Source: Schmidtea polychroa | Taxonomy: Eukaryota | DNA length: 64,000 nt | Assembly (NCBI GenBank): GCA_044892525.1 | Contig: CM097885.1 | Span: forward strand, 33,172,001 to 33,236,000 | Reading direction: 5' to 3' | In this document: positions 1 through 64,000 of the stretch, piece by piece | Layout of the letters: each line of letters starts with the position of its first letter | Position numbering within the stretch: position 1 is the stretch's first letter | Translations under genes and position numbers: made by a program | Notes under the pieces: model-generated | The model's input: the letters and a program-made list of their open reading frames with translations, nothing else | What the model was told of the DNA's origin: nothing | The model's database searches: none

Positions 1-2601
1 TCGATTCTGTAAATACAAATTTGTTAGAATCTGTTTGAATCATCACTAGACGAACAATTTTCTGAATTAGTCTCAAAAGCCAAAAAATATTTTTTTTTGA
101 TATTTGAAATACAGAAAGCGTGTATACGTGAAAAACTTTTATTAATTAAAAATTATTATAATGTTTAAACAAATTTTTTTTCTCATTATTATCTGCGCAT
201 AAATAAACTCATTAGATTTAATTAATTTAATTTTGGAAATAGACGATCTTTAATATGTCTTCTTCAAAGCTTCACTTTTATATATTTATCATATAATGAT
301 ATGTGATGTATATATATAGGAAATTTGTAATTATTCTAACAGTTTCGTGCTAGCTGTATTCTAAAAAGTAAAGAAAAATAATTAATTACTATTTTTATTT
401 TAATTTGCCAAAAAATTTGAATTTATGTTGATTTCAATAAAGATATTTATTAAAATTTTCATTTTGTGGAAAATTGTTTTTCCTAACCAGTTGTCTCAGT
501 AAAATCATACATGTATTTATTTATATTGCACCGATTATAAGCCAATTTATTATCATTATTTAATCATGAAGGAATTTATATTCTGTAAACTACATTTGAA
601 AATTATTCACTGAATGTCTAGTTGAAGGAAACATTTAAAAAATTTCTCGAATCTCAACGAAAGAAAAATTCCCCCATCAATCATTTATGTCTGTTAAGGC
701 AGAAGGGGATTTAAACTTATAATTTTACTGTGTGGTATTTGCAGATTGTGCATTTTGAACAATGTCCAGTGACTACAATTATTGTTAATTATATATTTTG
801 TATAATTATGTTTTATTATTTTGACCATTTGTATTCTAAGTAAGTTTGTTTATCTTGCTATATTTCGCTTTACCATAAAATGTTTGACATAACATTGCTA
901 AACATATTGTAAAATAAGATCTAATTTATATAATACAAGTGGCAATTTGATTATTTGTTTTATCTATTAAAATTAATAAATACAATGGAAAAGAAATCAG
1001 TGATGAAATTTGAAAAAAGTTCTTATAATAATTAATATGTAATTTATACGTTCATTTTTTGTCATAACGAAATAAATAAATAAATAAATCTAGAAATATT
1101 AATCAGCTCTAGCAGTCAATTTGTGCGTGTTTTGTAGTTTTATATAATGTAAATTTATTATTTAAAAATATAGAAAATATAAAGTGTGCCATATCCAAAT
1201 AAAATTGTCACTTTTCATAAATAAATGGCTCATTTATAAATATTTGAATATTTTGAGGAAGAAATTCATATTATTTGTTTATATTTATGAATAATAAATA
1301 CATATTTGTAATTTCAATAAATTGTTTAAATACTATAATTTATTATTGTGTTTGAATTAAAATTCAAAATAATTAAAAAATTTATTATTTTTCATTGGCC
1401 ATAATTGGAAAATTAATTTATATTTCTTTCAATTAAAAAAAAGCAAAAATATATTTTCAATGATTATTTTATAGAATTTTTCAAATCACAACAACTTCCA
1501 TTTGAATGCTTCATTGCATATCGTTGCTTTTGAATCATGTTATTTGAATATATTAATTTGACTAGAAAATAAAAAAGGGCTTCATACATACTTTGATGTA
1601 CAGGTGATTCGTATCTAATAACTTTTGAAACCTTTTAAATAAATTTTAATATTGTAAATGTTTTTTTGGAACTTCAATTATGTTCAGAAATCTAGCTGCC
1701 TCGACTGTAATTTCTAATTTAATGAACAAAAATAACAGTGTATGTCAGATTAAATCCATTTAAAATAAAACAAAATGAGATTTCGAAGACAGTTTAATAG
1801 TTTTTACTGGATAAATTTAAAAAGGGTGAATTATCTTGATCAGATAAGCTCTGCTCTTTAATCTTAATTTTTCGGCTATAGTAAACTTCTCGGGGGTACA
1901 TAAATAAATAAATTAATTAATAATTAATAATACAATAATAATTCAATAATACACCGATCAAAACTATATATTAATAAAAAATATTTTTTCTGTACAAAAA
2001 AAATATTATTTACAAATGTTTGCATAAATAAAACTCATCATTTAATTTTGCTGGGGTACTACCCGGTTGACTTAAATTACTTTACCTTCTCGTCTAAGGG
2101 ATGATTGTCCATTCCGCATATGTTAGCTATCATGTTGTCAACTCCGAGCAGAACTCTGCGCAATCTATACTCCAACATAGTACCCGTGAATTGCTTCACG
2201 TTGGAAATGTACTATGCCGGCGAGACGCCAGAAAGCAGGTGAGCCCCTACCTTAGGACTACTCCTTACTGAGGCCTCGAATTCCTTTTCTCGACTGCCGA
2301 TAGAAGGACTTACGTCTTATTCATACTATCAAACCTTTCACTATACTTGCGATAGACACAAAATGTATAGTACACCATTGAATCTCAAGAGCTTTCGTGT
2401 ACATTTATGGAAAATTTACACCGAAACCCCACACAGAAGAAAATACACTAGAACAAAAGAATGATTTATTTGAAGATTATGATACAAACACGAACAAATT
2501 ACACTCAACAGATGTACCTCGACGAGAAAAAGAAAAAAGAAAAACATCGATGAATCAGTTCAAATGTTTGCGAACGATACGGTCACTCCACAGCGGGATT
2601 C

Positions 2602-3351
2602 TCACTTCTCCCACTCTGTGTCGGCTAAGAGTTCCTCCAAGTCGAAAAATTCCGATGCATTCTCCTCCCAGGTTACGCCGGCAGCGGAGATGATGCGCCC
2701 TGGGATCCCTGTCGTCAAGTCGATTGTAGTGGCGGGATTACTGACATTAGTTGGATTGCTCGTTGGTTGTTTACTCTGCTTAGCGGCCACTCGTTCCTTT
2801 TGCTTCTTCTTACGCTCGGCCCTCGATAATTGCCGTCGCTTGGGTTTTGAGATAATCTGTGCATTCGGTTGCGCTGCCGATGTAGATACCGTAGGTGGTA
2901 GCGCCTTACTGGTCCCTGTGAAGATCACATCAATGGGCTTAGGAGAGAGGTCGGCTTCTACACACTCGTGACAAGACTTCTTGGTTGGAGGAGATGGATG
3001 GAAAGAAGTATCGTGATGGACTGGGAAGACGTTGTCCGCTTCGTGAATGGGGATGCGAACGATTTTACGGGTGGTGGCCGCCTGTAAGTAGACCTTGTGA
3101 AGAGCTTCCGATTGCTCCTTTATCAGACTTCGTTGAGAACGGCTCTCGGAGATTAGAGCATCGCGACAATGTTCGCTGCGGTACAACTTCTTTTGGACTT
3201 CCTTCATTTGTACTGGGCTGAACCATGTACCTTCCAGTTCGTCGATTTTTCTTTTGTATCGACCGATCTGGGTCTGTAAGTCTTTGATTATGGCGTTTTT
3301 ATCTGAACAAGAGAAACAGGGTCGGAGCACAAGTCTTGTATTCGGTAGCAT
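2602..3351 (-). CDS. Hypothetical 249-aa protein (N-terminal coiled coil, basic stretch, acidic C-terminus), possibly a TE accessory ORF
   Basis: Long ORF in an island of raised GC content; no recognisable domain. Confidence 0.3.
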   Translation of the reverse strand: MLPNTRLVLRPCFSCSDKNAIIKDLQTQIGRYKRKIDELEGTWFSPVQMKEVQKKLYRSEHCRDALISESRSQRSLIKEQSEALHKVYLQAATTRKIVRIPIHEADNVFPVHHDTSFHPSPPTKKSCHECVEADLSPKPIDVIFTGTSKALPPTVSTSAAQPNAQIISKPKRRQLSRAERKKKQKERVAAKQSKQPTSNPTNVSNPATTIDLTTGIPGRIISAAGVTWEENASEFFDLEELLADTEWEK

Positions 3352-5166
3352 TTCTGATGGCTATAAAGAAGAGACCATGATAAACAGAATAAACTAAATT
3401 TACAAAGTCACCATTTGGACGCAACTATTCATTTACCGTCTCAAGTATTCCGACAAGAAAAGAAAACAGGGTAGGCGGGCAAGGAAATTCCCCCCAGACG
3501 ATCGATCGTTACTCCTTTGTGTATTATTTACTTATCAAAAAAAATCAACTGGCAACATATGATATCGTCTCAGCGAATGTAATGAATTATTGCTAACAGT
3601 AAAAATTTTATAATGGTAAAAATTCATCGACGTCTAAAACTTTCCAAAAATTAACTCGTATTTAAGGTCTCGTTAAAAAATTATATAAGCTTTCTTTAAA
3701 AACAGAATTCTTTTCCTTATTTTGGGAAATTATCAAACATAAAGATTGCATAATTTACGCTCTTTTATCAATTTCAATTAACTCACAAATACTAAATTTA
3801 AAGGTTCCAAAAATTTTACGCTTAAGGCGTGTAATCGCATGTTATAACTCGTGTGTAGTACGTATCGAAATATCGCAGTTGCTGAGAATTATATCTGCAA
3901 GTCTGAAAACCTACATGTTTGCATGCCGGATAGCATTTCTCACGGTAATTATTGACTGGGGAACTCACCTACTGTTGAGTCAAATAACTGAAAATCATGA
4001 TGGGTGCGACATGTGGAAAATTCTCTGATGATTATATTTGATAGTGATTATGTCATCTCTAATGTGTATCTGCATGTGGTCCTTATCACTGGTGTTCACA
4101 ATGCATACGTTCGCGTGTCTTTACCCCATGAAATTTCAGTCACTCCAGCATGTCGAGTTGGAATTTTTTCAGATGTTATGTTACATTATGTTGTCTCACA
4201 TCTAACCTGCAAATTGAAACTTGCTCCTATAGCGGGCAACTTCTCCCATCGCTTGTGTTGGATATTTTATTTCGTGGATGATTTTATCAAACTATCCAGA
4301 GGATACCTATCGATCTTGTCTCGGCGATGGCGATACGTAGCGAGTTTGGATGAATGATTGTTATGCTATGGCCTTTTTGCAGGTATTTCAAGAATATTTA
4401 TTAATGTATCTAAATAAAAGATGTTTATGCGGATTGTCTTGTATTTCAATTTCACTCTAACGATATTATTATATTCTACTTTGTCGTTGTTATGACGCAG
4501 AGTGAATGCTCCAGAACCAGATTTGCTATCAGAAACGAAATGTGAGTCTCACTTTTAAAATGGAGAAATAAGTTGGAGATGAGTGATAATTGATCCATTA
4601 ACGCAAAATAGAGATCTAGATTTATGGATGATGATAGTAGGAGCTTTTCGAAATACGATAGCTATGGTTTGTAGAATTAGTGTGGGTGTAAAGATTGTAG
4701 CTCCCTCAATCACTGTGAATCATGACTACTACTTTTCCTTCGAATTAGAATTTATTTTACACCTTGGCTTCCACTAATCTATGTAAATTTAGGTGACCTT
4801 CAGTGACGGACCCGTGAGGAAGCCCCCACATTACGGCCCGAATCAACTGCGTGATTGAAAGGTTTCATGCCCACCGGCTTAGCACCCGAAGGCCCCTCAC
4901 ACCATGGCAAGAAACGTCTCAATTCCACGTTCCTCAAAAAAAACAAATCATAAAATATCATATCTTGAAATCAAAATCATAAAAATTTTCCTGAATATCT
5001 CATTTATTATTAAACATTTTACGTATTAACATCATTAAAATTATCTAAAAGATCAAATGAAGAGAAACGTGAAAATAAAATGTAATTTTAATTATCTACC
5101 AAATATCCATAATTACTTCATATACATAATTTAAATACCTCCTTACTAAGTTATTGATCGATCTGA

Positions 5167-6090
5167 GGGCTGAGTCGAAATGAAATTAATTGTATCTCCT
5201 GAAATATTCTGCGCTGGTTTCTAGCACTTGTTGTCCTCGAAATATTCTAGTTTTCTATGAGTCGCTACCAATGTTCCCTCTAAGCCATAAGCAGCAGTGC
5301 GCGCAAAGTCAGCTGCGCTGAGCAGCCTTTAAATACAAATGAGCGTCAAAATGCTATAATGTGGTTGTAAGAGTTTTAAAACGACACTACTGAAATATAC
5401 CGTTATTATGCATCTGGGCATTAACATTGAAAATTTTTAAATATTCAAAATGAACCACATAATAATATTGAGTATCAAAAATTCGTAATGTTTTATAATA
5501 AATATGTTAATTGGAAGGTGAAAATAAAATAAAAAATAAAGTATACTGCGCTGAAAATAATTTTGCTGCGCTGGGGTGTTGGAGGTGCTGCGCGTGCAGC
5601 TTAGAGGGAACGTTGGTCGCTACTGGTTTCCGGATCTATGAGTTTTTTCGAATTAACCGTCATGATTTTCTATAATTCACTTACCTATGAGTTTTTTCGA
5701 ATTAACAGTGATTATAATGATTTTGATGCCTACTTATATACTGATTTTTCATACGTGCGGACCAATCAGAATTGAGTACCGCTTGATTTTCTAATTTAAT
5801 TTAATTTCTCGGTTTTTTGGTTATTTTTTCTTATTTTTCTTATTTTTCTTATATTTTTTTATTTGTTTTCTTTAATTTCCTCATTAACTACTGAATTTCA
5901 TGTCATTTTATTCTTTAATGCATTTATTCCTTATCTTAATTTCTTATTTTTATTCTTTGTTTTAATTCTTATATCTTAATTTATTATTTCTTTTGTATCT
6001 TGATTCCAGTTTATTTAAATTTTTTGTTTATTTTTATTTATTTAAAATCTGGTTTATCCTATTTTCCTAGCTATGCTTTCGACTCAGCCC
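5167..6090. mobile_element. Possible MITE or solo-LTR-like element bounded by 14-bp inverted repeats
   Basis: GGGCTGAGTCGAAA at 5167-5180 and TTTCGACTCAGCCC at 6077-6090; no TSD found. Confidence 0.3.
5269..5615. mobile_element. Non-autonomous hAT element (MITE), 347 bp
   Basis: TIRs CAATGTTCCCTCTAAG / CTTAGAGGGAACGTTG; perfect 8-bp TSD GTCGCTAC at 5261-5268 and 5616-5623. Confidence 0.88.
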
Positions 6091-6098
6091 AACAATTT

Positions 6099-6513
6099 TT
6101 AATGGAATTCATTGATATCATTAATAAGCTGTAAAAATGCTTCATCATTATTCCTAGTATACCTTTTTCTCCAGATGAATTCATAAATATAACTTGGTAT
6201 AAAACTTTCAAGCTCGCCAAACATTTTTTAAAATTTTTTTTAAAGGCGTTCCAATAATGTTTGATGTTATTCGTATGAACTCCTGTTGATTGGTCTTTGT
6301 AGTATTATGAATGATTGACATATTGATGAGTATATGGGCCAAGTAATGCTGAGGGAGTTCTCTCTCTATACACCAAACACCACTGAGATGCATTTCCTAT
6401 AATATAACAAAAAAATCAATAATCTTACATTATAGAAACATACATACTTACTTTGATTTCACGTTGATGTTCTCATTTATAGCTCAATGAGATACATCTT
6501 ATATTATAGAAAT
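6099..6513 (-). pseudogene. Merlin (IS1595/ISXO2-like) DDE transposase remnant
   Basis: Minus-strand translation gives YTHQYVNHS*YYKDQSTGVHTNNIKHYW and SYIYEFIWRKRY...FLQLINDI, matching the Merlin H..VNHS...TG.HTN.IE..W and EF.WR motifs; has stops and frameshifts. Confidence 0.6.
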
Positions 6514-8830
6514 CTGAAAAGTGGAAGGAAAATTAAAAAATGCACACAAGCACAACACATAATAAAAAATACATACAAACTTTTGATTCGTAAAATTGTA
6601 ACGATGAGATACGTTTCTATAATAATTCTATTTTAGACAATTTTTAGAAAAAAAAGATCGTTGAAAATTTTTTAAATTATATTTTTAATGAAAATATCAA
6701 GAGCAGATGAATTTGGTTCAAAATCTTTTTACTCCAGATTTGATTTCCTTTAAGAATCACCTCATATTGAGCTCAGAAAAAAAATTACAAAAATTAAAAA
6801 AATTATTCTAATCAGCGATTTTTCCCAAAATGTTTTAAAAAAATACATTGATTGATTTATTTAATTAATTATAATTAAAAATATATTGGACTCACATTTT
6901 TTCGAAATAATTCCAAAATACTTTAGTAAAAGACATAAAATTCCTAAAAAGCCTGAAAATTAATTAAAAATAATTTATAATTATATTGTTGATTAAAAGT
7001 AATATTTAAGAACTTGAATAATGATCTCATATCTATATGGATCAAAATTCAAGACTTAAACTTTACTTAAAATTAAATATCTTACCTGAAAGCCATTTCT
7101 AAAATGGCTAAAATAAATTTCCAAAAAACATCAAATTCATATTCAAATTGATGATGATTAATTGGTAAATATAGCCAATCGGTAAATACAGTGAGTGAAT
7201 TGCTTTACACGCCAACCACCACTATAGAGAATGTATCTCAGTGGTGTTTGGTGTATTATAAGCCAATTTATTATCATTATTTAATCATGAAGGAGTTTAT
7301 ATTCTGGAAACTACATTTGAAAATTATTCACTGAATGTCTAGTTGAAGGAAACATTTTTTTTTCGTTTTATTTTCATCATTATTCCAACCATTATACTAC
7401 TTTCAAATCATCTGTTATTATTTTCAAAATTTCTAAAATATCCATTAACTAATATTGTTTTTATCAATATATAGTTTTAATTATTTAAATATTTAAATAT
7501 TTAAATATTTATTTATTAATTAATTAATTTATTTATGTACCCCCGAAAAGTTTACTATAGCCAAAACAGTTTTACCGACAACTACGCAGTGAGCCCAAAA
7601 ATACTTAGACTAGACAAGAAATGATTACTTTATAAAATAGATATTACATGTGGTCATACTTAAATATGTAAAGGTAATGAAAAGTGTTTTTGTTTGAAAA
7701 AGAAATTGCACTATTTTATTATTGCATCAAAAAATGTCAGAGAATTTTAAATTTCGATGCTTTATAAAGCTATGCTTTTGAAGAAAACAAGAGTGAGTGC
7801 CTTTTTATTTGACATTTAGAATGCCTATTTTTTGATAAAAAACACTAAAAGTTATTTTTAAATAAGAAACTGAAAACATTTTTCATGATTGAAAATCGAC
7901 GTAATTTTTCTGGATCAATGAGCATAATTTATTAATGAAAATAATTTTTCAATAATTAAAAAACTTTATTATCTAATTCTTTTGATGGAAATTCACAAGC
8001 TATCGCGACCATCAAAATTGATCCAGCTTCTCAGGATTTTCAATGTGGATGATGAAACAAGTGTCCGAAAATTTATAAAGAAAAGGAGAAGAACTGCTAA
8101 TCTGTATGGGGAAGCAGATGTCCTGGAAACTATATAGTTGGTTCTGGCTGGAAAAATATATTCAACATTCGATATGTTAGAGGAAATTTTGGGAAACAAG
8201 ATATCTTAAAAGATGTTCTTACAACGTTGATGGAATAATTCGCTCGGTATAGGGATGAAGTGTTGACATGTTCAATAAGTCACTTTATTGATGATTGTAA
8301 TATACTTTCAGAAATGATATATCTGTGGATTGAACTGTAGGTCACATAGAACAGGAAAATACTGATTAGGATTCCATACCAGACTTCCACAAATTGTTTC
8401 AATTTCAGAATTTTGAGCAAATTTTTTGAATTAAAAAGATAGATGTTCGAAAAAATCTAAGTAATTACGAATATTAAAACAATTTATTTTATTTACCTAA
8501 TTTAATAATGTATTTGCAATTTAATTAATCAATTAATATATTTATTAATTGGAAAGTCAGAGGTACTACCCAAGGTATTTAAGATAGTTACTTATAAATG
8601 AAATGTAACTATATTATTTAATACCATTTTTACATTTAATTTAATAGACCTCACATTTGGTCATTGTATCGTTATTTTTTCATCATGCCACTTGTGTAAA
8701 GAACGATCTGATTTGTAATCTCGAAATGCATCTGACTGATATTATTATTATAAAAATGAAAGTAACGTATAGAACTTACCAATATTAAAGAGCTACTCAC
8801 TTATGAATTTTTTTTCATAAATATTAAGAG

Positions 8831-11800
8831 CAGCGCCGGTTCGAGATAATTTTACGCCCCAGGCGAAAATTATAAAAAGCGCCCTATTTTAAAAATTAGG
8901 TACAAAAATTATGATAAAATAAAAAAGTTTAACAAAAAACAATCCATTTATTACCTTATTTCATTTTTTTCGATTGACATATATATAAAAAAAACAGAAT
9001 TTATAAGAATGATTTTTTCCTGGCTTTCATGTCTGCAAATTTTTCTATCGCTGCCTCCAAATTTAGGTTTGCTACAACATTATTTTCAATTGAAATAATG
9101 GCCAAATTATTCAACCTATCTTCCGTCATAGTAGATCGCAAATACTTTTTATTAGTTTTAATTTACTAAAACTTCTTTCACCACTCGCAACACTAACAGG
9201 AATTGTTACGAGGATTCGTAAAGCCACCCACAGATTTGGTACTGTACTTTTCAAATTATTATCATTGATAAATTGTAAACATATTAAAGGATCTTTAACA
9301 TCATCTGGTACCAATTGCTTCAATGATTCGATTTCCTCGCACAATTCTATTCCATTTATATCACTACTGGCCTCATTTGTTAATTTCAGATGTAAATCTT
9401 TGCAACTCTTCAGCAAATCACAACGATTTTTATTATTGTGAATATTGAACAAAAAACCCCACGAATCTTCGAAATCTTTCATTTGCTGAAACCTTTCTGA
9501 TATAGATATCAACGATTGATCCAGAATAACATTAAAAACATGATTTTTATAATATTTTTCTGGGTCATTTACATCTGGAGTTTCATCGTCACACTCATAA
9601 CTAAATTGTTTTTGTCGCCTTCTGATTCTTACAGCTTTAAATTGTGCGTTCACGTTTAATAGCGCAGCGAGATCTTTGGCCGATTTTAAAGCATCAGAAA
9701 AACCGGAGTCTCTATAATTTTCTAGAAAAATCTTACAATTCCGAAGAAGCTCGATGGCGTTACTCATATCAAATGTAGCTTTTTGCATGGATTTGCTGAC
9801 AATATTAAATTTTGACAAAAGTACGTACCAGACAGATAATGTTAACAAAAACTCGAAATCTTCTATTTTTTCAGATAAAGAGCTAGCTTCTGAAACAACT
9901 GCAGCATCTAATATTGTGTCTTGCAACTCATTTAATGCGTTTCTAATTTCCGTGATTTTCAATTTCGATTCTACATTCCCACCTCGTTTCACTTAAAGGT
10001 TTAGGATTTAATGATTTAATATGTTTTTTCAATATATTCCATCGTCCAACAGATGCAGCAAACAAAGTATAAATTCTTTGAACATATCCGAAAAAATTTA
10101 TGCACATTATTGAAGAAGAAACACTATCATCAATTAGTAGGTTAATTGAGTGACAACCGCAAAGCATAAAAAACGCTCTTGGATTTTCTTTTAAAATTCT
10201 AGCTTGCACTCCTTTAATTTTACCTTTCATATTAGCGCCGTTATCATATCCTTGGCCTCTATAGTTTGCTAATTCCAAATTGAATTCTTCTAAACTTTCA
10301 GAAATATCATCATATAATCCTTTTCCAGTAGAATCAAAAACTGGTTTAAAGGATACAAAATGCTCTTTTATTTCCATATCCTCAACATCATAAAATCTTA
10401 ACGTTATGGAGAGCTGTTCGATATGGCTTATGTCAGGTGTGCAGTCTAAAATAATCGAAAAATATTTCGATTTACGAACAGAATCCAAAATATGACTTCT
10501 TGTCATATCACCAAGTGTACTTATTAATTCGTTTTGTATAGTTTTTCCACAATAATGAACATGAATTTCTTGTGAGACCACCCTGCGCAAATGCTCATTT
10601 AATGGTAAATCAAATTTTCCTAGAAGTTCAACAAGGCCTAAAAAATTTCCATTATGCGGAACAAATAACTTATCACAAGAACCCCGAAATGCTAAATTAT
10701 TTTTTGACAAAAATAATGTTATGTTTATTAATCTTTCTAGTACCTTTTTCCAATTATATTTTTCTTGGACTATCAAAGACTGCAAATTCTTATCAATAGT
10801 TTTATTGCCTTTTAATCTTAATCGAGTTTCTCTCCAGTTTTTTTCACATTTTAAATGTGAAACTGACCGTTCGTGCATTTTCAAGCTGTCGTGAATATTT
10901 TTCCAATCCCATAAACCAGATTTGGCTAGATTTGACCTACCTGATGGATCAAAAAGTTTGCAAAAAAAACAAAATACAGAATTTTTGGATTCTGAATAGT
11001 GCAACCATTTTCTTAGGAATTTTTTACCATTACTTATTTGACGATAAAAAAGCGAATTGGAAAAGCTTCGATTATTTTCATCTCTTGGATAAATATGTTG
11101 TTGATTACACCTTTCTTCGTTTCCATATAAGTCAGTTACAACTATATGGTCAATTTCCGTATGTTTTAAATTTTGTGGCCATAGCCCAATATCATTATAA
11201 TTTAAAATATTTTCAAATACAGAATGAGTTGAATCACTAGGAACAATTATTTCAGTTCCGTGAGAAGACATTAAATTATCCTCATTGATAATATTACAAT
11301 TTTCAGCTTCTGATGACACATTACCTATATCGTCCTCTGAGATTGAAGATGCTGACTCGAAATGTTGATTATCATCGGCTACTGATTTACTGGAATTAAA
11401 ATATTTCAATATTTTATCGTGCTTATCAGCTTGTTGTTGTCTATTTATTTTTCGTTTCCGATATTCATACCCACTCAATTTTTTTGGTGGCATCTTAGCT
11501 ATGGCATAAATTTATATAAATATATTATATATTTTTAAAAAATGATCTTAATCTTACCTTACCTCTTATATATTTATATTTTTAAAACAGAATAGGAATA
11601 CAAATTTAATTTGAACAAACTGCAACAACACATTAGTTACACACTTGAAACAAAAAAATTGTTAAAAAAAAACTGGTAGCTATAGCTGTTAATTTAACTC
11701 GCACATCAGTTATTGTAATACATACATATAATTTTTTTTATTTCAATTTTCAATACATATCAGAATTTCTCAGAATTGGAAATTCGTATATTTTGCATGT

Positions 11801-11978
11801 ACTTTTTTTTTGTTTTTTCTTATTTTCAATTTTTTTTAAAACGGTTGGTTTCATAGATAAATTTCAAAATATAAAGTTTTGGAGGCTTATTTTATAAATT
11901 ACTTTGATTGTTTATAATAAATTTTGGCGCCCTCTAAAAAAAGGCGCACTAGGTCGCCTGGCCCTTGGGCGGGGCCTG
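8831..11978 (-). mobile_element. hAT DNA transposon (ZMYM1-like/DUF4371-type transposase), ~3.1 kb
   Basis: CAG...CTG ends with GC-rich subterminal motifs; perfect 8-bp TSD ATTAAGAG at 8823-8830 and 11979-11986; encloses the transposase. Confidence 0.9.
9001..11493 (-). pseudogene. hAT transposase, frameshifted near 9960 and 9140
   Basis: TTF-type Zn finger (WLHYS..VFCFFCKLF), DCTPD, GYDNG, CGCH, TRW, and dimerisation motif TIPVSVASGERSFSKLK; the C-terminus continues out of frame as YLRSTMTEDRLNNLAIISIE. Confidence 0.88.
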
Positions 11979-13181
11979 ATTAAGAGGCAAAAGATTTAAT
12001 TGATTCAATATTTTTTGTCGGCGCTTTCATTGTAATTTTAATTGCAATAAAATTAATTAATTAGTTATAATTTTCAAATAATGAAATTTTATCATTATCA
12101 TTATTTTTATTATCGTTTTTGGATAATTTATTCTAATGACAATCATATCATATTAAACTGTATTTTAATCTCAATGAAAATAGAAAATAATATATCCGGA
12201 ACTTTTAATTGCTTTTCATTAATAATTTATTGCGTTTCATTGAAAGGGAAATTTTAAAACCAGGTGAAAATTTATTAAAATGACTTCAATATTAGAGATA
12301 TTATTTATTATTAAATTTTATTATCTAATATTATTTTTGGAATTTAAAAACTTTATATCTTTTTATTTTGAGATATTGATTTTATTTTTACATATATTTT
12401 TAAAATGCTTCATTTCTTTATATGCTTTTCTACATCAAAGGTCGAAAATCGAATGGCAATTAATTTAATAGGGGTCGTACGCACTCTCACGCGATTGGTT
12501 AATGATTACGTAAGCGTTACTATTAAATATGATACACGAATGCATTATGAATTTTATATGATTAGTAAGATGAATTTGTGCTCTTTAACTTGACAAAAGG
12601 TTAAATATAATTTACTTAAATATAGTCTGAACATTGACTATCTTGCAAAAGAGTTAGGCAAATAATGTACATTTATTTAACTAAATTAATTCACTAATAG
12701 CTTTTATCAATTTCCACATTTACTTTTAAGCAAATAAATTATTTGTTTTAGATTTTAATATAACTATAAAAACAATTTTATTATTACTATTTGACTCAAA
12801 TTAATGTATTTATAGTTTAATTATTTTGTTTGAATTACACAAAAAATTATGGAAATTAATTAAATTTTAATTAATAAAATTAAAAATGCAAAAATCAATA
12901 TTTTTGGTGAATGTAAGTGGAAACAAGTGGCGAAGTGCAAATTGATTTGAATAGCGTTTCTAATGTAGATCAATAAATTAATTAATTAAAAATTTGTTCA
13001 CCCGATTAATATATTGCGATTCCTTAACACTTCTAATAAAATTGGGGTTTAATAGACCATATTAAATTAGTGAATATCAAAAAGACATTGATAACTTTAC
13101 TGATCCATAGTCCATTTTTTAATAAATTTAATGTCAATTGAAAAGAAATGTGAGATGAAAATCGAAAGAAGGTATTATTAT

Positions 13182-13182
<1 letters not shown>

Positions 13183-13262
<80 letters not shown>
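13183..13262. repeat. (CA)n(TA)n microsatellite, target of the mariner insertion
   Basis: Read directly. Confidence 0.95.
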
Positions 13263-13266
<4 letters not shown>

Positions 13267-13979
13267 TGTCCCATAAGTCTCTTTCGCAAATGTGCACAAA
13301 GAAATTTTCATGCAATAACAAATTTTCATATTATTATCATTGCATTCAGTCAGCCTTTAGCTATCAAATAGTGTAAATCAAATAAATAATAGTAAAGCCC
13401 TTTTTTATTATTGAACGACGGAAAATGAAAGAAAACATTTAAGACATGTGATGCTGCATTGTTTTAAAAAAGGTTTTAGTGCTAGTGATACATTAAATGA
13501 GATTTTTATGCTTTATGGAAATGACTTTACAAGTGTTCAAACAGTTCTCAGTTGGTTTAGGAGGTTCAGAGCCGGTAATATTAATCTCGAAGACGAAGAA
13601 CGTTGCGACCGCCCATCCACTACGAACACGGATCTAATCATAGCCATGGTTGAAGAAAATCCGCGATATACTGCTCGCAAAATAGCTCACAAGTTAGAAA
13701 TTCCACGAACATCCGTCCATAATCATCTGACAAAATTGGGTTACATCAATCGTTCAGATGTGTGGCTTCCTCGTGAACTGACTGACTCAAATAAACTTCA
13801 GCGTATTTCAACATGCGATCTTCTTCTCCAACGACATAATAGCCAACCTTTTTTGAAGAGACTTGTCACTGGGGATGAAAGTTGGATACTCTATGAGAAT
13901 ATCCAACGTAAACGGTCTTGGACCAAGGGTACAGAAGCTTTAACTGTAGCTAAACCTGGCCTACATCCAAAAAAAAATT
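13261..13979 (+). mobile_element. 5' half of a mariner (Tc1/mariner) transposon, truncated
   Basis: TIR-like TAAGGTTGTCCCATAAG after a TA run; HTH region, WLPRELT (WVPHEL-like), FLKRLVTGDESWILYEN (first catalytic D); ends at KPGLHPKK. Confidence 0.85.
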
Positions 13980-15752
13980 GGATGTTTTCTTACTAGCTTA
14001 CTATTTTCAACAATTCCGTTTAAAATCTATTGCACAAAATCGACTTGAACCTATTAATTTCTTGTGCATTCCAGGCATGAGCTGGAGTTCCGCTTTAATT
14101 ACTTCGAAATCTCCTATCGAGCTGTTACAAGATATGTATCATTTTTTCGAAGGGGGTATTCGTGGTGGATTAACATTTGTTAACAAACACCATGTAATAT
14201 CCTCCGACAATAGAGAACTTCTTTACATTGATATAAATAATTTGTATGGGTGGGCCTTAAGCCGAAAACTCCCATATAATAATTTTAAATGGGTAACCAA
14301 TAGAGAAGAGTTAAATAAAATAATTTATTTTTGTGAATCTGCAGATTTGGAAGTACTTCCATTTGGATTTACCTTGGAGGTTGATTTTGAAATTCTTGAT
14401 TCCATTCACGACAAATTGGATGATTTTCCAGTTGCCGCTGAAAAGATGTGGCCATCTGGCTCTAAAGTTGAGAAGTTGATGCTTACACATCATCCCAAGA
14501 AGAACTATGTTCTTCATTGGAGACCTCAAGCTTTTTGTTTCTCTCGGTGTAAAATTAATTCATGTACGTAGAGCAATTAAATTCACAAACAATAATATTT
14601 TTAAAGATTATATTGGTACCAATACCCTACTTAGAGCGGAATCGAGTAATGCCTTGGATAAAAATTATTATAAGTTATTAAATAATAGTCTTTACGGCAA
14701 GACCGTAGAGAATCTGAAAAAAACTTCTGAATTTGTGGCTATGTAATTAGGCTTCTAGGCTAATTACATATACATCTAAACCAATGTTTAAAAGGACTTA
14801 TGAAATTGACAATGACCTAGTATCAGTGTTGCTAAATAATGAAGCTATTTGTTTAGATAGATCCAGCTACATTGGCCAAACTGTACTTGATCTATAGAAA
14901 CTGAGAATGTATCAGCTGCAGTATGAAGAGTTACAAAAATATCGTAACGAATTCAACTGCGAAATTAATATCGTTGCTGGAGACACTGATTTCTTCTTGG
15001 AAACTAAAAATCTTTCTCTCGACATTCTTTTACCTGCGATGATTAGGGATAATCTTCTAGACACTTCAAATTATGACCCAAATCATCCCTTATACAGTAA
15101 GAACCTTGGAAAGTTCAAAGACGAGAATAAAGGTCTTAAATATAAGGAGTGGGTTTTTCTTAGACCTAAATGTTGTAGTTTGTTATTCGAGGATGAGACC
15201 TTTGTTATAATATTATACTATAATAATTATAATACTAACCAAATTATTTCTGTACCGCAAACAAAATAACATCAAAAAGTCACTAGCTATTCACCATAAA
15301 AAATGAAAAAAACTGCACTTACCAACGCAGATGATAAAAGGGTTTGGATGGGGAAAAATAATTTTTTCATATTCATCGGCCGTGACTCCTTCCCAAATTG
15401 GTGGTAAGTCATACCTATCTGTTAAAACATTTAAGGAAGTTGCAAAATTATATGAGAATATCCCCTTTGAATTAACAATAGTCCCAATAAATTCAGCTGA
15501 TGTTAAAGGCAGAGATGTCAGGGTTTTTACTGCGTCATTTAAACTGAAACTAACAAATTGACAAGGATCGATAAATGTAATGCTTTAACTATCAACTCAG
15601 AAAATCAAAATTCACTAAAATCAAGATTTTCTACAAATATTTCACCCCATCAAATACCTACCAACGCAGATGATAAAAGGGTTTGGGTGGGGAAAAATAA
15701 AAGTTATGCATATAGGCATTATATGGGAAGTGACTCATTTGCTGTTCAATAA
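13976..15752 (+). pseudogene. Decayed Polinton protein-primed PolB, C-terminal two thirds (third family)
   Basis: LDVFLLA, IRGG, YIDINNLYG, YKLLNNSLYGKT, AGDTD, LRPK, NADDKR motifs across several frameshifted ORFs; homologous to but diverged from the outer element's pPolB. Confidence 0.85.
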
Positions 15753-16127
15753 TTTGATTCGGATCCATTATTCTCGCAATTCAAAGAAACAGCTGAAGAT
15801 ATACCGGATGTTATTTAAATAAATCTTTGTTACAAAATTTGTTTTTATTGATTTTCTTTTTGAATTAAAAAAAAAGTATAATAAGTTTGACTAATATATT
15901 TTTATATTTTGAACATTTTTGTCTCAGTTTGCGCAAATTAGTAAAAAAAAGTAATAAGAATTACAGATAAGAATTAATAATTTAAATTTCAACTAAAATA
16001 AATTAAATGAAATAATAAAATTAAGAAATAAAATTATAATAATTAATTAATTAAATAAAAATAATGAAATAAAAGGAAAAATTAATGAAAATATTTGTTA
16101 AATTCTGATTAATTATTGAGTAATAAA

Positions 16128-16172
16128 GGGGGGGGGTACCAAATTGCGGCCGTAAGCTCATATATACCAACT
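16128..16172. repeat. Possible surviving right terminus of the third Polinton
   Basis: G-run, then GCGGCCG, ending ...CCAACT (AGT- on the minus strand); layout resembles the outer element's right end; no partner terminus found. Confidence 0.3.
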
Positions 16173-16836
16173 TACACCTCATTTGGTGCAATAATCCATG
16201 CTTTTTTGTGTATTTCTATTTTTATATAGTACTATTTTTGATGGGATTCTCATTTTTACTAACCGATGAAATGGTATTATATTTTGAATAAAAATAAAAA
16301 TTTATTCTTACATGTGCAATTTACACACACAAAGTAATTAATAACAAATATAATTATAATTGTATCAATATAATAATTATAAATTTAAAAATTCAAACAA
16401 TTTACTTTAAATTGTTTTAATGGGCTCAATTCAATAAACTAATTTCATGTTCTAGTTAAATTTTATAACAAAACCATAAACATTTTATCAAATATTAATA
16501 AATAATTCAGGTAATTTTACAGATTTTACAATTGTTTGGGTCTAATTTTGTTTCATCAAATAATTTATCAATTCATGACATTTAACCAACATTTACTGGT
16601 CAAATGTCAGTCGCAAAAAAAGTGCTTTTGGCAATTATTTAATTTTTGTGAAATTAATTGGTTTTTTTTCCTATCAAACGTTTTTGCGACCGATAGAATT
16701 TAGGATATTTTAAATATTTTTAAAGTAATTATGATGCAAAAAATGTAATAAGCGTAAATAAATTTGTTATTGAAAAGTTATTTGAAAAAGATTTTATCGA
16801 GTTAGTTGTTTTTTCGAATTACTAAAAAATCATTTT

Positions 16837-16840
<4 letters not shown>

Positions 16841-16910
<70 letters not shown>

Positions 16911-16926
16911 TTAATAATAATAATAA
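16841..16926. repeat. (AAT)n microsatellite
   Basis: Read directly. Confidence 0.95.
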
Positions 16927-16989
16927 CTGATTTAACATTTATTAAATTTAGAAAAATCGTTATTTAAATGAATAGTCTAATTACAGCGA

Positions 16990-17450
16990 CATTAATAATT
17001 CAATATCATAGCAATGACTTGAGTGCTTATTGCAATTCTTTTCGGAGGAATCACACGTTTGTAACACAACTCAAAATTGACAACAACTCAACTATTGTTT
17101 CTAGTTTTTTTAATAGAATCGGTCTAGTGCTTCCATAGTTTTAACTTGAAATTACTTCAAACTCTCGACGATTAACTTTAATTTGTTTTAGATTGCTTTT
17201 TCGATCCGACAATGCTTTCTCCGTTAATTTATCCTTCACTTTTGTTGAAATCCGGTTTTTCGTCTGTCTTCTTTTAAAATTGTGTTTTCCCGTTTCTTTT
17301 TAACTTGTGTTTCCTTTTTTCTTTACAAATTCTTGTTTCCTTCCATATTCTGAAATCTTAAGCACTTACTGATATTGATCCCTATTATTTCTCTCATACA
17401 GGCTATCGAGATATGTAAATTTAATTTCGAATTTGTTTTTGTTTTTCCTT
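16990..17450 (-). pseudogene. Degenerate LTR-retrotransposon gag/protease-like relic interrupted by the outer Polinton (continues at 45802-46130)
   Basis: Lys-rich decayed frame with IKVNRREFEVI..YGSTR, weakly like an aspartic protease; a possible PBS/LTR boundary near 46080-46117. Confidence 0.3.
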
Positions 17451-17594
17451 AGTAGAGGGATAGCGGCCCACTAAACCAGCGGCCCTCTGGGACAAAGACA
17501 TACCCCCCCACCACCCCCGCCATTTAAAATTTTTTTTCAAAGTCAAATTTTAAACAAAGACATATTACTCACCAAGGTCATTGAAACAAAGACC

Positions 17595-17708
17595 ATGACT
17601 CATCCAATGACTCATTCAAGGACATATGACTCATCCGATGACTCATTCAAGGTCATATGACTCATCCGATGACTCATTCAAGGTCATATGACTCATCCGA
17701 TGAGTCAT
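17595..17708. promoter_or_regulatory. 31-bp tandem repeat array with 8 AP-1-type sites (TGA(C/G)TCA) and TCAAGGTCA nuclear-receptor-type sites
   Basis: Unit ATGACTCATCCGATGACTCATTCAAGGTCAT; regulatory function is inferred. Confidence 0.6.
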
Positions 17709-17894
17709 TCTAAATTTTTTTAAATTTAAATTCTCAGAGTTCCCGCCAATGGTTTTTATTATTTAATAGCTCATTCGAAAGGTATTTGAATGGTGAGTAT
17801 TTGAAACCATCGAAGGTCTATGGAGGTTCAATAACCTTCAAAGAGTTCAATGGTATTGGTTACACTCAACATCTCATAATGGTATTATTATTAA

Positions 17895-17943
<49 letters not shown>

Positions 17944-18445
17944 ATCATTATTATTATCATTATTATTATTATTTAAAAATGTATAAAATTGAAACTATCA
18001 CAAGTTTTCAAAATACCAATAAAAATGAAAATGACCATATTAAAAGTAGTTATCATTACTAATAATAAAAATGTTTAAACTTGAAAATTATCACATGTTT
18101 TCAATATAACAATAAAAATGCAAATATTAAAAGATGTTATTATTACGATTATTAAAAATGATTAAACTTGAAAACTATCACAAGTTTTTAATACACCAAT
18201 AAAAATGAACACATGAAGTCTAGTTTTTTTTTTTTTAAAAAAGATATATTTTTAATAATATTCATCATTATCATTATCAGTTAATAATATATCATCAATA
18301 TCAACATCTATATCGATACTATCATCGAAATCTGAGTTGAAATCTCCACAAAGCGGTCGAACATCATCCAATATTTGATCCTTATCATCGAAATCTTGGC
18401 TGAAATCTCCACATAGCTGGTTACAATCAACATATCGCAAGTTTA

Positions 18446-18576
<131 letters not shown>

Positions 18577-18767
18577 TTTATTAAAAAATGTTTAAACTTG
18601 AAAACTATCACATGTTTTCAAAATAATAATAAAAATACACATATTAAAAGATGTTATTATTACAATTATTAAAAATGATTAAATTTGAAAACTATCCGAA
18701 GTTTTTAATACATCAATAAAAAATAAAAAAGAACACATTAAAAGTCTAGTTTTTAAAGAAGATATAT

Positions 18768-20145
18768 TTAATAATAGTCGTCATCATCATCATCAGTTAA
18801 TATTATATCGTCTATATCAACATCTATATCGATACTATCATCGAAATCTGGGCTGAAACCTCCACAAAGCGGTCCAACTTCCTTTAATATTTGATGACTT
18901 TCATCGAAATCTGGACTGAAACCTACAGAGAGCGGTCCAACTTCATCCAATACTTGATCACTATCTACAGCATCAACCCCAAAATAATGCCCAAATGCGA
19001 TACTATTATTTTTCCCCACCCATAATCGCTTGTCATCGTTATTTGTCAATGCGATTTTACTATTTTTGATGGTATATAGCTGGTGGTTCCGCGTCCCTAT
19101 CCTAGTTTGCGGCACTGCAAATTCTACGTTGTTATTGTAGCAGTTTAAATATGACTGGTGCCCAATCTCTGTCCCCATTAATTTCACCCCTTTAGCCCTC
19201 ATAGTATCTTTGACACCTAATAAACTATAGCACTTAGGTCTTAAGAAAACCCATTCCTTATACCCGAGACCTTTGCTTTCATCTTTAAATTTTTCCTATC
19301 ACAGAATCAAGGTTTCTCGAGTATAAGGGGTGTGCGGGATCATAATTAGAGGTATCTAGAAGATTATCTCTTATCATTGCCGGCAAAAGAGTGTCTAGCT
19401 TACAGTGCTTAACCTCAAGAAAAAACGAATCAGTATCGCCGGCAACGATATTTATATCACATAAGAATTCGGATCTATATTTTGCCAATTCATTATATTG
19501 CAGTTGATACATGCGTAGTTTAGACAGGTCTAGCACTGATTGGCCTATGTAGCTAGGCCTGTCTAAACATATAATATCTTTATTAAGATGAACCGCAATC
19601 AGATCATCCGCTATTTTAATTGATTTTTTGAAAGTTGGTTTGGAGGCGTATACAATCATCTTTGCTGATGAATTGCATAGCCTCAAATTCATACGTTTTT
19701 TCAAATTCTCTACTGACTTACCATAGAGACTATTATTGAATAATTTATATAGATCTCAATGCAGTTCACATGTTGATTTTGAACGTAAATTAGTATTTCG
19801 ATCTATATATGTTTTGAAAATTGTTGATTGTTTAAATTTAATTGCTCTATGTACATGCTCAACTTCCGCACCTAATTCTATATACAGCTTGAGAAGCCGC
19901 CAATGAAGAACATGGTTCTTCTTAGGCCAATGCGTGAGCATAAGCTTCTCAACCTTTGAATTAGGTGGACACATTTTTTCCGGAGCAAGCGGAAAATCAT
20001 TCAAATATTCATGCACACGATTAGGGATATTGATGTCTACTTCCATAGTATAACTATATGGAAGGTTTTCAATATCTGCATTCACGCATTCACTCAACAC
20101 ATCATTCAGATTTTCATACACCCAAACAAAGTCACCATACGGAAG
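18768..20145 (-). pseudogene. Left-arm pPolB copy, C-terminal part
   Basis: Near-identical to 42560-43840; has YKLFNNSLYGK, AGDTDS, NDDKR; extra frameshift near 19290; keeps the acidic tail. Confidence 0.9.
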
Positions 20146-20476
20146 AGTAGTGAGGAATCTATGCACCCCAGCACCCCCACCCTCAAAAAAAAACAGCGCT
20201 ATTGACCCATATTTTCCACATTTATATGCTTTTTTACCCCATATTCTTCACTTTTTTTAACTTTTAAACTTTGTCCCCTATTGCCATTAACCCTTAATTT
20301 CTTCCCTTAAAAGTAAAAAAGTTCGGAATAGATGTATTTATAGATTAGTAATTCCGAGAAAAGGTAACGGGGTGCATAGATTCCTCACTACTTGGTCTTA
20401 AGGATTTAATGTTAAAAGGATTTAATGTTATAAGAATATCAGATTACCTAATTCATAATGATCTAGGTCGTCTGAT
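20146..20476 (+). repeat. Left TIR of the inner Polinton
   Basis: Reverse complement of 34857-35167, plus one extra 16-bp duplication near 20400. Confidence 0.9.
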
Positions 20477-20552
20477 CACTTTTAGATTTAAAAAAAATAA
20501 AAATTAATATCAAAACCAAAACATCGTATCCAACCAAAAAATTCTTTTAAAA

Positions 20553-23500
20553 ATGGAAGCTATTTTCAATTGTGAAATTTGTGAAAAAAATTATAAAAAT
20601 AAAACTGCTTTAACATCTCATAAAAAATCAAAAGACCATTTAATAAAAGCTAACACACTAGATGACACTAATTCCAAAATCTGTTCTAAATGTAAGGATA
20701 GATATTTATTTTCAGGTTATAAGAAGCATTTTAAAAATTGTATTGGAGTTCCTAAAAACAGAGAAATATTCGAATGTTCAGCATGTGGAAAAAAGATGAA
20801 AATAAAATCTTTTTACTTAAGACACATAGAAGATTGTGGTCTTGAAGCAAAAGATTCTGATTCAAACTCAATGACTGAAAAAGCTGAAAAACTAGAGTTT
20901 AATTGGGACAACTTCAATCACACCGATGTAATTGTAGAAGTAAAACGAGGACCCAGATCAATCATGCAATATATAAGAGAAAATAAAAAAAAAATAATAT
21001 CATCAATGGATGATGCTATAAAAAAATTTGGTAGATCAAGATTTAATGTTATAAAAGTTAAATTTACAGGAAATGCAAAATACTGGAGAGGAGATGATTC
21101 AATCGCAATGCCTCTAGATGTAAAAATTGAAACCTCATATAAATATTTATTTTCTACAAAAGCAGGAAATAAACTTGTTAATGATATAGCTAAAGAATTG
21201 GAAGAAAAACAAGAACAGGTGGAACAAGAACTAGGAGAATCTAATTTAAGATTCCACTCTTTTCAAAATATAGAGAGTGAATACTGGAGAGGCGCACCAT
21301 CAAATCCTAAATCTTTTATTCACACACCATTCACCTCCAACCATGTTATAAATGTACAGAATAAAGATAATAAATGTTTTCAATGGTCAATACTTGCACA
21401 CTTACATCCTCAAGCAACTAACCCACAGAGAGTTCAAAAATATGAAGAATATGAATCTGAATTAATTTATCCAAAAGATTTTTCCCACCCAATGAAAATT
21501 GAAGATGTTCCAGCATTTGAAAAATTAAATAATCTTAAAATTAATATTTATCAATTCATTCCAACCAAAATTACAAAAACTAGAAAAAATAAAAATTATA
21601 AACACATTATTCCTATTTACATTTCTAACATGGAAATCTCAGATGAAAAGAGAGAAGTAGATCTTTTAATATTAGAAGAAGGTAAACCAGATGAAGACTT
21701 TGATGGAGAAGAATATGGTGAAGAGGTTCAAAGCGTTCACCCGAGGAGAGAAGCAGAAGAAGGCATTTCATTAGAACCAGAAGCAGAAAGCACTGCGTCC
21801 GGAGGCACTATGTTAGATAAAAAACTTCATTATATCTTAATAAAGAATTTTCAAAGTTTTATGAAAGGAAACACACTCTTTCGTGGAGGCATATGTTGTA
21901 AAAGATGTTTATATCATTCAAGTTCAAAACTTGCTGCTATTAAACATGAGAGACTCTGTTGTAAGAATCAACCTGCTTTAATAAAAATGCCACACAAGAA
22001 AAATGCTAATATGAGGTTTAAAAACTATTCCAATCTATTAGAAGCATTGGGGGTGGTTTATTGTGATTTTGAAGCTATAAATGTAAAACTAAGACGAACA
22101 AAAACTAATACTGTAAAACTAACAAAACAATTACCCTCTGCTTATAAAATGTTTTTTAAAAGTAATTATCCAGAACTTGTAGAATCTAGAGAATATTCAT
22201 TTAGAGGAACTTCTGACAAAGAGACTCTAGATCATTTTGTTAAAACTTTAAATAATCTAGAACATGAATTATATATAATATTAAAATCCAACTTTCCTAT
22301 GAATTTTTCAGAAGAACAAGAGGAAGAATATAAAAATGCAACACACTGCTGGATGTGTAAACAAGAGTTTGATATTCAGGAGGAGGAGGATGAGGAGCCA
22401 AAGGTTGCAGACCATGATCATTTTAAAAGAGAAAATAATTACAGAGGAGCAGCCCATAAAAAATGTAATCTCAATTGTAAAAAACCAACACACATACCAT
22501 TTATATTTCACAATCTTTTTGGCTATGATATTCACCTATTCATTAAGCATCTGGCCGCAAATGCTAAAAACTCTTTCAAGGTTATTGGACTTACAAAAGA
22601 AAAATATAAAAGCATTCAATATGGATGCTTTAAGTTTTTGGACTCGTTAAATTTCTTAGGGATGTCTTTGGATGGGATTGCTAAAACTATGAACCCTGAG
22701 GATTTTAAATATACAAAAGAACATGTGTTATTAAAAAACAATATTCCATTAGAGGAATATAATACCTGTCTAGCAAAAGGAATCTATCCATATGATTATA
22801 TAGACTCCTTTGAAAAATATAATGAATTACTCCCACCCCAAGAAGATTTCTTTTCTGTTTTAACACAATCAGGGATTTCTGATCAGGAATATTCCCGTGC
22901 AGTTAAAATGTGGAATCTATTCAACTGTAGAAACCTTGGAGAATATACTGACATGTATCTTTCCTTGGATGTTTATATCTTAGCTGATTGCTTCGAGACA
23001 TTTTCAAAAGCTTTTGAATTAAAACCTTATAATTATATAACCGCTCCCTCTCTAGCTTGGGATATATTATTATATACCATATGGACTGATGAAGATGTAG
23101 CAGTAAGAAATAAAACTATTGAATTATTAGTTGAGCTTGATATGTTTAATGTATATAAACATAATATTAGAGGAGGTATTTCTTCAGTACAAGGGAATAG
23201 AGAAATAAATGCTAATAATTTTACAACTCTTTATCCTAAATTTTTCAAAGATCCTAATGCTCTATATGTAGAAATAACAAACCCAGAAGATCGTAAGGAA
23301 ATAATGGAAGGTCTTTCTAATCCTTCTGAAATAATGTATATAGATGCAACAGCTTTATATGCGGGAGTAATGACTCAATACCTTCCAATTGGCAAGTTCA
23401 CCTGGAAAGAACCCACTGAGGAATTAATACAAGAAATTCTAAAAACACCAAAAGATTCTCAATTTGGATATGTTGTAGAATGTGATCTTGAATATCCCAA

Positions 23501-24946
23501 TGAAATAAAATCCAGAACTAGATATTTTCCATTTGCTCCTGTAAGAAGAAAGATCTCTCCTGAAGAACTATCAGATTGGCAGATTGCTCAGAATAGAACA
23601 CCATGTATAAAACTTTTATGTGATCAAACAGATAAAACTGATTATCTTTGTCATTATAGACTCCTCCAGTTTTATCTCTCACATGGAATGGTTTTAAAAA
23701 AAGTACATTCTATAATTAAATTCCGACAAGCTCCTTTTATGAAAAAATTCATCGAGGGAAATATCTTAAAAAGAAATGCAGCAAAGAGAGCTGGAAATGC
23801 TTTTCTTGATATGATTTATAAACTTTTAAACAATGCAGTCTTTGGAAAGACAATGGAGAATATTGATAAATATACTCGTGTAGAGCTCTTAACCAATACA
23901 ACAAAAGATCTTAATAAATATAATCGAATAATTGGAAAGCCTACATTTAAAAATGCAGAGATATTCTCTAGTAACCTTATAGCTATAGAGATTAAAAACT
24001 CTGTAAAAACTTATAATAAACCAATCTTTATAGGTTTTTCAATTTTAGAACTTTCAAAGCTTCAAATGTATGAGACATACTATGATGTTCTAGTACCCCA
24101 TTTTGGAGATCGAATATCCATGCATGCTATGGACACTGATAGTATGTTTCTAAAAGGTCATAGTAAAGATTTAAAAAAGGAAATAAGTGAAAACGAAACC
24201 TTAAATAAATTAATAAACAACTCTGGAGAATTATTTACTTTTAAAGATGAAAAACCAAATACTCCAATAAGTGGAGGAGTGTTTATTAGACCTAAACAAT
24301 ATTCTCTTGAAATGAAAGACAAACCAATTATGAAAGAGCATACAATAAAATTTATAATAGGGGAGGGAGAAGGATCTGTTGAAATAGATCACACATTTGA
24401 ATATCCTTCATTCCCTGAAAACCCGAAAAGCTATAAAGAAAATAAAAGTAAAGGAATTCAAAAATCAGTGTCAAAAACCTTCACACATCAAGAGTATAAA
24501 GATTCATTAAATATAAATTATAAAAATAAAATTGCTAAAACCCATCATCTTAAATCAGAGAAACATAATATATATCTTGAAGAGGTAACAAGATTGCTAT
24601 AACAAATTATGATGATAAAAGATTTATACTTTCTGACTTGAAGACAACATTACCTATTGGAAATGATTTAATCCCTATAATAAAAAATCTTGATAAAATA
24701 AATGAAATTTATAACCTAGAGATTACAGACCTTCAACTTGCTAAAGTAGAAATCCAATATCCTGAAATATTAATTCCTAAACCTTTATATAATCAAGTTC
24801 AAAATATAAAACCTATAGAACTTAAATATTTTAATACTGATCCTGAATATATCCAAGGACTAACACCAGAAGACTTTAAATCACATAAATTAATGTTAAA
24901 AAGCATTACTGCAGAAATAATTATAAATCAATTACGACTGGTCTAA
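20553..24946 (+). CDS. polB: Protein-primed family B DNA polymerase (pPolB) with N-terminal Zn fingers; one frameshift near 24587
   Basis: N-terminal CxxC..H Zn fingers; NKDNKCF...HY (vOTU-like); ExoI YCDFEA; EndoVII-like CWMC..DHDH..YRGAAH..CN; ExoII FHNLFGYD; Pol motifs YIDATALY, KLLNNAVFGK, MDTDS; a one-base shift restores KIAITNYDDKRF and joins ORF 24638-24946. Confidence 0.93.
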
Positions 24947-24970
24947 GAATTAGAATTTTAACACTATAAA

Positions 24971-25525
24971 ATGATGGAAACTAAAAATCAAGAAAATAAC
25001 ATTTTTGAAATTATAAAAAATATTACTAATTTAAAGGATAACAGATGTAAAGGAATACAGAGAGTGGTTGCAAAGAATCTTTCTCATCAAGATTATATAG
25101 ATACATTGAATCCAAATCATAAAGATAAAATTGATGAAATACATCAACTTAAAAGTGAAAACCATGATATTCACTTGATAGAATCTCAAAAAATATCATT
25201 ATCAAATTATGATGATAAGAGATTCATACTAAGTGATTTAAAGACAACTCTACCTATTGGAAATAATTTAATCCCTATAATAAAAAATCTAGAAAAGTTG
25301 AATAAGTTATATGATACAAAGATTACTGATCTTGATATTTATAATGTTGAAATTATTTATCCCGAGAGAGAAATCGAGAAACCTTTATATTCTCAAGTTT
25401 TTAATCCTATATGTTTAGAACTTAAATATTTTAATACTGATCCTGAATATATAAAAGGTCTAAGTGATAAAGAATTTAAAGATCATAAATTAATGATTCA
25501 TAGGTTGGCTTTCAACCATAACTGA
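24971..25525 (+). CDS. Stand-alone paralogue of the pPolB C-terminal (thumb) region, 184 aa
   Basis: KGIQRVVAKNLSHQDY...NYDDKRFILSDLKTTLPIGN...ELKYFNTDPEYI aligns with the end of the upstream pPolB; own ATG, open frame. Confidence 0.8.
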   Translation: MMETKNQENNIFEIIKNITNLKDNRCKGIQRVVAKNLSHQDYIDTLNPNHKDKIDEIHQLKSENHDIHLIESQKISLSNYDDKRFILSDLKTTLPIGNNLIPIIKNLEKLNKLYDTKITDLDIYNVEIIYPEREIEKPLYSQVFNPICLELKYFNTDPEYIKGLSDKEFKDHKLMIHRLAFNHN

Positions 25526-25619
25526 AACCAACGATATTTAATTTTTTAATAATAAAATGTCGACAATTAATTTAAGCAGCTATAGCAACCTGATCTACTT
25601 TTTTAAAAATACACCCATT

Positions 25620-26216
25620 TTATAAGTAAGAATTCTTTAACCATTTTTCTCGAGATGTTTTTTTATTACTTATAACATTAGCCACCATGCCCTCCCTTTT
25701 TAATCTTATAACCTCATTCTTTATATCTTGTATTATTTGATTTGATTTCATTATTTCTTCGTCTGTCAGGATTCCATCTTCCAAAGCTTTTAATTGAAAT
25801 AAAAATAATTTAGAGATTCCTAATTCTATTGATAAACAAACTTCTCTATATAAACTTTTCTTTTTAGAAGTATAAGATAATGAAACTATTTCAGTTAAGA
25901 AACCATCAGCCACAGAAATACTTCCAAGTATTACAGGTGCAAGAGTAACAACTGGTAAAGTTATGGGTAAAATAACTGTTAATATTGCAGATGCAAATCC
26001 TAAAGAATAACCTATAACTTTTAAAACTGTATTCCCTTTATTCCATCTATTTTTAATTTTTTTATAATGCTTTAATAAATCTTGTAAATGTAAGGTTTCT
26101 GATTTAAATTCATTTACTCTCATAATTTCAAGTTCTGTGGGAGCCGAGGCCTTGGAAGAATAATATCCTGATGATCTCAATTCTGGGTAAATTTTTTCTT
26201 CTCTTACTTCTTCCAT
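25620..26216 (-). CDS. Polinton membrane-associated protein (hydrophobic hairpin; resembles the adintovirus GasderminX class)
   Basis: Central hydrophobic segment VIGYSLGFASAILTVILPITLPVVTLAPVILG and motif KALEDGILTDEEI; family assignment from recall only. Confidence 0.55.
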   Translation of the reverse strand: MEEVREEKIYPELRSSGYYSSKASAPTELEIMRVNEFKSETLHLQDLLKHYKKIKNRWNKGNTVLKVIGYSLGFASAILTVILPITLPVVTLAPVILGSISVADGFLTEIVSLSYTSKKKSLYREVCLSIELGISKLFLFQLKALEDGILTDEEIMKSNQIIQDIKNEVIRLKREGMVANVISNKKTSREKWLKNSYL

Positions 26217-26224
26217 TTTAATAA

Positions 26225-27234
26225 TTAAAAAAATAAGACTTTATTCTTCTGAGCACCATCTGGTACCAATACTCGGATATCAAAAGAAACTCTTATTGAG
26301 AGGATGTCTTTATACAATTCTCTCAATGCTTTACGAACTTCATCAACATCAACCTTTTTTTCATAAAATATTAAATCTATATATTGTACAAGTGAACTAG
26401 AAAAATGAATATTCTTACTTTTAACTTTATGTAGTCCATGTGAATGAGTATTAACATACCAATCTCCGTGTGGTAAATCATAACTAGTCATTATAACATC
26501 ACCCTTTTCAAGCTTACTATTATAATCACATTTCACAAACCATTTCATTCTTTCATTATCATCATCAAACAAAAAGAAATAAGGATCAATAATTTTTACA
26601 ACCATAAAAACACCCCATTCTTTACTGTTTGTTGTTATTAAACTTGGTTCTATAAAATGTTTATATGTATTGGGTAATAATGTTTTATTCTGTTCTAATT
26701 AGCAGCTCTTTTTCTAATACTATGTGTGGTGTTATTGTGTGTTCCATGAGACTCTAAATTTGAAATTCTTTTATTAAATGATGTAATCATCTCATTTATT
26801 ATATTATATATTGCATTAAATTTAGTATTCATAATTTGTTTATCTTTAGAATTTAATATAGCAGTATTTAACTTTACAACTTGTTCAGTTAACAGACTTT
26901 GTAACTTGTCAAATTTATCATTAAATCGTTGTTCGATATTATTAAGCTTTGATTCCATTGAATCAATTTTTGTTGTTAATGAACTTTCAATTCTTGTTGT
27001 TGTTAAATCAGTATATTTTTTAACACCATCTACATATTTCTTATTAACTGCATCAGCTTCATCAGTTGGAAAAGATAATTCTTTTATCTTGTGTCCATTT
27101 AAAATTAAATCACCCTTCATTGAATCACCTCTTTCATTAATATATTTATTTTCTGTTTAAGTTAATATTTCTTCTGTATTAAACCCTGTTTTTATTGTTC
27201 CACCACCTCTATTACATGGAATATAAGAACTCAT
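26225..27234 (-). pseudogene. Putative fibre/spike-like protein (one in-frame stop near 27158, one frameshift near 26700)
   Basis: ATG at 27234; YINERGDSMKGDLILNGHKIKEL..P....DAVNKKYVD fibre-type repeat, then coiled coil; a shifted frame (LEQNKTLLPN...EWGVF) runs into ORF 26225-26605. Confidence 0.55.
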
Positions 27235-27274
27235 TTATTAATAATTTAAAATGGACGGAGTCCCCTGAGAGGAA

Positions 27275-28039
27275 CTAAACCTGTTTCAAATGTAAATACA
27301 TTGAAATCTCTTCTCCATTAAAATCAATCAATTCTCCTTCTTGATTAAGAATTTTAAAATTAATATCCATTATATATTTTCTACATAAAGGTAAATAATT
27401 TGGAGGATTCATTCTTTCAACTATTTTATATCCCATAGGAACTGTGTTTGAGGGAAAGGAATATAAAACATTTGTTTGTTTACCATTATTATAAGAACCT
27501 GTTATACAATCGCAATGAATATTTATTGTGTTTGTATTTATTATTTTTATAATATGTTCTGATGTTATTATTTTATCTTCTTTTATTGTTATATCCATAG
27601 GTTTAAATCCTAAAACTGTGTGAAAGAAACAATTATCTAAAAAACTAATTTTTATATTCTTCAAAGTCATTACACATTTTGAAGTTGGTATATCCATTTT
27701 AATTTTAATACCTTCATTTGTTTTTTTAGAAAGTATATCATTTAAATCTTTTATCTCATATGCCCCAGGTTCTATTGTTATAATTTCTGGTTTATGCCCA
27801 TCACGAGTTTGAATAGTAAATTTATTATTATCTTTAGTTATATTAAAAATAGTATTATAAGCACAAAACCATAATAGCCCCAATTCATAATTTAAATTTT
27901 GATCTAATTTAATTGAATCTTGAAAGTTTATAGTAAACTCTGATTCTTTTGAATTTATAGATAAAGTTCTTGAATATTTATCTGACATTATGTTTACCAT
28001 TTTTTTTAAATTATCTTCCGGAGGGTTGTGAAGCTCCAT
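27275..28039 (-). CDS. Minor capsid protein (penton, single jelly roll)
   Basis: INIHCDCITGSYNNG...VLYSF...YLPL...ILNQEGELIDFNGE...LHLK pattern of Polinton mCP; 254 aa. Confidence 0.85.
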   Translation of the reverse strand: MELHNPPEDNLKKMVNIMSDKYSRTLSINSKESEFTINFQDSIKLDQNLNYELGLLWFCAYNTIFNITKDNNKFTIQTRDGHKPEIITIEPGAYEIKDLNDILSKKTNEGIKIKMDIPTSKCVMTLKNIKISFLDNCFFHTVLGFKPMDITIKEDKIITSEHIIKIINTNTINIHCDCITGSYNNGKQTNVLYSFPSNTVPMGYKIVERMNPPNYLPLCRKYIMDINFKILNQEGELIDFNGEEISMYLHLKQV

Positions 28040-28087
28040 TTCTTTAGTAGTAAATTCATATAGTAAAAATCCTTATAGTAAAAATCC

Positions 28088-28552
28088 TTATAGTAGAGAT
28101 TCTAGATCATTATAAATTTCTTGAATTATAGATTTAAAATCCTGCGTATGCCCCTTTCCCTCTCCCTTATTCAATCTATACAAAACATATAAACTTAAAA
28201 TACCACATATTTTAGTATTCAAAGGTTGAACTTGTAAAGAGTTAAAAGTATAACCATTTGGGGAATCAATCGGAGAACCCCTCAAGAGATAATCTTCAAC
28301 TTCTTTAGTAGGTTTAATCCCAAAAGAATCAAAGTAGATAGATTTCTTATATATACAAACCCAATGAGATCCTTTTTTATTTGAATTTTGATAATTGATT
28401 ATTATATTCAGGGGACTCTCCAGACTTGATAATTCATCATTCATTAATATTTTAATTTTTAAATTTAAATAATTTGCATAATCTTTTAAATCAAAATTTG
28501 TTTTTGCATTTATTCCAAATGTTTTTAAAAAATCTAATATTGAAGGAGTCAT
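28088..28552 (-). CDS. Adenain-like cysteine (maturation) protease
   Basis: GSHWVC, YFDSFG, Q...ICG catalytic H/D/Q/C. Confidence 0.9.
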   Translation of the reverse strand: MTPSILDFLKTFGINAKTNFDLKDYANYLNLKIKILMNDELSSLESPLNIIINYQNSNKKGSHWVCIYKKSIYFDSFGIKPTKEVEDYLLRGSPIDSPNGYTFNSLQVQPLNTKICGILSLYVLYRLNKGEGKGHTQDFKSIIQEIYNDLESLL

Positions 28553-28574
28553 TTTGTATTTTAAAACTTCGTAT

Positions 28575-29489
28575 TTATAACTTCGTATACTTATTAAATT
28601 TATCTTTTGAAATTATTCCTTGTTTTAACAAATCTTTAGAAATCTTTAAAATATCAGAATCTAAATTATTATGTCCTGCTTTCCTTGCAGCTAATAGTTT
28701 TCTTAATTCAATAAAAAGATTGATGGGATTTGGTTTACCACCTTCACTAATTAATCCCTCTCCCTCTGTAACAACATAACCCTTTTCATTTTTATTTAAA
28801 TAATTCTTTAAATCTTGAATATATTTTGCTTTAGAACTAGCTCTTATTAATCTTATTAAATTTAAATATTTTTTAATTTCTTCAACATCATCTGAAGAAT
28901 ATCCACAAAGTAATCTATAAAAATCATCTGTAAATTCAAAGTCTAAATATTCATTATTATAAACATTTTGTGAATGAATACGTGATTTATTTTCTGAATT
29001 TGAATATAAAGTAAAGTTTTGTTTATTAATTGTTATTATTTGATATCCTTCAGTATTAGTATTAAATGTGGGTCTAATTGAAGGAGGTAAATCATCTCTA
29101 ATTTTAGGATCAACTTTAAGAGGTTTTGTTTTTAAAAACATTTCTTCTTCTTCCACATTAGAAATTCTTCTGCGTTTTCTTTGATTTCTTTCAGGATGGT
29201 TTTCACTGGATTCTTTTTCTTTATCCTGCCACTCTAGTTCTTTTATTTTTTGTTTTTTATCTTCTAACTCTTTAAATTTTGCTTGCTCATTGAAATCTTC
29301 CAACTCTTTTATAGCTTTAATTGTTGGCCCCTGTTGTTGTGTTATTACCTCATTTAATATTATAGATTCAGCATGTTGAGTTGTATCTTTTTTATTATAT
29401 TTATCTTGTTCTGATTGTAATTTTTTTAAAAGTGCTAATCTTTCTTCATATACCATTTTAATGGTATCAAAAATGGTATCATAGTTCAA
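28575..29489 (-). CDS. Conserved-type Polinton hypothetical protein
   Basis: 304-aa ORF with coiled coil, NLS-like RKRRR, GEGL motif and C-terminal LLAARKAGHNN..DI...L motif recalled from Polinton ORFs. Confidence 0.6.
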   Translation of the reverse strand: MNYDTIFDTIKMVYEERLALLKKLQSEQDKYNKKDTTQHAESIILNEVITQQQGPTIKAIKELEDFNEQAKFKELEDKKQKIKELEWQDKEKESSENHPERNQRKRRRISNVEEEEMFLKTKPLKVDPKIRDDLPPSIRPTFNTNTEGYQIITINKQNFTLYSNSENKSRIHSQNVYNNEYLDFEFTDDFYRLLCGYSSDDVEEIKKYLNLIRLIRASSKAKYIQDLKNYLNKNEKGYVVTEGEGLISEGGKPNPINLFIELRKLLAARKAGHNNLDSDILKISKDLLKQGIISKDKFNKYTKL

Positions 29490-29564
29490 AGGGCTTCAAG
29501 TATAATCCTTTACCATTTTTAGTTTTACAAAGGCATCCATTCTTTAAAGATTTACATATTTTTT

Positions 29565-29957
29565 TTAAATCTTCTTTATCTTTTGCCGACTCCCCTCATA
29601 TGGATTAAGATAGAGACCCTTTCCAACGGACACTCCCCCTTTAGCTTGCCCTACCTTCTTCATTGAATCGATTTCAGTTTGTAGTTTTTCTTTTTCTAGG
29701 TCTGTCTTTTGAGATTCTTTAGCTTTTTGAACTGTAGTTGCAATTCCTCCAGCTATTCCAGCAGCACCTGATAAACCAGCAATGATTGCAGGTATTAAAG
29801 CAGCTAATGGAAGAATGCCACCTTCTTTAGCTTCGTGGAGCTTCGCTCTAACTTGTTCTTTTATATGTTTTCCAATAAAATATTTTTTACCATCAATTAC
29901 TACTGATTTATTTTTATTTGAATTTATTAATTCTTGTAAAGATTCTTCAGTTGTCAT
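29565..29957 (-). CDS. Putative virion core protein, adenovirus pX-like
   Basis: EGGILPLAALIPAIIAGLSGAAGIAGGIA resembles adenovirus pX GGFLPALIPIIAAAIG; GKGLYL motif; ATG at 29957. Confidence 0.6.
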   Translation of the reverse strand: MTTEESLQELINSNKNKSVVIDGKKYFIGKHIKEQVRAKLHEAKEGGILPLAALIPAIIAGLSGAAGIAGGIATTVQKAKESQKTDLEKEKLQTEIDSMKKVGQAKGGVSVGKGLYLNPYEGSRQKIKKI

Positions 29958-29973
29958 TTTATAATAAATAAAA

Positions 29974-30755
29974 ATGGATACTTGGAAACCAATTTTAAAT
30001 AGACATAAGAGTAAATTCAATAATAAAGTATTTCCTGATAATTTTAGATTATTAATTGTTGGTTCTTCTGGATGTGGAAAGAATGTACTTGTTTTGAGAA
30101 TGTTACTTGAAGATGATTTTTTAGATTATAATAATTTAATCTTTTATTCTACAACCATAAATCAACCAGAATTACAACTTTTGAAATGTGGATTTGAAAA
30201 TAAATTAACTAAAAAAGCAATAATTGATATTTTTAAAAATCAACATAGGTGTCCTGAAGAAGTTTTTCAACTTTGTGATATGGTTGATTGGTATAAGGAA
30301 AAGATTTTAGAATCAGATATTAGTAATAAAAATGATTATATTTGTGAAGAAGGGCAGGAGGCAATTCAAGTTTTATTCTCTAATAAACCTGAAGATGTTT
30401 TACATTGTGATTTACTTCCTAAAGATAAAAAGAATCTAGTTATATTTGATGATGTTGTTAATATGAAAAATCAAGAGATTCAAAAGAGTTACTTTACACG
30501 AGGTCGACATAATAATTGTAATGTTATTTATATATCTCAAACATATTATGCTTTAGATAAAAATTCAATAAGAAATAATTCCAATTGTTTTATATTTTTT
30601 AAATTAGATCGCCGTGATAAGAATATGATTTATTTTCAAATGTTGAACCTGATAAGAATATGTTTGATATGTTTGTTGATAATCATTGGAAAGAAAAATA
30701 TAATTATATTTATTTGGATAGAGAAGAAGCTGAAATATGGAAAAGTTTGTTTTAG
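29974..30755 (+). CDS. A32/FtsK-HerA-like DNA packaging ATPase; frameshift near 30635
   Basis: Walker A GSSGCGKN, Walker B LVIFDD, RGRH..CNVIYISQ; shifted frame gives ...HWKEKYNYIYLD... ending at TAG 30755, which removes the overlap with the integrase. Confidence 0.88.
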
Positions 30756-30766
30756 GGCTTGTCGAC

Positions 30767-32152
30767 TTAAAAATCTGTTTTCTGTAGTTCATTATTATAA
30801 AATCTACCTAATATTTTTTCATTATTTAAATCAAAGATGCTATATGTTATTGGAGTTGTATAATTTATTTTATTTATAATAAAAATTTCATTTGTCCATT
30901 TTGCTGTGAATCCTTTTTCAAATTTATTTTTATATTTAAATATTCTTACTCGGTCACCAATTTTAAACTTTGGTTTTTCAATAACATCATTTTCAATATT
31001 TACCACTTTAATGGTTTCAGGCTTCATGGAAGCATTTAAAGGTGTTAATTTTATAGAACTATGTACATCATTATTATATTCATTTACAATCTTTTGTAAC
31101 AATTCATTGTTCCATTTTTGTTTTCCAATAGCAGTAAAATATTTCCACATTTTATTTTTTAATGTTCTATTTAATCTTTCAACTACGACTGCTTTTCCTT
31201 CGTTTTCTGTTGAATATAATTTAATATCATTTTCATTTAAAAACTTTGTAAAAACTTTGTTATAAAATTCTGTTCCTTTATCACACCATAAATATTTTGG
31301 GATTCTTTGATTTTCTTCAAATATATTTTCAAATGCTTCTGTAATAGAATATCCTGTTTTATTTTCTAAACACCTTGCAAAAGCAAATCTTGTATATAAA
31401 TCTATTACAGTTAAAATTATTTTATATTTTTCAGGGTCTGATGATTTGGGCATAAAGACTAAATCTGCAGACCATGTTTGATCTTTTTCATGTACTTGAA
31501 CTTTTAAATATTTTTTATTTTTTCTAAATTCATGGTGTAATTCCTTTGCATATTTTATTTCTGATTCTGTTGGGGTTTGTAAACTAGTCTTGGCTGTACT
31601 CTCGAGGGATCTTTCAATCTCTGCTTGTTCGATAATCTTTTTATAAGCAACATCTTTTGCTATTCTAGGAAGTCTTGCACCCATGGTGATCGGACTGTGT
31701 CCTAAGCCTATGAAAATCTTACCTTTCATTGCTAATTTAACTAGAGCTCTTTGAATCTTTTCTTGGGTTGATGGATTTTGGATACTATTTAAATCATGTA
31801 TTAAATTCACATCTGCAACATGTCTATCTCTAAGATTTGTTGAATTGTATGCAATGTCATGTTTTAAAGCTGCTTGATCAATTCTATTTATTTGTTCTTC
31901 TCCTTGTTTGGGATTATTATTTTCATCTAATCTAATATCTAATCTTGTTCCTGGTCCGGTGTAGTTGTGTTTAAATAAATGTCTTTCACCTGGATATTTT
32001 TCTGTAGTAAAAGGTTTTAATATTGAAGATGTTGTTTTTGAAGATTGTAGATCGCCTCCTGTATGTTTTTTAGTTTTTAAATGACTTGCTTTATGATGTC
32101 TTGTAACTTGACAATTACAAGTTTCACATCTCCAATATTTATTTAGAGACAT
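30767..32152 (-). CDS. int: Retroviral-like DDE integrase fused to an N-terminal Zn finger and a parvovirus-type PLA2 domain
   Basis: WSADL, WCDKGTEF, VERLNRTLK (D,D,E); C-terminal KFKIGDRVRI..KG...W; N-terminal NYTGPG...IDQAALKHDIAY...AD. Confidence 0.92.
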   Translation of the reverse strand: MSLNKYWRCETCNCQVTRHHKASHLKTKKHTGGDLQSSKTTSSILKPFTTEKYPGERHLFKHNYTGPGTRLDIRLDENNNPKQGEEQINRIDQAALKHDIAYNSTNLRDRHVADVNLIHDLNSIQNPSTQEKIQRALVKLAMKGKIFIGLGHSPITMGARLPRIAKDVAYKKIIEQAEIERSLESTAKTSLQTPTESEIKYAKELHHEFRKNKKYLKVQVHEKDQTWSADLVFMPKSSDPEKYKIILTVIDLYTRFAFARCLENKTGYSITEAFENIFEENQRIPKYLWCDKGTEFYNKVFTKFLNENDIKLYSTENEGKAVVVERLNRTLKNKMWKYFTAIGKQKWNNELLQKIVNEYNNDVHSSIKLTPLNASMKPETIKVVNIENDVIEKPKFKIGDRVRIFKYKNKFEKGFTAKWTNEIFIINKINYTTPITYSIFDLNNEKILGRFYNNELQKTDF

Positions 32153-32181
32153 TTTAAAATGTTAAAATATCAGGGATTATA

Positions 32182-33472
32182 TTAAGAATCTCCCCTAACA
32201 TTTTCGATTATTGAAATCTTTCCACCATATAATTTCATTTCTATTTTCTTTTCTTCTAATATTAATGTATATACTTTAGCTTTAAAATTAGAATCCTTTG
32301 TTACATGAAGTGTAACATCAACATTATTTATGGCTAGGCGATCATCTTGGTCTGAAACATTTATACAAAATATAAAATATAAATTTTTGAAATCTTCTAA
32401 ACTTAATTGCGGTTCAACTTTGAAATCATAACATGTTTCAATATAATTTAGATATGGGAATATGTTTTCATTATTTTCAATATTAAATTCCATTCTATTT
32501 ATTGGATAATAAGAACTATTTAATTGAATTTGTATTGTTTTTAAATTATCATCTCCAATCTTTTGAATAAATAGATTGTTATTTTTTTGGAAAGATGAAT
32601 CTACTTCTTTGAATCCAATCAAGATATATCTTGGTCGGTATGCTAAATTTGCTACCTTTATAGAATATGTTGAACCCTCTGTCATACTAAATTCACTACA
32701 GATTCTATTTAAATAATTTGTTGGAATACTTGTTGGAATTTAATCTTTCAAGGAGTTTAATCTCAGAATGTGGGTTTAATGTCCATTCAGGTATATGTAA
32801 TTCAAGTGTTGATAATTTTAATTTAGCTTTTGTATCTACAGCTCCATAGAACAATCTTTTATCACCTTCTACTCTATTACAGATGAATTCTATAAAAACA
32901 TTATGAAGTATACGATTATAGTTTTGAAGGAATCCAAACAAGTGTTTTAATTCAAAATAACCTTCAAATTTTTTAGATTTATAAAGTTCAGCTCTTTTAT
33001 GGTAACCATGGTTTACATCTAAACCATCTTTATCTAAATCCCCTTTATTAACATCAGGTATCCAACCTGTTAATTCACCATATTCGTTTTTATAATCACA
33101 ACCAGTCAAAATAAAATTTAACATTGTAGAATATACTCCCGGATGCAAAACAGTTTCAATTTCTGATGATCCTAGTTTTAATCTCATGTTGGAGAATAAA
33201 TTTGGAAAGAAATTATTTTCTAGGGTTATATCTTTGTTTGCTTCAATTTCTAATTCTACTTTGTAATATAATTTGGCATTACAAATATCTATTGGGTTTG
33301 ATGTTTGAAGAGATTGAAAAACTATATCACCCCTACGATTTAAGTTTGCAATAGATCCTGAAGTTGGAGAGATTTTTAAAATATCATTTTTTTTAATTTC
33401 ATGAGTAAATTCTTTATTATAATCAAGATTTAATTTATTTTTTTCTTGAATTTTAAGATTTATATTATTCAT
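32182..33472 (-). CDS. Major capsid protein (double jelly roll), split by a frameshift near 32730
   Basis: ORFs of 255 and 167 aa join via shifted frame IPTNYLNRICSEFS to ~430 aa; LENNF..NLF, L..LFGF..Y.RI, PRYILIGF motifs. Confidence 0.8.
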
Positions 33473-33528
33473 TTTTATATATTAAAATTTACACACACAA
33501 AATAGGATTAATTAAATATATTATGTAA

Positions 33529-33610
33529 GCCATTATAGCGGAGTGGGAATAGGCTTCAATTTTATCACCGGGAGTACCGGGTTCAATTTTCGATTTTGGT
33601 CAATTTTTTT
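33529..33610 (+). ncRNA. tRNA-like Pol III cassette 1
   Basis: A-box TAGCGGAGTGG, degenerate B-box GGTTCAATT, partial acceptor stem, T7 terminator. Confidence 0.4.
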
Positions 33611-33762
33611 CGATATTTTGTTTTCAACGGAATCTGATTCAGCGTACTGATTTTAGTATATATTTAAATTTTCAGATCGATCTGAGTGGTAGTTGTCGAG
33701 AAAATGAATAATTAATTATTAATTTCATCAATAAATAGTCACACATTAACAACTTATTTTAT

Positions 33763-33845
33763 ATTGAGTATAGCTTAGTGGTAATAGCACTCGACTGCAT
33801 TGCCAATACCAATGGGTTCAAATCCCATTTCGGTCATTTGTTTTC
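33763..33845 (+). ncRNA. tRNA-like Pol III cassette 2 (5' half resembles tRNA-Cys)
   Basis: A-box TAGCTTAGTGG, D-stem, GACTGCA, perfect T-arm ATGGG-TTCAAAT-CCCAT, T-runs downstream; anticodon stem does not pair. Confidence 0.55.
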
Positions 33846-34001
33846 AAATTTTTTTTAACGAAATATTGATCAGCATACTCGATTTAGTACTTGTACAAAT
33901 TTTTAAGGAGATTGGTCAACGGCAACTCTTGGAAATTTAAGATCAAAAACGTTTTAACTACCAAAAATTAATATATCCAATAAAAAAAAATATTTATAAA
34001 A

Positions 34002-34298
34002 ATGGATGAGTTAAAAGAAAGAATGAGAAATGAATTGAATGAAGTTAAACATAAGAGAATGAAAAGAAGAGAAGAAGAACCATTAGAATACATCAAAGAG
34101 TTGATGGTAGATAATGAAAAGTATCGACATTTTTATATGAAGGCTGTAGATGTTGCTGATATAAGATTGAAGAAAATGAAACAATTACAGGAAAGAGTTA
34201 AAGAACTTGAATCGATTATTTATAGTCTAAAAAATGACAAAAATTCAAACCTTGATGGCGCAGTGGGAATAGACTGGCACAGTGGTTCAAATGGATAG
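34002..34298 (+). CDS. Small coiled-coil hypothetical protein, 98 aa
   Basis: ATG in an AAAATG context like other genes of the element; charged helical sequence. Confidence 0.5.
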   Translation: MDELKERMRNELNEVKHKRMKRREEEPLEYIKELMVDNEKYRHFYMKAVDVADIRLKKMKQLQERVKELESIIYSLKNDKNSNLDGAVGIDWHSGSNG

Positions 34299-34331
34299 TG
34301 GTTCAAATCACATCTGAGGTTAGTTTTTTTT
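34248..34331 (+). ncRNA. tRNA-like Pol III cassette 3
   Basis: A-box TGGCGCAGTGG, B-box GGTTCAAATC, acceptor-like stem AACCTT/GAGGTT, T8 terminator. Confidence 0.5.
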
Positions 34332-34494
34332 CAACATAAAATAATATTAAAAATTTGAAAATAATATTGAAAATAGTGTGGGTATCTTATATTTATAAAG
34401 TACTTGTATATTTTATTTTATTTATTTTATTTTATTTTATTTTTTTATTAATTAATTATTTTTTAAACATAAATATGAAAAAAAAATATTGAAA

Positions 34495-34578
34495 CGGGTG
34501 ATGGTGGCGAACCGGTAATTATCGCCACCTGTCTTTCGAACACCCCCGGATCGATTCCGGTAATGTGCACATTTATTT
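34495..34578 (+). ncRNA. Structured Pol III-like cassette 4
   Basis: Hairpin GGTGGCGA...TCGCCACC containing A-box-like TGGCGAACCGG; T-arm-like CCGGA-TCGAT-TCCGG with B-box GATCGATTC. Confidence 0.35.
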
Positions 34579-34856
34579 CTCAGTTGTTTTCGGACCTCTT
34601 TCGGATTCGCTTTCGAATTCATTTGTACTTTCGAGCAGCACACTTAAAACGCCGATGAAATCGTATTCGAGCGAGAAGCGAATAATAAGGTGTGCTGCTA
34701 TTATCGAATTGATTCTGATGTATGAGTCTGGCCAGCTTGTATATTGGAAGAGATTCGATAAACGAAAGAGGTTGATTAAAAAAAAAATGTCCTCTCAGAG
34801 CAGTTTTACTATTTCATAAAATTTTTTATTTTTAAAACTTTCAAAACCTTAAGGTA

Positions 34857-35167
34857 ATCAGGCGACCTAGATCATTATGAATTAGGTAATCTGATATTCT
34901 TATAACATTAAATCCTTAAGACCAAGTAGTAGGGAATCTATGCACCCCGTTACCTTTTCTCGGAATTACTAATCTATAAATACATCTATTCCGAACTTTT
35001 TTACTTTTAAGGGAAGAAATTAAGGGTTAATGGCAATAGGGGACAAAGTTTAAAAGTTAAAAAAAGTGAAGAATATGGGGTAAAAAAGCATATAAATGTG
35101 GAAAATATGGGTCAATAGCGCTGTTTTTTTTGAGGGTGGGGGTGCTGGGGTGCATAGATTCCTCACT
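34857..35167 (-). repeat. Right TIR of the inner Polinton
   Basis: Reverse complement of 20149-20476. Confidence 0.9.
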
Positions 35168-37043
35168 CGGAAGATTTTGGCTAAGAGCCCAACCATATAA
35201 ATTATTTATATCTATATACAAAGGTTCTGTATCTTCAGAACTTGCTACATAATGTTTGTTAACAAATGTTAACCCGCCCCGTATTCCACCTTCGTAGAAA
35301 TTATACATTTCCATATCCTGTAGAACTTCTATAGGTTCCTGTAATGTCATGAGTGCTGACGCCCATGACATACCTGGAATTCCATAGAAGTTTAGAGGTT
35401 CAAGGCCGTTATAAGCAATTGCTTTGGCACGGAATTGCTGAAAATAATCTGCCAAGAGGAATACGTCCAATTTAAGGTACGTTAACATATAGTCTAACAT
35501 TGTTTCGCAATTTTGCTGAACCTAGATTTCTTGGGCGATAGCATATTCTTCATTAGATACAGAACTCCAAATCGGAGGTAATTCATGAGTAGATTCAAGA
35601 ATTTCGAGTGATGTTGCAAAGTTGTAAGGAAATATGCCCTTTGCTCTCACAATACTACCATCAAAAACAGAAGAAGTTAAAGGTAAATCTGAAAGAGTTT
35701 TAACTGCCTTTGCTAACGATGAGTTAACAAATTGCATACTGTCGATAAAACGAACAGTCAATTTGTTAATATTTACAATCAAGGATATAAATTTTTCAGT
35801 GGTGGTTGGAATGATATTTAATTTCCAAGATGGAAAATCATTCAAACCATACTTTAAAATGTGATGTAAGTCATACCCCTTCAAATTATGAAAGACAATG
35901 GGTAACTGTTTGTTTATTCTCCTAGAAATATTGCAATTTCGACAGGCAGCACCAAGATACTTACCTGTGAAATGATCATGGTCCTTAACCTTATCTTTTA
36001 TAAAATGTTTACAGAGATAACAAGTCCTACAGTTGTTGAACTCCCGTTCCTCATTGAAAGACAGAGTATTAATGAATTTTCTACCATGAATTTCATAATA
36101 CGGGAGGACAATTGTGACAGCAATTTCCTCCACCTTCTTTAAAAATTCAAAAACACATTCCAAGCCTATAAAATTAAAATATGATGTTGTGTTAGTGTAA
36201 TTGTTAATTAATAATAGACCTGCTGTTATCGGCTTGTGTATTTGGTGATGATTTATATCCCCAGGTAAAATAGCCTCAAAGTCTGCGTATATTACGAACG
36301 GTGGAGTAATCATCTTTGAATAATCTTTAAACGTTAAATTTTTATTTTTAGGGAGCGTGTAAAGGGTGGTTCCTATTTGATTTTTAGCGCACAATGCAAC
36401 ATGTACCTTAAAGGTTTTGACCCGATAAAAACCATTTAAACAATGAGGGCACCATCTAACTCTAATTCTAGTATTACATTCGACGGTTGAATGACCATTC
36501 ATTAATCGGTTTAAATTAAAAATTGCGGTGTAATGATAATTATCACCGTCTTGTAAGAGTAAAAGATTAATAGGATTCCCTTCGGTAACCTTAGATCTAT
36601 GAATTATATTTAGGTGTGGATGATGAGGTACATAATCTATATCATTATTTATTTTATTCCCTGTTATTGTAGGTTTATATTCAAAAACATTGATTGCCAA
36701 TTTTAAATCTATGTTATTTCTTTCAAATTTCGGGATGTTGCATAACCTCATTGGGCAATCAGTAATGGGATCATAATTTAGTTCGTCTAAGTAATTAGTA
36801 TAATTGGAAACACGCTCCCTATGATTTAAAATTATATCACGCTTTAATAGTGATAAAACACTATATATAAAACAAGCATGATCATTGTTTCTTACGTTTA
36901 CAATTGCTTTCTTTTTATATATTGCCGCTGGTGTAGGTATAAAACTATGCCCAGCTAATCGACTTATAGGGTAAAATGTGGTCAAAATAAAATCAAGTTC
37001 CTTAATCTTTACAACCCTCCATCCGCTACCTAAATAAGTAAAT
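35168..37043 (-). pseudogene. Left-arm pPolB copy, N-terminal/exonuclease part (5'-truncated at FTYLGSGW)
   Basis: Near-identical to 40694-42569, including the TAG at 35522-35524. Confidence 0.9.
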
Positions 37044-37057
37044 GAATTTGTTGAAAT

Positions 37058-37357
37058 GAATTTGTTGGAGTTTTTCCTCTTGATAAAATTCCATATTTGA
37101 GCAATAATCAAGCCATAATCGTCAATACTCAATCGTCTCATCTTGGTGGAGAACACTGGATAGCTATATATATGAAACCTGGTAATATATTCGTGTTCGA
37201 TCCTATGGGTTTCTATTATCCTGCTTTGTTGATATCAAAACTGCAAACAATGGGGAAACCTATTGTGTATAATAAAACTATGTTTCAAAATCCCTTGACT
37301 CAAACATGTGGTCATCACTGTTTGGCGTGGTTGTTGTACAAAAGGTTTCATGTTTAA
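37058..37357 (+). pseudogene. 5'-truncated adenain-like protease of the outer element
   Basis: EFVGVFPLDKIP...IIVNT...GEHWIA...FVFDPMG...FQ...TCGHHC; start lost at the arm junction. Confidence 0.85.
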
Positions 37358-37619
37358 TAAATGTTTAGTGTATGCTTTGTTGTTGTTATTTAATAAGAAA
37401 GACTTTTATTATTATTATTTGTTATTTAATAAGAAAGACTTTAATTTTATTATTTATTGTTATTATTAAGAATAATATTAATTATTTTTAATTAACTTAT
37501 TACATATCATAAAGCCATCACATGCTCCGTGCATGCACAGTGCATGTTAACAAAGAACTGACTAATAAAGACAGTCACATGGAAACAGTATGATTAACAA
37601 GGCATGTGTAGATGCAATA

Positions 37620-37712
37620 TGATTGGTTGAGAGAGGAAAATTCTAATTTACTATGCGCGTGTGTCTAATTCTGATTGGCTGGGACAGGAAAGTTTTCATT
37701 CTCTTTATAAAC
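37620..37712 (+). promoter_or_regulatory. Pol II promoter of the spliced gene
   Basis: Two inverted CCAAT boxes (GATTGG at ~37621 and ~37673), each followed by AGGAA; TATAAA at ~37706; ATG at 37759. Confidence 0.5.
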
Positions 37713-37758
37713 ATTTGCAATTTCCAAATTCGTCACAATTATTTTAAAATTTTACAAA

Positions 37759-38455
37759 ATGGAAGGAGAAGGAAATAATATTTTAAGATGTATGATGGCT
37801 GGCGATAATGGTATATTATTTATTTTTATTTTATTTATTTTTATATATTTATTTTGTAGATGATTTATGGTACCAGGTGACCGAGAACGAAAATGGCTTT
37901 AATTTAAATTGCACATATGGTAATTTTATTTTTATTTATTAATATTATTATTATTATTATTTAGACGTTATAATGGTGAGCGATGAGGAAGATGAATTAA
38001 TAATTATTAGTGATGATGAAGAGGAATCTCCAATTATTATTAATGATCACAACTTATCAGGTAAATTATTATTATTATTATTAGTTAATTTAAAAAAAAA
38101 ACTGTTTTAGGAAAAAGTCAAAGAGAAAATTCCCCCAATCTTGTTGAAGAAACTGAAAATATATTAGGTGCCATGATTGAATATACACGTAAATTTTTAT
38201 TATTATTATATGTAATTTTTAAAAATTGATTTAGAAAGTTCAATTATTTTGGAAGATATATATGATCCTATTATGGATGAGCTATATGCCCCTATTAATG
38301 TTGATGCCCCGGAAATTGCTGATGCTCCAGAAACTATATTATTTAATGCTCCTATTCAGGATGCCCCCATGCGGGATGATTTCGATGCCCCCACTTTAAC
38401 TGGGGATGACCTCTCTGAGGATGATACAGATTCAGATTCTGAATCTAAATGTTAG
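37759..38455 (+). CDS. Five-exon acidic protein (168 aa) with tandem SUMO-interacting-like motifs
   Basis: Exons 37759-37810, 37860-37919, 37965-38060, 38111-38188, 38235-38455; four GT-AG introns of 49/45/50/46 nt, all phase 1; the spliced 507 nt is an uninterrupted ORF. Confidence 0.8.
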
Positions 38456-38574
38456 TTTTTATTTATTTTATAAATATTTATTTTAATAATTTATTTTACT
38501 AATTTATTAAATTAAAAATAACATTCTCTAGATTATTTAAATTATTTATAACTTAAATTATTTCAAACATAAAA

Positions 38575-38700
38575 TTTTATATGAAAATATCGAAGAAATG
38601 ATGAAATTTATATGAAAAATGATGAAAATTATATGAAATTAATGATGAAAAATGCCGAAATTTATATGAAAAATGATGAAAATTATATGAAATTAATGAT
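38575..38700. repeat. Short tandem repeats (ATATGAAAAATGATGAAAATT-type)
   Basis: Read directly. Confidence 0.7.
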
Positions 38701-38741
38701 TCTAACTAATCTAGAGAATGTTATCTTTATTTAAGTTTAGA

Positions 38742-38778
<37 letters not shown>

Positions 38779-38780
38779 TT

Positions 38781-38828
38781 GCCCCCATATCTAATGTATG
38801 TTGCAGTGAGCATGCGACTACATCTCTT

Positions 38829-38898
<70 letters not shown>

Positions 38899-39112
38899 TT
38901 GCCCCCCCCCCATATCTAATGTAGCTTGCAGTGAGCATGCATCTATCTACATCTCTTCTCATATAATAATAATAATAATAATGACCCCAAATAAATGTAG
39001 CTTGCAGTGAGCATGCATCTACATCTCTTCTCATAAAATAATAATAATTATCCCAATAAAAGTAGTTTGCAGTGGACATGCATCTACATCTCTTCTCAAA
39101 TAAAAATACTAC

Positions 39113-39191
<79 letters not shown>

Positions 39192-39230
39192 TTATATCTT
39201 TTACATAGTTAGCATTCAGCATGCGACTAC
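38781..39230. repeat. Array of five imperfect palindromes separated by (AAT)n spacers
   Basis: Consensus ATGTAGYTTGCAGTGAGCATGCATCTACAT at ~38793, 38918, 38994, 39061, with a degenerate copy at ~39205. Confidence 0.8.
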
Positions 39231-39490
39231 CAACCTATGATATTAATAATATTAATAATAATTCATATGATTCATTTTAGTTTACAATTACCAATTTCAG
39301 ATTATTTTACAATTATTAATATTTATTTCATTTTTACCGTTTTTTATTTTTTTTTTATTAGAAATGAAATAAATATCAATAACTGTTATAGATTTATAAC
39401 AATAAATATATAGATATTTTATGTAAATTATATGAGTCTGTAATAAAATGTATTAATTAATGTTATTGTTGAACAAATACAATAGAAATG

Positions 39491-39576
<86 letters not shown>

Positions 39577-39619
39577 AAGCTTTAGATTGTAATTTATTTA
39601 TTTTTTAAAAATTTATTAG

Positions 39620-39870
39620 GTAAACTATATCAACGATATTTTCAATCCTCAATTGGACATAGCTCTGCATGCCATAAAGTACTGAAGCTTTACTATGGTC
39701 ATAGATTCTATGGCACCAACTTTTTTATTTGCCTCAAATGCGAAACTGCTCAAGATTTAAAATACATAGATTTTTATAAGGGGCACTACACCCATTTAAA
39801 TCAATTTGTATTGAATAAAAAGACCCTTTTTAATATAATTTATGCGAAAACTAATGAGATTAATAATACA

Positions 39871-39947
<77 letters not shown>

Positions 39948-42900
39948 TAATAACAATAATAACAGAAATAATAGAAATAATAATACAAATAACAGAAATA
40001 ATAATACAAATAACCGAAATAATACAAATAACCGAAATAATACAAACAATAATAATCCAAATAATATAAATAATAATACAAATAACCGAAATAATACAAA
40101 CAATAATAATCCAAATAATGGAAATAGTACAAATAATAATATTACAAATAATGAAATATTAATAATATAAATAATAGAAATATAGATAATACAAATAATA
40201 ATACAAATAATAATAATAATAATACAAATAATAATACAAATAATCGAAATAATAAAAAATCTAAAAGACCTGCTGTAAATACTGTTCCGTGTATCCCTAC
40301 TAAAATTATAAAATTATCAATCATCGTGATAAATGATGATGAATCTGAATTATTAAATACCCAAATAGGGGGTTCGATAAACAATATAGAAAATATTCAA
40401 ATAGATATAAATGATGAACCTGAAATAGAGATAGATTTAAAGGGTTCCCGTAAAAATATTCGATTTGATTTAGAACATAAAAACTTAATTCAAATCTCCC
40501 TTACGGATAAAATTATAAATAAAATTAATGTGGAAATTGAAAAGATGGGATCTGTAAAAGTCCAGTTTACAGTTCTTATTCAATTTGAAAAAGATGGAGA
40601 AATTAAAGATAATTTCTTTTCAAATAGAGCGAGTGTTTTTTCCAACAATTTTCTTATCGATGGTGTGAGTCGATTAAATGAGAAAATTGAAAAATTTACT
40701 TATTTAGGTAGCGGATGGAGGGTTGTAAAGATTAAGGAACTTGATTTTATTTTGACCACATTTTACCCTATAAGTCGATTAGCTGGGCATAGTTTTATAC
40801 CTACACCAGCGGCAATATATAAAAAGAAAGCAATTGTAAACGTAAGAAACAATGATCATGCTTGTTTTATATATAGTGTTTTATCACTATTAAAGCGTGA
40901 TATAATTTTAAATCATAGGGAGCGTGTTTCCAATTATACTAATTACTTAGACGAACTAAATTATGATCCCATTACTGATTGCCCAATGAGGTTATGCAAC
41001 ATCCCGAAATTTGAAAGAAATAACATAGATTTAAAATTGGCAATCAATGTTTTTGAATATAAACCTACAATAACAGGGAATAAAATAAATAATGATATAG
41101 ATTATGTACCTCATCATCCACACCTAAATATAATTCATAGATCTAAGGTTACCGAAGGGAATCCTATTAATCTTTTACTCTTACAAGACGGTGATAATTA
41201 TCATTACACCGCAATTTTTAATTTAAACCGATTAATGAATGGTCATTCAACCGTCGAATGTAATACTAGAATTAGAGTTAGATGGTGCCCTCATTGTTTA
41301 AATGGTTTTTATCGGGTCAAAACCTTTAAGGTACATGTTGCATTGTGCGCTAAAAATCAAATAGGAACCACCCTTTACACGCTCCCTAAAAATAAAAATT
41401 TAACGTTTAAAGATTATTCAAAGATGATTACTCCACCGTTCGTAATATACGCAGACTTTGAGGCTATTTTACCTGGGGATATAAATCATCACCAAATACA
41501 CAAGCCGATAACAGCAGGTCTATTATTAATTAACAATTACACTAACACAACATCATATTTTAATTTTATAGGCTTGGAATGTGTTTTTGAATTTTTAAAG
41601 AAGGTGGAGGAAATTGCTGTCACAATTGTCCTCCCGTATTATGAAATTCATGGTAGAAAATTCATTAATACTCTGTCTTTCAATGAGGAACGGGAGTTCA
41701 ACAACTGTAGGACTTGTTATCTCTGTAAACATTTTATAAAAGATAAGGTTAAGGACCATGATCATTTCACAGGTAAGTATCTTGGTGCTGCCTGTAGAAA
41801 TTGCAATATTTCTAGGAGAATAAACAAACAGTTACCCATTGTCTTTCATAATTTGAAGGGGTATGACTTACATCACATTTTAAAGTATGGTTTGATTGAT
41901 TTTCCATCTTGGAAATTAAATATCATTCCAACCACCACTGAAAAATTTATATCCTTGATTGTAAATATTAACAAATTGACTGTTCGTTTTATCGACAGTA
42001 TGCAATTTGTTAACTCATCGTTAGCAAAGGCAGTTAAAACTCTTTCAGATTTACCTTTAACTTCTTCTGTTTTTGATGGTAGTATTGTGAGAGCAAAGGG
42101 CATATTTCCTTACAACTTTGCAACATCACTCGAAATTCTTGAATCTACTCATGAATTACCTCCGATTTGGAGTTCTGTATCTAATGAAGAATATGCTATC
42201 GCCCAAGAAATCTAGGTTCAGCAAAATTGCGAAACAATGTTAGACTATATGTTAACGTACCTTAAATTGGACGTATTCCTCTTGGCAGATTATTTTCAGC
42301 AATTCCGTGCCAAAGCAATTGCTTATAACGGCCTTGAACCTCTAAACTTCTATGGAATTCCAGGTATGTCATGGGCGTCAGCACTCATGACATTACAGGA
42401 ACCTATAGAAGTTCTACAGGATATGGAAATGTATAATTTCTACGAAGGTGGAATACGGGGCGGGTTAACATTTGTTAACAAACATTATGTAGCAAGTTCT
42501 GAAGATACAGAACCTTTGTATATAGATATAAATAATTTATATGGTTGGGCTCTTAGCCAAAATCTTCCGTATGGTGACTTTGTTTGGGTGTATGAAAATC
42601 TGAATGATGTGTTGAGTGAATGCGTGAATGCAGATATTGAAAACCTTCCATATAGTTATACTATGGAAGTAGACATCAATATCCCTAATCGTGTGCATGA
42701 ATATTTGAATGATTTTCCGCTTGCTCCGGAAAAAATGTGTCCACTTAATTCAAAGGTTGAGAAGCTTATGCTCACGCATTGGCCTAAGAAGAACCATGTT
42801 CTTCATTGGCGGTTTCTCAAGCTGTATATAGAATTAGGTGCGGAAGTTGAGCATGTACATAGAGCAATTAAATTTAAACAATCAACAATTTTCAAAACAT

Positions 42901-43856
42901 ATATAGATCGAAATACTAATTTACGTTCAAAATCAACATGTGAACTGCATTGAGATCTATATAAATTATTCAATAATAGTCTCTATGGTAAATCAGTAGA
43001 GAATTTGAAAAAACGTATGAATTTGAGGCTATGCAATTCATCAGCAAAGATGATTGTATACGCCTCCAAACCAACTTTCAAAAAATCAATTAAAATAGCG
43101 GATGATCTGATTGCGATTCATCTTAATAAAGATATTATATGTTTAGACAGGCCTAGCTACATAGGCCAATCAGTGCTAGACCTGTCTAAACTACGCATGT
43201 ATCAACTGCAATATAATGAATTGACAAAATATAGATCCGAATTCTTATGTGATATAAATATCGTTGCCGGCGATACTGATTCGTTTTTTCTTGAGGTTAA
43301 GCACTGTAAGCTAGACACTCTTTTGCCGGCAATGATAAGAGATAATCTTCTAGATACCTCTAATTATGATCCCGCACACCCCTTATACTCGAGAAACCTT
43401 GATTCTGTGATAGGAAAATTTAAAGATGAAAGCAAAGGTCTCGGGTATAAGGAATGGGTTTTCTTAAGACCTAAGTGCTATAGTTTATTAGGTGTCAAAG
43501 ATACTATGAGGGCTAAAGGGGTGAAATTAATGGGGACAGAGATTGGGCACCAGTCATATTTAGACTGCTACAATAACAACGTAGAATTTGCAGTGCCGCA
43601 AACTAGGATAGGGACGCGGAACCACCAGCTATATACCATCAAAATTAGTAAAATCGCATTGACAAATAACGATGACAAGCGATTATGGGTGGGGAGAAAT
43701 AATAGTATCGCATTTGGGCATTATTTTGGGGTTGATGCTGTAGATAGTGATCAAGTATTGGATGAAGTTGGACCGCTCTCTGTAGGTTTCAGTCCAGATT
43801 TCGATGAAAGTCATCACATATTAGAGGAAGTTGGACCGCTTAGTTTTCAAATTTAA
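39620..43856 (+). pseudogene. polB: Right-arm pPolB of the outer element (Asn-rich N-terminus, frameshift near 40155, in-frame stops at 42213 and 42951)
   Basis: GSGW, NNDHACF..HY, YADFEA, CYLC..DHDH..YLGAAC..CN, FHNLKGYD, YIDINNLYG, KLFNNSLYGK, AGDTDS, LRPK, DDKR; the three large ORFs are in one frame. Confidence 0.92.
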
Positions 43857-43958
43857 TCATTTTTAATAATTGTAATAATAACATCTTTTAATATGTGTAT
43901 TTTTATTATTATTTTGAAAACATGTGATAGTTTTCAAGTTTAAACATTTTTTAATAAA

Positions 43959-44036
<78 letters not shown>

Positions 44037-44471
44037 CTTGCGATATGTTGATTGTAACCAGCTATGTGGAGATTTCAGCCAAGATTTGGATGATAAGGAT
44101 CAAATATTGGATGATGTTCGACCGCTTTGTGGAGATTTCAACTCAGATTTCGATGATAGTATCGATATAGATGTTGATATTGATGATATATTATTAACTG
44201 ATAATGATAATGATGAATATTATTAAAAATATATCTTTTTTAAAAAAAAAAACTAGACTTCATGTGTTCATTTTTATTGGTGTATTAAAAACTTGTGATA
44301 GTTTTCAAGTTTAATCATTTTTAATAATCGTAATAATAACATCTTTTAATATTTGTATTTTTATTGTTATATTGAAAACTTGTGATAGTTTCAATTTTAT
44401 ACATTTTTAAATAATAATAATAATGATAATAATAATGATGTTAATAATAATAATAATAAAAATAAGTAATA

Positions 44472-44511
<40 letters not shown>

Positions 44512-44601
44512 CATTATGAGATGTTGAGTGTAACCAATACGGTTGTGAGCAATAACCATAAGGAGACAAAATATCTTGTCGGATAAACTCAGAGTATACC
44601 T

Positions 44602-44973
44602 TTGTTTGACGACAAACCAAAATGGTCAAAGCATCCAGGAAAAAGAATATCTCAAAGATTGGAGAATTTAGAAAACAGTTATGAACTATCATTTGCATAT
44701 ATACAAAATATAAAAATTAAATTGATCGATCATATTGAAGTTTTCAATAACTCTATTGTTGAAAATAAAAAGAATATGAAAATTATTGATAAGAAGCATG
44801 ATTATTTGTTAAAAAAGATCGAATTATTAGTAAGAGAAATTCAAACAAACAAAGGATCAATAGAATATCTGAAAATCAATTCAACGTTACCAATTTCAAA
44901 CAATATTGCTGCGAATACTAGTACATCAATATTTAGTTTACCTTTGCTAATTTTACATTATTTTATTGTTTAA
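44602..44973 (+). CDS. Coiled-coil ORF fragment with hydrophobic C-terminal tail, present in the right arm only
   Basis: 123-aa open frame without a clear ATG, followed by AATAAA; flanked by ~55-bp direct repeats. Confidence 0.35.
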   Translation: MFDDKPKWSKHPGKRISQRLENLENSYELSFAYIQNIKIKLIDHIEVFNNSIVENKKNMKIIDKKHDYLLKKIELLVREIQTNKGSIEYLKINSTLPISNNIAANTSTSIFSLPLLILHYFIV

Positions 44974-45092
44974 ATAAATGTATGTTTTGTTGATTTGTTT
45001 AATAATACCCTTGTGACTTGTTGAGTGTGAGCAGTACCCTTGTGAGCATTACCCATAGGGGGGACAAAATATTTTGTCGGATAAACTCGGAG

Positions 45093-45210
<118 letters not shown>

Positions 45211-45221
45211 TTACTAATAAT

Positions 45222-45279
<58 letters not shown>

Positions 45280-45466
45280 TTAATAATAATAATAATAGTG
45301 AGATGTTGAGTGTAACCAATATCATTGAACTCTTTGAAGGTTATTGAACCTCCATAGACCTTCGATGGTCTCAAATACTCACCATTCAAATACCTTTCGA
45401 ATGAGCTATTAAATAATAAAAACCATTGGCGGGAACTCTGAGAATTTAAATTTAAAAAAATTTAGC

Positions 45467-45623
45467 ATGACTCATCGGATGAGTCATATGACCTTGAATG
45501 AGGCATCGGATGAGTCATATGACCTTGAATGAGTCATCGGATGAGTCATCGGATGAGTCATATGACCTTGAATGAGTCATCGGATGAGTCATATGACCTT
45601 GAATGAGTCATAGGATGAGTCGT
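45467..45623. promoter_or_regulatory. Right-arm copy of the AP-1/TCAAGGTCA tandem array (9 perfect TGA(C/G)TCA)
   Basis: Reverse complement of 17595-17708 with a different copy number. Confidence 0.6.
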
Positions 45624-46291
45624 GGTCTTTGTTTCAATGACCTTGGTGAGTAATATGTCTTTGTTTAAAATTTGACCTTGAAAAAAAAATTTTTAATGGC
45701 GGGAGGTGTGGGGGTGGGGGTGGGGGGTATGTCTTTGTCCCAGGGGGCCGCTGGTTTAGTGGGCCGCTGGTTTAGTGGGCCGCTATCCCTCTACTTTCCT
45801 TCTTCATTTTTTGTTTAATATTTAAGAACGATATTGTCGTATTTCATTGTTTAATTTTAACTGAATCTCATTTTTCTTTGATTTTCAATTTCTTTTTAGT
45901 ACATTTTTGATTTTTAGAATTCTGGAACAACCCATCCTCCATTTCATATATTTCCCACCTGATATTTTATTCATTTAATAATTATTGTATTTTATTATTT
46001 AGGTATCCGCAATGAAACGAAATGTGACGACAAATTTTTCATGCTGCTTGTTGCGTTATCCAACGATATTCCTAGAAGTACCCGAAAGAGTCACCGTTAA
46101 AAAAAAGTATTGTGGCGGTACAATCGGGGTGCGTGTATGTATACAAATAATAAAATTATTATATATAAAAATAATAATGTATCACAATTAATAACTACAA
46201 TAGTTGTTACTAATAATTATTAATTAATATAGTCAAGTAATTAACCAACCTTGAGGTCCTTGGGAATTAGGTCCAACTTAGAAATTTAGAT

Positions 46292-46716
46292 CTAAGTTTC
46301 TGTGGAATCAAAATAAAAGGAAATCTCCGTTTATATACGATTATGGTTAAATGGACAGTAATTGAGAGTAAGCTGTTCTGGAATTACTATATGATATCTT
46401 GAAGTTCTTGATAAGGTTTCTTTAAAACACTTCTTTTAATATCTTTTTCTAATTCTGATTTAATTTCTTTATGGGTCCAATTTAGGAAGTTAGATCTGTT
46501 TGAGATAAAAATTATTTCTTTAATTTATGTTAAATTCCTAAGTTTCTGTGGAATCAAAATAAAAGGGAATCTCCGTTTATATACGATTATAGTTAAATTG
46601 GCAGTAGTTGAGAGTAAGCTTTTCTTGAATTACTATATTATATCTTGAAGTTCTATATAGGGTTTCTTTTAAACGCTTCTTTTAATATCTTTTTCTAATT
46701 CTGATTTAATTTCTTT
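46292..46716. repeat. Diverged direct duplication (~180-bp core, ~246-bp period)
   Basis: CTAAGTTTCTGTGGAATCAAAATAAAAGG...CTGATTTAATTTCTTT at ~46292 and ~46538. Confidence 0.8.
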
Positions 46717-48992
46717 TTAAATTTTGTTATTGATTTTTTTACTTCTATTTTCTATAGCGGTAATTCACCAAGGTAAATTATCGCTATATAGCTTTTTTAA
46801 TTAAAAAAAAATAAGTAAAAAACAAATGATTCTCCACGTGCAACGTGTGAGATTGCAATTCACATCCAAACCATTCAACCAACAAAAGACAAAAAATAAG
46901 GTATTACTATACATTACACTGCTTATAAGCATATAAAAATATTTTATATCAATATTAAAAGTTTATTTATTTTAAAAACAATATTAAAAATTAAAAAAAA
47001 ATATTTTAATTTGTGAAAATTTTATATATAAAATGATATCTTATTAAAAATTTGAAGAATAAAAATAAAAACATTTACTTCGAGTTTTATTAATTTAATA
47101 AATATTTACTGTAAGAAAATGAGGAAATTTTATTATTAGTTAATGAAAGGGAAATTTAGTACTGAAGGCTCAAATAGTTATAGTCTAATAAATACTGTAA
47201 AGATCCCCTTGTTTTAATCAATGTGTATTTTAATAAATTTAATTTTAATTTTAATTGATTTCCTATTAATGACTTGATTTTTTAATTTCATAAAAATATC
47301 GTAATACGACATTTATTTTAATTTTCCAAAAATATAAAAAATTCATTGTTACAAAATTGGCCCTCTGAAATAATGAAAAGCATATTTTATATTATTTGAC
47401 AACCGCAAAATTCGAAATATTATTGATAACTAATTAACACTTTCTTATCAGTTATTTAAAACTATATATAAACAAATTAAAATTTATTTTCATGATATTA
47501 ACAAGGATTGTTCAGAATATTTCAGAAATATTTTAACAAAAGCATGAATTTAATCCAAATCTTAAATCATATCATACAAAGTTTCTAACATCCGTAATGC
47601 AATTTATATGCACCTCATGCGCCTGAATACGATTGGTCAATAACAGTATAAATATAATTATAATATATTTTAGTAATGCAGGGTGACCAGAAATAACTTG
47701 GATAAACTTTACCAGTGATTTCCAAAAATGAGTTCAATAAAAACAAATAATATTTTTGAGAACTATAACAAAGGTCTAAAAATATAAATTGACATCAGTT
47801 TTCAAAATGCCCTACCTTCACCTTAACATATAGCTTAAGACGTTAGGTGAAATTCTTTGCAATGAGGTGAAATTCCGTTACTGTGATTTAATTTCATTCC
47901 CAAAGTAGTAAGCACTTGGGTATGCACTGCACACCCTGTCAAAATTATGAAAGATAATAATTTTCTGCAATAATAATATAATGCAATACCAATAATAATA
48001 TAATGTATACATTATACAACCAACAAAATGTTTTATATCAACACATTCAAATATTATGTTGACTTACTTGCTTGTATTCTGGCATTACGTACGGTACTAG
48101 GTTCTACACCACGTAGCTCAATAAAAAGCAAACGAACAATGAAATTATGATCATGTAATTGACGATTTTGTTAGTAATACGGATATACGTATGGATTTTT
48201 TGTACAAATATATAATAAAAAGTTATAGGCGTCTTTAATGTACATTTTTATGGTTTTTTATTATTGTTGTTGTTCTCTGCACACCCTGCGTGAAATCCCA
48301 CCGCACGCCACTGCAATAACCCCTCTGAAATCCCAAATTCATTAATCTCCTTTATTTCGGTTTTTATTATTTTTGTTCATAATTAACTTCAATTTATTTT
48401 TAACGAAATAATATTTAAACAATTAAAAATTAATTTAAAAAGTTAATAAATAAATAATAATTTAAAATTTTCATTATTTGTTAAAATTAATTTATTTATA
48501 ATTGATAAAATCTGACAAGAAATTTTATTTATGAAAAGCATGTCATGAAAATTATTTTTCGACTGGCAAAAGATAACAATAATTTAAATTTATTATGTAA
48601 ATTAATTTACGAAATAGGTTAAAAAAATGATCCAATTAAAAAGAAAATTCTATAAATTCTTAGTGTTTCATTAGGCATTCATATCTGTCAATATAAAACA
48701 GATTTATATATGTATATATATATAAAATTTCTAATCTGTAATTGTGGTTACTAATATCAAGCAAAAAACCAATCGCATTAAAACAATAATTATTACTACA
48801 AATCATATGACTGAGAAAAGTATTTTCAATCTGCTTAATGATTTGACAAACAAGAAAAAAATTGGTTTTATATTTCTCCCATTGTAATTAAATTTTTCTT
48901 CAATTTGAGAAAACAGAAATAAAAAAAAATTCATGATTATTGTTGAAAATATCAAAAAACGAAATGCACAATAATTTGTGCTAATTTCCCCA

Positions 48993-51098
48993 ATGTTGAT
49001 CGGCACTCGAATAATCAGGCCAATATTTATTTTAATTCTTGTAAAACCTTGTTTTTCTGTCAAAGGATGCACGGTCATTCTAAAAAACCAGCAATCGTCC
49101 ATGAAAAAAGCCGTTTGTAATATGCCAAATCAAATTCTCAAATCTATCCCAACAGATTTACCTGAAGCTTTAGTTGAATTGGAAATATCATTTCAGGATT
49201 TACAAACGATTTATAATAAGGAATTTATCCATTTACCGAAATTGGAATATCTCTCGATTGTCTCATCAAATGTCCAAACTATTCAAGAAGGAGCATTCAT
49301 TCAACTGTCGAACCTAAAATCTTTATCATTGTCTAATAATTCTTTAATCATTTCTACCGGAAATTCAATGAGTTTGTCAAAATATATTTTCTTTCCACTT
49401 CTCAGTTTAACAAAAGTCGATTTCTCATACAATAGCATTGGAAATATCCCTGATTTCTTTTTCAACCATGCCAATCAAACCTTGGAGAGTTTACACTTAT
49501 CACATTCTAAAACCGAGATTATATTAAGCCCGAGTAGTCTAATGTATATGACAAATTTAAAAATTATTAATTTAGAGTATTCACAAATGACTTCAATCAG
49601 CAGGGATGTTGAGGAGTCGTTTAATATCATGTCAAAACTCAAAGAAATATTACTAATAGGTAATTTGTGGAATTGTGACTGTCAATTGAGATGGTTTCTG
49701 TTGTGGATAATAAAACGAAATAATTTCCGAAACCAAATAAAAATGAATACAAAAGGTTTCAGTTGCAATAGTCCACCGGAAATAAGAAATTACGATATTT
49801 TCGGAAGGGATTTAAACAAAATATTAACCATGAAATTTCAGTGCATTCCAGAACCGATTACCTCGAATTCGACAGTTTCAATTTACACTGGTCACAACAT
49901 ATCTTTAACGTGCATTTTCAAAAATCTCGACGAAAAACACAAGATTTCCTGGGAAAATAAAGGAAATATTTTAACAACGAAAATCAGCTACAGAAGATTT
50001 ATCATCACAGAAATTAGTGGAAAATTTCGAAAATCTATTTTAACCATATTGAACATTTCCAAATTAGAAGAAGGAAGTTGGAAATGTTTTGTTGATTTTG
50101 ATAACAAACCGATTGGGATAGAATATTTTATAAATGTAGAATCAGAAAACAATTCAGAAAACTCACCGGTTTCCAACAGTCCCACCTCCAAAAATGCCAT
50201 AGTTTATGCTTCAGTCTCATCTTCATTAATTTTAATTTTTATAATCGCGCTAATCGTTGCTATTTATTATTGTAAATTCTACAAAGGGAATTTATTTTCT
50301 TTCAAATCCCGTCCTCGTTTCAATATAATTGCAAAACGTCAATCAAAAAACCATTTCTACAAAAATATCACACAAAAAACCCAAAATCCATATTCCATTT
50401 CCAAAGACTCGATAAAGCTGGAAGACAAAATCTACGATAATGTTCCAATATCATCTGGATTTTATATAAATTTCACAAAGAAAAAGAATGAACAAAACTT
50501 TTCAACTTTAAATTGTTTAGATTGTCAGAACTATGCAATTGTCGATGAGATTTTTACAGATAGTTCCAATCCTCATTTAAACAAAACAAAATCTCCCAGG
50601 TTCTGGTATTTAGATGATTCAGTTGATGGCATTGACTATATGCCGCCAGCCCCTGTTGATATCGGTAACGACTTGATGGCATCAGAAATATCAGACGGCG
50701 ATTCTGCATTTATCACAAGAATCCCAAGCAGGACACCTTGCCCTATTCATTCAAGTCACGCATCGATGAATAATTTAAAGAGATCACTATCAAATATTCA
50801 ACAAAATTCATTCAATCAAATCGATGAAATAGAACCTTGCCCGATTCATGGTAAAAAAAATTCACAGAATTCTTATTCGGTTCACTTTCGCATTCCTGAT
50901 CAACAGCTCAATTCTTCAAAAAATATTCCTAATTCAATAAAACCGAAAATTAAAACAAAATCAAATCAGTTTTGTAATTCATCGGAAAAATCGCACTCAA
51001 AAAATTATTTCCCCGTTTATTTATCCACTTTAGATATGCAAGTGAATGATGACACTCTTTATAGGCAATACTCTTGTTTAACTAATTCTGTCGTTTGA
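48993..51098 (+). CDS. Single-exon LRR + Ig type-I membrane protein (LIG/Kekkon-like host gene)
   Basis: Signal peptide, several LRRs, LRRCT GNLWNCDCQLRWF, Ig domain (LTC..W..LTI...EEGSWKC), TM helix, cytoplasmic tail ending NSVV. Confidence 0.88.
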   Translation: MLIGTRIIRPIFILILVKPCFSVKGCTVILKNQQSSMKKAVCNMPNQILKSIPTDLPEALVELEISFQDLQTIYNKEFIHLPKLEYLSIVSSNVQTIQEGAFIQLSNLKSLSLSNNSLIISTGNSMSLSKYIFFPLLSLTKVDFSYNSIGNIPDFFFNHANQTLESLHLSHSKTEIILSPSSLMYMTNLKIINLEYSQMTSISRDVEESFNIMSKLKEILLIGNLWNCDCQLRWFLLWIIKRNNFRNQIKMNTKGFSCNSPPEIRNYDIFGRDLNKILTMKFQCIPEPITSNSTVSIYTGHNISLTCIFKNLDEKHKISWENKGNILTTKISYRRFIITEISGKFRKSILTILNISKLEEGSWKCFVDFDNKPIGIEYFINVESENNSENSPVSNSPTSKNAIVYASVSSSLILIFIIALIVAIYYCKFYKGNLFSFKSRPRFNIIAKRQSKNHFYKNITQKTQNPYSISKDSIKLEDKIYDNVPISSGFYINFTKKKNEQNFSTLNCLDCQNYAIVDEIFTDSSNPHLNKTKSPRFWYLDDSVDGIDYMPPAPVDIGNDLMASEISDGDSAFITRIPSRTPCPIHSSHASMNNLKRSLSNIQQNSFNQIDEIEPCPIHGKKNSQNSYSVHFRIPDQQLNSSKNIPNSIKPKIKTKSNQFCNSSEKSHSKNYFPVYLSTLDMQVNDDTLYRQYSCLTNSVV

Positions 51099-51101
51099 AT
51101 A

Positions 51102-51292
<191 letters not shown>

Positions 51293-52521
51293 TGGAGTAA
51301 TTTTCTAATGTATCGCACATACAGATGATGTAAATGATGTTTTTAATATTTTAATAGTTTAACCTTTTTCAATTTATTTATAAACTTCTAATATTTCAAT
51401 TTCGTTAAGAAAGATAATTAAAATATTTTCCCATTTATCAAAATAGAAAGAAAAATAAGTAAACCAGTCAAAAATGAAATTTTCAAATAATTATTCATAT
51501 AGTAGTATTTTTCTTTGAAAAATGATATATATTAATTATTAAAAACATATTTCATAAAAAATGTATTTAATTATTTATATTTTTGCCTAAAAGGTTTAGT
51601 AAAGATGAATAATTTTGAGAAAATAAATGGTTTCAAATGGGACTTTGAAATTAATTGTACACAGAATTTAATTATTATTATTTTTTATTACTATAACGTA
51701 TTTATTCCACGTGATAAATTTTAGTTTTTTACAGTAACTTTCATTGTTTACCGTCCTAGGACAGCTACTTAAACTGAAGTAATATATTTAGGTCTCAAAA
51801 TAGCCAATTTACGACGAATATACTTGTTTTAGTTTAAAAATATAATTTTATTTCTAATGATTGTGAGCACTACGAGTATTGTGAATTTGTGATTCCATAT
51901 AAAGAAAACTTATTTTCGTTGTTTTAAGTGTTTCATTTATTTGATTTTCAGCGTCAATAATCATTATTGTCTTTGAAGTTATAATGTATAAGAATTATTT
52001 GTTTTTATTATTGAAAAATCGATAGTTAATATGCCATAAAACCATAAATTATGAATAAAATGTCATTAATTAAATAAATGTTTTAATTACAAATAGAATT
52101 ATAAATAATTAATTCCAATATCAAAGAGACCATATTACTTATAATTAAGGAAAAAGATTAAAAGATAATTAATTATTAGGACACTAAATCAAAAAAGACT
52201 AAGTTTAAAATTATAAATATTTTAAGAAAGGTTCTAACAAAATTTGTACAAATAAAACATTACATGTTTTAATAAAAATGACAATAATTTTTATAATAAT
52301 TTTTATTATAATATTTTAATAGCAATTTATGTTATCAAAATAAAGTAAATTATATTAATAATAAAGATATATAAATAATAATTACATTTGTAATAATTTT
52401 CATAGTAATTTATATCAACTAGCTGCTATTTTCAGTTTTGAAATTTCTATTTTTGGTAAAAACCTTTCCCAACATAGAAAAGCTTCTTTCACCGGCCACA
52501 GTTGTGGGCAAACATTTATAT

Positions 52522-54887
52522 CAGGGGTGCCCACTAATTTTTCTAGGAGAGCTACATTCACATCCAAAATGTGTATGCGATCTACTTTTTTAATACTTAC
52601 ATAATATTTACCTACAATGCAATAAATTCATCACAATAAAACAAATATATGTCAAAATATGGAAAATTAAACTATATAACTATTTATTATAAAAAAATGT
52701 AACTTAGGAAATCAAATTTAATGAAAATTATTTTTATATAGAACTTTTCGATATTGATGCTCTACATTGGGTTGAATCCACTAGATTTTTGTAGTTTGGG
52801 ATATAAGTGCTAAGACAACTTCTTAGGCTGGATTCCAAATGGTCATCTGTTAATGTTGCTCGGTACTTTGACTTTATAATTTTCATATGTGAAAATGCAG
52901 ACTCACATAAATAAGTTGAACCAAAAAATGATACTAAATTTTCGAAGCATTTTTTCAAGTTTGAATATTTATCCTCTGATAGATATTTCCATACATTTGG
53001 TTCGGAAGATCTTGATTTAATGAAGATATCATTTTGAAGTGTGATTATTTCCATTTCAAGTATAGGGATATCCATTTTAAACAAAGTTGAAATTGAATCT
53101 GCAACAATTTCTGGTTTTATTTTTGGATTAAACGGAAAGGACATAAATGCAGCCACAATTTCAAGTTTCTTGAAGTCTTGAAAACGTCTCTCGAACTCTA
53201 AAACCAAACTTTTGATCTGTTCCGCATATCTCGTAATATTAAAGTTGACATTTTCAGATTCTTTTAATTGTGACAACATATTTGGAAAATAACTTAAATT
53301 TTTGTCTTCTATTTTGGTAATAAGTAAATGAAGCTTTTGTATAAATGCATTGAATGAACTTATCATATCGAATATCAATTTATCCTTACCTTGTAAGTCG
53401 AGATTTAATTCATTCAGAATTGCAGTAATATCTACTAAAAATGCCAAATCCAAGAGTCAAACATCATCTTCCAATTGCTTGAACTCATCACCTCTTGCGG
53501 CAAGGAGCAACTTAATCTCAGAAAGCAAATCTCTAAATCTTTGTAAGAATTTTCCTCTATTTAGCCACCTTACATCTGAATGCATCAGTAATTCAGCAGG
53601 ACCTTCGCTATTACTTTCTTCAATTTGTAATTTGAAAAGTCGTCTCTGAAGACTTCTTGCACGAATCGAGTTAGCAATTTTGAATGTTATTTCCAAAATG
53701 TCTCTCATATTCAGAATTTTAGCACACAAGGCTTGTTGATGAATAATACAGTGGTAGGAAAGAAAATCTGGGAATTCACAATCATTCCTACAATATGCTA
53801 TAAATCCGTTGTGACGCCCTGTCATAGCTGGTGCGCCATCTGTTGTTATTGATACAAGCTTACAAATTTGGAGCTGAATGCTGTTGGCATAAGCTTTAAA
53901 ATTCTGAAATATATCCTCACCTCGAGTTTTACTTTTGAGTGGTATAATTGTTAATAATTCTTCCTTCGTAGAAAAATCTTTAAAGACCATTCGAATAAAA
54001 ATTATAAGCTGCGAAATATCAGCCGCATCAGTTGATTCGTCTGCTTGCAATGAAAATGCGGTACAATTTCCTATGTCTAACATTAACTGATTTTTTAAAT
54101 TGGTACTTATTTTTTGGACTCTCCGTGTAACTGTATTACGGGACAATTGCATATCAGTAATAGCAGAAATTATATCTGATTTATTTTTAAAATCACAAAA
54201 TAATGATTCTGCCGCTTCTAAAATTGCTTCTTTTACAATTACTCCATCACTAAAAGATTTCTTATTTTTTGCCAGAATGTAGCTTACTCGGAAAGATGCA
54301 GCTGTAGCTGACTTTGATTTGGATGTTAGCTTCGTAAAAAATGACTGTTGAAAAGAAATGCATGTTTTCAGTTCCATGATTTTAGACTTGCGTAGTTCAC
54401 TGTCAAGTGGATAATCAACTGCAAAATTCTTATGAATTGTCTTGAAATGCCTTTCCAAATTCCCTCTTTTTGGTAATGAAATAGTAGCTTTACAAATTAA
54501 TCAACAACATTTACCTTTAATCATTACAAAAAAGTACTCCTTCTCCATTTCTTCGCTATAATGATAAGTCTTGGCTTTTTTATTTAGCATTTTTTTATTT
54601 AGCATTTTTTATTTAGCATTTTTAAACAAAATTAATTTAACAAAAAAGCTTAAGAAAATTTTTCACTTTGTTACACCAAAATTTTTTTATTTAGCATTTT
54701 TAAACAAAATTAATTTAACAAAAATGCTTAAGAAAATTTTTCACTTTGTTACACAAAAATTTAAGCATAAAACAGAAATTTTATATTAAATCTAAATTTA
54801 TATAAAAAATATTTTTTTTATGAAGATCTACTAAAAAATCCTTCGCGATCTACCGGTAGATCGCGATCGACCTTATGGGCACCCCTA
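52522..54887 (-). mobile_element. hAT transposon, Buster/Charlie/SPIN group, ~2.4 kb
   Basis: TIRs CAGGGGTGCCCA / TGGGCACCCCTA; subterminal palindrome CGCGATCTACCGGTAGATCGCG; no matching TSD. Confidence 0.82.
52734..54590 (-). pseudogene. Buster-type (GTF2IRD2/EPM2AIP1-like) transposase with two in-frame stops
   Basis: BED-like CC*LIC..RHF..H, LSRNTV, DESTD, TTDGAPAM, HCIIHQ, VRWL, FGSTYLCESAFS; stops near 54502 and at 53457. Confidence 0.88.
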
Positions 54888-55055
54888 GTTACTAGCAGTT
54901 TTAAACTATCTAAATGCAGAAAACATATATAATCATGTGTTATATATAAAGACCAACAATGTTATTAATTTTATAATTAAAATAATCATGACTTCCGATA
55001 AAATATGGCTGCTTTTAATGAAGAAATTTATGAATCAAGCAATATAATCGAGGAT

Positions 55056-55235
55056 AAATGTTCTTTTGAATCTGATGACTCAATGGAAATGGGAAATACC
55101 AAATGTTCTTTTGAATCTGATAACTCAATGGAAATGGGAAATACCAAATGTTCTTTTGAATCTGATAACTCAATGGAAATGGGGAATACCAAATGTTCTT
55201 TTGAATTTGATAACTCAATGGAAATGGGAAATACT
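55056..55235 (+). repeat. 45-bp tandem repeat x4 encoding KCSFESDNSMEMGNT
   Basis: Unit starts at 55056, 55101, 55146, 55191. Confidence 0.9.
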
Positions 55236-55325
55236 ACCAACGAAACTGATGGTTCCTTTTTTATGACCCCAAGATATCCTGATAACGTTAATGGTGTTTT
55301 TGGCCAACTAATATCAAATTTATTT

Positions 55326-55720
55326 GGTGGATTGCTTTCCGTTGGTATTCGAGGCAATAATTGTGATGTAGTAGCTACACAAAGAAAAGTTCCAGATGAA
55401 ATGATTGAGAAGAGTTCAGCTACAAGATTGTTTAATATTACTGAAAGTACTGGAGGTGTTATGACTGGTATGATCCCTGATTGTCGATCTCAAGTATGTC
55501 GTGCACAAATGGAAGCTGCTCGATTTAAATATAAAATGGATATGAAATGCCTCGTGACAGAATATGTCGTTGTATTGCGGATATAAATCAGCTTTACACC
55601 CAATCGGCTGAGATGCGACCATTAATTTGTTCAATGATAGCATTATCTTATCATATTGAAATGGACAAACCGTTATTATTCAAAACTGATCCCAGTGGCT
55701 TTGTAGCTGTAATCAAGTGT
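55326..55720 (+). pseudogene. PSMA6: Proteasome subunit alpha type-6 (alpha1) fragment, frameshifted
   Basis: GLLSVGIRG..VVATQRKVPD...VMTGMIPDCRSQV.RA..EAA.FKYK then, out of frame, IADINQLYTQSAEMRPL...KTDPSG; lacks the normal N- and C-termini. Confidence 0.8.
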
Positions 55721-56938
55721 TGCTTTATGAAAAACAATTTGGATGTTTTTAGTGTTAATAAAAATGATCTGATGCTTGTTAAATTTAAACACAATGCAAG
55801 ATAAATAAAGTCATCATAATATAAAAGGAATAATTAACAAAGATAAAAAATATTTTTCTTTCGATGCTCTCCAACACATCAAAAATTAATATTTTCATAA
55901 AAAACGTTTTAATTAAAAAATATATTTTAAATTTATATGAAATAATTTGTTTCCTCTTTCTGGCGATATCTAAATTACAAAATTAGAAAATTGTTGGGTT
56001 ACTGAGTTGGTGACAATATTTGTAAATTCAAGCTTTTACTCTGACTCCAAAGCGTGTTTATTAATTCACAAGTCAACACTCTCGAACACGATAAGCTTTT
56101 TTGATATCCACACGGGATTCTACAAATTTCAATTACAACCAATTAACTATAAACCAATTTATCACACAGAGCTTATTTCGACACTACGTGAAGAATAGTC
56201 CTTTCTGTAATCACAACAATAATCACTAGCCGTCAACTACTCAATTACAGGGTACGTTGATCGATTGTTCTCTTTGCTTGGACCACACAATTTATTTACC
56301 ACACTTCCACTTTATGTTCAATTTTACAAAAGATTCTCGTCACTTCTCATTTCACTCTGTTTTTGATTCTTCTTTTTAACTCTTTTAGTCTCTAATTTCG
56401 TTCTGTTTTTGTTCTACATTTTGCTCTACTTTTTTCTCTGATTTCTAGATCAAAACATATTTCCTGCGAAATTCCCAAATACTAAAATAATTTTTCTCAT
56501 ATAATTATTTGACCATTCGAATCATAAAATAACTTTTTTTGACTAAGCCTGAAAAAGATTTTGCAATGACTTTTTTCTTTGTAATATCTTTTAAATGACT
56601 TATAGTATGACTCATTGACTCATACCTGAATGTTTGCCGACTCATGCCGCACCATATGAGCTATCGCTTGGATGAATCATGATTTTATTCAGCCGATCAA
56701 AATTCACTGTGCTAAATACTTCAATTCTCATTACTATATCAATTCAAAACTACAAAATTACAAAAAAATCAATTACAAATTAAAGACAACAGAAGGTAGA
56801 AAAAGAAAAATGTCAGTATGGTAGTAAAATATTAATTATAAAATTTAATTCAATTGAAAAATGTAGAACAATAATTATTGATGATTCAAGTATTATTTTT
56901 GAAAATTTTATTTTGTTGAATAATAAAATGACTCAAGG

Positions 56939-57278
56939 CAAAGACGTCTTTAGAAATTTGTCGCCCTTGTGCTATAAACTATAATGCGCCCCTAAAAAAA
57001 CAATTTTTACAAAAATATATTATGTTTATTAATAATATTACACATTATTGCATATACATATATTAATATTATATATTACATCATTTTATTTCAATGACTA
57101 GGATAACAAACGAACAAAAAAAACAATAAAAAATTAATATTAAATTAACATTAGCTTACAAAAATTCAACAGTTTAATGTTTCAATTTTTTTTCAATTTT
57201 ATCAAATTTATGGCTTTTATAAAATTTACGGCGCCCCCTGTCCTTAGCACAGTTAGCACAATGGAAGAGACGGCGCTG
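56939..57278. mobile_element. Non-autonomous hAT element (MITE), 340 bp
   Basis: Imperfect TIRs CAAAGACGTCT / AGACGGCGCTG; TSD ACTCAAGG / ACTCAAGA (7 of 8); subterminal GCGCCCC motifs like the hAT at 8831. Confidence 0.7.
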
Positions 57279-58129
57279 ACTCAAGAGTAGATTTTGGATT
57301 TTAATAAATTTATATTCAGAAACTAAGTGTTTTTGGTTAACAGTTATTATTTGACTATCTTCTAATAATGAAAGTTGCATTAAAGACTTAAAGACAATAA
57401 TAAAATGAAATATTTTCTAACGTTTTTCTAAATACTGACGGTATATTTTATGTTAAATATTTCATTTAAATTTTAACAAAAGATTTCGTGGCATTTAATA
57501 AAATATTTGCATTACATTACCATATTTTAATTGTTAATTTTTACTTTGATATTTTATTATATTTAATAATACCTTTGAAAAGAACAGTAAATTATAATAA
57601 TTAAATGTTTCAAATTTTTATTGCGTTTCAAATTGATTGATAAAATTTACTATTGTTAACACAATGATAAATAAATTTTAATTACAAATATATGAAATAA
57701 CAAAATTAAATTTAAATTCTTTTTGTTGAAAATTTAAAATTAGCTATATGTGAAAATTAAAATTCAACATTTTTCTGCAAAATATGAGTTTACTAATTTA
57801 TCAAGAAATATAAATAGAATTTATGTGAAATTATAAATTTAACAGTAGAATCCGTTTATTTTTTGTTCGCTTTTGATTTGTTTTTGCTTTCTTATAACAT
57901 TTCATATATTTTCATTGCTATTTTAGATCAATTTTCAATTTATGTAATATAGATTTCTACATTGTTATAAAAAAACACAAAACAAATTTTATTTCAATAA
58001 ATATCCATACCGGTTAGGGCTGAAGGGGAGAGATTCTCACCCTTAAAATTCTAAAGCTTCTTTCTTTAAACTTTAAACGATAAGCCGGGGCTCAATCGTT
58101 AGAACGTGGTAATTGGAGTTGTAATCTGC

Positions 58130-58700
58130 TTAGCAGTCAACAATAAGCATGGCAAACCATGACCATTGGAATATACTTGGTTGTCACTTGATTTATGACA
58201 TTCATCACTGTTGATGAATTGGATGTCGATCTTATTTTAGGTATTTCGTAGGATTTCATTGTTTGATGAATAATTAGACTTCTGACATCTATAGGCAGCG
58301 ATTCAGGACAATGGATTTCAGAACTTCGGACATTCATAGACAGCTAAGCTTTTTAAGATTTAACACAATTCAATCCGCATCCAATAGGAAGGCTTCAGGA
58401 CATCACCGTTGAATTAGGCCACAAAGGATATTAGGTGGTTGGAGTAAAAAGACTCCTAGGCGATGTATATAACGGAAATAATGAAATACATAATATAATA
58501 GATAGATAGAGTTGTTAAGGAGTGGTTAAAGATATGTGCAGGTGTCTCAGGATGAGCATGACAATGCCTGCAAAGAATAGATTTTTTGGTTTTAAGGCGG
58601 TGAGGCGAGTAGTTAAGTTTCAAGATGTTATTACGAGCCCGTATTAAGAAGAGAAATTGAGTATGTTATTACATTTCTTCGATAAAGATTTTGGAGATAT
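58130..58700 (-). pseudogene. Relic of an R2/NeSL-type (RLE) non-LTR retrotransposon C-terminus
   Basis: FLIRARNNIL...CRHCHAHPETPAHIFNH, a CCHC knuckle-like motif; heavily decayed. Confidence 0.45.
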
Positions 58701-61700
58701 ATAGTTGTGTATGTATGAGAAATCTTTAGTGCGAGCCGACTTACTAGTAAAATATACATATGGTGAGTTAAGAAATTTTTATTTTAATATATTTAAAACC
58801 ATGTTGTGAAAGTGTTGGTATTTATGTTGAATTGTTCATAAAATATTAAAAAATATAATTATATAAAATTCTTTACAGCTATAACATTTATGTATGCATT
58901 GGACAGTATACAAATCGTTCTCTTTATAGCAAATTGAATTTCAAAATTGTGTATATAGTCCAATTTACTCAACAAAAAGTGTAATGGATTTAAAATGTCT
59001 AAATCGGTTGAATAAATTTATTTAGCTTCTTGTCTTAGATAGGCTGAGTAAGAAATATGAATCTCCAAATTTTACATTGCAAATAAATTGGATTTTAAAA
59101 TAAATTAGAAAGGAAGCTTTATCGGGTAAAGTAACTTTAAGCTATAATTTCTCATTTTGGATAAAGTACAAATTCATGATATTGGTATTAATGGCATGTA
59201 GTTAGCCGTTACACGGCCTTAACAATATCTATATAAATATTATACTGTATTATATTATATTATATTATATTATATATAAATGGGCGGTCATTAGCGAATA
59301 AGGATCAATCAGAACACAATTATGGCCAATCAAATATCACCCATAATTGCACATTAGCTAGAACATCGCAGTCTACTATATCTCATTCCAAGAGTCAATC
59401 AAAATTCATGCAATCAGCTAATACTTCTACTTATCAATCAGGCTCTATAAATCAATCTCAGACAAGTAAAGCAAATTCGATGTCATGTTATTATTATCAA
59501 GAGAAACTGTATTTGGCCCCTAATAGTTTTAGTGTTGGCTCTCATAGACCAACATCTTCATCCATTATAATTCGCGAAATATGTAACAAATCCTGACAAT
59601 AATATGAACCCGAATAGATTTTTTTATCAAACCACTACACAAATCAATTATGGATCCAAGAAATAACGAAAAAATAATTTGATTGGGATATCTGAATAAA
59701 TTGGATGCTTGATAATTAATTGTTACTTTTTATGATTATTAGTGAACAATTAAATACATTTTTTTTGGTTAATAAAAGAATATCGTGTTTTTGAGTTATA
59801 ATAAATAAATTATATTTATTTATGGATATTAAAAAAAATCATATTGTTTTTTGAATGTATTCTCTTGGAGTTAAAATTTAAAAATTTAAAAGTGTAAATT
59901 ATTTAAGAAAATTGTAATTTTAAAAAAACAATAAAATGTTTTGTGTTCCCATTAATATTTGTGATTTTGTGACTTCATCATCTAATTCTATAAAAGCAAG
60001 GAAACCAGAATTGCTTAGGATAAACACCACATGTCAGAAATAACTTTTGTTGATAAAATGATAACATTTAATAACATTTAAATGATAAACTAACTTAACC
60101 CTCAGAGAGCCTTGTTGATCAAATGTATAATTAAAACGTTCATTTTCAGTTAAAATATTCGCACCTTAAAATAGAATTTGAAATTTCATTTTAATTATTG
60201 TACTTTTTTTGATTAATAGAAAATTTGTATTAATCAAAATATTATAAAAAAAGAAATGGATTTTGTCGAGTTGACTGCATTTGGTAGACCAAGTTAGAAA
60301 TCAATCATTTTGTATTTACTTTTTTGTTATGGATTATTTTGTTTTAATTTGGGAAAATATTTAAATATAAATTTTTAATTATTTTAAATTTATATAAATA
60401 TTTTTAAACCAATAAGTTGCAATTATATAAATGTATCACAGATGTGTTAAAGTCATGAATAAAGAATCATTTTATTAAAATAAATTATTGTATATACATA
60501 AGGTTGTTGATGAAGCATTTTATATATTTTGCATTATTTATTGTATAAAATAATAATAAATTAATTAAAATTAATAAAATATTTACCTTGGGAATCGGCC
60601 ACAGTAATGGATTATACTGATATGATAAAAATTTGAGTTTAAAATTAAAGGAAAATAAAAGTCACTAAGTAGCAATAATAAAGATCGCAACTCATCGATT
60701 AATTTTTAAATAGACTTTACAAAACATTCAGCTTTGAACAAAATACTTTTCAAAAAAATTATCAGAAGAATTTAATATTTAAAATTGGAATATTAACAAA
60801 AACATCATTTTAAATTATAAAATATATTTTTTAATTTATTAAACACTGTAAAATTACATATTTAATACTCCAATATTCTAACATTTAAATATTTTACAAT
60901 TACTTAATATTAGAAATTCGTTTCTGATTTGAAAAAATTAATTATTTACTATTTAAATTTGTTTTAAACTATTTTAACAAAACATTCCCAATATTTAATT
61001 CTCAGCTGAAAACATCCACAAGGTGATAAGTTTTTAAATAATTTTTAAATATTTGTAGCCAAATATTCCTTTTTTAAAGTTTAAAATATATCAAAATAAT
61101 AAGACTGTTAAAATGTTAATAATAAATAATAATGACAAATTATTTGCACTAAAGTACTGTTTAAAAGCGTATTACTAAGCAAAAATTCAAGAACGTTAAA
61201 TTCATTAATTTTAAATTAATTAACTTTAATCTTTCATTTAGTGTATTTTATTTAAGCATTAATCAATAAAGAAAATTTATTTTTAAAAAAAATTGAAATA
61301 AAAATGTATATTGTATAGAAGTAATCTAATAACGAAATTAATTAATTGATAATTATTATGAATAGTTTGATGTTTGTGTGTTTTTGGTCCATATCTCATG
61401 TTGCATATTATTTATTACATAATAGTATCTGATTCAACAGACATAGATACTGTTTTTTATTCCATGAATAGATTTTTAATTTACTTGCATTTCAAGTATC
61501 TAAATTTGTCATTTAAAATTTATAGTAAAATTTTAAATTTGTCATGTCATTTAAATATTCATACAAATACATATATGCACAGTTGTCTTTTATATGTATA
61601 ATTAAAAATAAATTTCTTTTATATAAAGTCTTGGATTTTTACATTACCAATATGTTAAAACGAATAAAAAATAGCAAATACTGAATTATCATTAAAAACC

Positions 61701-63469
61701 TTTATTTAATTATTTGATCTGTTTTTGTCTTTTCTTTTTATTATGACTATTAATCAAAAATTAATATTTGACCTTTAGTCTAAATGAAAATAAATGAAAT
61801 ACTGACAAATATTAATTTCCATAATTAATGATTAGTAAACAGGAGCTTTTAATAGTAATATGATTAATGAAAAATTCAATTTTTGATTTATAATTATTAA
61901 TTTCAAATAACTGTTATTAAGGATAATAATGTGATAAATTAAATTAATATTTATTTATTATTTGAGTCAATATAAATATAGTTTTCTGTCAAAATTAATT
62001 GTATCATCATTAAGGCAGTATCGTCTCTAGAATGGATGGCAAAACCTGGGAATTCATTTGGTACAAATTGTTTTAAAAAGACCAAAATTCAATATAGTCA
62101 AGATTGTTTAATTAGACCAAATCAAATTTTTGCAAAAAAAATAAATATTTCTTCTTTATACATTTCTGTTACACCGTATACATATTATTATATGCATCTC
62201 TAAAGGAGAAGCTTTTGCTCGTTTTCTTTATAGGAACTGAAGTTATTTCCGTCTTCAGTACCTTGAAACTCAATGTATAAATGAATATTTAACAAAAGAT
62301 GAAAACTAAATATATTTACTTCATATTTTTAAAGAAGATTATATGTAAAATTCTTTATCCTTTCTACAATTGATAAAAACGATTATAATTATTTTTAAAC
62401 AATTACATCAAAAAGGAACAGAAATTTCTAAGGAAATCAGTTTTAAGAAACGATGAAGTGAAATTGTCTAAACTGATAATCCAAGTCTCACGAGATTGCT
62501 AATGTGACAAACTGGATGTTATAAAAGACGCTGTTAATTAATCTAATTTTTAAATAAATTTATTTGGTTATGTAAATTTTTATTGCTTAACTGAGATTAT
62601 TTTTTAAGTTTAAAAATTAAAATTTTTGTATGCAACACTAAATAATTTGTATTTACTGTCTAAATTAATGGAGAAATTTGTTTATAATTTAACGGAGATA
62701 GATTTCTTTTTTTTATTTTCCATTAGTTTTTCTAGTGCAATTTCAATACGAGTTAATGATTTTTCCATTATTTGCTTACAACATTTTTAAACACACTAAA
62801 TTATTAATTAGTTTTTATTTTAGCTAAAGTTTTGTCTCCTTAATTGATGATTAATAAATAAAAATTTCCATCTTTGAAACTAAAATTGTTTGTAATTATC
62901 ATTATTATTATTATTATTTCAGTATTTGTCTCTTGACATCGCATTATAATTTGAATGTTCTGCCTTCTTATATTCTATATCCGTATTCAAACTGGTTGAA
63001 CTATTTATCCACGTGCGTAATTGAGCGGTTATCACCATCTTTGTTTCATGATAAATGTGATTAAAGTAAATGTTTCTCATAATAATAGTGATTATAAGAC
63101 AATGATAACCATAAAAGACTTAAAATGTTAATACAAAATATATCGCTGGTAATTCTTTATTCCTAATGCAGTAAAATACATATTGCCGTAAGCAACAACC
63201 CTTTTATTTCCATTTTCACTCTTATGTTCTAACACTGCATTAATCATATTAAAACTTGCATCAGTATTGTTAAATAAATCAAAATCTATAATTATCTAAT
63301 ATCTATTTTATTACGTAACAGTTCAAATATTTATCTCTTTAAGATCGAAGACTATTATGTAATAATAAACATGAAATAAAAAGACATGTTTCACCAGACA
63401 ATAACATACACACACATTAAACCATTTACGATAAGTATTAGTTAGGTAATTTATTTATTAGATTAATTA

Positions 63470-64000
63470 TATCTACCCGCTTTTAAAGGCTTTAACCATT
63501 CAATATACCAAATGATCATAGTACCTTAATTATCTAACATTTCATAACGGTTTTCATGTATTTTCTTTGTTATTTCCATTGGACCTCTGTATCGATTATC
63601 ATCTTTATTTAGTAAATCTATTTTAACTAATACTTTACCTCCAATGTTGAAAGTTCTACGAATTCATTTATGATTTTACTAACGGTTGGTGTTATTATGC
63701 TGTTTACTTTCTTGTATTATTTGTTGTTGCTTCCTATTGATATTTTCGATATAGTCCGGAATGTTTATGAACTATTTCACGCGTTTTTAATGTTAATAAA
63801 CCTTTCTTTTCTGACAAATTTCACAAGAATTTATCACAATTTTATTGATTTCATCTACTAACAGAACAAAAAATATATTTCTAATGTACTCTCTAGTTTT
63901 TTCAATGCCCTGTGAAAAATTTCTTTGTGAATTTCTTATATAAATGTTTTAATCTTTTCTTTCGGAATATACATTTTATTTTCATATTTAATCAAATAGT
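63470..64000 (-). pseudogene. Ty3/Gypsy integrase remnant ending in a polypurine tract
   Basis: YIPKEK...EIH...H...CEICQK (H2C2) and RTFNIGGKVLVK...RYRGPMEI...EWLK (GPY/F-like); AAAAGCGGGTAGA follows. Confidence 0.62.

Follow-up and report, generated by a model that had tools for sequence, protein, structure and literature searches.

A cluster of putative tRNA-derived Pol III promoter units in a planarian Polinton and a predicted long folded non-coding RNA

Polintons are the presumed ancestors of adenoviruses and have so far been described by their proteins. Next to the capsid gene of one Polinton in Schmidtea polychroa lie four tRNA-like units, which raises the question whether these are tRNA genes, copies of a host SINE, sites that act on the DNA, or genes for RNAs of the element itself. 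The whole stretch of 64,000 nucleotides that was analysed is called the window, and the Polinton in it the window copy. It contains the following features:

20146..35167, no strand: Polinton/Maverick with an adintovirus-type gene set, TIR pair and ends read; holds all four units
32182..33472, minus strand: major capsid gene, split into two ORFs in the window copy, PF21738 on both pieces
33529..33610, plus strand: unit 1, accessory; A box 33536, B box 33580, T7 at 33604-33610; in 15/50 copies
33766..33856, plus strand: unit 2, most tRNA-like, accessory; 5' half resembling tRNA-Cys(GCA), T-stem complete, T runs as far as 33856
34002..34298, plus strand: 98-aa ORF, no Pfam family, end overlapping unit 3; in 30/50 copies
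34250..34331, plus strand: unit 3, core, often tandemly doubled; A box 34256, B box 34300, T8 at 34324-34331
34496..34570, plus strand: unit 4 head, with a 5' stem-loop and a T-stem; boxes at 34505 (A) and 34548 (B, of the A54 type)
34593..34773, plus strand: structured domain with outer helix, small hairpin, middle stem and long hairpin
34701..34761, plus strand: G-U-rich 61-nt hairpin comparable to a pre-miRNA in size (25 pairs, loop of 7 nt); best conserved of all parts
34778..34827, plus strand: A run, 3' arm of a terminal hairpin and terminator; T4 at 34804, T6 at 34822-34827 (likely terminator)

The element is 15 kb long, has a TIR pair and is flanked by a 6-bp target duplication (CGGAAG, at 20140-20145 and 35168-35173). 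Pfam revealed pPolB, the A32 packaging ATPase, PLA2-like plus rve integrase and a double jelly-roll (DJR) capsid, and it is by pPolB, integrase, ATPase, DJR capsid, TIRs and target duplication that we class it as a Polinton/Maverick. The capsid gene starts 57 nt before unit 1, in head-to-head arrangement. When the genome (781 Mb in four large contigs) was searched, the capsid piece gave 2874 first-look candidates, of which 149 were scored, all 99-100% identical; judged by its sequences, the family is huge (thousands of copies) and young. Genome searches for other Polinton families were swamped by that of the window copy. Around the Polinton, a large inverted-repeat element occupies 17526-45692 of the window, and each of its arms holds a pPolB gene. 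The window copy was searched for a TBP-like gene, and none turned up. The 465-nt ORF at 28088-28552 gave weak peptidase C39 hits and no TBP hit, and we take its motifs to be of the cysteine-protease type; a 130-aa ORF at 29565-29957 matched adenovirus protein X weakly (E 0.022).

The earlier note on this locus had described four same-strand units with A and B boxes at tRNA spacing, and exactly four such pairs were recovered on the plus strand (33536/33580, 33771/33815, 34256/34300 and 34505/34548; spacing 43-44). They are the sole A/B pairs on either strand of the whole 64 kb, under a tuned as well as a looser general pattern. Among 2000 dinucleotide shuffles of 33473-34860, none had two or more pairs and four had one, using the tuned pattern, which was chosen after the units had been seen. 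The oligo-T terminators reported for three units are likewise present as T runs directly behind units 1-3. The sequence features of a type 2 Pol III gene, i.e. A box and B box at tRNA spacing and a T-run terminator, are thereby in place. Units 1 and 2 head tandemly related repeats 237 nt apart with 152 of 239 aligned columns identical, in line with the diverged repeats of about 235 bp noted before. Units 1-3 resemble each other in 45-47 of 76-77 columns and unit 4 is more distant; unit 3 has a second B-box-like word at 34284-34292.

Functional tRNA genes were rejected, since no cloverleaf passed ARAGORN or the Rfam tRNA cut-off. Low or pseudogene-like scores had been expected, and indeed ARAGORN called no tRNA gene in the units, while in Rfam only unit 2 scored, with 26.7 bits below the cut-off of 29. 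Of the T-arm hairpins first ascribed to the units, those of units 2 and 4 hold up, whereas units 1 and 3 form no T-arm in their lowest-energy folds. The head of unit 4 folds into two stem-loops, and in an alignment of 36 copies no more than 79.6% of the T-stem cells are paired. The statement that anticodon arms are not conserved does not apply to unit 2, in which the 5' half of this arm is retained together with GCA. Unit 2 is identical to host tRNA-Cys in 48 of 77 columns and scored 62 against Cys, 49 against Lys and 32 against Arg; as it was compared with these three host tRNAs, a Cys origin is suggested, not fixed. Host tRNA genes occur in long tandem arrays (L031, L054, L168; Lys 424 bp, Arg 278 bp, Cys 281 bp), with 997 hits for the Cys type. 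Hairpins behind units 1 and 2 that seemed plausible by eye were discarded, being no better than shuffles (z -0.1 to -0.9).

A dispersed host SINE would occur outside Polintons and be absent from sister copies. A word common to units 1-3 had 4657 exact hits in the genome, and the first 30 of them (21 places, contig 1), a small sample relative to the total, continued without exception into capsid, polymerase or terminal-repeat sequence. Sixty loci chosen via the domain behind unit 4, plus 15 more, were all in Polinton context, and two solitary-looking domain copies ran into a second kind of Polinton end. The conservation check in sister Polintons covered the first 50 of 97 copies that a capsid query of 74% identity had brought up: 47 carried units 3 and 4, 45 the domain, 30 the 98-aa ORF and 15 units 1 and 2, whereas three had no unit at all. 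Because of these counts we regard units 3 and 4 as core and units 1 and 2 as accessory. With all 30 sampled A-box hits in Polintons and retention in 47 of 50 sisters, the units are not a host SINE; neither solo copies nor target duplications of their own were seen, and they always lay inside Polinton ends.

Within the family the arrangement at the ends varies. Unit 3 is often doubled in tandem. Copies whose pPolB start is 70% identical to that of the window copy have units 3, 4 and the domain at the left end too, pointing outward; the window copy has no unit there. Units 3 and 4 with the domain adjoin two unrelated terminal arms, the second of which is joined to the same cassette and domain in L101, L222, L226 and L263. 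The TIR word of the window copy was absent from 88 of 165 hits. In cassette-free copies a palindromic piece of about 210 bp, bounded by AGTAGT and ACTACT, comes right after the capsid gene (L124 1250-1470, L252 140-355, L260 110-330). Ends and polymerase types are combined in mosaic fashion within the family. In L204, reshaped relatives of unit 3 (8200-8275 and 5560-5620) differ in their inner sequence and keep the A box, a B-box-like word and the T run. In two DNA-like runs, the summed depths of capsid gene, units, domain and TIR differed by no more than about 5-fold, a figure that is not a copy number. Capsid homologues at 73-74% identity exist outside this genome. A search of viral contigs for relatives returned nothing, and in 37 distant Polinton-like metagenome contigs, most of them shorter than 3 kb and not reaching an end, no non-coding A+B unit was recognised; there were two chance-looking A+B hits, one inside a coding stretch. 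The system of cassette and domain is known from one genome only.

The units differ in what follows them. Runs of at least five T come at 70-89 nt after units 1-3 and, in most of 182 hits (not de-duplicated), first at 350-390 nt after unit 4. The run of unit 2 is interrupted in the window copy; T5+ stands at 70-79 nt in 119 of 121 hits. Behind unit 4 there is only a weak T4 about 90 nt in (34587-34590 in the window copy), and reading on to the first strong terminator yields a predicted RNA of 330-390 nt. A terminal hairpin with a poly(A) loop precedes the T runs, with both arms in 161 of 183 hits (one example folded); its 5' arm of about 48 nt is absent in the window copy. Counting against a long RNA, the T4 may itself terminate, as the trailer of host tRNA-Cys has only T3-T4 runs; those of Lys and Arg have T7 and T6.

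The region first singled out, 33529-34578, covers the units and stops short of the structured domain; the 98-aa ORF at 34002-34298 had also been passed over. The domain is closed by an outer helix (34594-34603 with 34763-34772), and its middle stem spans 34634-34699. In a sliding fold scan over 31001-35085 it was the extreme, with z -6.1 and the next value at -2.7. Six copies gave z -4.5 to -7.2 on the plus strand against -1.0 to -3.8 on the minus strand, the plus strand being better in all six, and a full-length sister copy folded at z -9.3. The strands differ in the long hairpin too, with -26.3 kcal/mol (z -5.4) on the plus and -8.1 kcal/mol (z -1.2) on the minus strand; folded as DNA, it reached -8.0 kcal/mol (z -2.5). 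As DNA, the complete domain beat shuffles on either strand (z -4.3 and -4.0), with -15.1 and -14.9 for the middle stem. The majority pairs (n=49) include nine G-U and no A-C. A known RNA family or ribozyme was rejected for the domain, as Rfam gave no match in the window copy or in sister L248, nor in the rest of the element. Since unit 4 heads a conserved and strongly folded stretch, the Polinton likely makes non-coding RNAs of its own, like adenoviruses and herpesviruses.

Conservation of the domain was followed across copies, its longer variant having 1004 exact hits and the window-copy variant 1647. At 153 places, stem changes common to at least three copies kept pairing in eight of nine cases, compared with five of 22 for rare changes (p 0.001); for transitions alone, the keep:break ratios of 8:1 (shared) and 5:4 (rare) did not differ significantly (p 0.29). 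Among 36 distinct rows (of 42 distinct sequences) one domain pair was changed on both sides in more than one row; within the long hairpin there was no such pair, and one-sided variation affected seven pairs. The covariation measures were reached by 3-5 of 500 shuffles, and for two of them related sequences without structure do so 5-25% of the time. The divergent copy L204 gives firmer evidence of selection on the fold: it is 88% identical to the window copy in the capsid, 68-74% in pPolB and 80-84% in the unit 4 head, against 100% in the outer arm and 97-100% in the hairpin. At one end of L204 an unrelated hairpin replaces the middle stem in the same slot, with the rest unchanged. The high identity of the domain may reflect recent exchange between subfamilies.

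The domain is covered by contigs of five runs that are guessed to be RNA and come from three studies with two organism labels (X3 34561-34787, X4 34621-34775, X9 34612-34787, and many short ones in X1 and X2), which is a weak hint of transcription. They carry neither strand nor true ends and break off at the A run at 34787 or close to it; because they stop there, oligo-dT priming inside host transcripts containing a copy could give the same cover. Summed depth over the domain was far above that of neighbouring bins in these runs and even in the two DNA-like runs, although contig depth cannot rank parts of a gene. Units 1-2 were poorly covered and run X11 was empty, neither of which was counted as evidence. 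The longer variant accounted for 86-100% of the depth listed for the RNA-guess runs, and its short contigs were clipped in DNA-like runs; its excess may stem from subfamily-specific expression or just from other strains and does not enter the evidence. Contigs joining the capsid leader to the unit 3 region appeared in RNA-guess runs, and the same joints in DNA-like runs.

Sparing of the boxes could be assessed in unit 3, where 26 variants were common to at least three of 172 places and two of the 26 fell inside the 22 box nucleotides of 74 (p 0.007 in a binomial test relative to length, p 0.05 in comparison with rare variants). One of these two is an allowed purine change in the A box. Units 1 and 2 had too few shared variants for this comparison, and unit 4 had three at the 3' border of its B box, in part alignment gaps. 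Outside the boxes unit 3 varies without a fixed fold, so that a promoter or binding site fits better than a shaped RNA, and its B-box-like words are doubled or tripled in copies. In the 98-aa ORF, shared variants were synonymous to non-synonymous at 12:20 and rare ones at 4:33 (p 0.011; hits not de-duplicated). By this synonymous enrichment among shared variants the ORF is probably a real accessory gene. The ESM Atlas held only unnamed clusters for it at 0.92, with low recognition.

We lean towards the view that the units are tRNA-derived Pol III promoters and that unit 4 heads a long folded non-coding RNA of 330-390 nt, which may serve as a decoy or a source of small RNAs against host silencing. 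Host TFIIIC would bind the boxes and Pol III would read all four units. Units 1-3 would yield short non-tRNA transcripts of 70-85 nt, or serve mainly as TFIIIC sites, and they may come and go by tandem duplication and loss. Behind unit 4, Pol III would pass the single T4 and stop at the T5-T6 runs after the terminal hairpin. The earlier proposal of virus-made RNAs would then apply mainly to this predicted transcript, beyond 34578, rather than to four equal RNAs of 70-90 nt. Like VA RNA, EBER and TMER, the long RNA might be a decoy for proteins that handle dsRNA, or a hairpin donor. Drawn by analogy, this counter-silencing role is the least supported step, and we offer it as a tentative suggestion. 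That the element makes an abundant Pol III RNA of its own (330-390 nt, with tRNA head and pre-miRNA-sized hairpin) which blunts or redirects silencing, and is helped thereby to thousands of copies, is to us possible but doubtful; the three of 50 copies without any unit count against an RNA of the element.

The main rival reading places the function in cis: TFIIIC and Pol III at the element ends would form a chromatin barrier, or an open zone for the capsid promoter, with RNA as a secondary matter. We consider this rather unlikely as the whole explanation, and it may hold for units 1-3 even if the unit 4 RNA is functional. It would account for the boxes of unit 3 being kept while the rest varies freely, for the multiplied B-box-like words and the tandem doubling of the unit in many copies, for units 3 and 4 often pointing outward at both ends, and for the contigs that link capsid leader and unit 3 region (with the same joints in DNA-like runs). 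A barrier has no need, however, for a folded domain of 180 nt that is better kept than the promoter, and the left end of the window copy has no unit. It is the domain, on the other hand, that could act as a single-stranded DNA signal in replication or packaging near the terminal repeat, the tRNA-like units being passengers. Its place next to or within terminal repeats would suit such a role, as would its folding as DNA on both strands (z -4.3, -4.0) and the GC-rich hairpins with a similar short word at the distant Polinton end L146. Yet the long hairpin folds poorly as DNA (-8.0 kcal/mol, z -2.5) and well as RNA, its position is downstream of a type 2 promoter and ahead of the first strong T run, and many copies, the window copy included, have the domain at one end only, all of which makes a DNA signal improbable to us.

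We give still less weight to the units being neutral debris of captured tRNA or SINE copies, spread by a recent Polinton burst, which we think very improbable. The family is young, with all 149 scored capsid hits 99-100% identical, units 1 and 2 are absent from 35 of 50 copies, and no cloverleaf passes ARAGORN or Rfam, as one would expect of debris. Against this, the units retain boxes, spacing and terminators in every case although their likeness is only about 60%, the box positions are spared, and no solo copy or flanking duplication was seen. The distant end L146 itself (1-130) has GC-rich hairpins and a short word resembling one in the middle stem of the domain.

The favoured reading, i.e. 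Pol III promoters with a long RNA behind unit 4, can be set beside known systems. tRNA-derived SINEs consist of a tRNA head and an unrelated body; unit 4 likewise has a tRNA head, an unrelated body and an A-rich 3' part, but unlike SINEs the Polinton units have no dispersed solo copies or target duplications that we saw. Adenoviruses share with Polintons the nuclear dsDNA virus type and kinship of the protein-primed polymerase. VA RNAs and EBERs measure 160-170 nt, and the predicted Polinton RNA is about twice as long; Rfam families of VA RNA and EBER had no match in the window copy or sister L248. We know of no interferon or PKR targets, as known for VA I, in the invertebrate host. According to Table 1 of PMC8223928, VA1, EBERs and TMERs have type 2 promoters. 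VA RNA and EBER resemble the Polinton units in their internal A/B promoter, T-run stop and highly folded non-coding RNA. The Cassandra, Helenus and Ajax retroelements have Pol III promoters in their terminal repeats (PMC10886601), and on that account are, like the Polinton, mobile elements that keep a small-RNA-derived Pol III promoter there.

The TMERs of murine gammaherpesvirus 68 (MHV68) are the best layout match (PMC4337559): eight tRNA-like Pol III units at one genome end, with hairpins behind, an alternative first stop and no aminoacylation. In both systems a tRNA-like Pol III cluster near one genome end is mixed with small protein genes, and unit 4 has in common with a TMER a tRNA-like 5' part with hairpins behind it, a weak first terminator open to read-through, and the lack of a working tRNA. 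Only unit 4 has this layout of a 5' tRNA-like module and then a hairpin in one predicted transcript. In the account of that source the tRNA parts are alike and hairpins follow each, whereas the 3' domain of the Polinton stands on unit 4 alone; in addition, the unit 4 head is two stem-loops rather than a cloverleaf, and its hairpin is a predicted one, locked inside the outer helix.

Among the literature titles listed for Polintons there was no paper on Pol III RNAs in them, only general reviews, in a search with most subscription papers and Repbase outside its scope. If true, the long RNA would come from the first gene of the VA/EBER/TMER kind to be described in a Polinton, and the strategy would have been invented independently in an invertebrate host. 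A defined RNA gene with several thousand copies would allow direct tests of how such a large DNA element evades piRNA/RNAi control, and of whether tRNA-promoter RNAs have a repeated origin in this virus lineage. Polinton units can also pollute the annotation of host tRNAs and miRNAs. mir-754 is a Schmidtea miRNA family (PMC3854530), and no mir-754-like sequence was found in this genome. On the minus strand of L132 (5436-5515), an 80-nt hairpin (z -6.8) matched Rfam mir-754 with 48.6 bits (E 1e-7; cut-off 84). L132 is a distant Polinton contig with a capsid 50% identical and with pPolB, protease-like and capsid genes, in which A/B boxes were not seen; some annotated planarian miRNAs may be Polinton-borne.

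Follow-up and report, generated by a model that had tools for sequence, protein, structure and literature searches.

Introduction

The core genes of intact vertebrate Mavericks are described as intronless in the part of the literature devoted to those elements (PMC8097293), and the introns of dinoflagellate elements have been attributed to introner insertions (PMC11957031). The polymerases (pPolB) of Polintons have been modelled as terminal protein-vOTU-polymerase precursors (10.1101/2024.03.18.585575). Binding of SUMO is associated with a separate feature, the SIM, which is a loose motif consisting of a four-residue hydrophobic core with Ser and acidic residues, and whose kinase is CK2 (PMC12751080). 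A spliced, SIM-bearing Polinton polymerase was not found in the portions of the literature we covered, including those of PMC12220804 and 10.64898/2026.07.28.741278; few subscription papers were within the scope of this search. Likewise, the same portions yielded no link between Polinton replication and SUMO.

Here we analyse a 64-kb stretch of DNA (the window) and propose that a conserved coding unit located between the protease and pPolB genes of a Maverick/Polinton clade encodes an acidic, probably SUMO-binding leader, which a predicted fifth intron (38451-39619) would join to the polymerase. We assign this reading a probability of roughly 0.6.

Results

A five-exon unit with four very short introns

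A first-pass annotation of the window had proposed a hidden gene with four GT-AG introns of 45 to 50 nucleotides, all in phase 1, and an intact frame of 168 amino acids, and splicing in silico bears this structure out. The exons and introns numbered here, and the protease part upstream of them, lie on the plus strand. Exon 1 (37759..37810) provides the ATG start and is followed by intron 1 (37811..37859, 49 nt), and exon 2 (37860..37919), which opens with the motif [DE][DN]LW[YF][QE]V, precedes intron 2 (37920..37964, 45 nt). Exon 3 (37965..38060) encodes two SIM-type motifs, VIMVSDEEDE (37967-37996) and LIIISDDEEE (37997-38026), and is separated by intron 3 (38061..38110, 50 nt) from exon 4 (38111..38188), which in turn is separated by intron 4 (38189..38234, 46 nt) from the acidic exon 5 (38235..38450). 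When joined, these exons form an open 168-amino-acid frame that contains 45 Asp or Glu residues versus 5 Lys or Arg. The exons and the frame are indeed intact, but the unit is not complete as annotated, as its final TGT-TAG overlaps a fifth donor at 38451.

The four short introns have GC contents of 4 to 10%, compared with 30 to 39% in the exons. When a strict filter for tiny introns (43-55 nt, GTA..AG, at least 88% AT) was applied to both strands of the window, 13 donors were recovered, and nowhere but in the acidic unit do at least three of them lie together. The CCAAT and TATA motifs reported upstream are also present, with the CCAAT boxes in reverse orientation. This promoter-like region (37622..37711, plus strand) includes ATTGG at 37622 and 37674 and TATAAA at 37706, and comparable motifs occur in all five of the other lineage representatives shown.

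The unit is conserved and under purifying selection

A search of genome DNA produced 40 main copies of the unit (40 scored among 1572 candidates). All four GT-AG pairs and the open frame are kept in 29 of these copies, and the remaining 11 carry a mutated splice site, a frameshift, a stop or a deletion. Between subfamilies A and B, dN/dS is 0.21-0.25 (Fisher p 6e-9 to 1e-6), and exon 2 has accumulated seven synonymous changes and no non-synonymous change. The short introns are free to vary in length, and exon differences between the subfamilies preserve the frame. A protein search based on exon 5 recovered roughly 100 strong matches together with weaker, diverged ones, and the pattern that marks the start of exon 2 is present at 174 places, extending into further lineages. 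Phase-1 tiny introns recur in gene models from these lineages, whose proteins are 29-56% identical to the window product (9 of 20 loci gave no complete model), and [DE][DN]LW[YF][QE]V is found in nine of nine lineage representatives. The five exons are therefore confirmed as a real, conserved coding unit under purifying selection, and the homologues that the annotation had suggested seeking in other Polintons exist in many copies and diverged lineages of this Maverick/Polinton clade. Outside it, no exon 5 homologue was found among longer proteins or in the Atlas, and homologue searches of metagenome and viral contigs were without result.

Two further observations concern the introns and the arrangement of the unit. 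The four short introns of subfamilies A and B vary mainly in length: in a comparison of 37811-38234 with locus L031, 1 of 163 aligned intron positions differs between the subfamilies, for which dS is about 0.45. At locus L082, a single pPolB is preceded by a tandem pair of leader genes that belong to different lineages, and both end in T|GTAAG.

The window carries a rearranged element

The unit resides in an outer element (17451..45795), a rearranged Maverick/Polinton with the 6-bp target duplication TTCCTT. A different Polinton (20147..35167, target duplication CGGAAG), whose pPolB has its own ATG, lies in the left arm of this outer element. In place of its left gene block, the outer element has a copy of the right arm that is inverted and lacks a promoter (pPolB from 40694 on), the integrase block is missing, and the adenovirus-type protease gene is represented by its 3′ part (37055..37357), which is cut at the inversion junction. 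A frameshift in an Asn-rich run near 40170 and stops at 42213 and 42951 disrupt the pPolB coding region of this copy, designated exon 6 (39620..43856). Immediately to the left of the outer element is an older, broken pPolB fragment (13954-15608, about 67% identity). The nesting of one element within another can be compared with that at L070:4070 onward, where the long intron has received a Polinton of the inner type.

Ordinary Maverick copies elsewhere are approximately 18-21 kb long with terminal repeats, which are seen in the window and in three of five mapped flanking regions. Their gene order is ATPase, integrase, presumed capsid genes, protease, acidic unit and pPolB. Pox_A32 and Peptidase_C5 exceed the Pfam cut-off, as does DNA_pol_B_2 in copy L046/L047, for which rve (E 4e-5) falls under the cut-off; the presumed capsid ORFs, which lack a capsid match in Pfam, take their name solely from their position. 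Ordinary copies also carry a Bcl-2-like ORF and a TBP-like ORF (L046:903-1241, 3335-3799), the former with a weak Pfam match and an adjoining 44-nt intron candidate.

The unit had been suggested to be cargo that favours the defective element and to be the only clearly intact gene of the outer element. Neither proposal is supported. A protease end lies upstream of the acidic unit in 40 of 40 loci, and among the 40 scored of 1150 candidates, the window alone gives a match across the inversion junction. Therefore, the unit belongs to the regular gene complement of the clade, and the rearranged window copy looks like a one-off. Rather than a sole surviving gene, the unit appears to be the front portion, still intact, of a polymerase gene that is otherwise broken.

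A predicted fifth intron would supply the start of the polymerase

The pPolB frame lacks a start codon of its own. A stop is located 3-17 codons ahead of the conserved start and no Met is reached before residue 8 or 21, although codons 1-20 are under constraint (pN 0.25, pS 0.69). In all 35 copies with a match (46 examined), the frame begins at a phase-1 YAG|G[T/C] acceptor. Of 40 further copies, 36 have YAG|GT and the other four have no acceptor within the fetched range. For the window copy, the predicted intron 5 (38451..39619, 1169 nt, phase 1) has the donor GTTAG and the acceptor TAG at 39617-39619.

Exon 6 begins with a Cys/His-rich, zinc-finger-like N-terminal domain of pPolB (39620..39831) that has no initial ATG, and the split codon T|GT would encode its first Cys. 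On the tree, the third base of this codon has undergone at least six switches involving T and C, and A or G never occurs there. This behaviour resembles that of a Cys codon and differs from that of conserved four-fold sites nearby, six of six of which include purines. A profile of the domain matched 35 outside proteins. Cys occupies the junction position in 21 of them (C-x4-7-C-x3-6-H), another 12 start within the domain and two are without that half; several start with Met-x-Cys. Given the restriction of the third base to T or C and the Cys in outside homologues, T is expected as the last base of the exon upstream. A G at +1 and T or C at +2 of the exon could partly reflect splice preference, although the acceptors of the short introns are followed by AT, AC, GA and AA, unlike the pPolB acceptor.

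Among the modelled genes, a T-ending phase-1 position was found only at the last position of the acidic frame. The ends of 113 acidic frames (one spurious match came up besides) read GTTAG in 106, GTAAG in six and GTATG in one. These frames never end in TGC or TAA, whereas 13 other ORFs of one copy, used as a control, end in TAA (8), TGA (4) and TAG (1). In the six GTAAG gene ends the stop is lost and the donor is retained. An ATG-led phase-1 mini-exon that might serve as a substitute is absent from 4 of the 15 long introns examined. From these sequence patterns, the last base of the leader very probably supplies the first Cys of the zinc-finger-like domain, and the five exons are likely to be the front end of the pPolB gene, joined to it by the predicted intron 5. 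This evidence favours a spliced polymerase leader over the stand-alone gene originally annotated, with the 168-amino-acid form as the intron-retained product.

Several other readings of exon 5 and pPolB were rejected. An 81-nt intron after exon 5 has an acceptor seen only in subfamilies A and B. Spliced-leader addition of an AUG in trans occurs in flatworms, but at the pPolB acceptor it would give the wrong reading frame, with a stop after 21 codons. A C-terminal PDZ-type motif (E-S-x-C*) is incompatible with the six gene ends that lose the stop and keep the donor. Finally, an apparent conserved stop inside pPolB proved to be an artefact of two separate queries.

Other comparisons concerned the N-terminal domain. 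A word search with the pPolB N-terminus gave no homologue, and the downstream Cys/His domain has no Pfam match. The 70 N-terminal residues of pPolB folded with a pLDDT of 69.5 in one of five models, and no match to this fold with E<=0.001 was found in PDB or BFVD, where the best rows were C2H2 fingers at E 0.9. The Atlas placed zinc-ribbon clusters at 0.92 with low shared features. We treat both results as leads only. None of the 35 outside homologues has an acidic leader ahead of the domain, and thus the leader is possibly limited to this clade.

Intron 5 of the window contains AAT/AT runs and short hairpin repeats at 38785-39110, and the long intron of several lineages carries repeated hairpins (ATGTAG...TGCA...TGCA...CTACAT). 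Among the outside proteins, P0015, P0016, P0019, P0029, P0030, P0033 and P0035 end soon after the Cys/His domain with Gly-Lys/Asn/Thr and a hydrophobic tail. Endings of the P0015 type resemble read-through into an intron and hint that polymerase starts may be spliced in other hosts as well.

Possible RNA reads

The annotation proposed junction reads at the four short introns as a check, and the outcome is mixed. Run X1, which is guessed to be RNA, contains one contig (contig 6, depth 5.6) that matches a subfamily-B copy and in which exons 1 and 4 lie 202 letters apart. In 73 genomic copies (40 plus 33 measured; 7 of 40 not measurable), this span is 271-305 letters. Subtraction of introns 1 and 2 from a copy of the L140/L152 type also leaves 202 letters. 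The same contig retains intron 4. Judged by length, contig 6 gives a weak hint of partly spliced transcripts from which introns 1 and 2 may have been removed. Contig 7 of X1 (38380-38559) crosses the fifth donor unspliced, and no read or contig spanning the intron 5 junction was seen in X1, or in X6 and X7, which provide little or no cover.

SIM-type motifs in the leader

The description of the product as a poly-SIM protein is supported as far as its two tandem SIM-type motifs go, in a unit under purifying selection; the third candidate, PIIIND, falls outside the SIM pattern. Two core-Ser-acidic units as in the window leader are reached by 0.4-0.6% of shuffles, with patterns that were partly fitted after the sequences had been viewed. 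Among 25 models, six have four SIM-type units, four have three, five have two, nine have one, and one (L097) has none by pattern. At least one unit is present in nine of nine lineage representatives, and the most numerous lineage sampled has one (shuffle p 0.07-0.12). Tandem duplication (L079 type) and the duplication of whole phase-1 exons (L091 type) account for the additional units. We consider it likely, from sequence, that the acidic leader binds host SUMO via one to four of these motifs.

The leader has a net charge of -31 to -43 and a length of approximately 80-175 amino acids. Its most strictly conserved stretch is LW[YF][QE]V, which is not a SIM. The 168-amino-acid window product contains three Cys and one His, too few for the RING of an RNF4-type STUbL. 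Exons 3 and 5 have no Pfam match, and a PDB sequence search with two SIM exons returned nothing for one and two chance WD40 rows (E 7) for the other. Two outside homologues carry IIISD or LVDLT right after the zinc domain, which is anecdotal.

We also looked for the host SUMO gene and did not find it. The matches of a Rad60-SLD search were of the ubiquitin type at the 13 places retrieved, and neither of two motif patterns produced more than chance matches. The genome contains at least 150 ubiquitin-like matches, many of them within extended open frames at scattered sites, which suggests a ubiquitin-carrying mobile family.

Discussion

Alternative readings

The motif evidence is open to a different interpretation, in which the same spliced leader is made but its hydrophobic-Ser-acidic units serve another partner, or an acidic shield, instead of SUMO. 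A transcription or repair factor might be bound, or an ATG8-type protein via the invariant acidic-W-x-x-V motif; in the shield version, the acidic leader would cover the basic zinc-finger and terminal-protein region. The presence of [DE][DN]LW[YF][QE]V in all nine representatives, the lack of non-synonymous change in exon 2 between subfamilies A and B, the strong negative charge (-31 to -43) and the many copies with a single SIM-type unit all fit such a function. However, the piece that has been duplicated repeatedly, up to four units, is the SIM-type unit, it matches the core, Ser and acidic pattern as given in PMC12751080, and SIM-like residues follow the zinc domain in the two outside homologues noted above, anecdotal as these are. 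We regard both versions of this alternative as unlikely. A role as an E1A-like 'Oncoid' that binds Rb is far less probable. Adintoviruses have such genes in the same location upstream of PolB, with acidic composition and CK2 sites, as described in PMC8502044, and the IMDELY stretch of subfamilies A and B is loosely CR1-like. This stretch is absent from other lineages, and neither LxCxE nor CR1, as (DEN)(LIMV)xx(LM)(FY) by the pattern of PMC8502044, occurs in any of the nine representatives. Therefore, the leader does not qualify as an Oncoid as that source uses the term.

A stand-alone 168-amino-acid SUMO decoy could instead be the main product, with pPolB started in some other way. The clean TAG closure of 106 of 113 gene ends, the X1 contig that is unspliced across the fifth donor and the unit's own CCAAT/TATA region are as such a decoy would predict. 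Set against these are a polymerase that lacks its own start and requires a phase-1 exon ending in T, the six gene ends in which the stop is lost and the donor kept, the lack of a conserved alternative first exon, and a defective copy that has not been amplified. On balance we find this decoy reading improbable. The reading to which we give next to no credence is that AT-rich repeats have been mistaken by chance for a gene. Although the region is of low complexity and no outside homologue of exon 5 was found, dN/dS is about 0.2, lengths vary in introns as the frame is kept in exons, and the structure recurs across lineages.

A proposed splicing-dependent polymerase

Under the preferred reading of a spliced, SUMO-binding polymerase leader, one promoter would drive both the leader and pPolB, and splicing of intron 5 would complete the first zinc-type Cys of the polymerase. 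The leader would then ride on the N-terminal, possibly cleaved, part of the pPolB precursor. We think it probable that CK2-phosphorylated SIMs bind SUMO and thereby bring the polymerase/terminal-protein precursor to nuclear sites rich in SUMO or to replication and repair proteins.

In most lineages a stop codon is part of the donor sequence, so that a transcript that retains intron 5 would encode a short, leader-only protein; in the window, exon 5 would then extend to the TAG at 38453-38455. By analogy, there is about an even chance that splicing thereby acts as an on/off switch for the polymerase. Because the polymerase part of the window copy is broken, only the short form could be made from it, and the decoy role originally suggested would survive solely as this intron-retained product. 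A broader and more doubtful proposal is that the clade places its polymerase under host splicing with a SUMO-reading leader, built of symmetric phase-1 exon modules in varying number, such that one transcript, through the stop in its last donor, yields either a polymerase guided by SUMO or a free competitor with multiple SIMs.

Annotation treats a Polinton polymerase as one open frame. If our reading is true, real polymerase N-termini may hide in tiny AT-rich exons that are missed by ORF-based annotation, and a splice event gates the replication of a high-copy endogenous virus-like element. A SUMO link is known for other nuclear DNA viruses, and the SIM array would be a direct, testable connection between Polinton replication and SUMO.

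Comparison with known systems

In adenoviruses, the upstream coding exon contributes only a few codons to pTP and Pol. These related replication proteins of the E2B unit are also expressed from spliced mRNAs with upstream exons, but they are separate proteins, whereas here a motif-bearing leader of 80-175 amino acids would sit on one polyprotein (PMC11304566, PMC7851563). The proposed switch can be likened to IVS3 of the Drosophila P element, a last intron whose retention gives a truncated product and whose splicing gives the active enzyme (PMC7776569). The proteins are unrelated, however, the regulation is a prediction in the present case, and the stop here lies inside the donor.

PML, DAXX, multi-SIM STUbLs and viral SIM proteins share with the leader tandem motifs in which Ser and acidic residues come after a V/I/L core of four residues (PMC12751080). 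Unlike the phospho-SIM proteins covered in that source, the leader is without a RING or other ligase domain, is attached to a DNA polymerase precursor, and has a predicted rather than demonstrated binding to SUMO (PMC12751080). The 'Oncoid' genes of adintoviruses have in common with it a position upstream of PolB, short linear motifs and CK2 sites, and both the sites and the position are present for the leader (PMC8502044). It differs from the Oncoids of that account in being without LxCxE or CR1, in being spliced, and in its likely fusion to pPolB (PMC8502044).

The element as a whole is closest to the protease-bearing type of animal Mavericks/Polintons (adintoviruses), with which it shares terminal inverted repeats and a 6-bp target duplication, as well as the adintovirus-type gene set of pPolB, integrase, packaging ATPase, protease and a Bcl-2-like accessory gene (PMC8502044, PMC8097293). 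It departs from the intact vertebrate Mavericks, as these are portrayed in PMC8097293, in that its pPolB has five predicted spliceosomal introns and an acidic leader.

Follow-up and report, generated by a model that had tools for sequence, protein, structure and literature searches.

The outer and nested elements

Two Maverick/Polinton-type elements, one inserted into the other, lie in the window, by which we mean the whole stretch of 64,000 nucleotides of Schmidtea polychroa DNA that was analysed (Table 1). The outer element, a defective Maverick, has an inverted repeat that is both extended and staged, with arms of ∼4.5 kb that include most of a gene for a protein-primed family B polymerase (pPolB; PF03175, E = 8e-14) that is present but broken. 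Of the features of an intact Maverick/Polinton (the core gene set is described in the accessible part of PMC4028283), the outer element carries a 6-bp target-site duplication and terminal inverted repeats (TIRs), with 17451-17875 pairing with the right end. Its ends, AGTAGA, agree with five of the six letters of (AGT)2, which together with (AG)3 makes up the end motifs defined on vertebrate elements. The window as a whole is AT-rich and also holds remnants of mariner and hAT transposases and an LRR-immunoglobulin open reading frame (ORF), a content suggestive of an animal host.

Table 1. Features of the outer and nested elements (positions in the window).
Feature	Position	Strand	Remark
Outer defective Maverick/Polinton-type element	17451..45795		Ends AGTAG...CTACT
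Target-site duplication, left copy	17445..17450	+	6 bp, TTCCTT
Target-site duplication, right copy	45796..45801	+	6 bp, TTCCTT
Left terminal stratum	17451..17853		Likely original TIR; partner 45322-45795
Right terminal stratum	45322..45795		Partner 17451-17853
22-bp word	17854..17875	-	Left arm switches here from matching 44518-44539 to matching the terminus
Left arm, middle stratum	17854..20145	-	42564-44539 in inverted form; covers the 3' third of pPolB and the 3' tandem units
Left arm, inner stratum	35168..37043	-	Inverted copy of 40694-42569
Right arm, inner stratum	40694..42569	+	
Inner junction	37040..37067	+	14 bp duplicated in tandem; the arm's last 4 bases double as the first 4 of the duplication
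Adenovirus-type protease (PRO) remnant	37055..37357	+	5'-truncated, cut by the junction; PF00770, E = 9.2e-07; adenain hits
Right-only segment between two 22-bp words	44540..45299	+	760 bp; ORF 44587-44973
Right pPolB gene	39586..43856	+	Reads towards the terminus; broken by a frameshift near 40155-40170, TAG and TGA
Common TAG, right copy	42213..42215	+	Context AQEI*VQQ, in frame
Common TAG, left copy	35522..35524	-	Identical context
Common TGA, right copy	42951..42953	+	Context CELH*DLY, in frame
Common TGA, left copy	19756..19758	-	Identical context
Left-only extra base	19294	-	Frameshift
Nested, younger Maverick	20146..35167		∼15 kb; splits the left arm and the left pPolB copy

The right part of the outer element looks like the original layout, with protease, polymerase, 3' tandem units, the 760-bp segment and the terminus in that order, and with ∼2 kb of mostly non-coding sequence between the protease remnant and the polymerase. 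The left part is made up of 40694-44539 in inverted form and, at its end, ∼400 bp of terminal sequence; because that inverted copy starts at the equivalent of 40694, the left polymerase copy never had the 5' part of the gene. The 22-bp word is present in a single copy on the left and in two copies on the right (at 44518 and 45300), and the ORF lying between the two right-hand copies has relatives at 90 to 94% identity in public assemblies (3 of 17 candidates). Microhomology combined with a short tandem duplication at a junction is a typical mark of template switching. The mark seen at the inner junction fits a host or a viral polymerase alike and does not tell one from the other.

The polymerase has 773 relatives at E ≤ 1e-30 among 7175 candidates, the best of them 60% identical, and is collinear with the pPolB of locus L003, which is accompanied by ATPase, integrase and protease genes. 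The protease remnant is 52 to 55% identical to the PRO of loci L001-L003: its comparison with metagenome_contigs gave 4 loci out of 83 candidates, three of them in that identity range, and these metagenome loci are too distant to reveal the junctions or the left end of the parent. When the outer element was compared with L001-L004 by tblastx, pPolB and PRO were the only matches, and hits to integrase, ATPase and jelly-roll capsid fell in the nested element only (among the 31 of 45 ORFs of ≥120 amino acids that were scanned). With open frames for integrase, ATPase and capsid missing, the outer element is a defective derivative and not an intact member of the group. In viral_contigs, neither the 7 candidates for the N-terminal part of the polymerase nor the 86 candidates for alignment A1 were confirmed, and the terminal 21-mer had 0 matches.

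The nested Maverick is flanked by its own target duplication (CGGAAG, at 20140-20145 and 35168-35173) and encodes a pPolB of 1364 amino acids without stops, a packaging ATPase, an integrase with a PLA2-like domain and a double jelly-roll capsid protein spread over two frames. Its TIRs are near-identical over ∼285 bp, showing that young TIRs start alike. Close kinship between the nested and outer elements was considered and rejected, as the two polymerases are only 26% identical.

Stop codons and decay of the outer polymerase

The original prediction reported that both arms carry the same two nonsense codons in pPolB and that the left arm has a frameshift near 19290. Both observations were confirmed, with the same codons in the same contexts at all four sites and one extra base in the left arm at 19294. 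The frameshift of the right copy sits in the unduplicated, Asn-rich 5' part of the gene, and the right copy is without 173 bp at 43841 that the left arm retains. Since arm-to-arm identity reaches 99.9% in the inner part and 99.2% in the outer, common stops are unsurprising in themselves; the two fall, though, in segments of unlike arm-to-arm divergence, TAG in the inner segment and TGA in the outer, older one.

Contigs from other samples, which reflect the family and not the source individual, were compared with the window, using runs X1, X5, X6 and X7 (one per study from four studies, 4 of 24 listed runs and none of them from the small-share runs X10-X24); in nine runs, half or more of the words sampled from 40260-43830 are present. 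No run in this listing is marked as RNA, and X5 could be taken for one by guess only. Differences in depth between runs were not taken as copy number. The closest contigs of the four runs were ∼99% identical to the window (e.g., 8 differences in 762, 6 in 663 and 5 in 506). At position 42214, in the TAG, a letter other than that of the window made up 97.2, 100, 100 and 99.5% of contig depth (X1, X5, X6 and X7, respectively), and at position 42951, in the TGA, 95.9, 100, 100 and 98.6%. Stop-bearing letters thus account for at most 0 to 4% of depth in these four runs of other samples, bearing in mind that contigs drop rare variants. Among 19 of 19 aligned relatives there was no stop or gap at either stop column, and the TAG column was invariant. 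The stops are not a family-wide trait. Nor did the depth of the four runs show the many copies with the same inactivating changes that would mark an amplified, helper-borne foldback family.

Changes were scored as private to the right copy where the closest contigs of all four runs differ from it. The 40 places classed, out of 480 variable places, comprised 19 private sites, 12 that vary among runs and 9 that were dropped (two covered by one run, three where the letter belongs to a more distant contig, and four at which, to judge from residual depth, the closest contigs retain the window letter). The private sites number at least 19, since seven contig pieces are fully accounted for and the others hold one to three unlisted differences. 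Third codon positions made up 4 of the 19 private sites vs 8 of the 12 run-varying sites (P = 0.022), and 4 of the 11 private sites common to both arms, which equals chance; 10 of the 12 substitutions between the arms alter a residue. The family is under selection, and the present copy is not. As ∼5% of single changes in frame give a stop, two nonsense changes among 19 are within chance (P = 0.25), and the stops are likely the ordinary decay of one Maverick copy.

These data also bear on the suggestion that replication and integration needed a helper. As a property of the family this is unsupported, because the closest contigs in four runs have neither stop and the mutations common to both arms look unselected (4 of 11 at third positions). 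On present data, a helper is not required, although one may have served this single copy.

Divergence between the arms

The arms differ by 12 substitutions over 3.15 kb of duplicated polymerase, and these are unevenly spread. The inner segment has 2 differences in 1876 bp and the outer polymerase part 10 plus one indel in 1277 bp (Fisher P = 0.005), and the differences are non-uniform along the gene (Kolmogorov-Smirnov [KS] P = 0.004). The middle stratum as a whole has 13 differences in ∼1.93 kb (∼0.7%; inner vs middle, P = 0.007), and the termini have 9 substitutions in 403 bp plus five length differences (middle vs terminal, P = 0.007). These counts exclude one more difference, which falls on the terminal junction. 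The step in divergence coincides with the 22-bp word: left 17854-17990 has 2 substitutions in 135 against 44395-44540, and its match to 45200-45301 is poorer. As would be expected for Galileo-type TIR extension, the old TIR pair is more diverged than the recruited sequence and the step lies at a homology.

An uneven mutation rate was rejected as the source of the staircase within the gene, as the private load of the right arm is equal inside and outside the inner segment (10 in 1876 vs 8 in 1271; P = 0.81) and all 18 private sites in the arm are uniformly spread (KS P = 0.99). What differs is how many of these sites are common to both arms, namely 9 of 10 in the inner segment and 2 of 8 in the outer (Fisher P = 0.013; best-changepoint permutation P = 0.0075), although the tests of staged copying use overlapping sites and small counts, and three of their P values are non-independent. 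Had the arms always been independent, 21 inner differences would be expected from the load; 2 were seen. Few differences combined with a mostly common private load indicate that the inner segment was copied or converted recently.

Because the segment with TAG was copied or converted late, the presence of this stop in both arms dates nothing. TGA sits between arm-specific differences at 42813 and 42992, and it plausibly predates the copying of its segment, barring a tract of <179 bp; the common private sites outside the inner segment are two only (42654 and 42951), and such a tract could have carried TGA. The original prediction that the polymerase was dead before the arm was duplicated therefore survives by parsimony for TGA, in the older segment; TAG, in the recently homogenised one (2 in 1876 vs 10 in 1277), carries no information on timing. 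Its stated alternative, homogenisation of the arms, is supported for the TAG segment. The three leading explanations below agree on two points, which we consider highly probable: the stops are unselected mutations that most of the family does not carry, and copying of the arms took place on more than one occasion.

Origin and meaning of the extended inverted repeat

The explanation we favour, with about even confidence, is that the stops are mutations of a decaying Maverick copy and that its left arm was copied from the right in stages after integration. An ordinary, presumably intact Maverick with TIRs of ∼0.4 kb would have integrated and left the 6-bp duplication observed here. This copy would then have decayed, in line with the unselected pattern of its private sites, with TGA presumably arising at this point. 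A break on the left may have been mended with the right end as template, the copying starting from the 22-bp word and proceeding inward through the polymerase, and the same repair would have removed the side with integrase, ATPase and capsid, as the present structure suggests. The second Maverick inserted into the arm so formed, where it now lies. More recently, as the heterogeneity between segments implies, the 1.9-kb inner segment was probably re-copied or converted from a presumed donor arm, placing TAG and eight other private changes in both arms. Decay in place followed by staged copying needs no helper, and the terminal stratum is about the size of a usual Maverick TIR, in support of this explanation. 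Against staged copying after integration, the terminal step consists of 9 substitutions in an end that is tandem-repeat-rich and GC-richer; the private load would predict fewer, 4.6 (P = 0.046), which makes this a rough clock. In addition, a conversion tract in a ready-made foldback would stop at the 22-bp word too, because one arm has 760 bp there that the other lacks.

Such a ready-made foldback is the starting point of a different account, possible but distinctly less probable, in which an element whose polymerase was still sound became a foldback while replicating, used the integrase of siblings to integrate and acquired the stops later, these being spread by conversion between arms that was commoner near the centre. 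It fits the same divergence staircase, it agrees with private changes that look unselected from the start, and palindrome arms are known to convert one another over multi-kilobase tracts (2068 bp on average, in the accessible part of PMC3723533). However, it needs one extra event, in which loss of the 760 bp on the left combines with an early tract across all of the middle stratum; the joints and loose ends listed for the four runs (15 of 87 and 24 of 1025, respectively) include none at 40693/40694, and the closest contigs of X1 and X6 continue through 40693/40694 unrearranged. The original prediction, in which a helper replicated and integrated a foldback made by duplication of an already dead copy, is unlikely even in its tenable form, where only TGA precedes the duplication and conversion of the inner arms came afterwards. 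TGA and site 42654, common to both arms in the older segment, speak for it, as does a clean target duplication around an element without its own integrase, ATPase or capsid gene. Yet under helper-driven mobilisation the termini should be no older than the middle stratum, for which 2.7 terminal differences would be expected and 9 were seen (P = 0.002); stop-bearing sister copies are predicted, and in the four runs these could make up at most 0 to 4% of depth; and the residual X1 contig at TGA departs from the window three bases away. The strict form, with one duplication and no conversion, fails the uniformity tests and is very improbable.

It is also worth considering whether the near-identity of the inner arms could be an artefact of assembly or polishing, since, at 99.9% identity and a spacing of 3.65 kb, the arms look like the foldback chimeras known from long reads. 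The exact 6-bp target duplications on both elements and the continuation of the inner arm into the outer arm across the nested insertion argue against this, and polishing with reads from a many-copy family should have drawn the arms towards the letters of the family, whereas both keep nine letters absent from it; we regard an artefact as very improbable. Least credible of all is a functional polymerase whose stops are recoded or read through. The frame is open on either side of each stop, and the catalytic motifs of the polymerase are intact, which counts for recoding. Against it stand near-identical copies without the stops, the use of 11 TGG vs one TGA and one TAG in the 1233 codons of the gene, the absence of in-frame TGA and TAG from both the 1364 codons of the nested pPolB and the 707 codons of a host-type ORF, another break of the frame in the right copy and the missing 5' part of the left copy. 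Given the codon use and the lack of any Rfam match at the gathering score in 17400-45900, recoding, read-through and a structured RNA signal were rejected.

Decay followed by staged copying of the arms can be set beside several known systems. Degraded copies make up 96% of vertebrate Maverick loci, and vertebrate TIRs average 402 bp (46 to 1,447 bp in intact elements), according to the available portion of PMC8097293. Like such fossil Mavericks, the outer element has a pPolB with PF03175 and an Endonuclease VII-like segment, an adenain-type protease remnant, TIRs starting AGTAG, a 6-bp target duplication, and stops and frameshifts from host mutation. Unlike those described in that portion of the source, it has arms of ∼4.5 kb that hold most of pPolB and lie far beyond the vertebrate TIR range; its integrase, ATPase and capsid side is replaced by an inverted copy, and a second Maverick is nested in one arm. 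A close parallel in mechanism may be the TIR extension of Galileo in Drosophila mojavensis (TIR1-F1-F1-TIR2), for which the consulted part of PMC3573991 proposes break repair on the other TIR and mentions an expansion of Polinton repeats as reported earlier. Internal sequence drawn into the inverted repeat and conversion of long TIRs are common to both, as far as that text goes. Galileo, however, is a cut-and-paste transposon of the P superfamily, whereas the outer element is virus-like, recruits a polymerase gene and has three age strata readable in one copy. Expansion of the plastid inverted repeat has likewise been modelled as break repair on the other repeat (the Goulding model, in the accessible text of 10.1101/2021.06.21.449227), with strand invasion at the opposite repeat and copying beyond the junction into single-copy DNA. 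There, on the same text, a selected organelle genome undergoes continuous homogenisation, while the outer element is a dead nuclear insertion. Palindromes of the Y chromosome, to judge from the available part of PMC3723533, resemble it in that kilobase tracts hold inverted arms at >99.9% identity; their arms are far longer, and the inner segment of the outer element was either converted or newly duplicated. In the literature searched, to which most subscription journals do not belong, no description was found of a Maverick whose two arms both carry pPolB.

The common stops are ordinary in themselves, and because one of the two sits in a recently re-copied segment, they serve as a warning that a defect present in both arms of a palindrome need not date the duplication. 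The wider locus is of modest value, in that a single Maverick retains three datable strata of arm copying, and it suggests a way, open to testing, in which a normal Maverick could turn into long foldback derivatives. More tentatively, the locus may be a snapshot of the birth of giant foldback satellites of Mavericks, in which a terminal repeat of 0.4 kb grows inward stepwise by repair on the element's own other end, swallows the polymerase and deletes the capsid and integrase side, until what is left is a long palindrome whose ends are intact and which helpers could move; in that case, the steps of this growth would be dated by the three strata.

Polymerase copies and their differences

The two arms of the outer element, a defective Maverick, differ at the tail of the polymerase. 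A stretch of 173 bp (18695-18867) that encodes an acidic polymerase tail with 63-bp repeats is kept in the left arm and is absent from the right arm at 43841; in three sequencing runs, a 63-bp repeat was found at the place of 43841, as in the left arm. At the other end of the right pPolB copy, a third break (in addition to the TAG and TGA shared between the arms) was a frame shift at 40155-40170, within the Asn-rich 5′ part, although an intron at the same position may be the other possible reading. Window positions 39670-39795 matched the N-terminus of the polymerase of L003, a related Maverick-like contig, on which we also observed a gene for a ubiquitin-conjugating enzyme (225-722; PF00179, E = 1.7e-12). 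The third, degraded pPolB fragment (see table) adjoins a mariner remnant and is without a stop in the column of the TGA; it is a member of another subfamily than the right copy.

Further features of the window
Feature	Position	Description
Third pPolB fragment, degraded	13975-15700	67% identity to right pPolB copy
Nested young Maverick	20146-35167	open 1364-aa pPolB
Open 707-aa frame	48975-51098	leucine-rich repeats and immunoglobulin domain; intronless in this stretch

Among contigs compared with window 40260-43830, the closest had a depth of ∼300 in run X1 (versus ∼10 to 17 for the weakest contigs of the same run) and of ∼2400 to 2700 in run X7 (versus ∼40 to 70), with little depth gap between closest and weakest contigs in runs X5 and X6. 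Depth should not be read as copy number; that the family has been amplified unevenly is offered as a lead only.

The nested Maverick and a pieced reading frame

The integrase of the nested Maverick carries a phospholipase A2-like domain, and the capsid gene of this element lies in two frames, split near 32705-32739. The ends of the nested Maverick are unequal, the left being 3 bases longer than the right, and the end motif recurs further inside each terminal inverted repeat (TIR), at 20383 and at 34925.

In the centre of the outer element (37760-38455), a small acidic reading frame occurs in pieces. Because the gaps are GT..AG-like and CCAAT- and TATA-like words precede the pieces, the sequence suggests a putative spliced gene.

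Order of protease and polymerase

Within 37055-43856 of the outer element, polymerase and protease share one strand, with the polymerase directed at the terminus. In contrast, the polymerase is convergent with the protease in L003 and a second related locus, L001, with another gene in between. The layout of the outer element may be either its native order or an inversion; variant layouts of this kind are described in frogs (PMC8097293).
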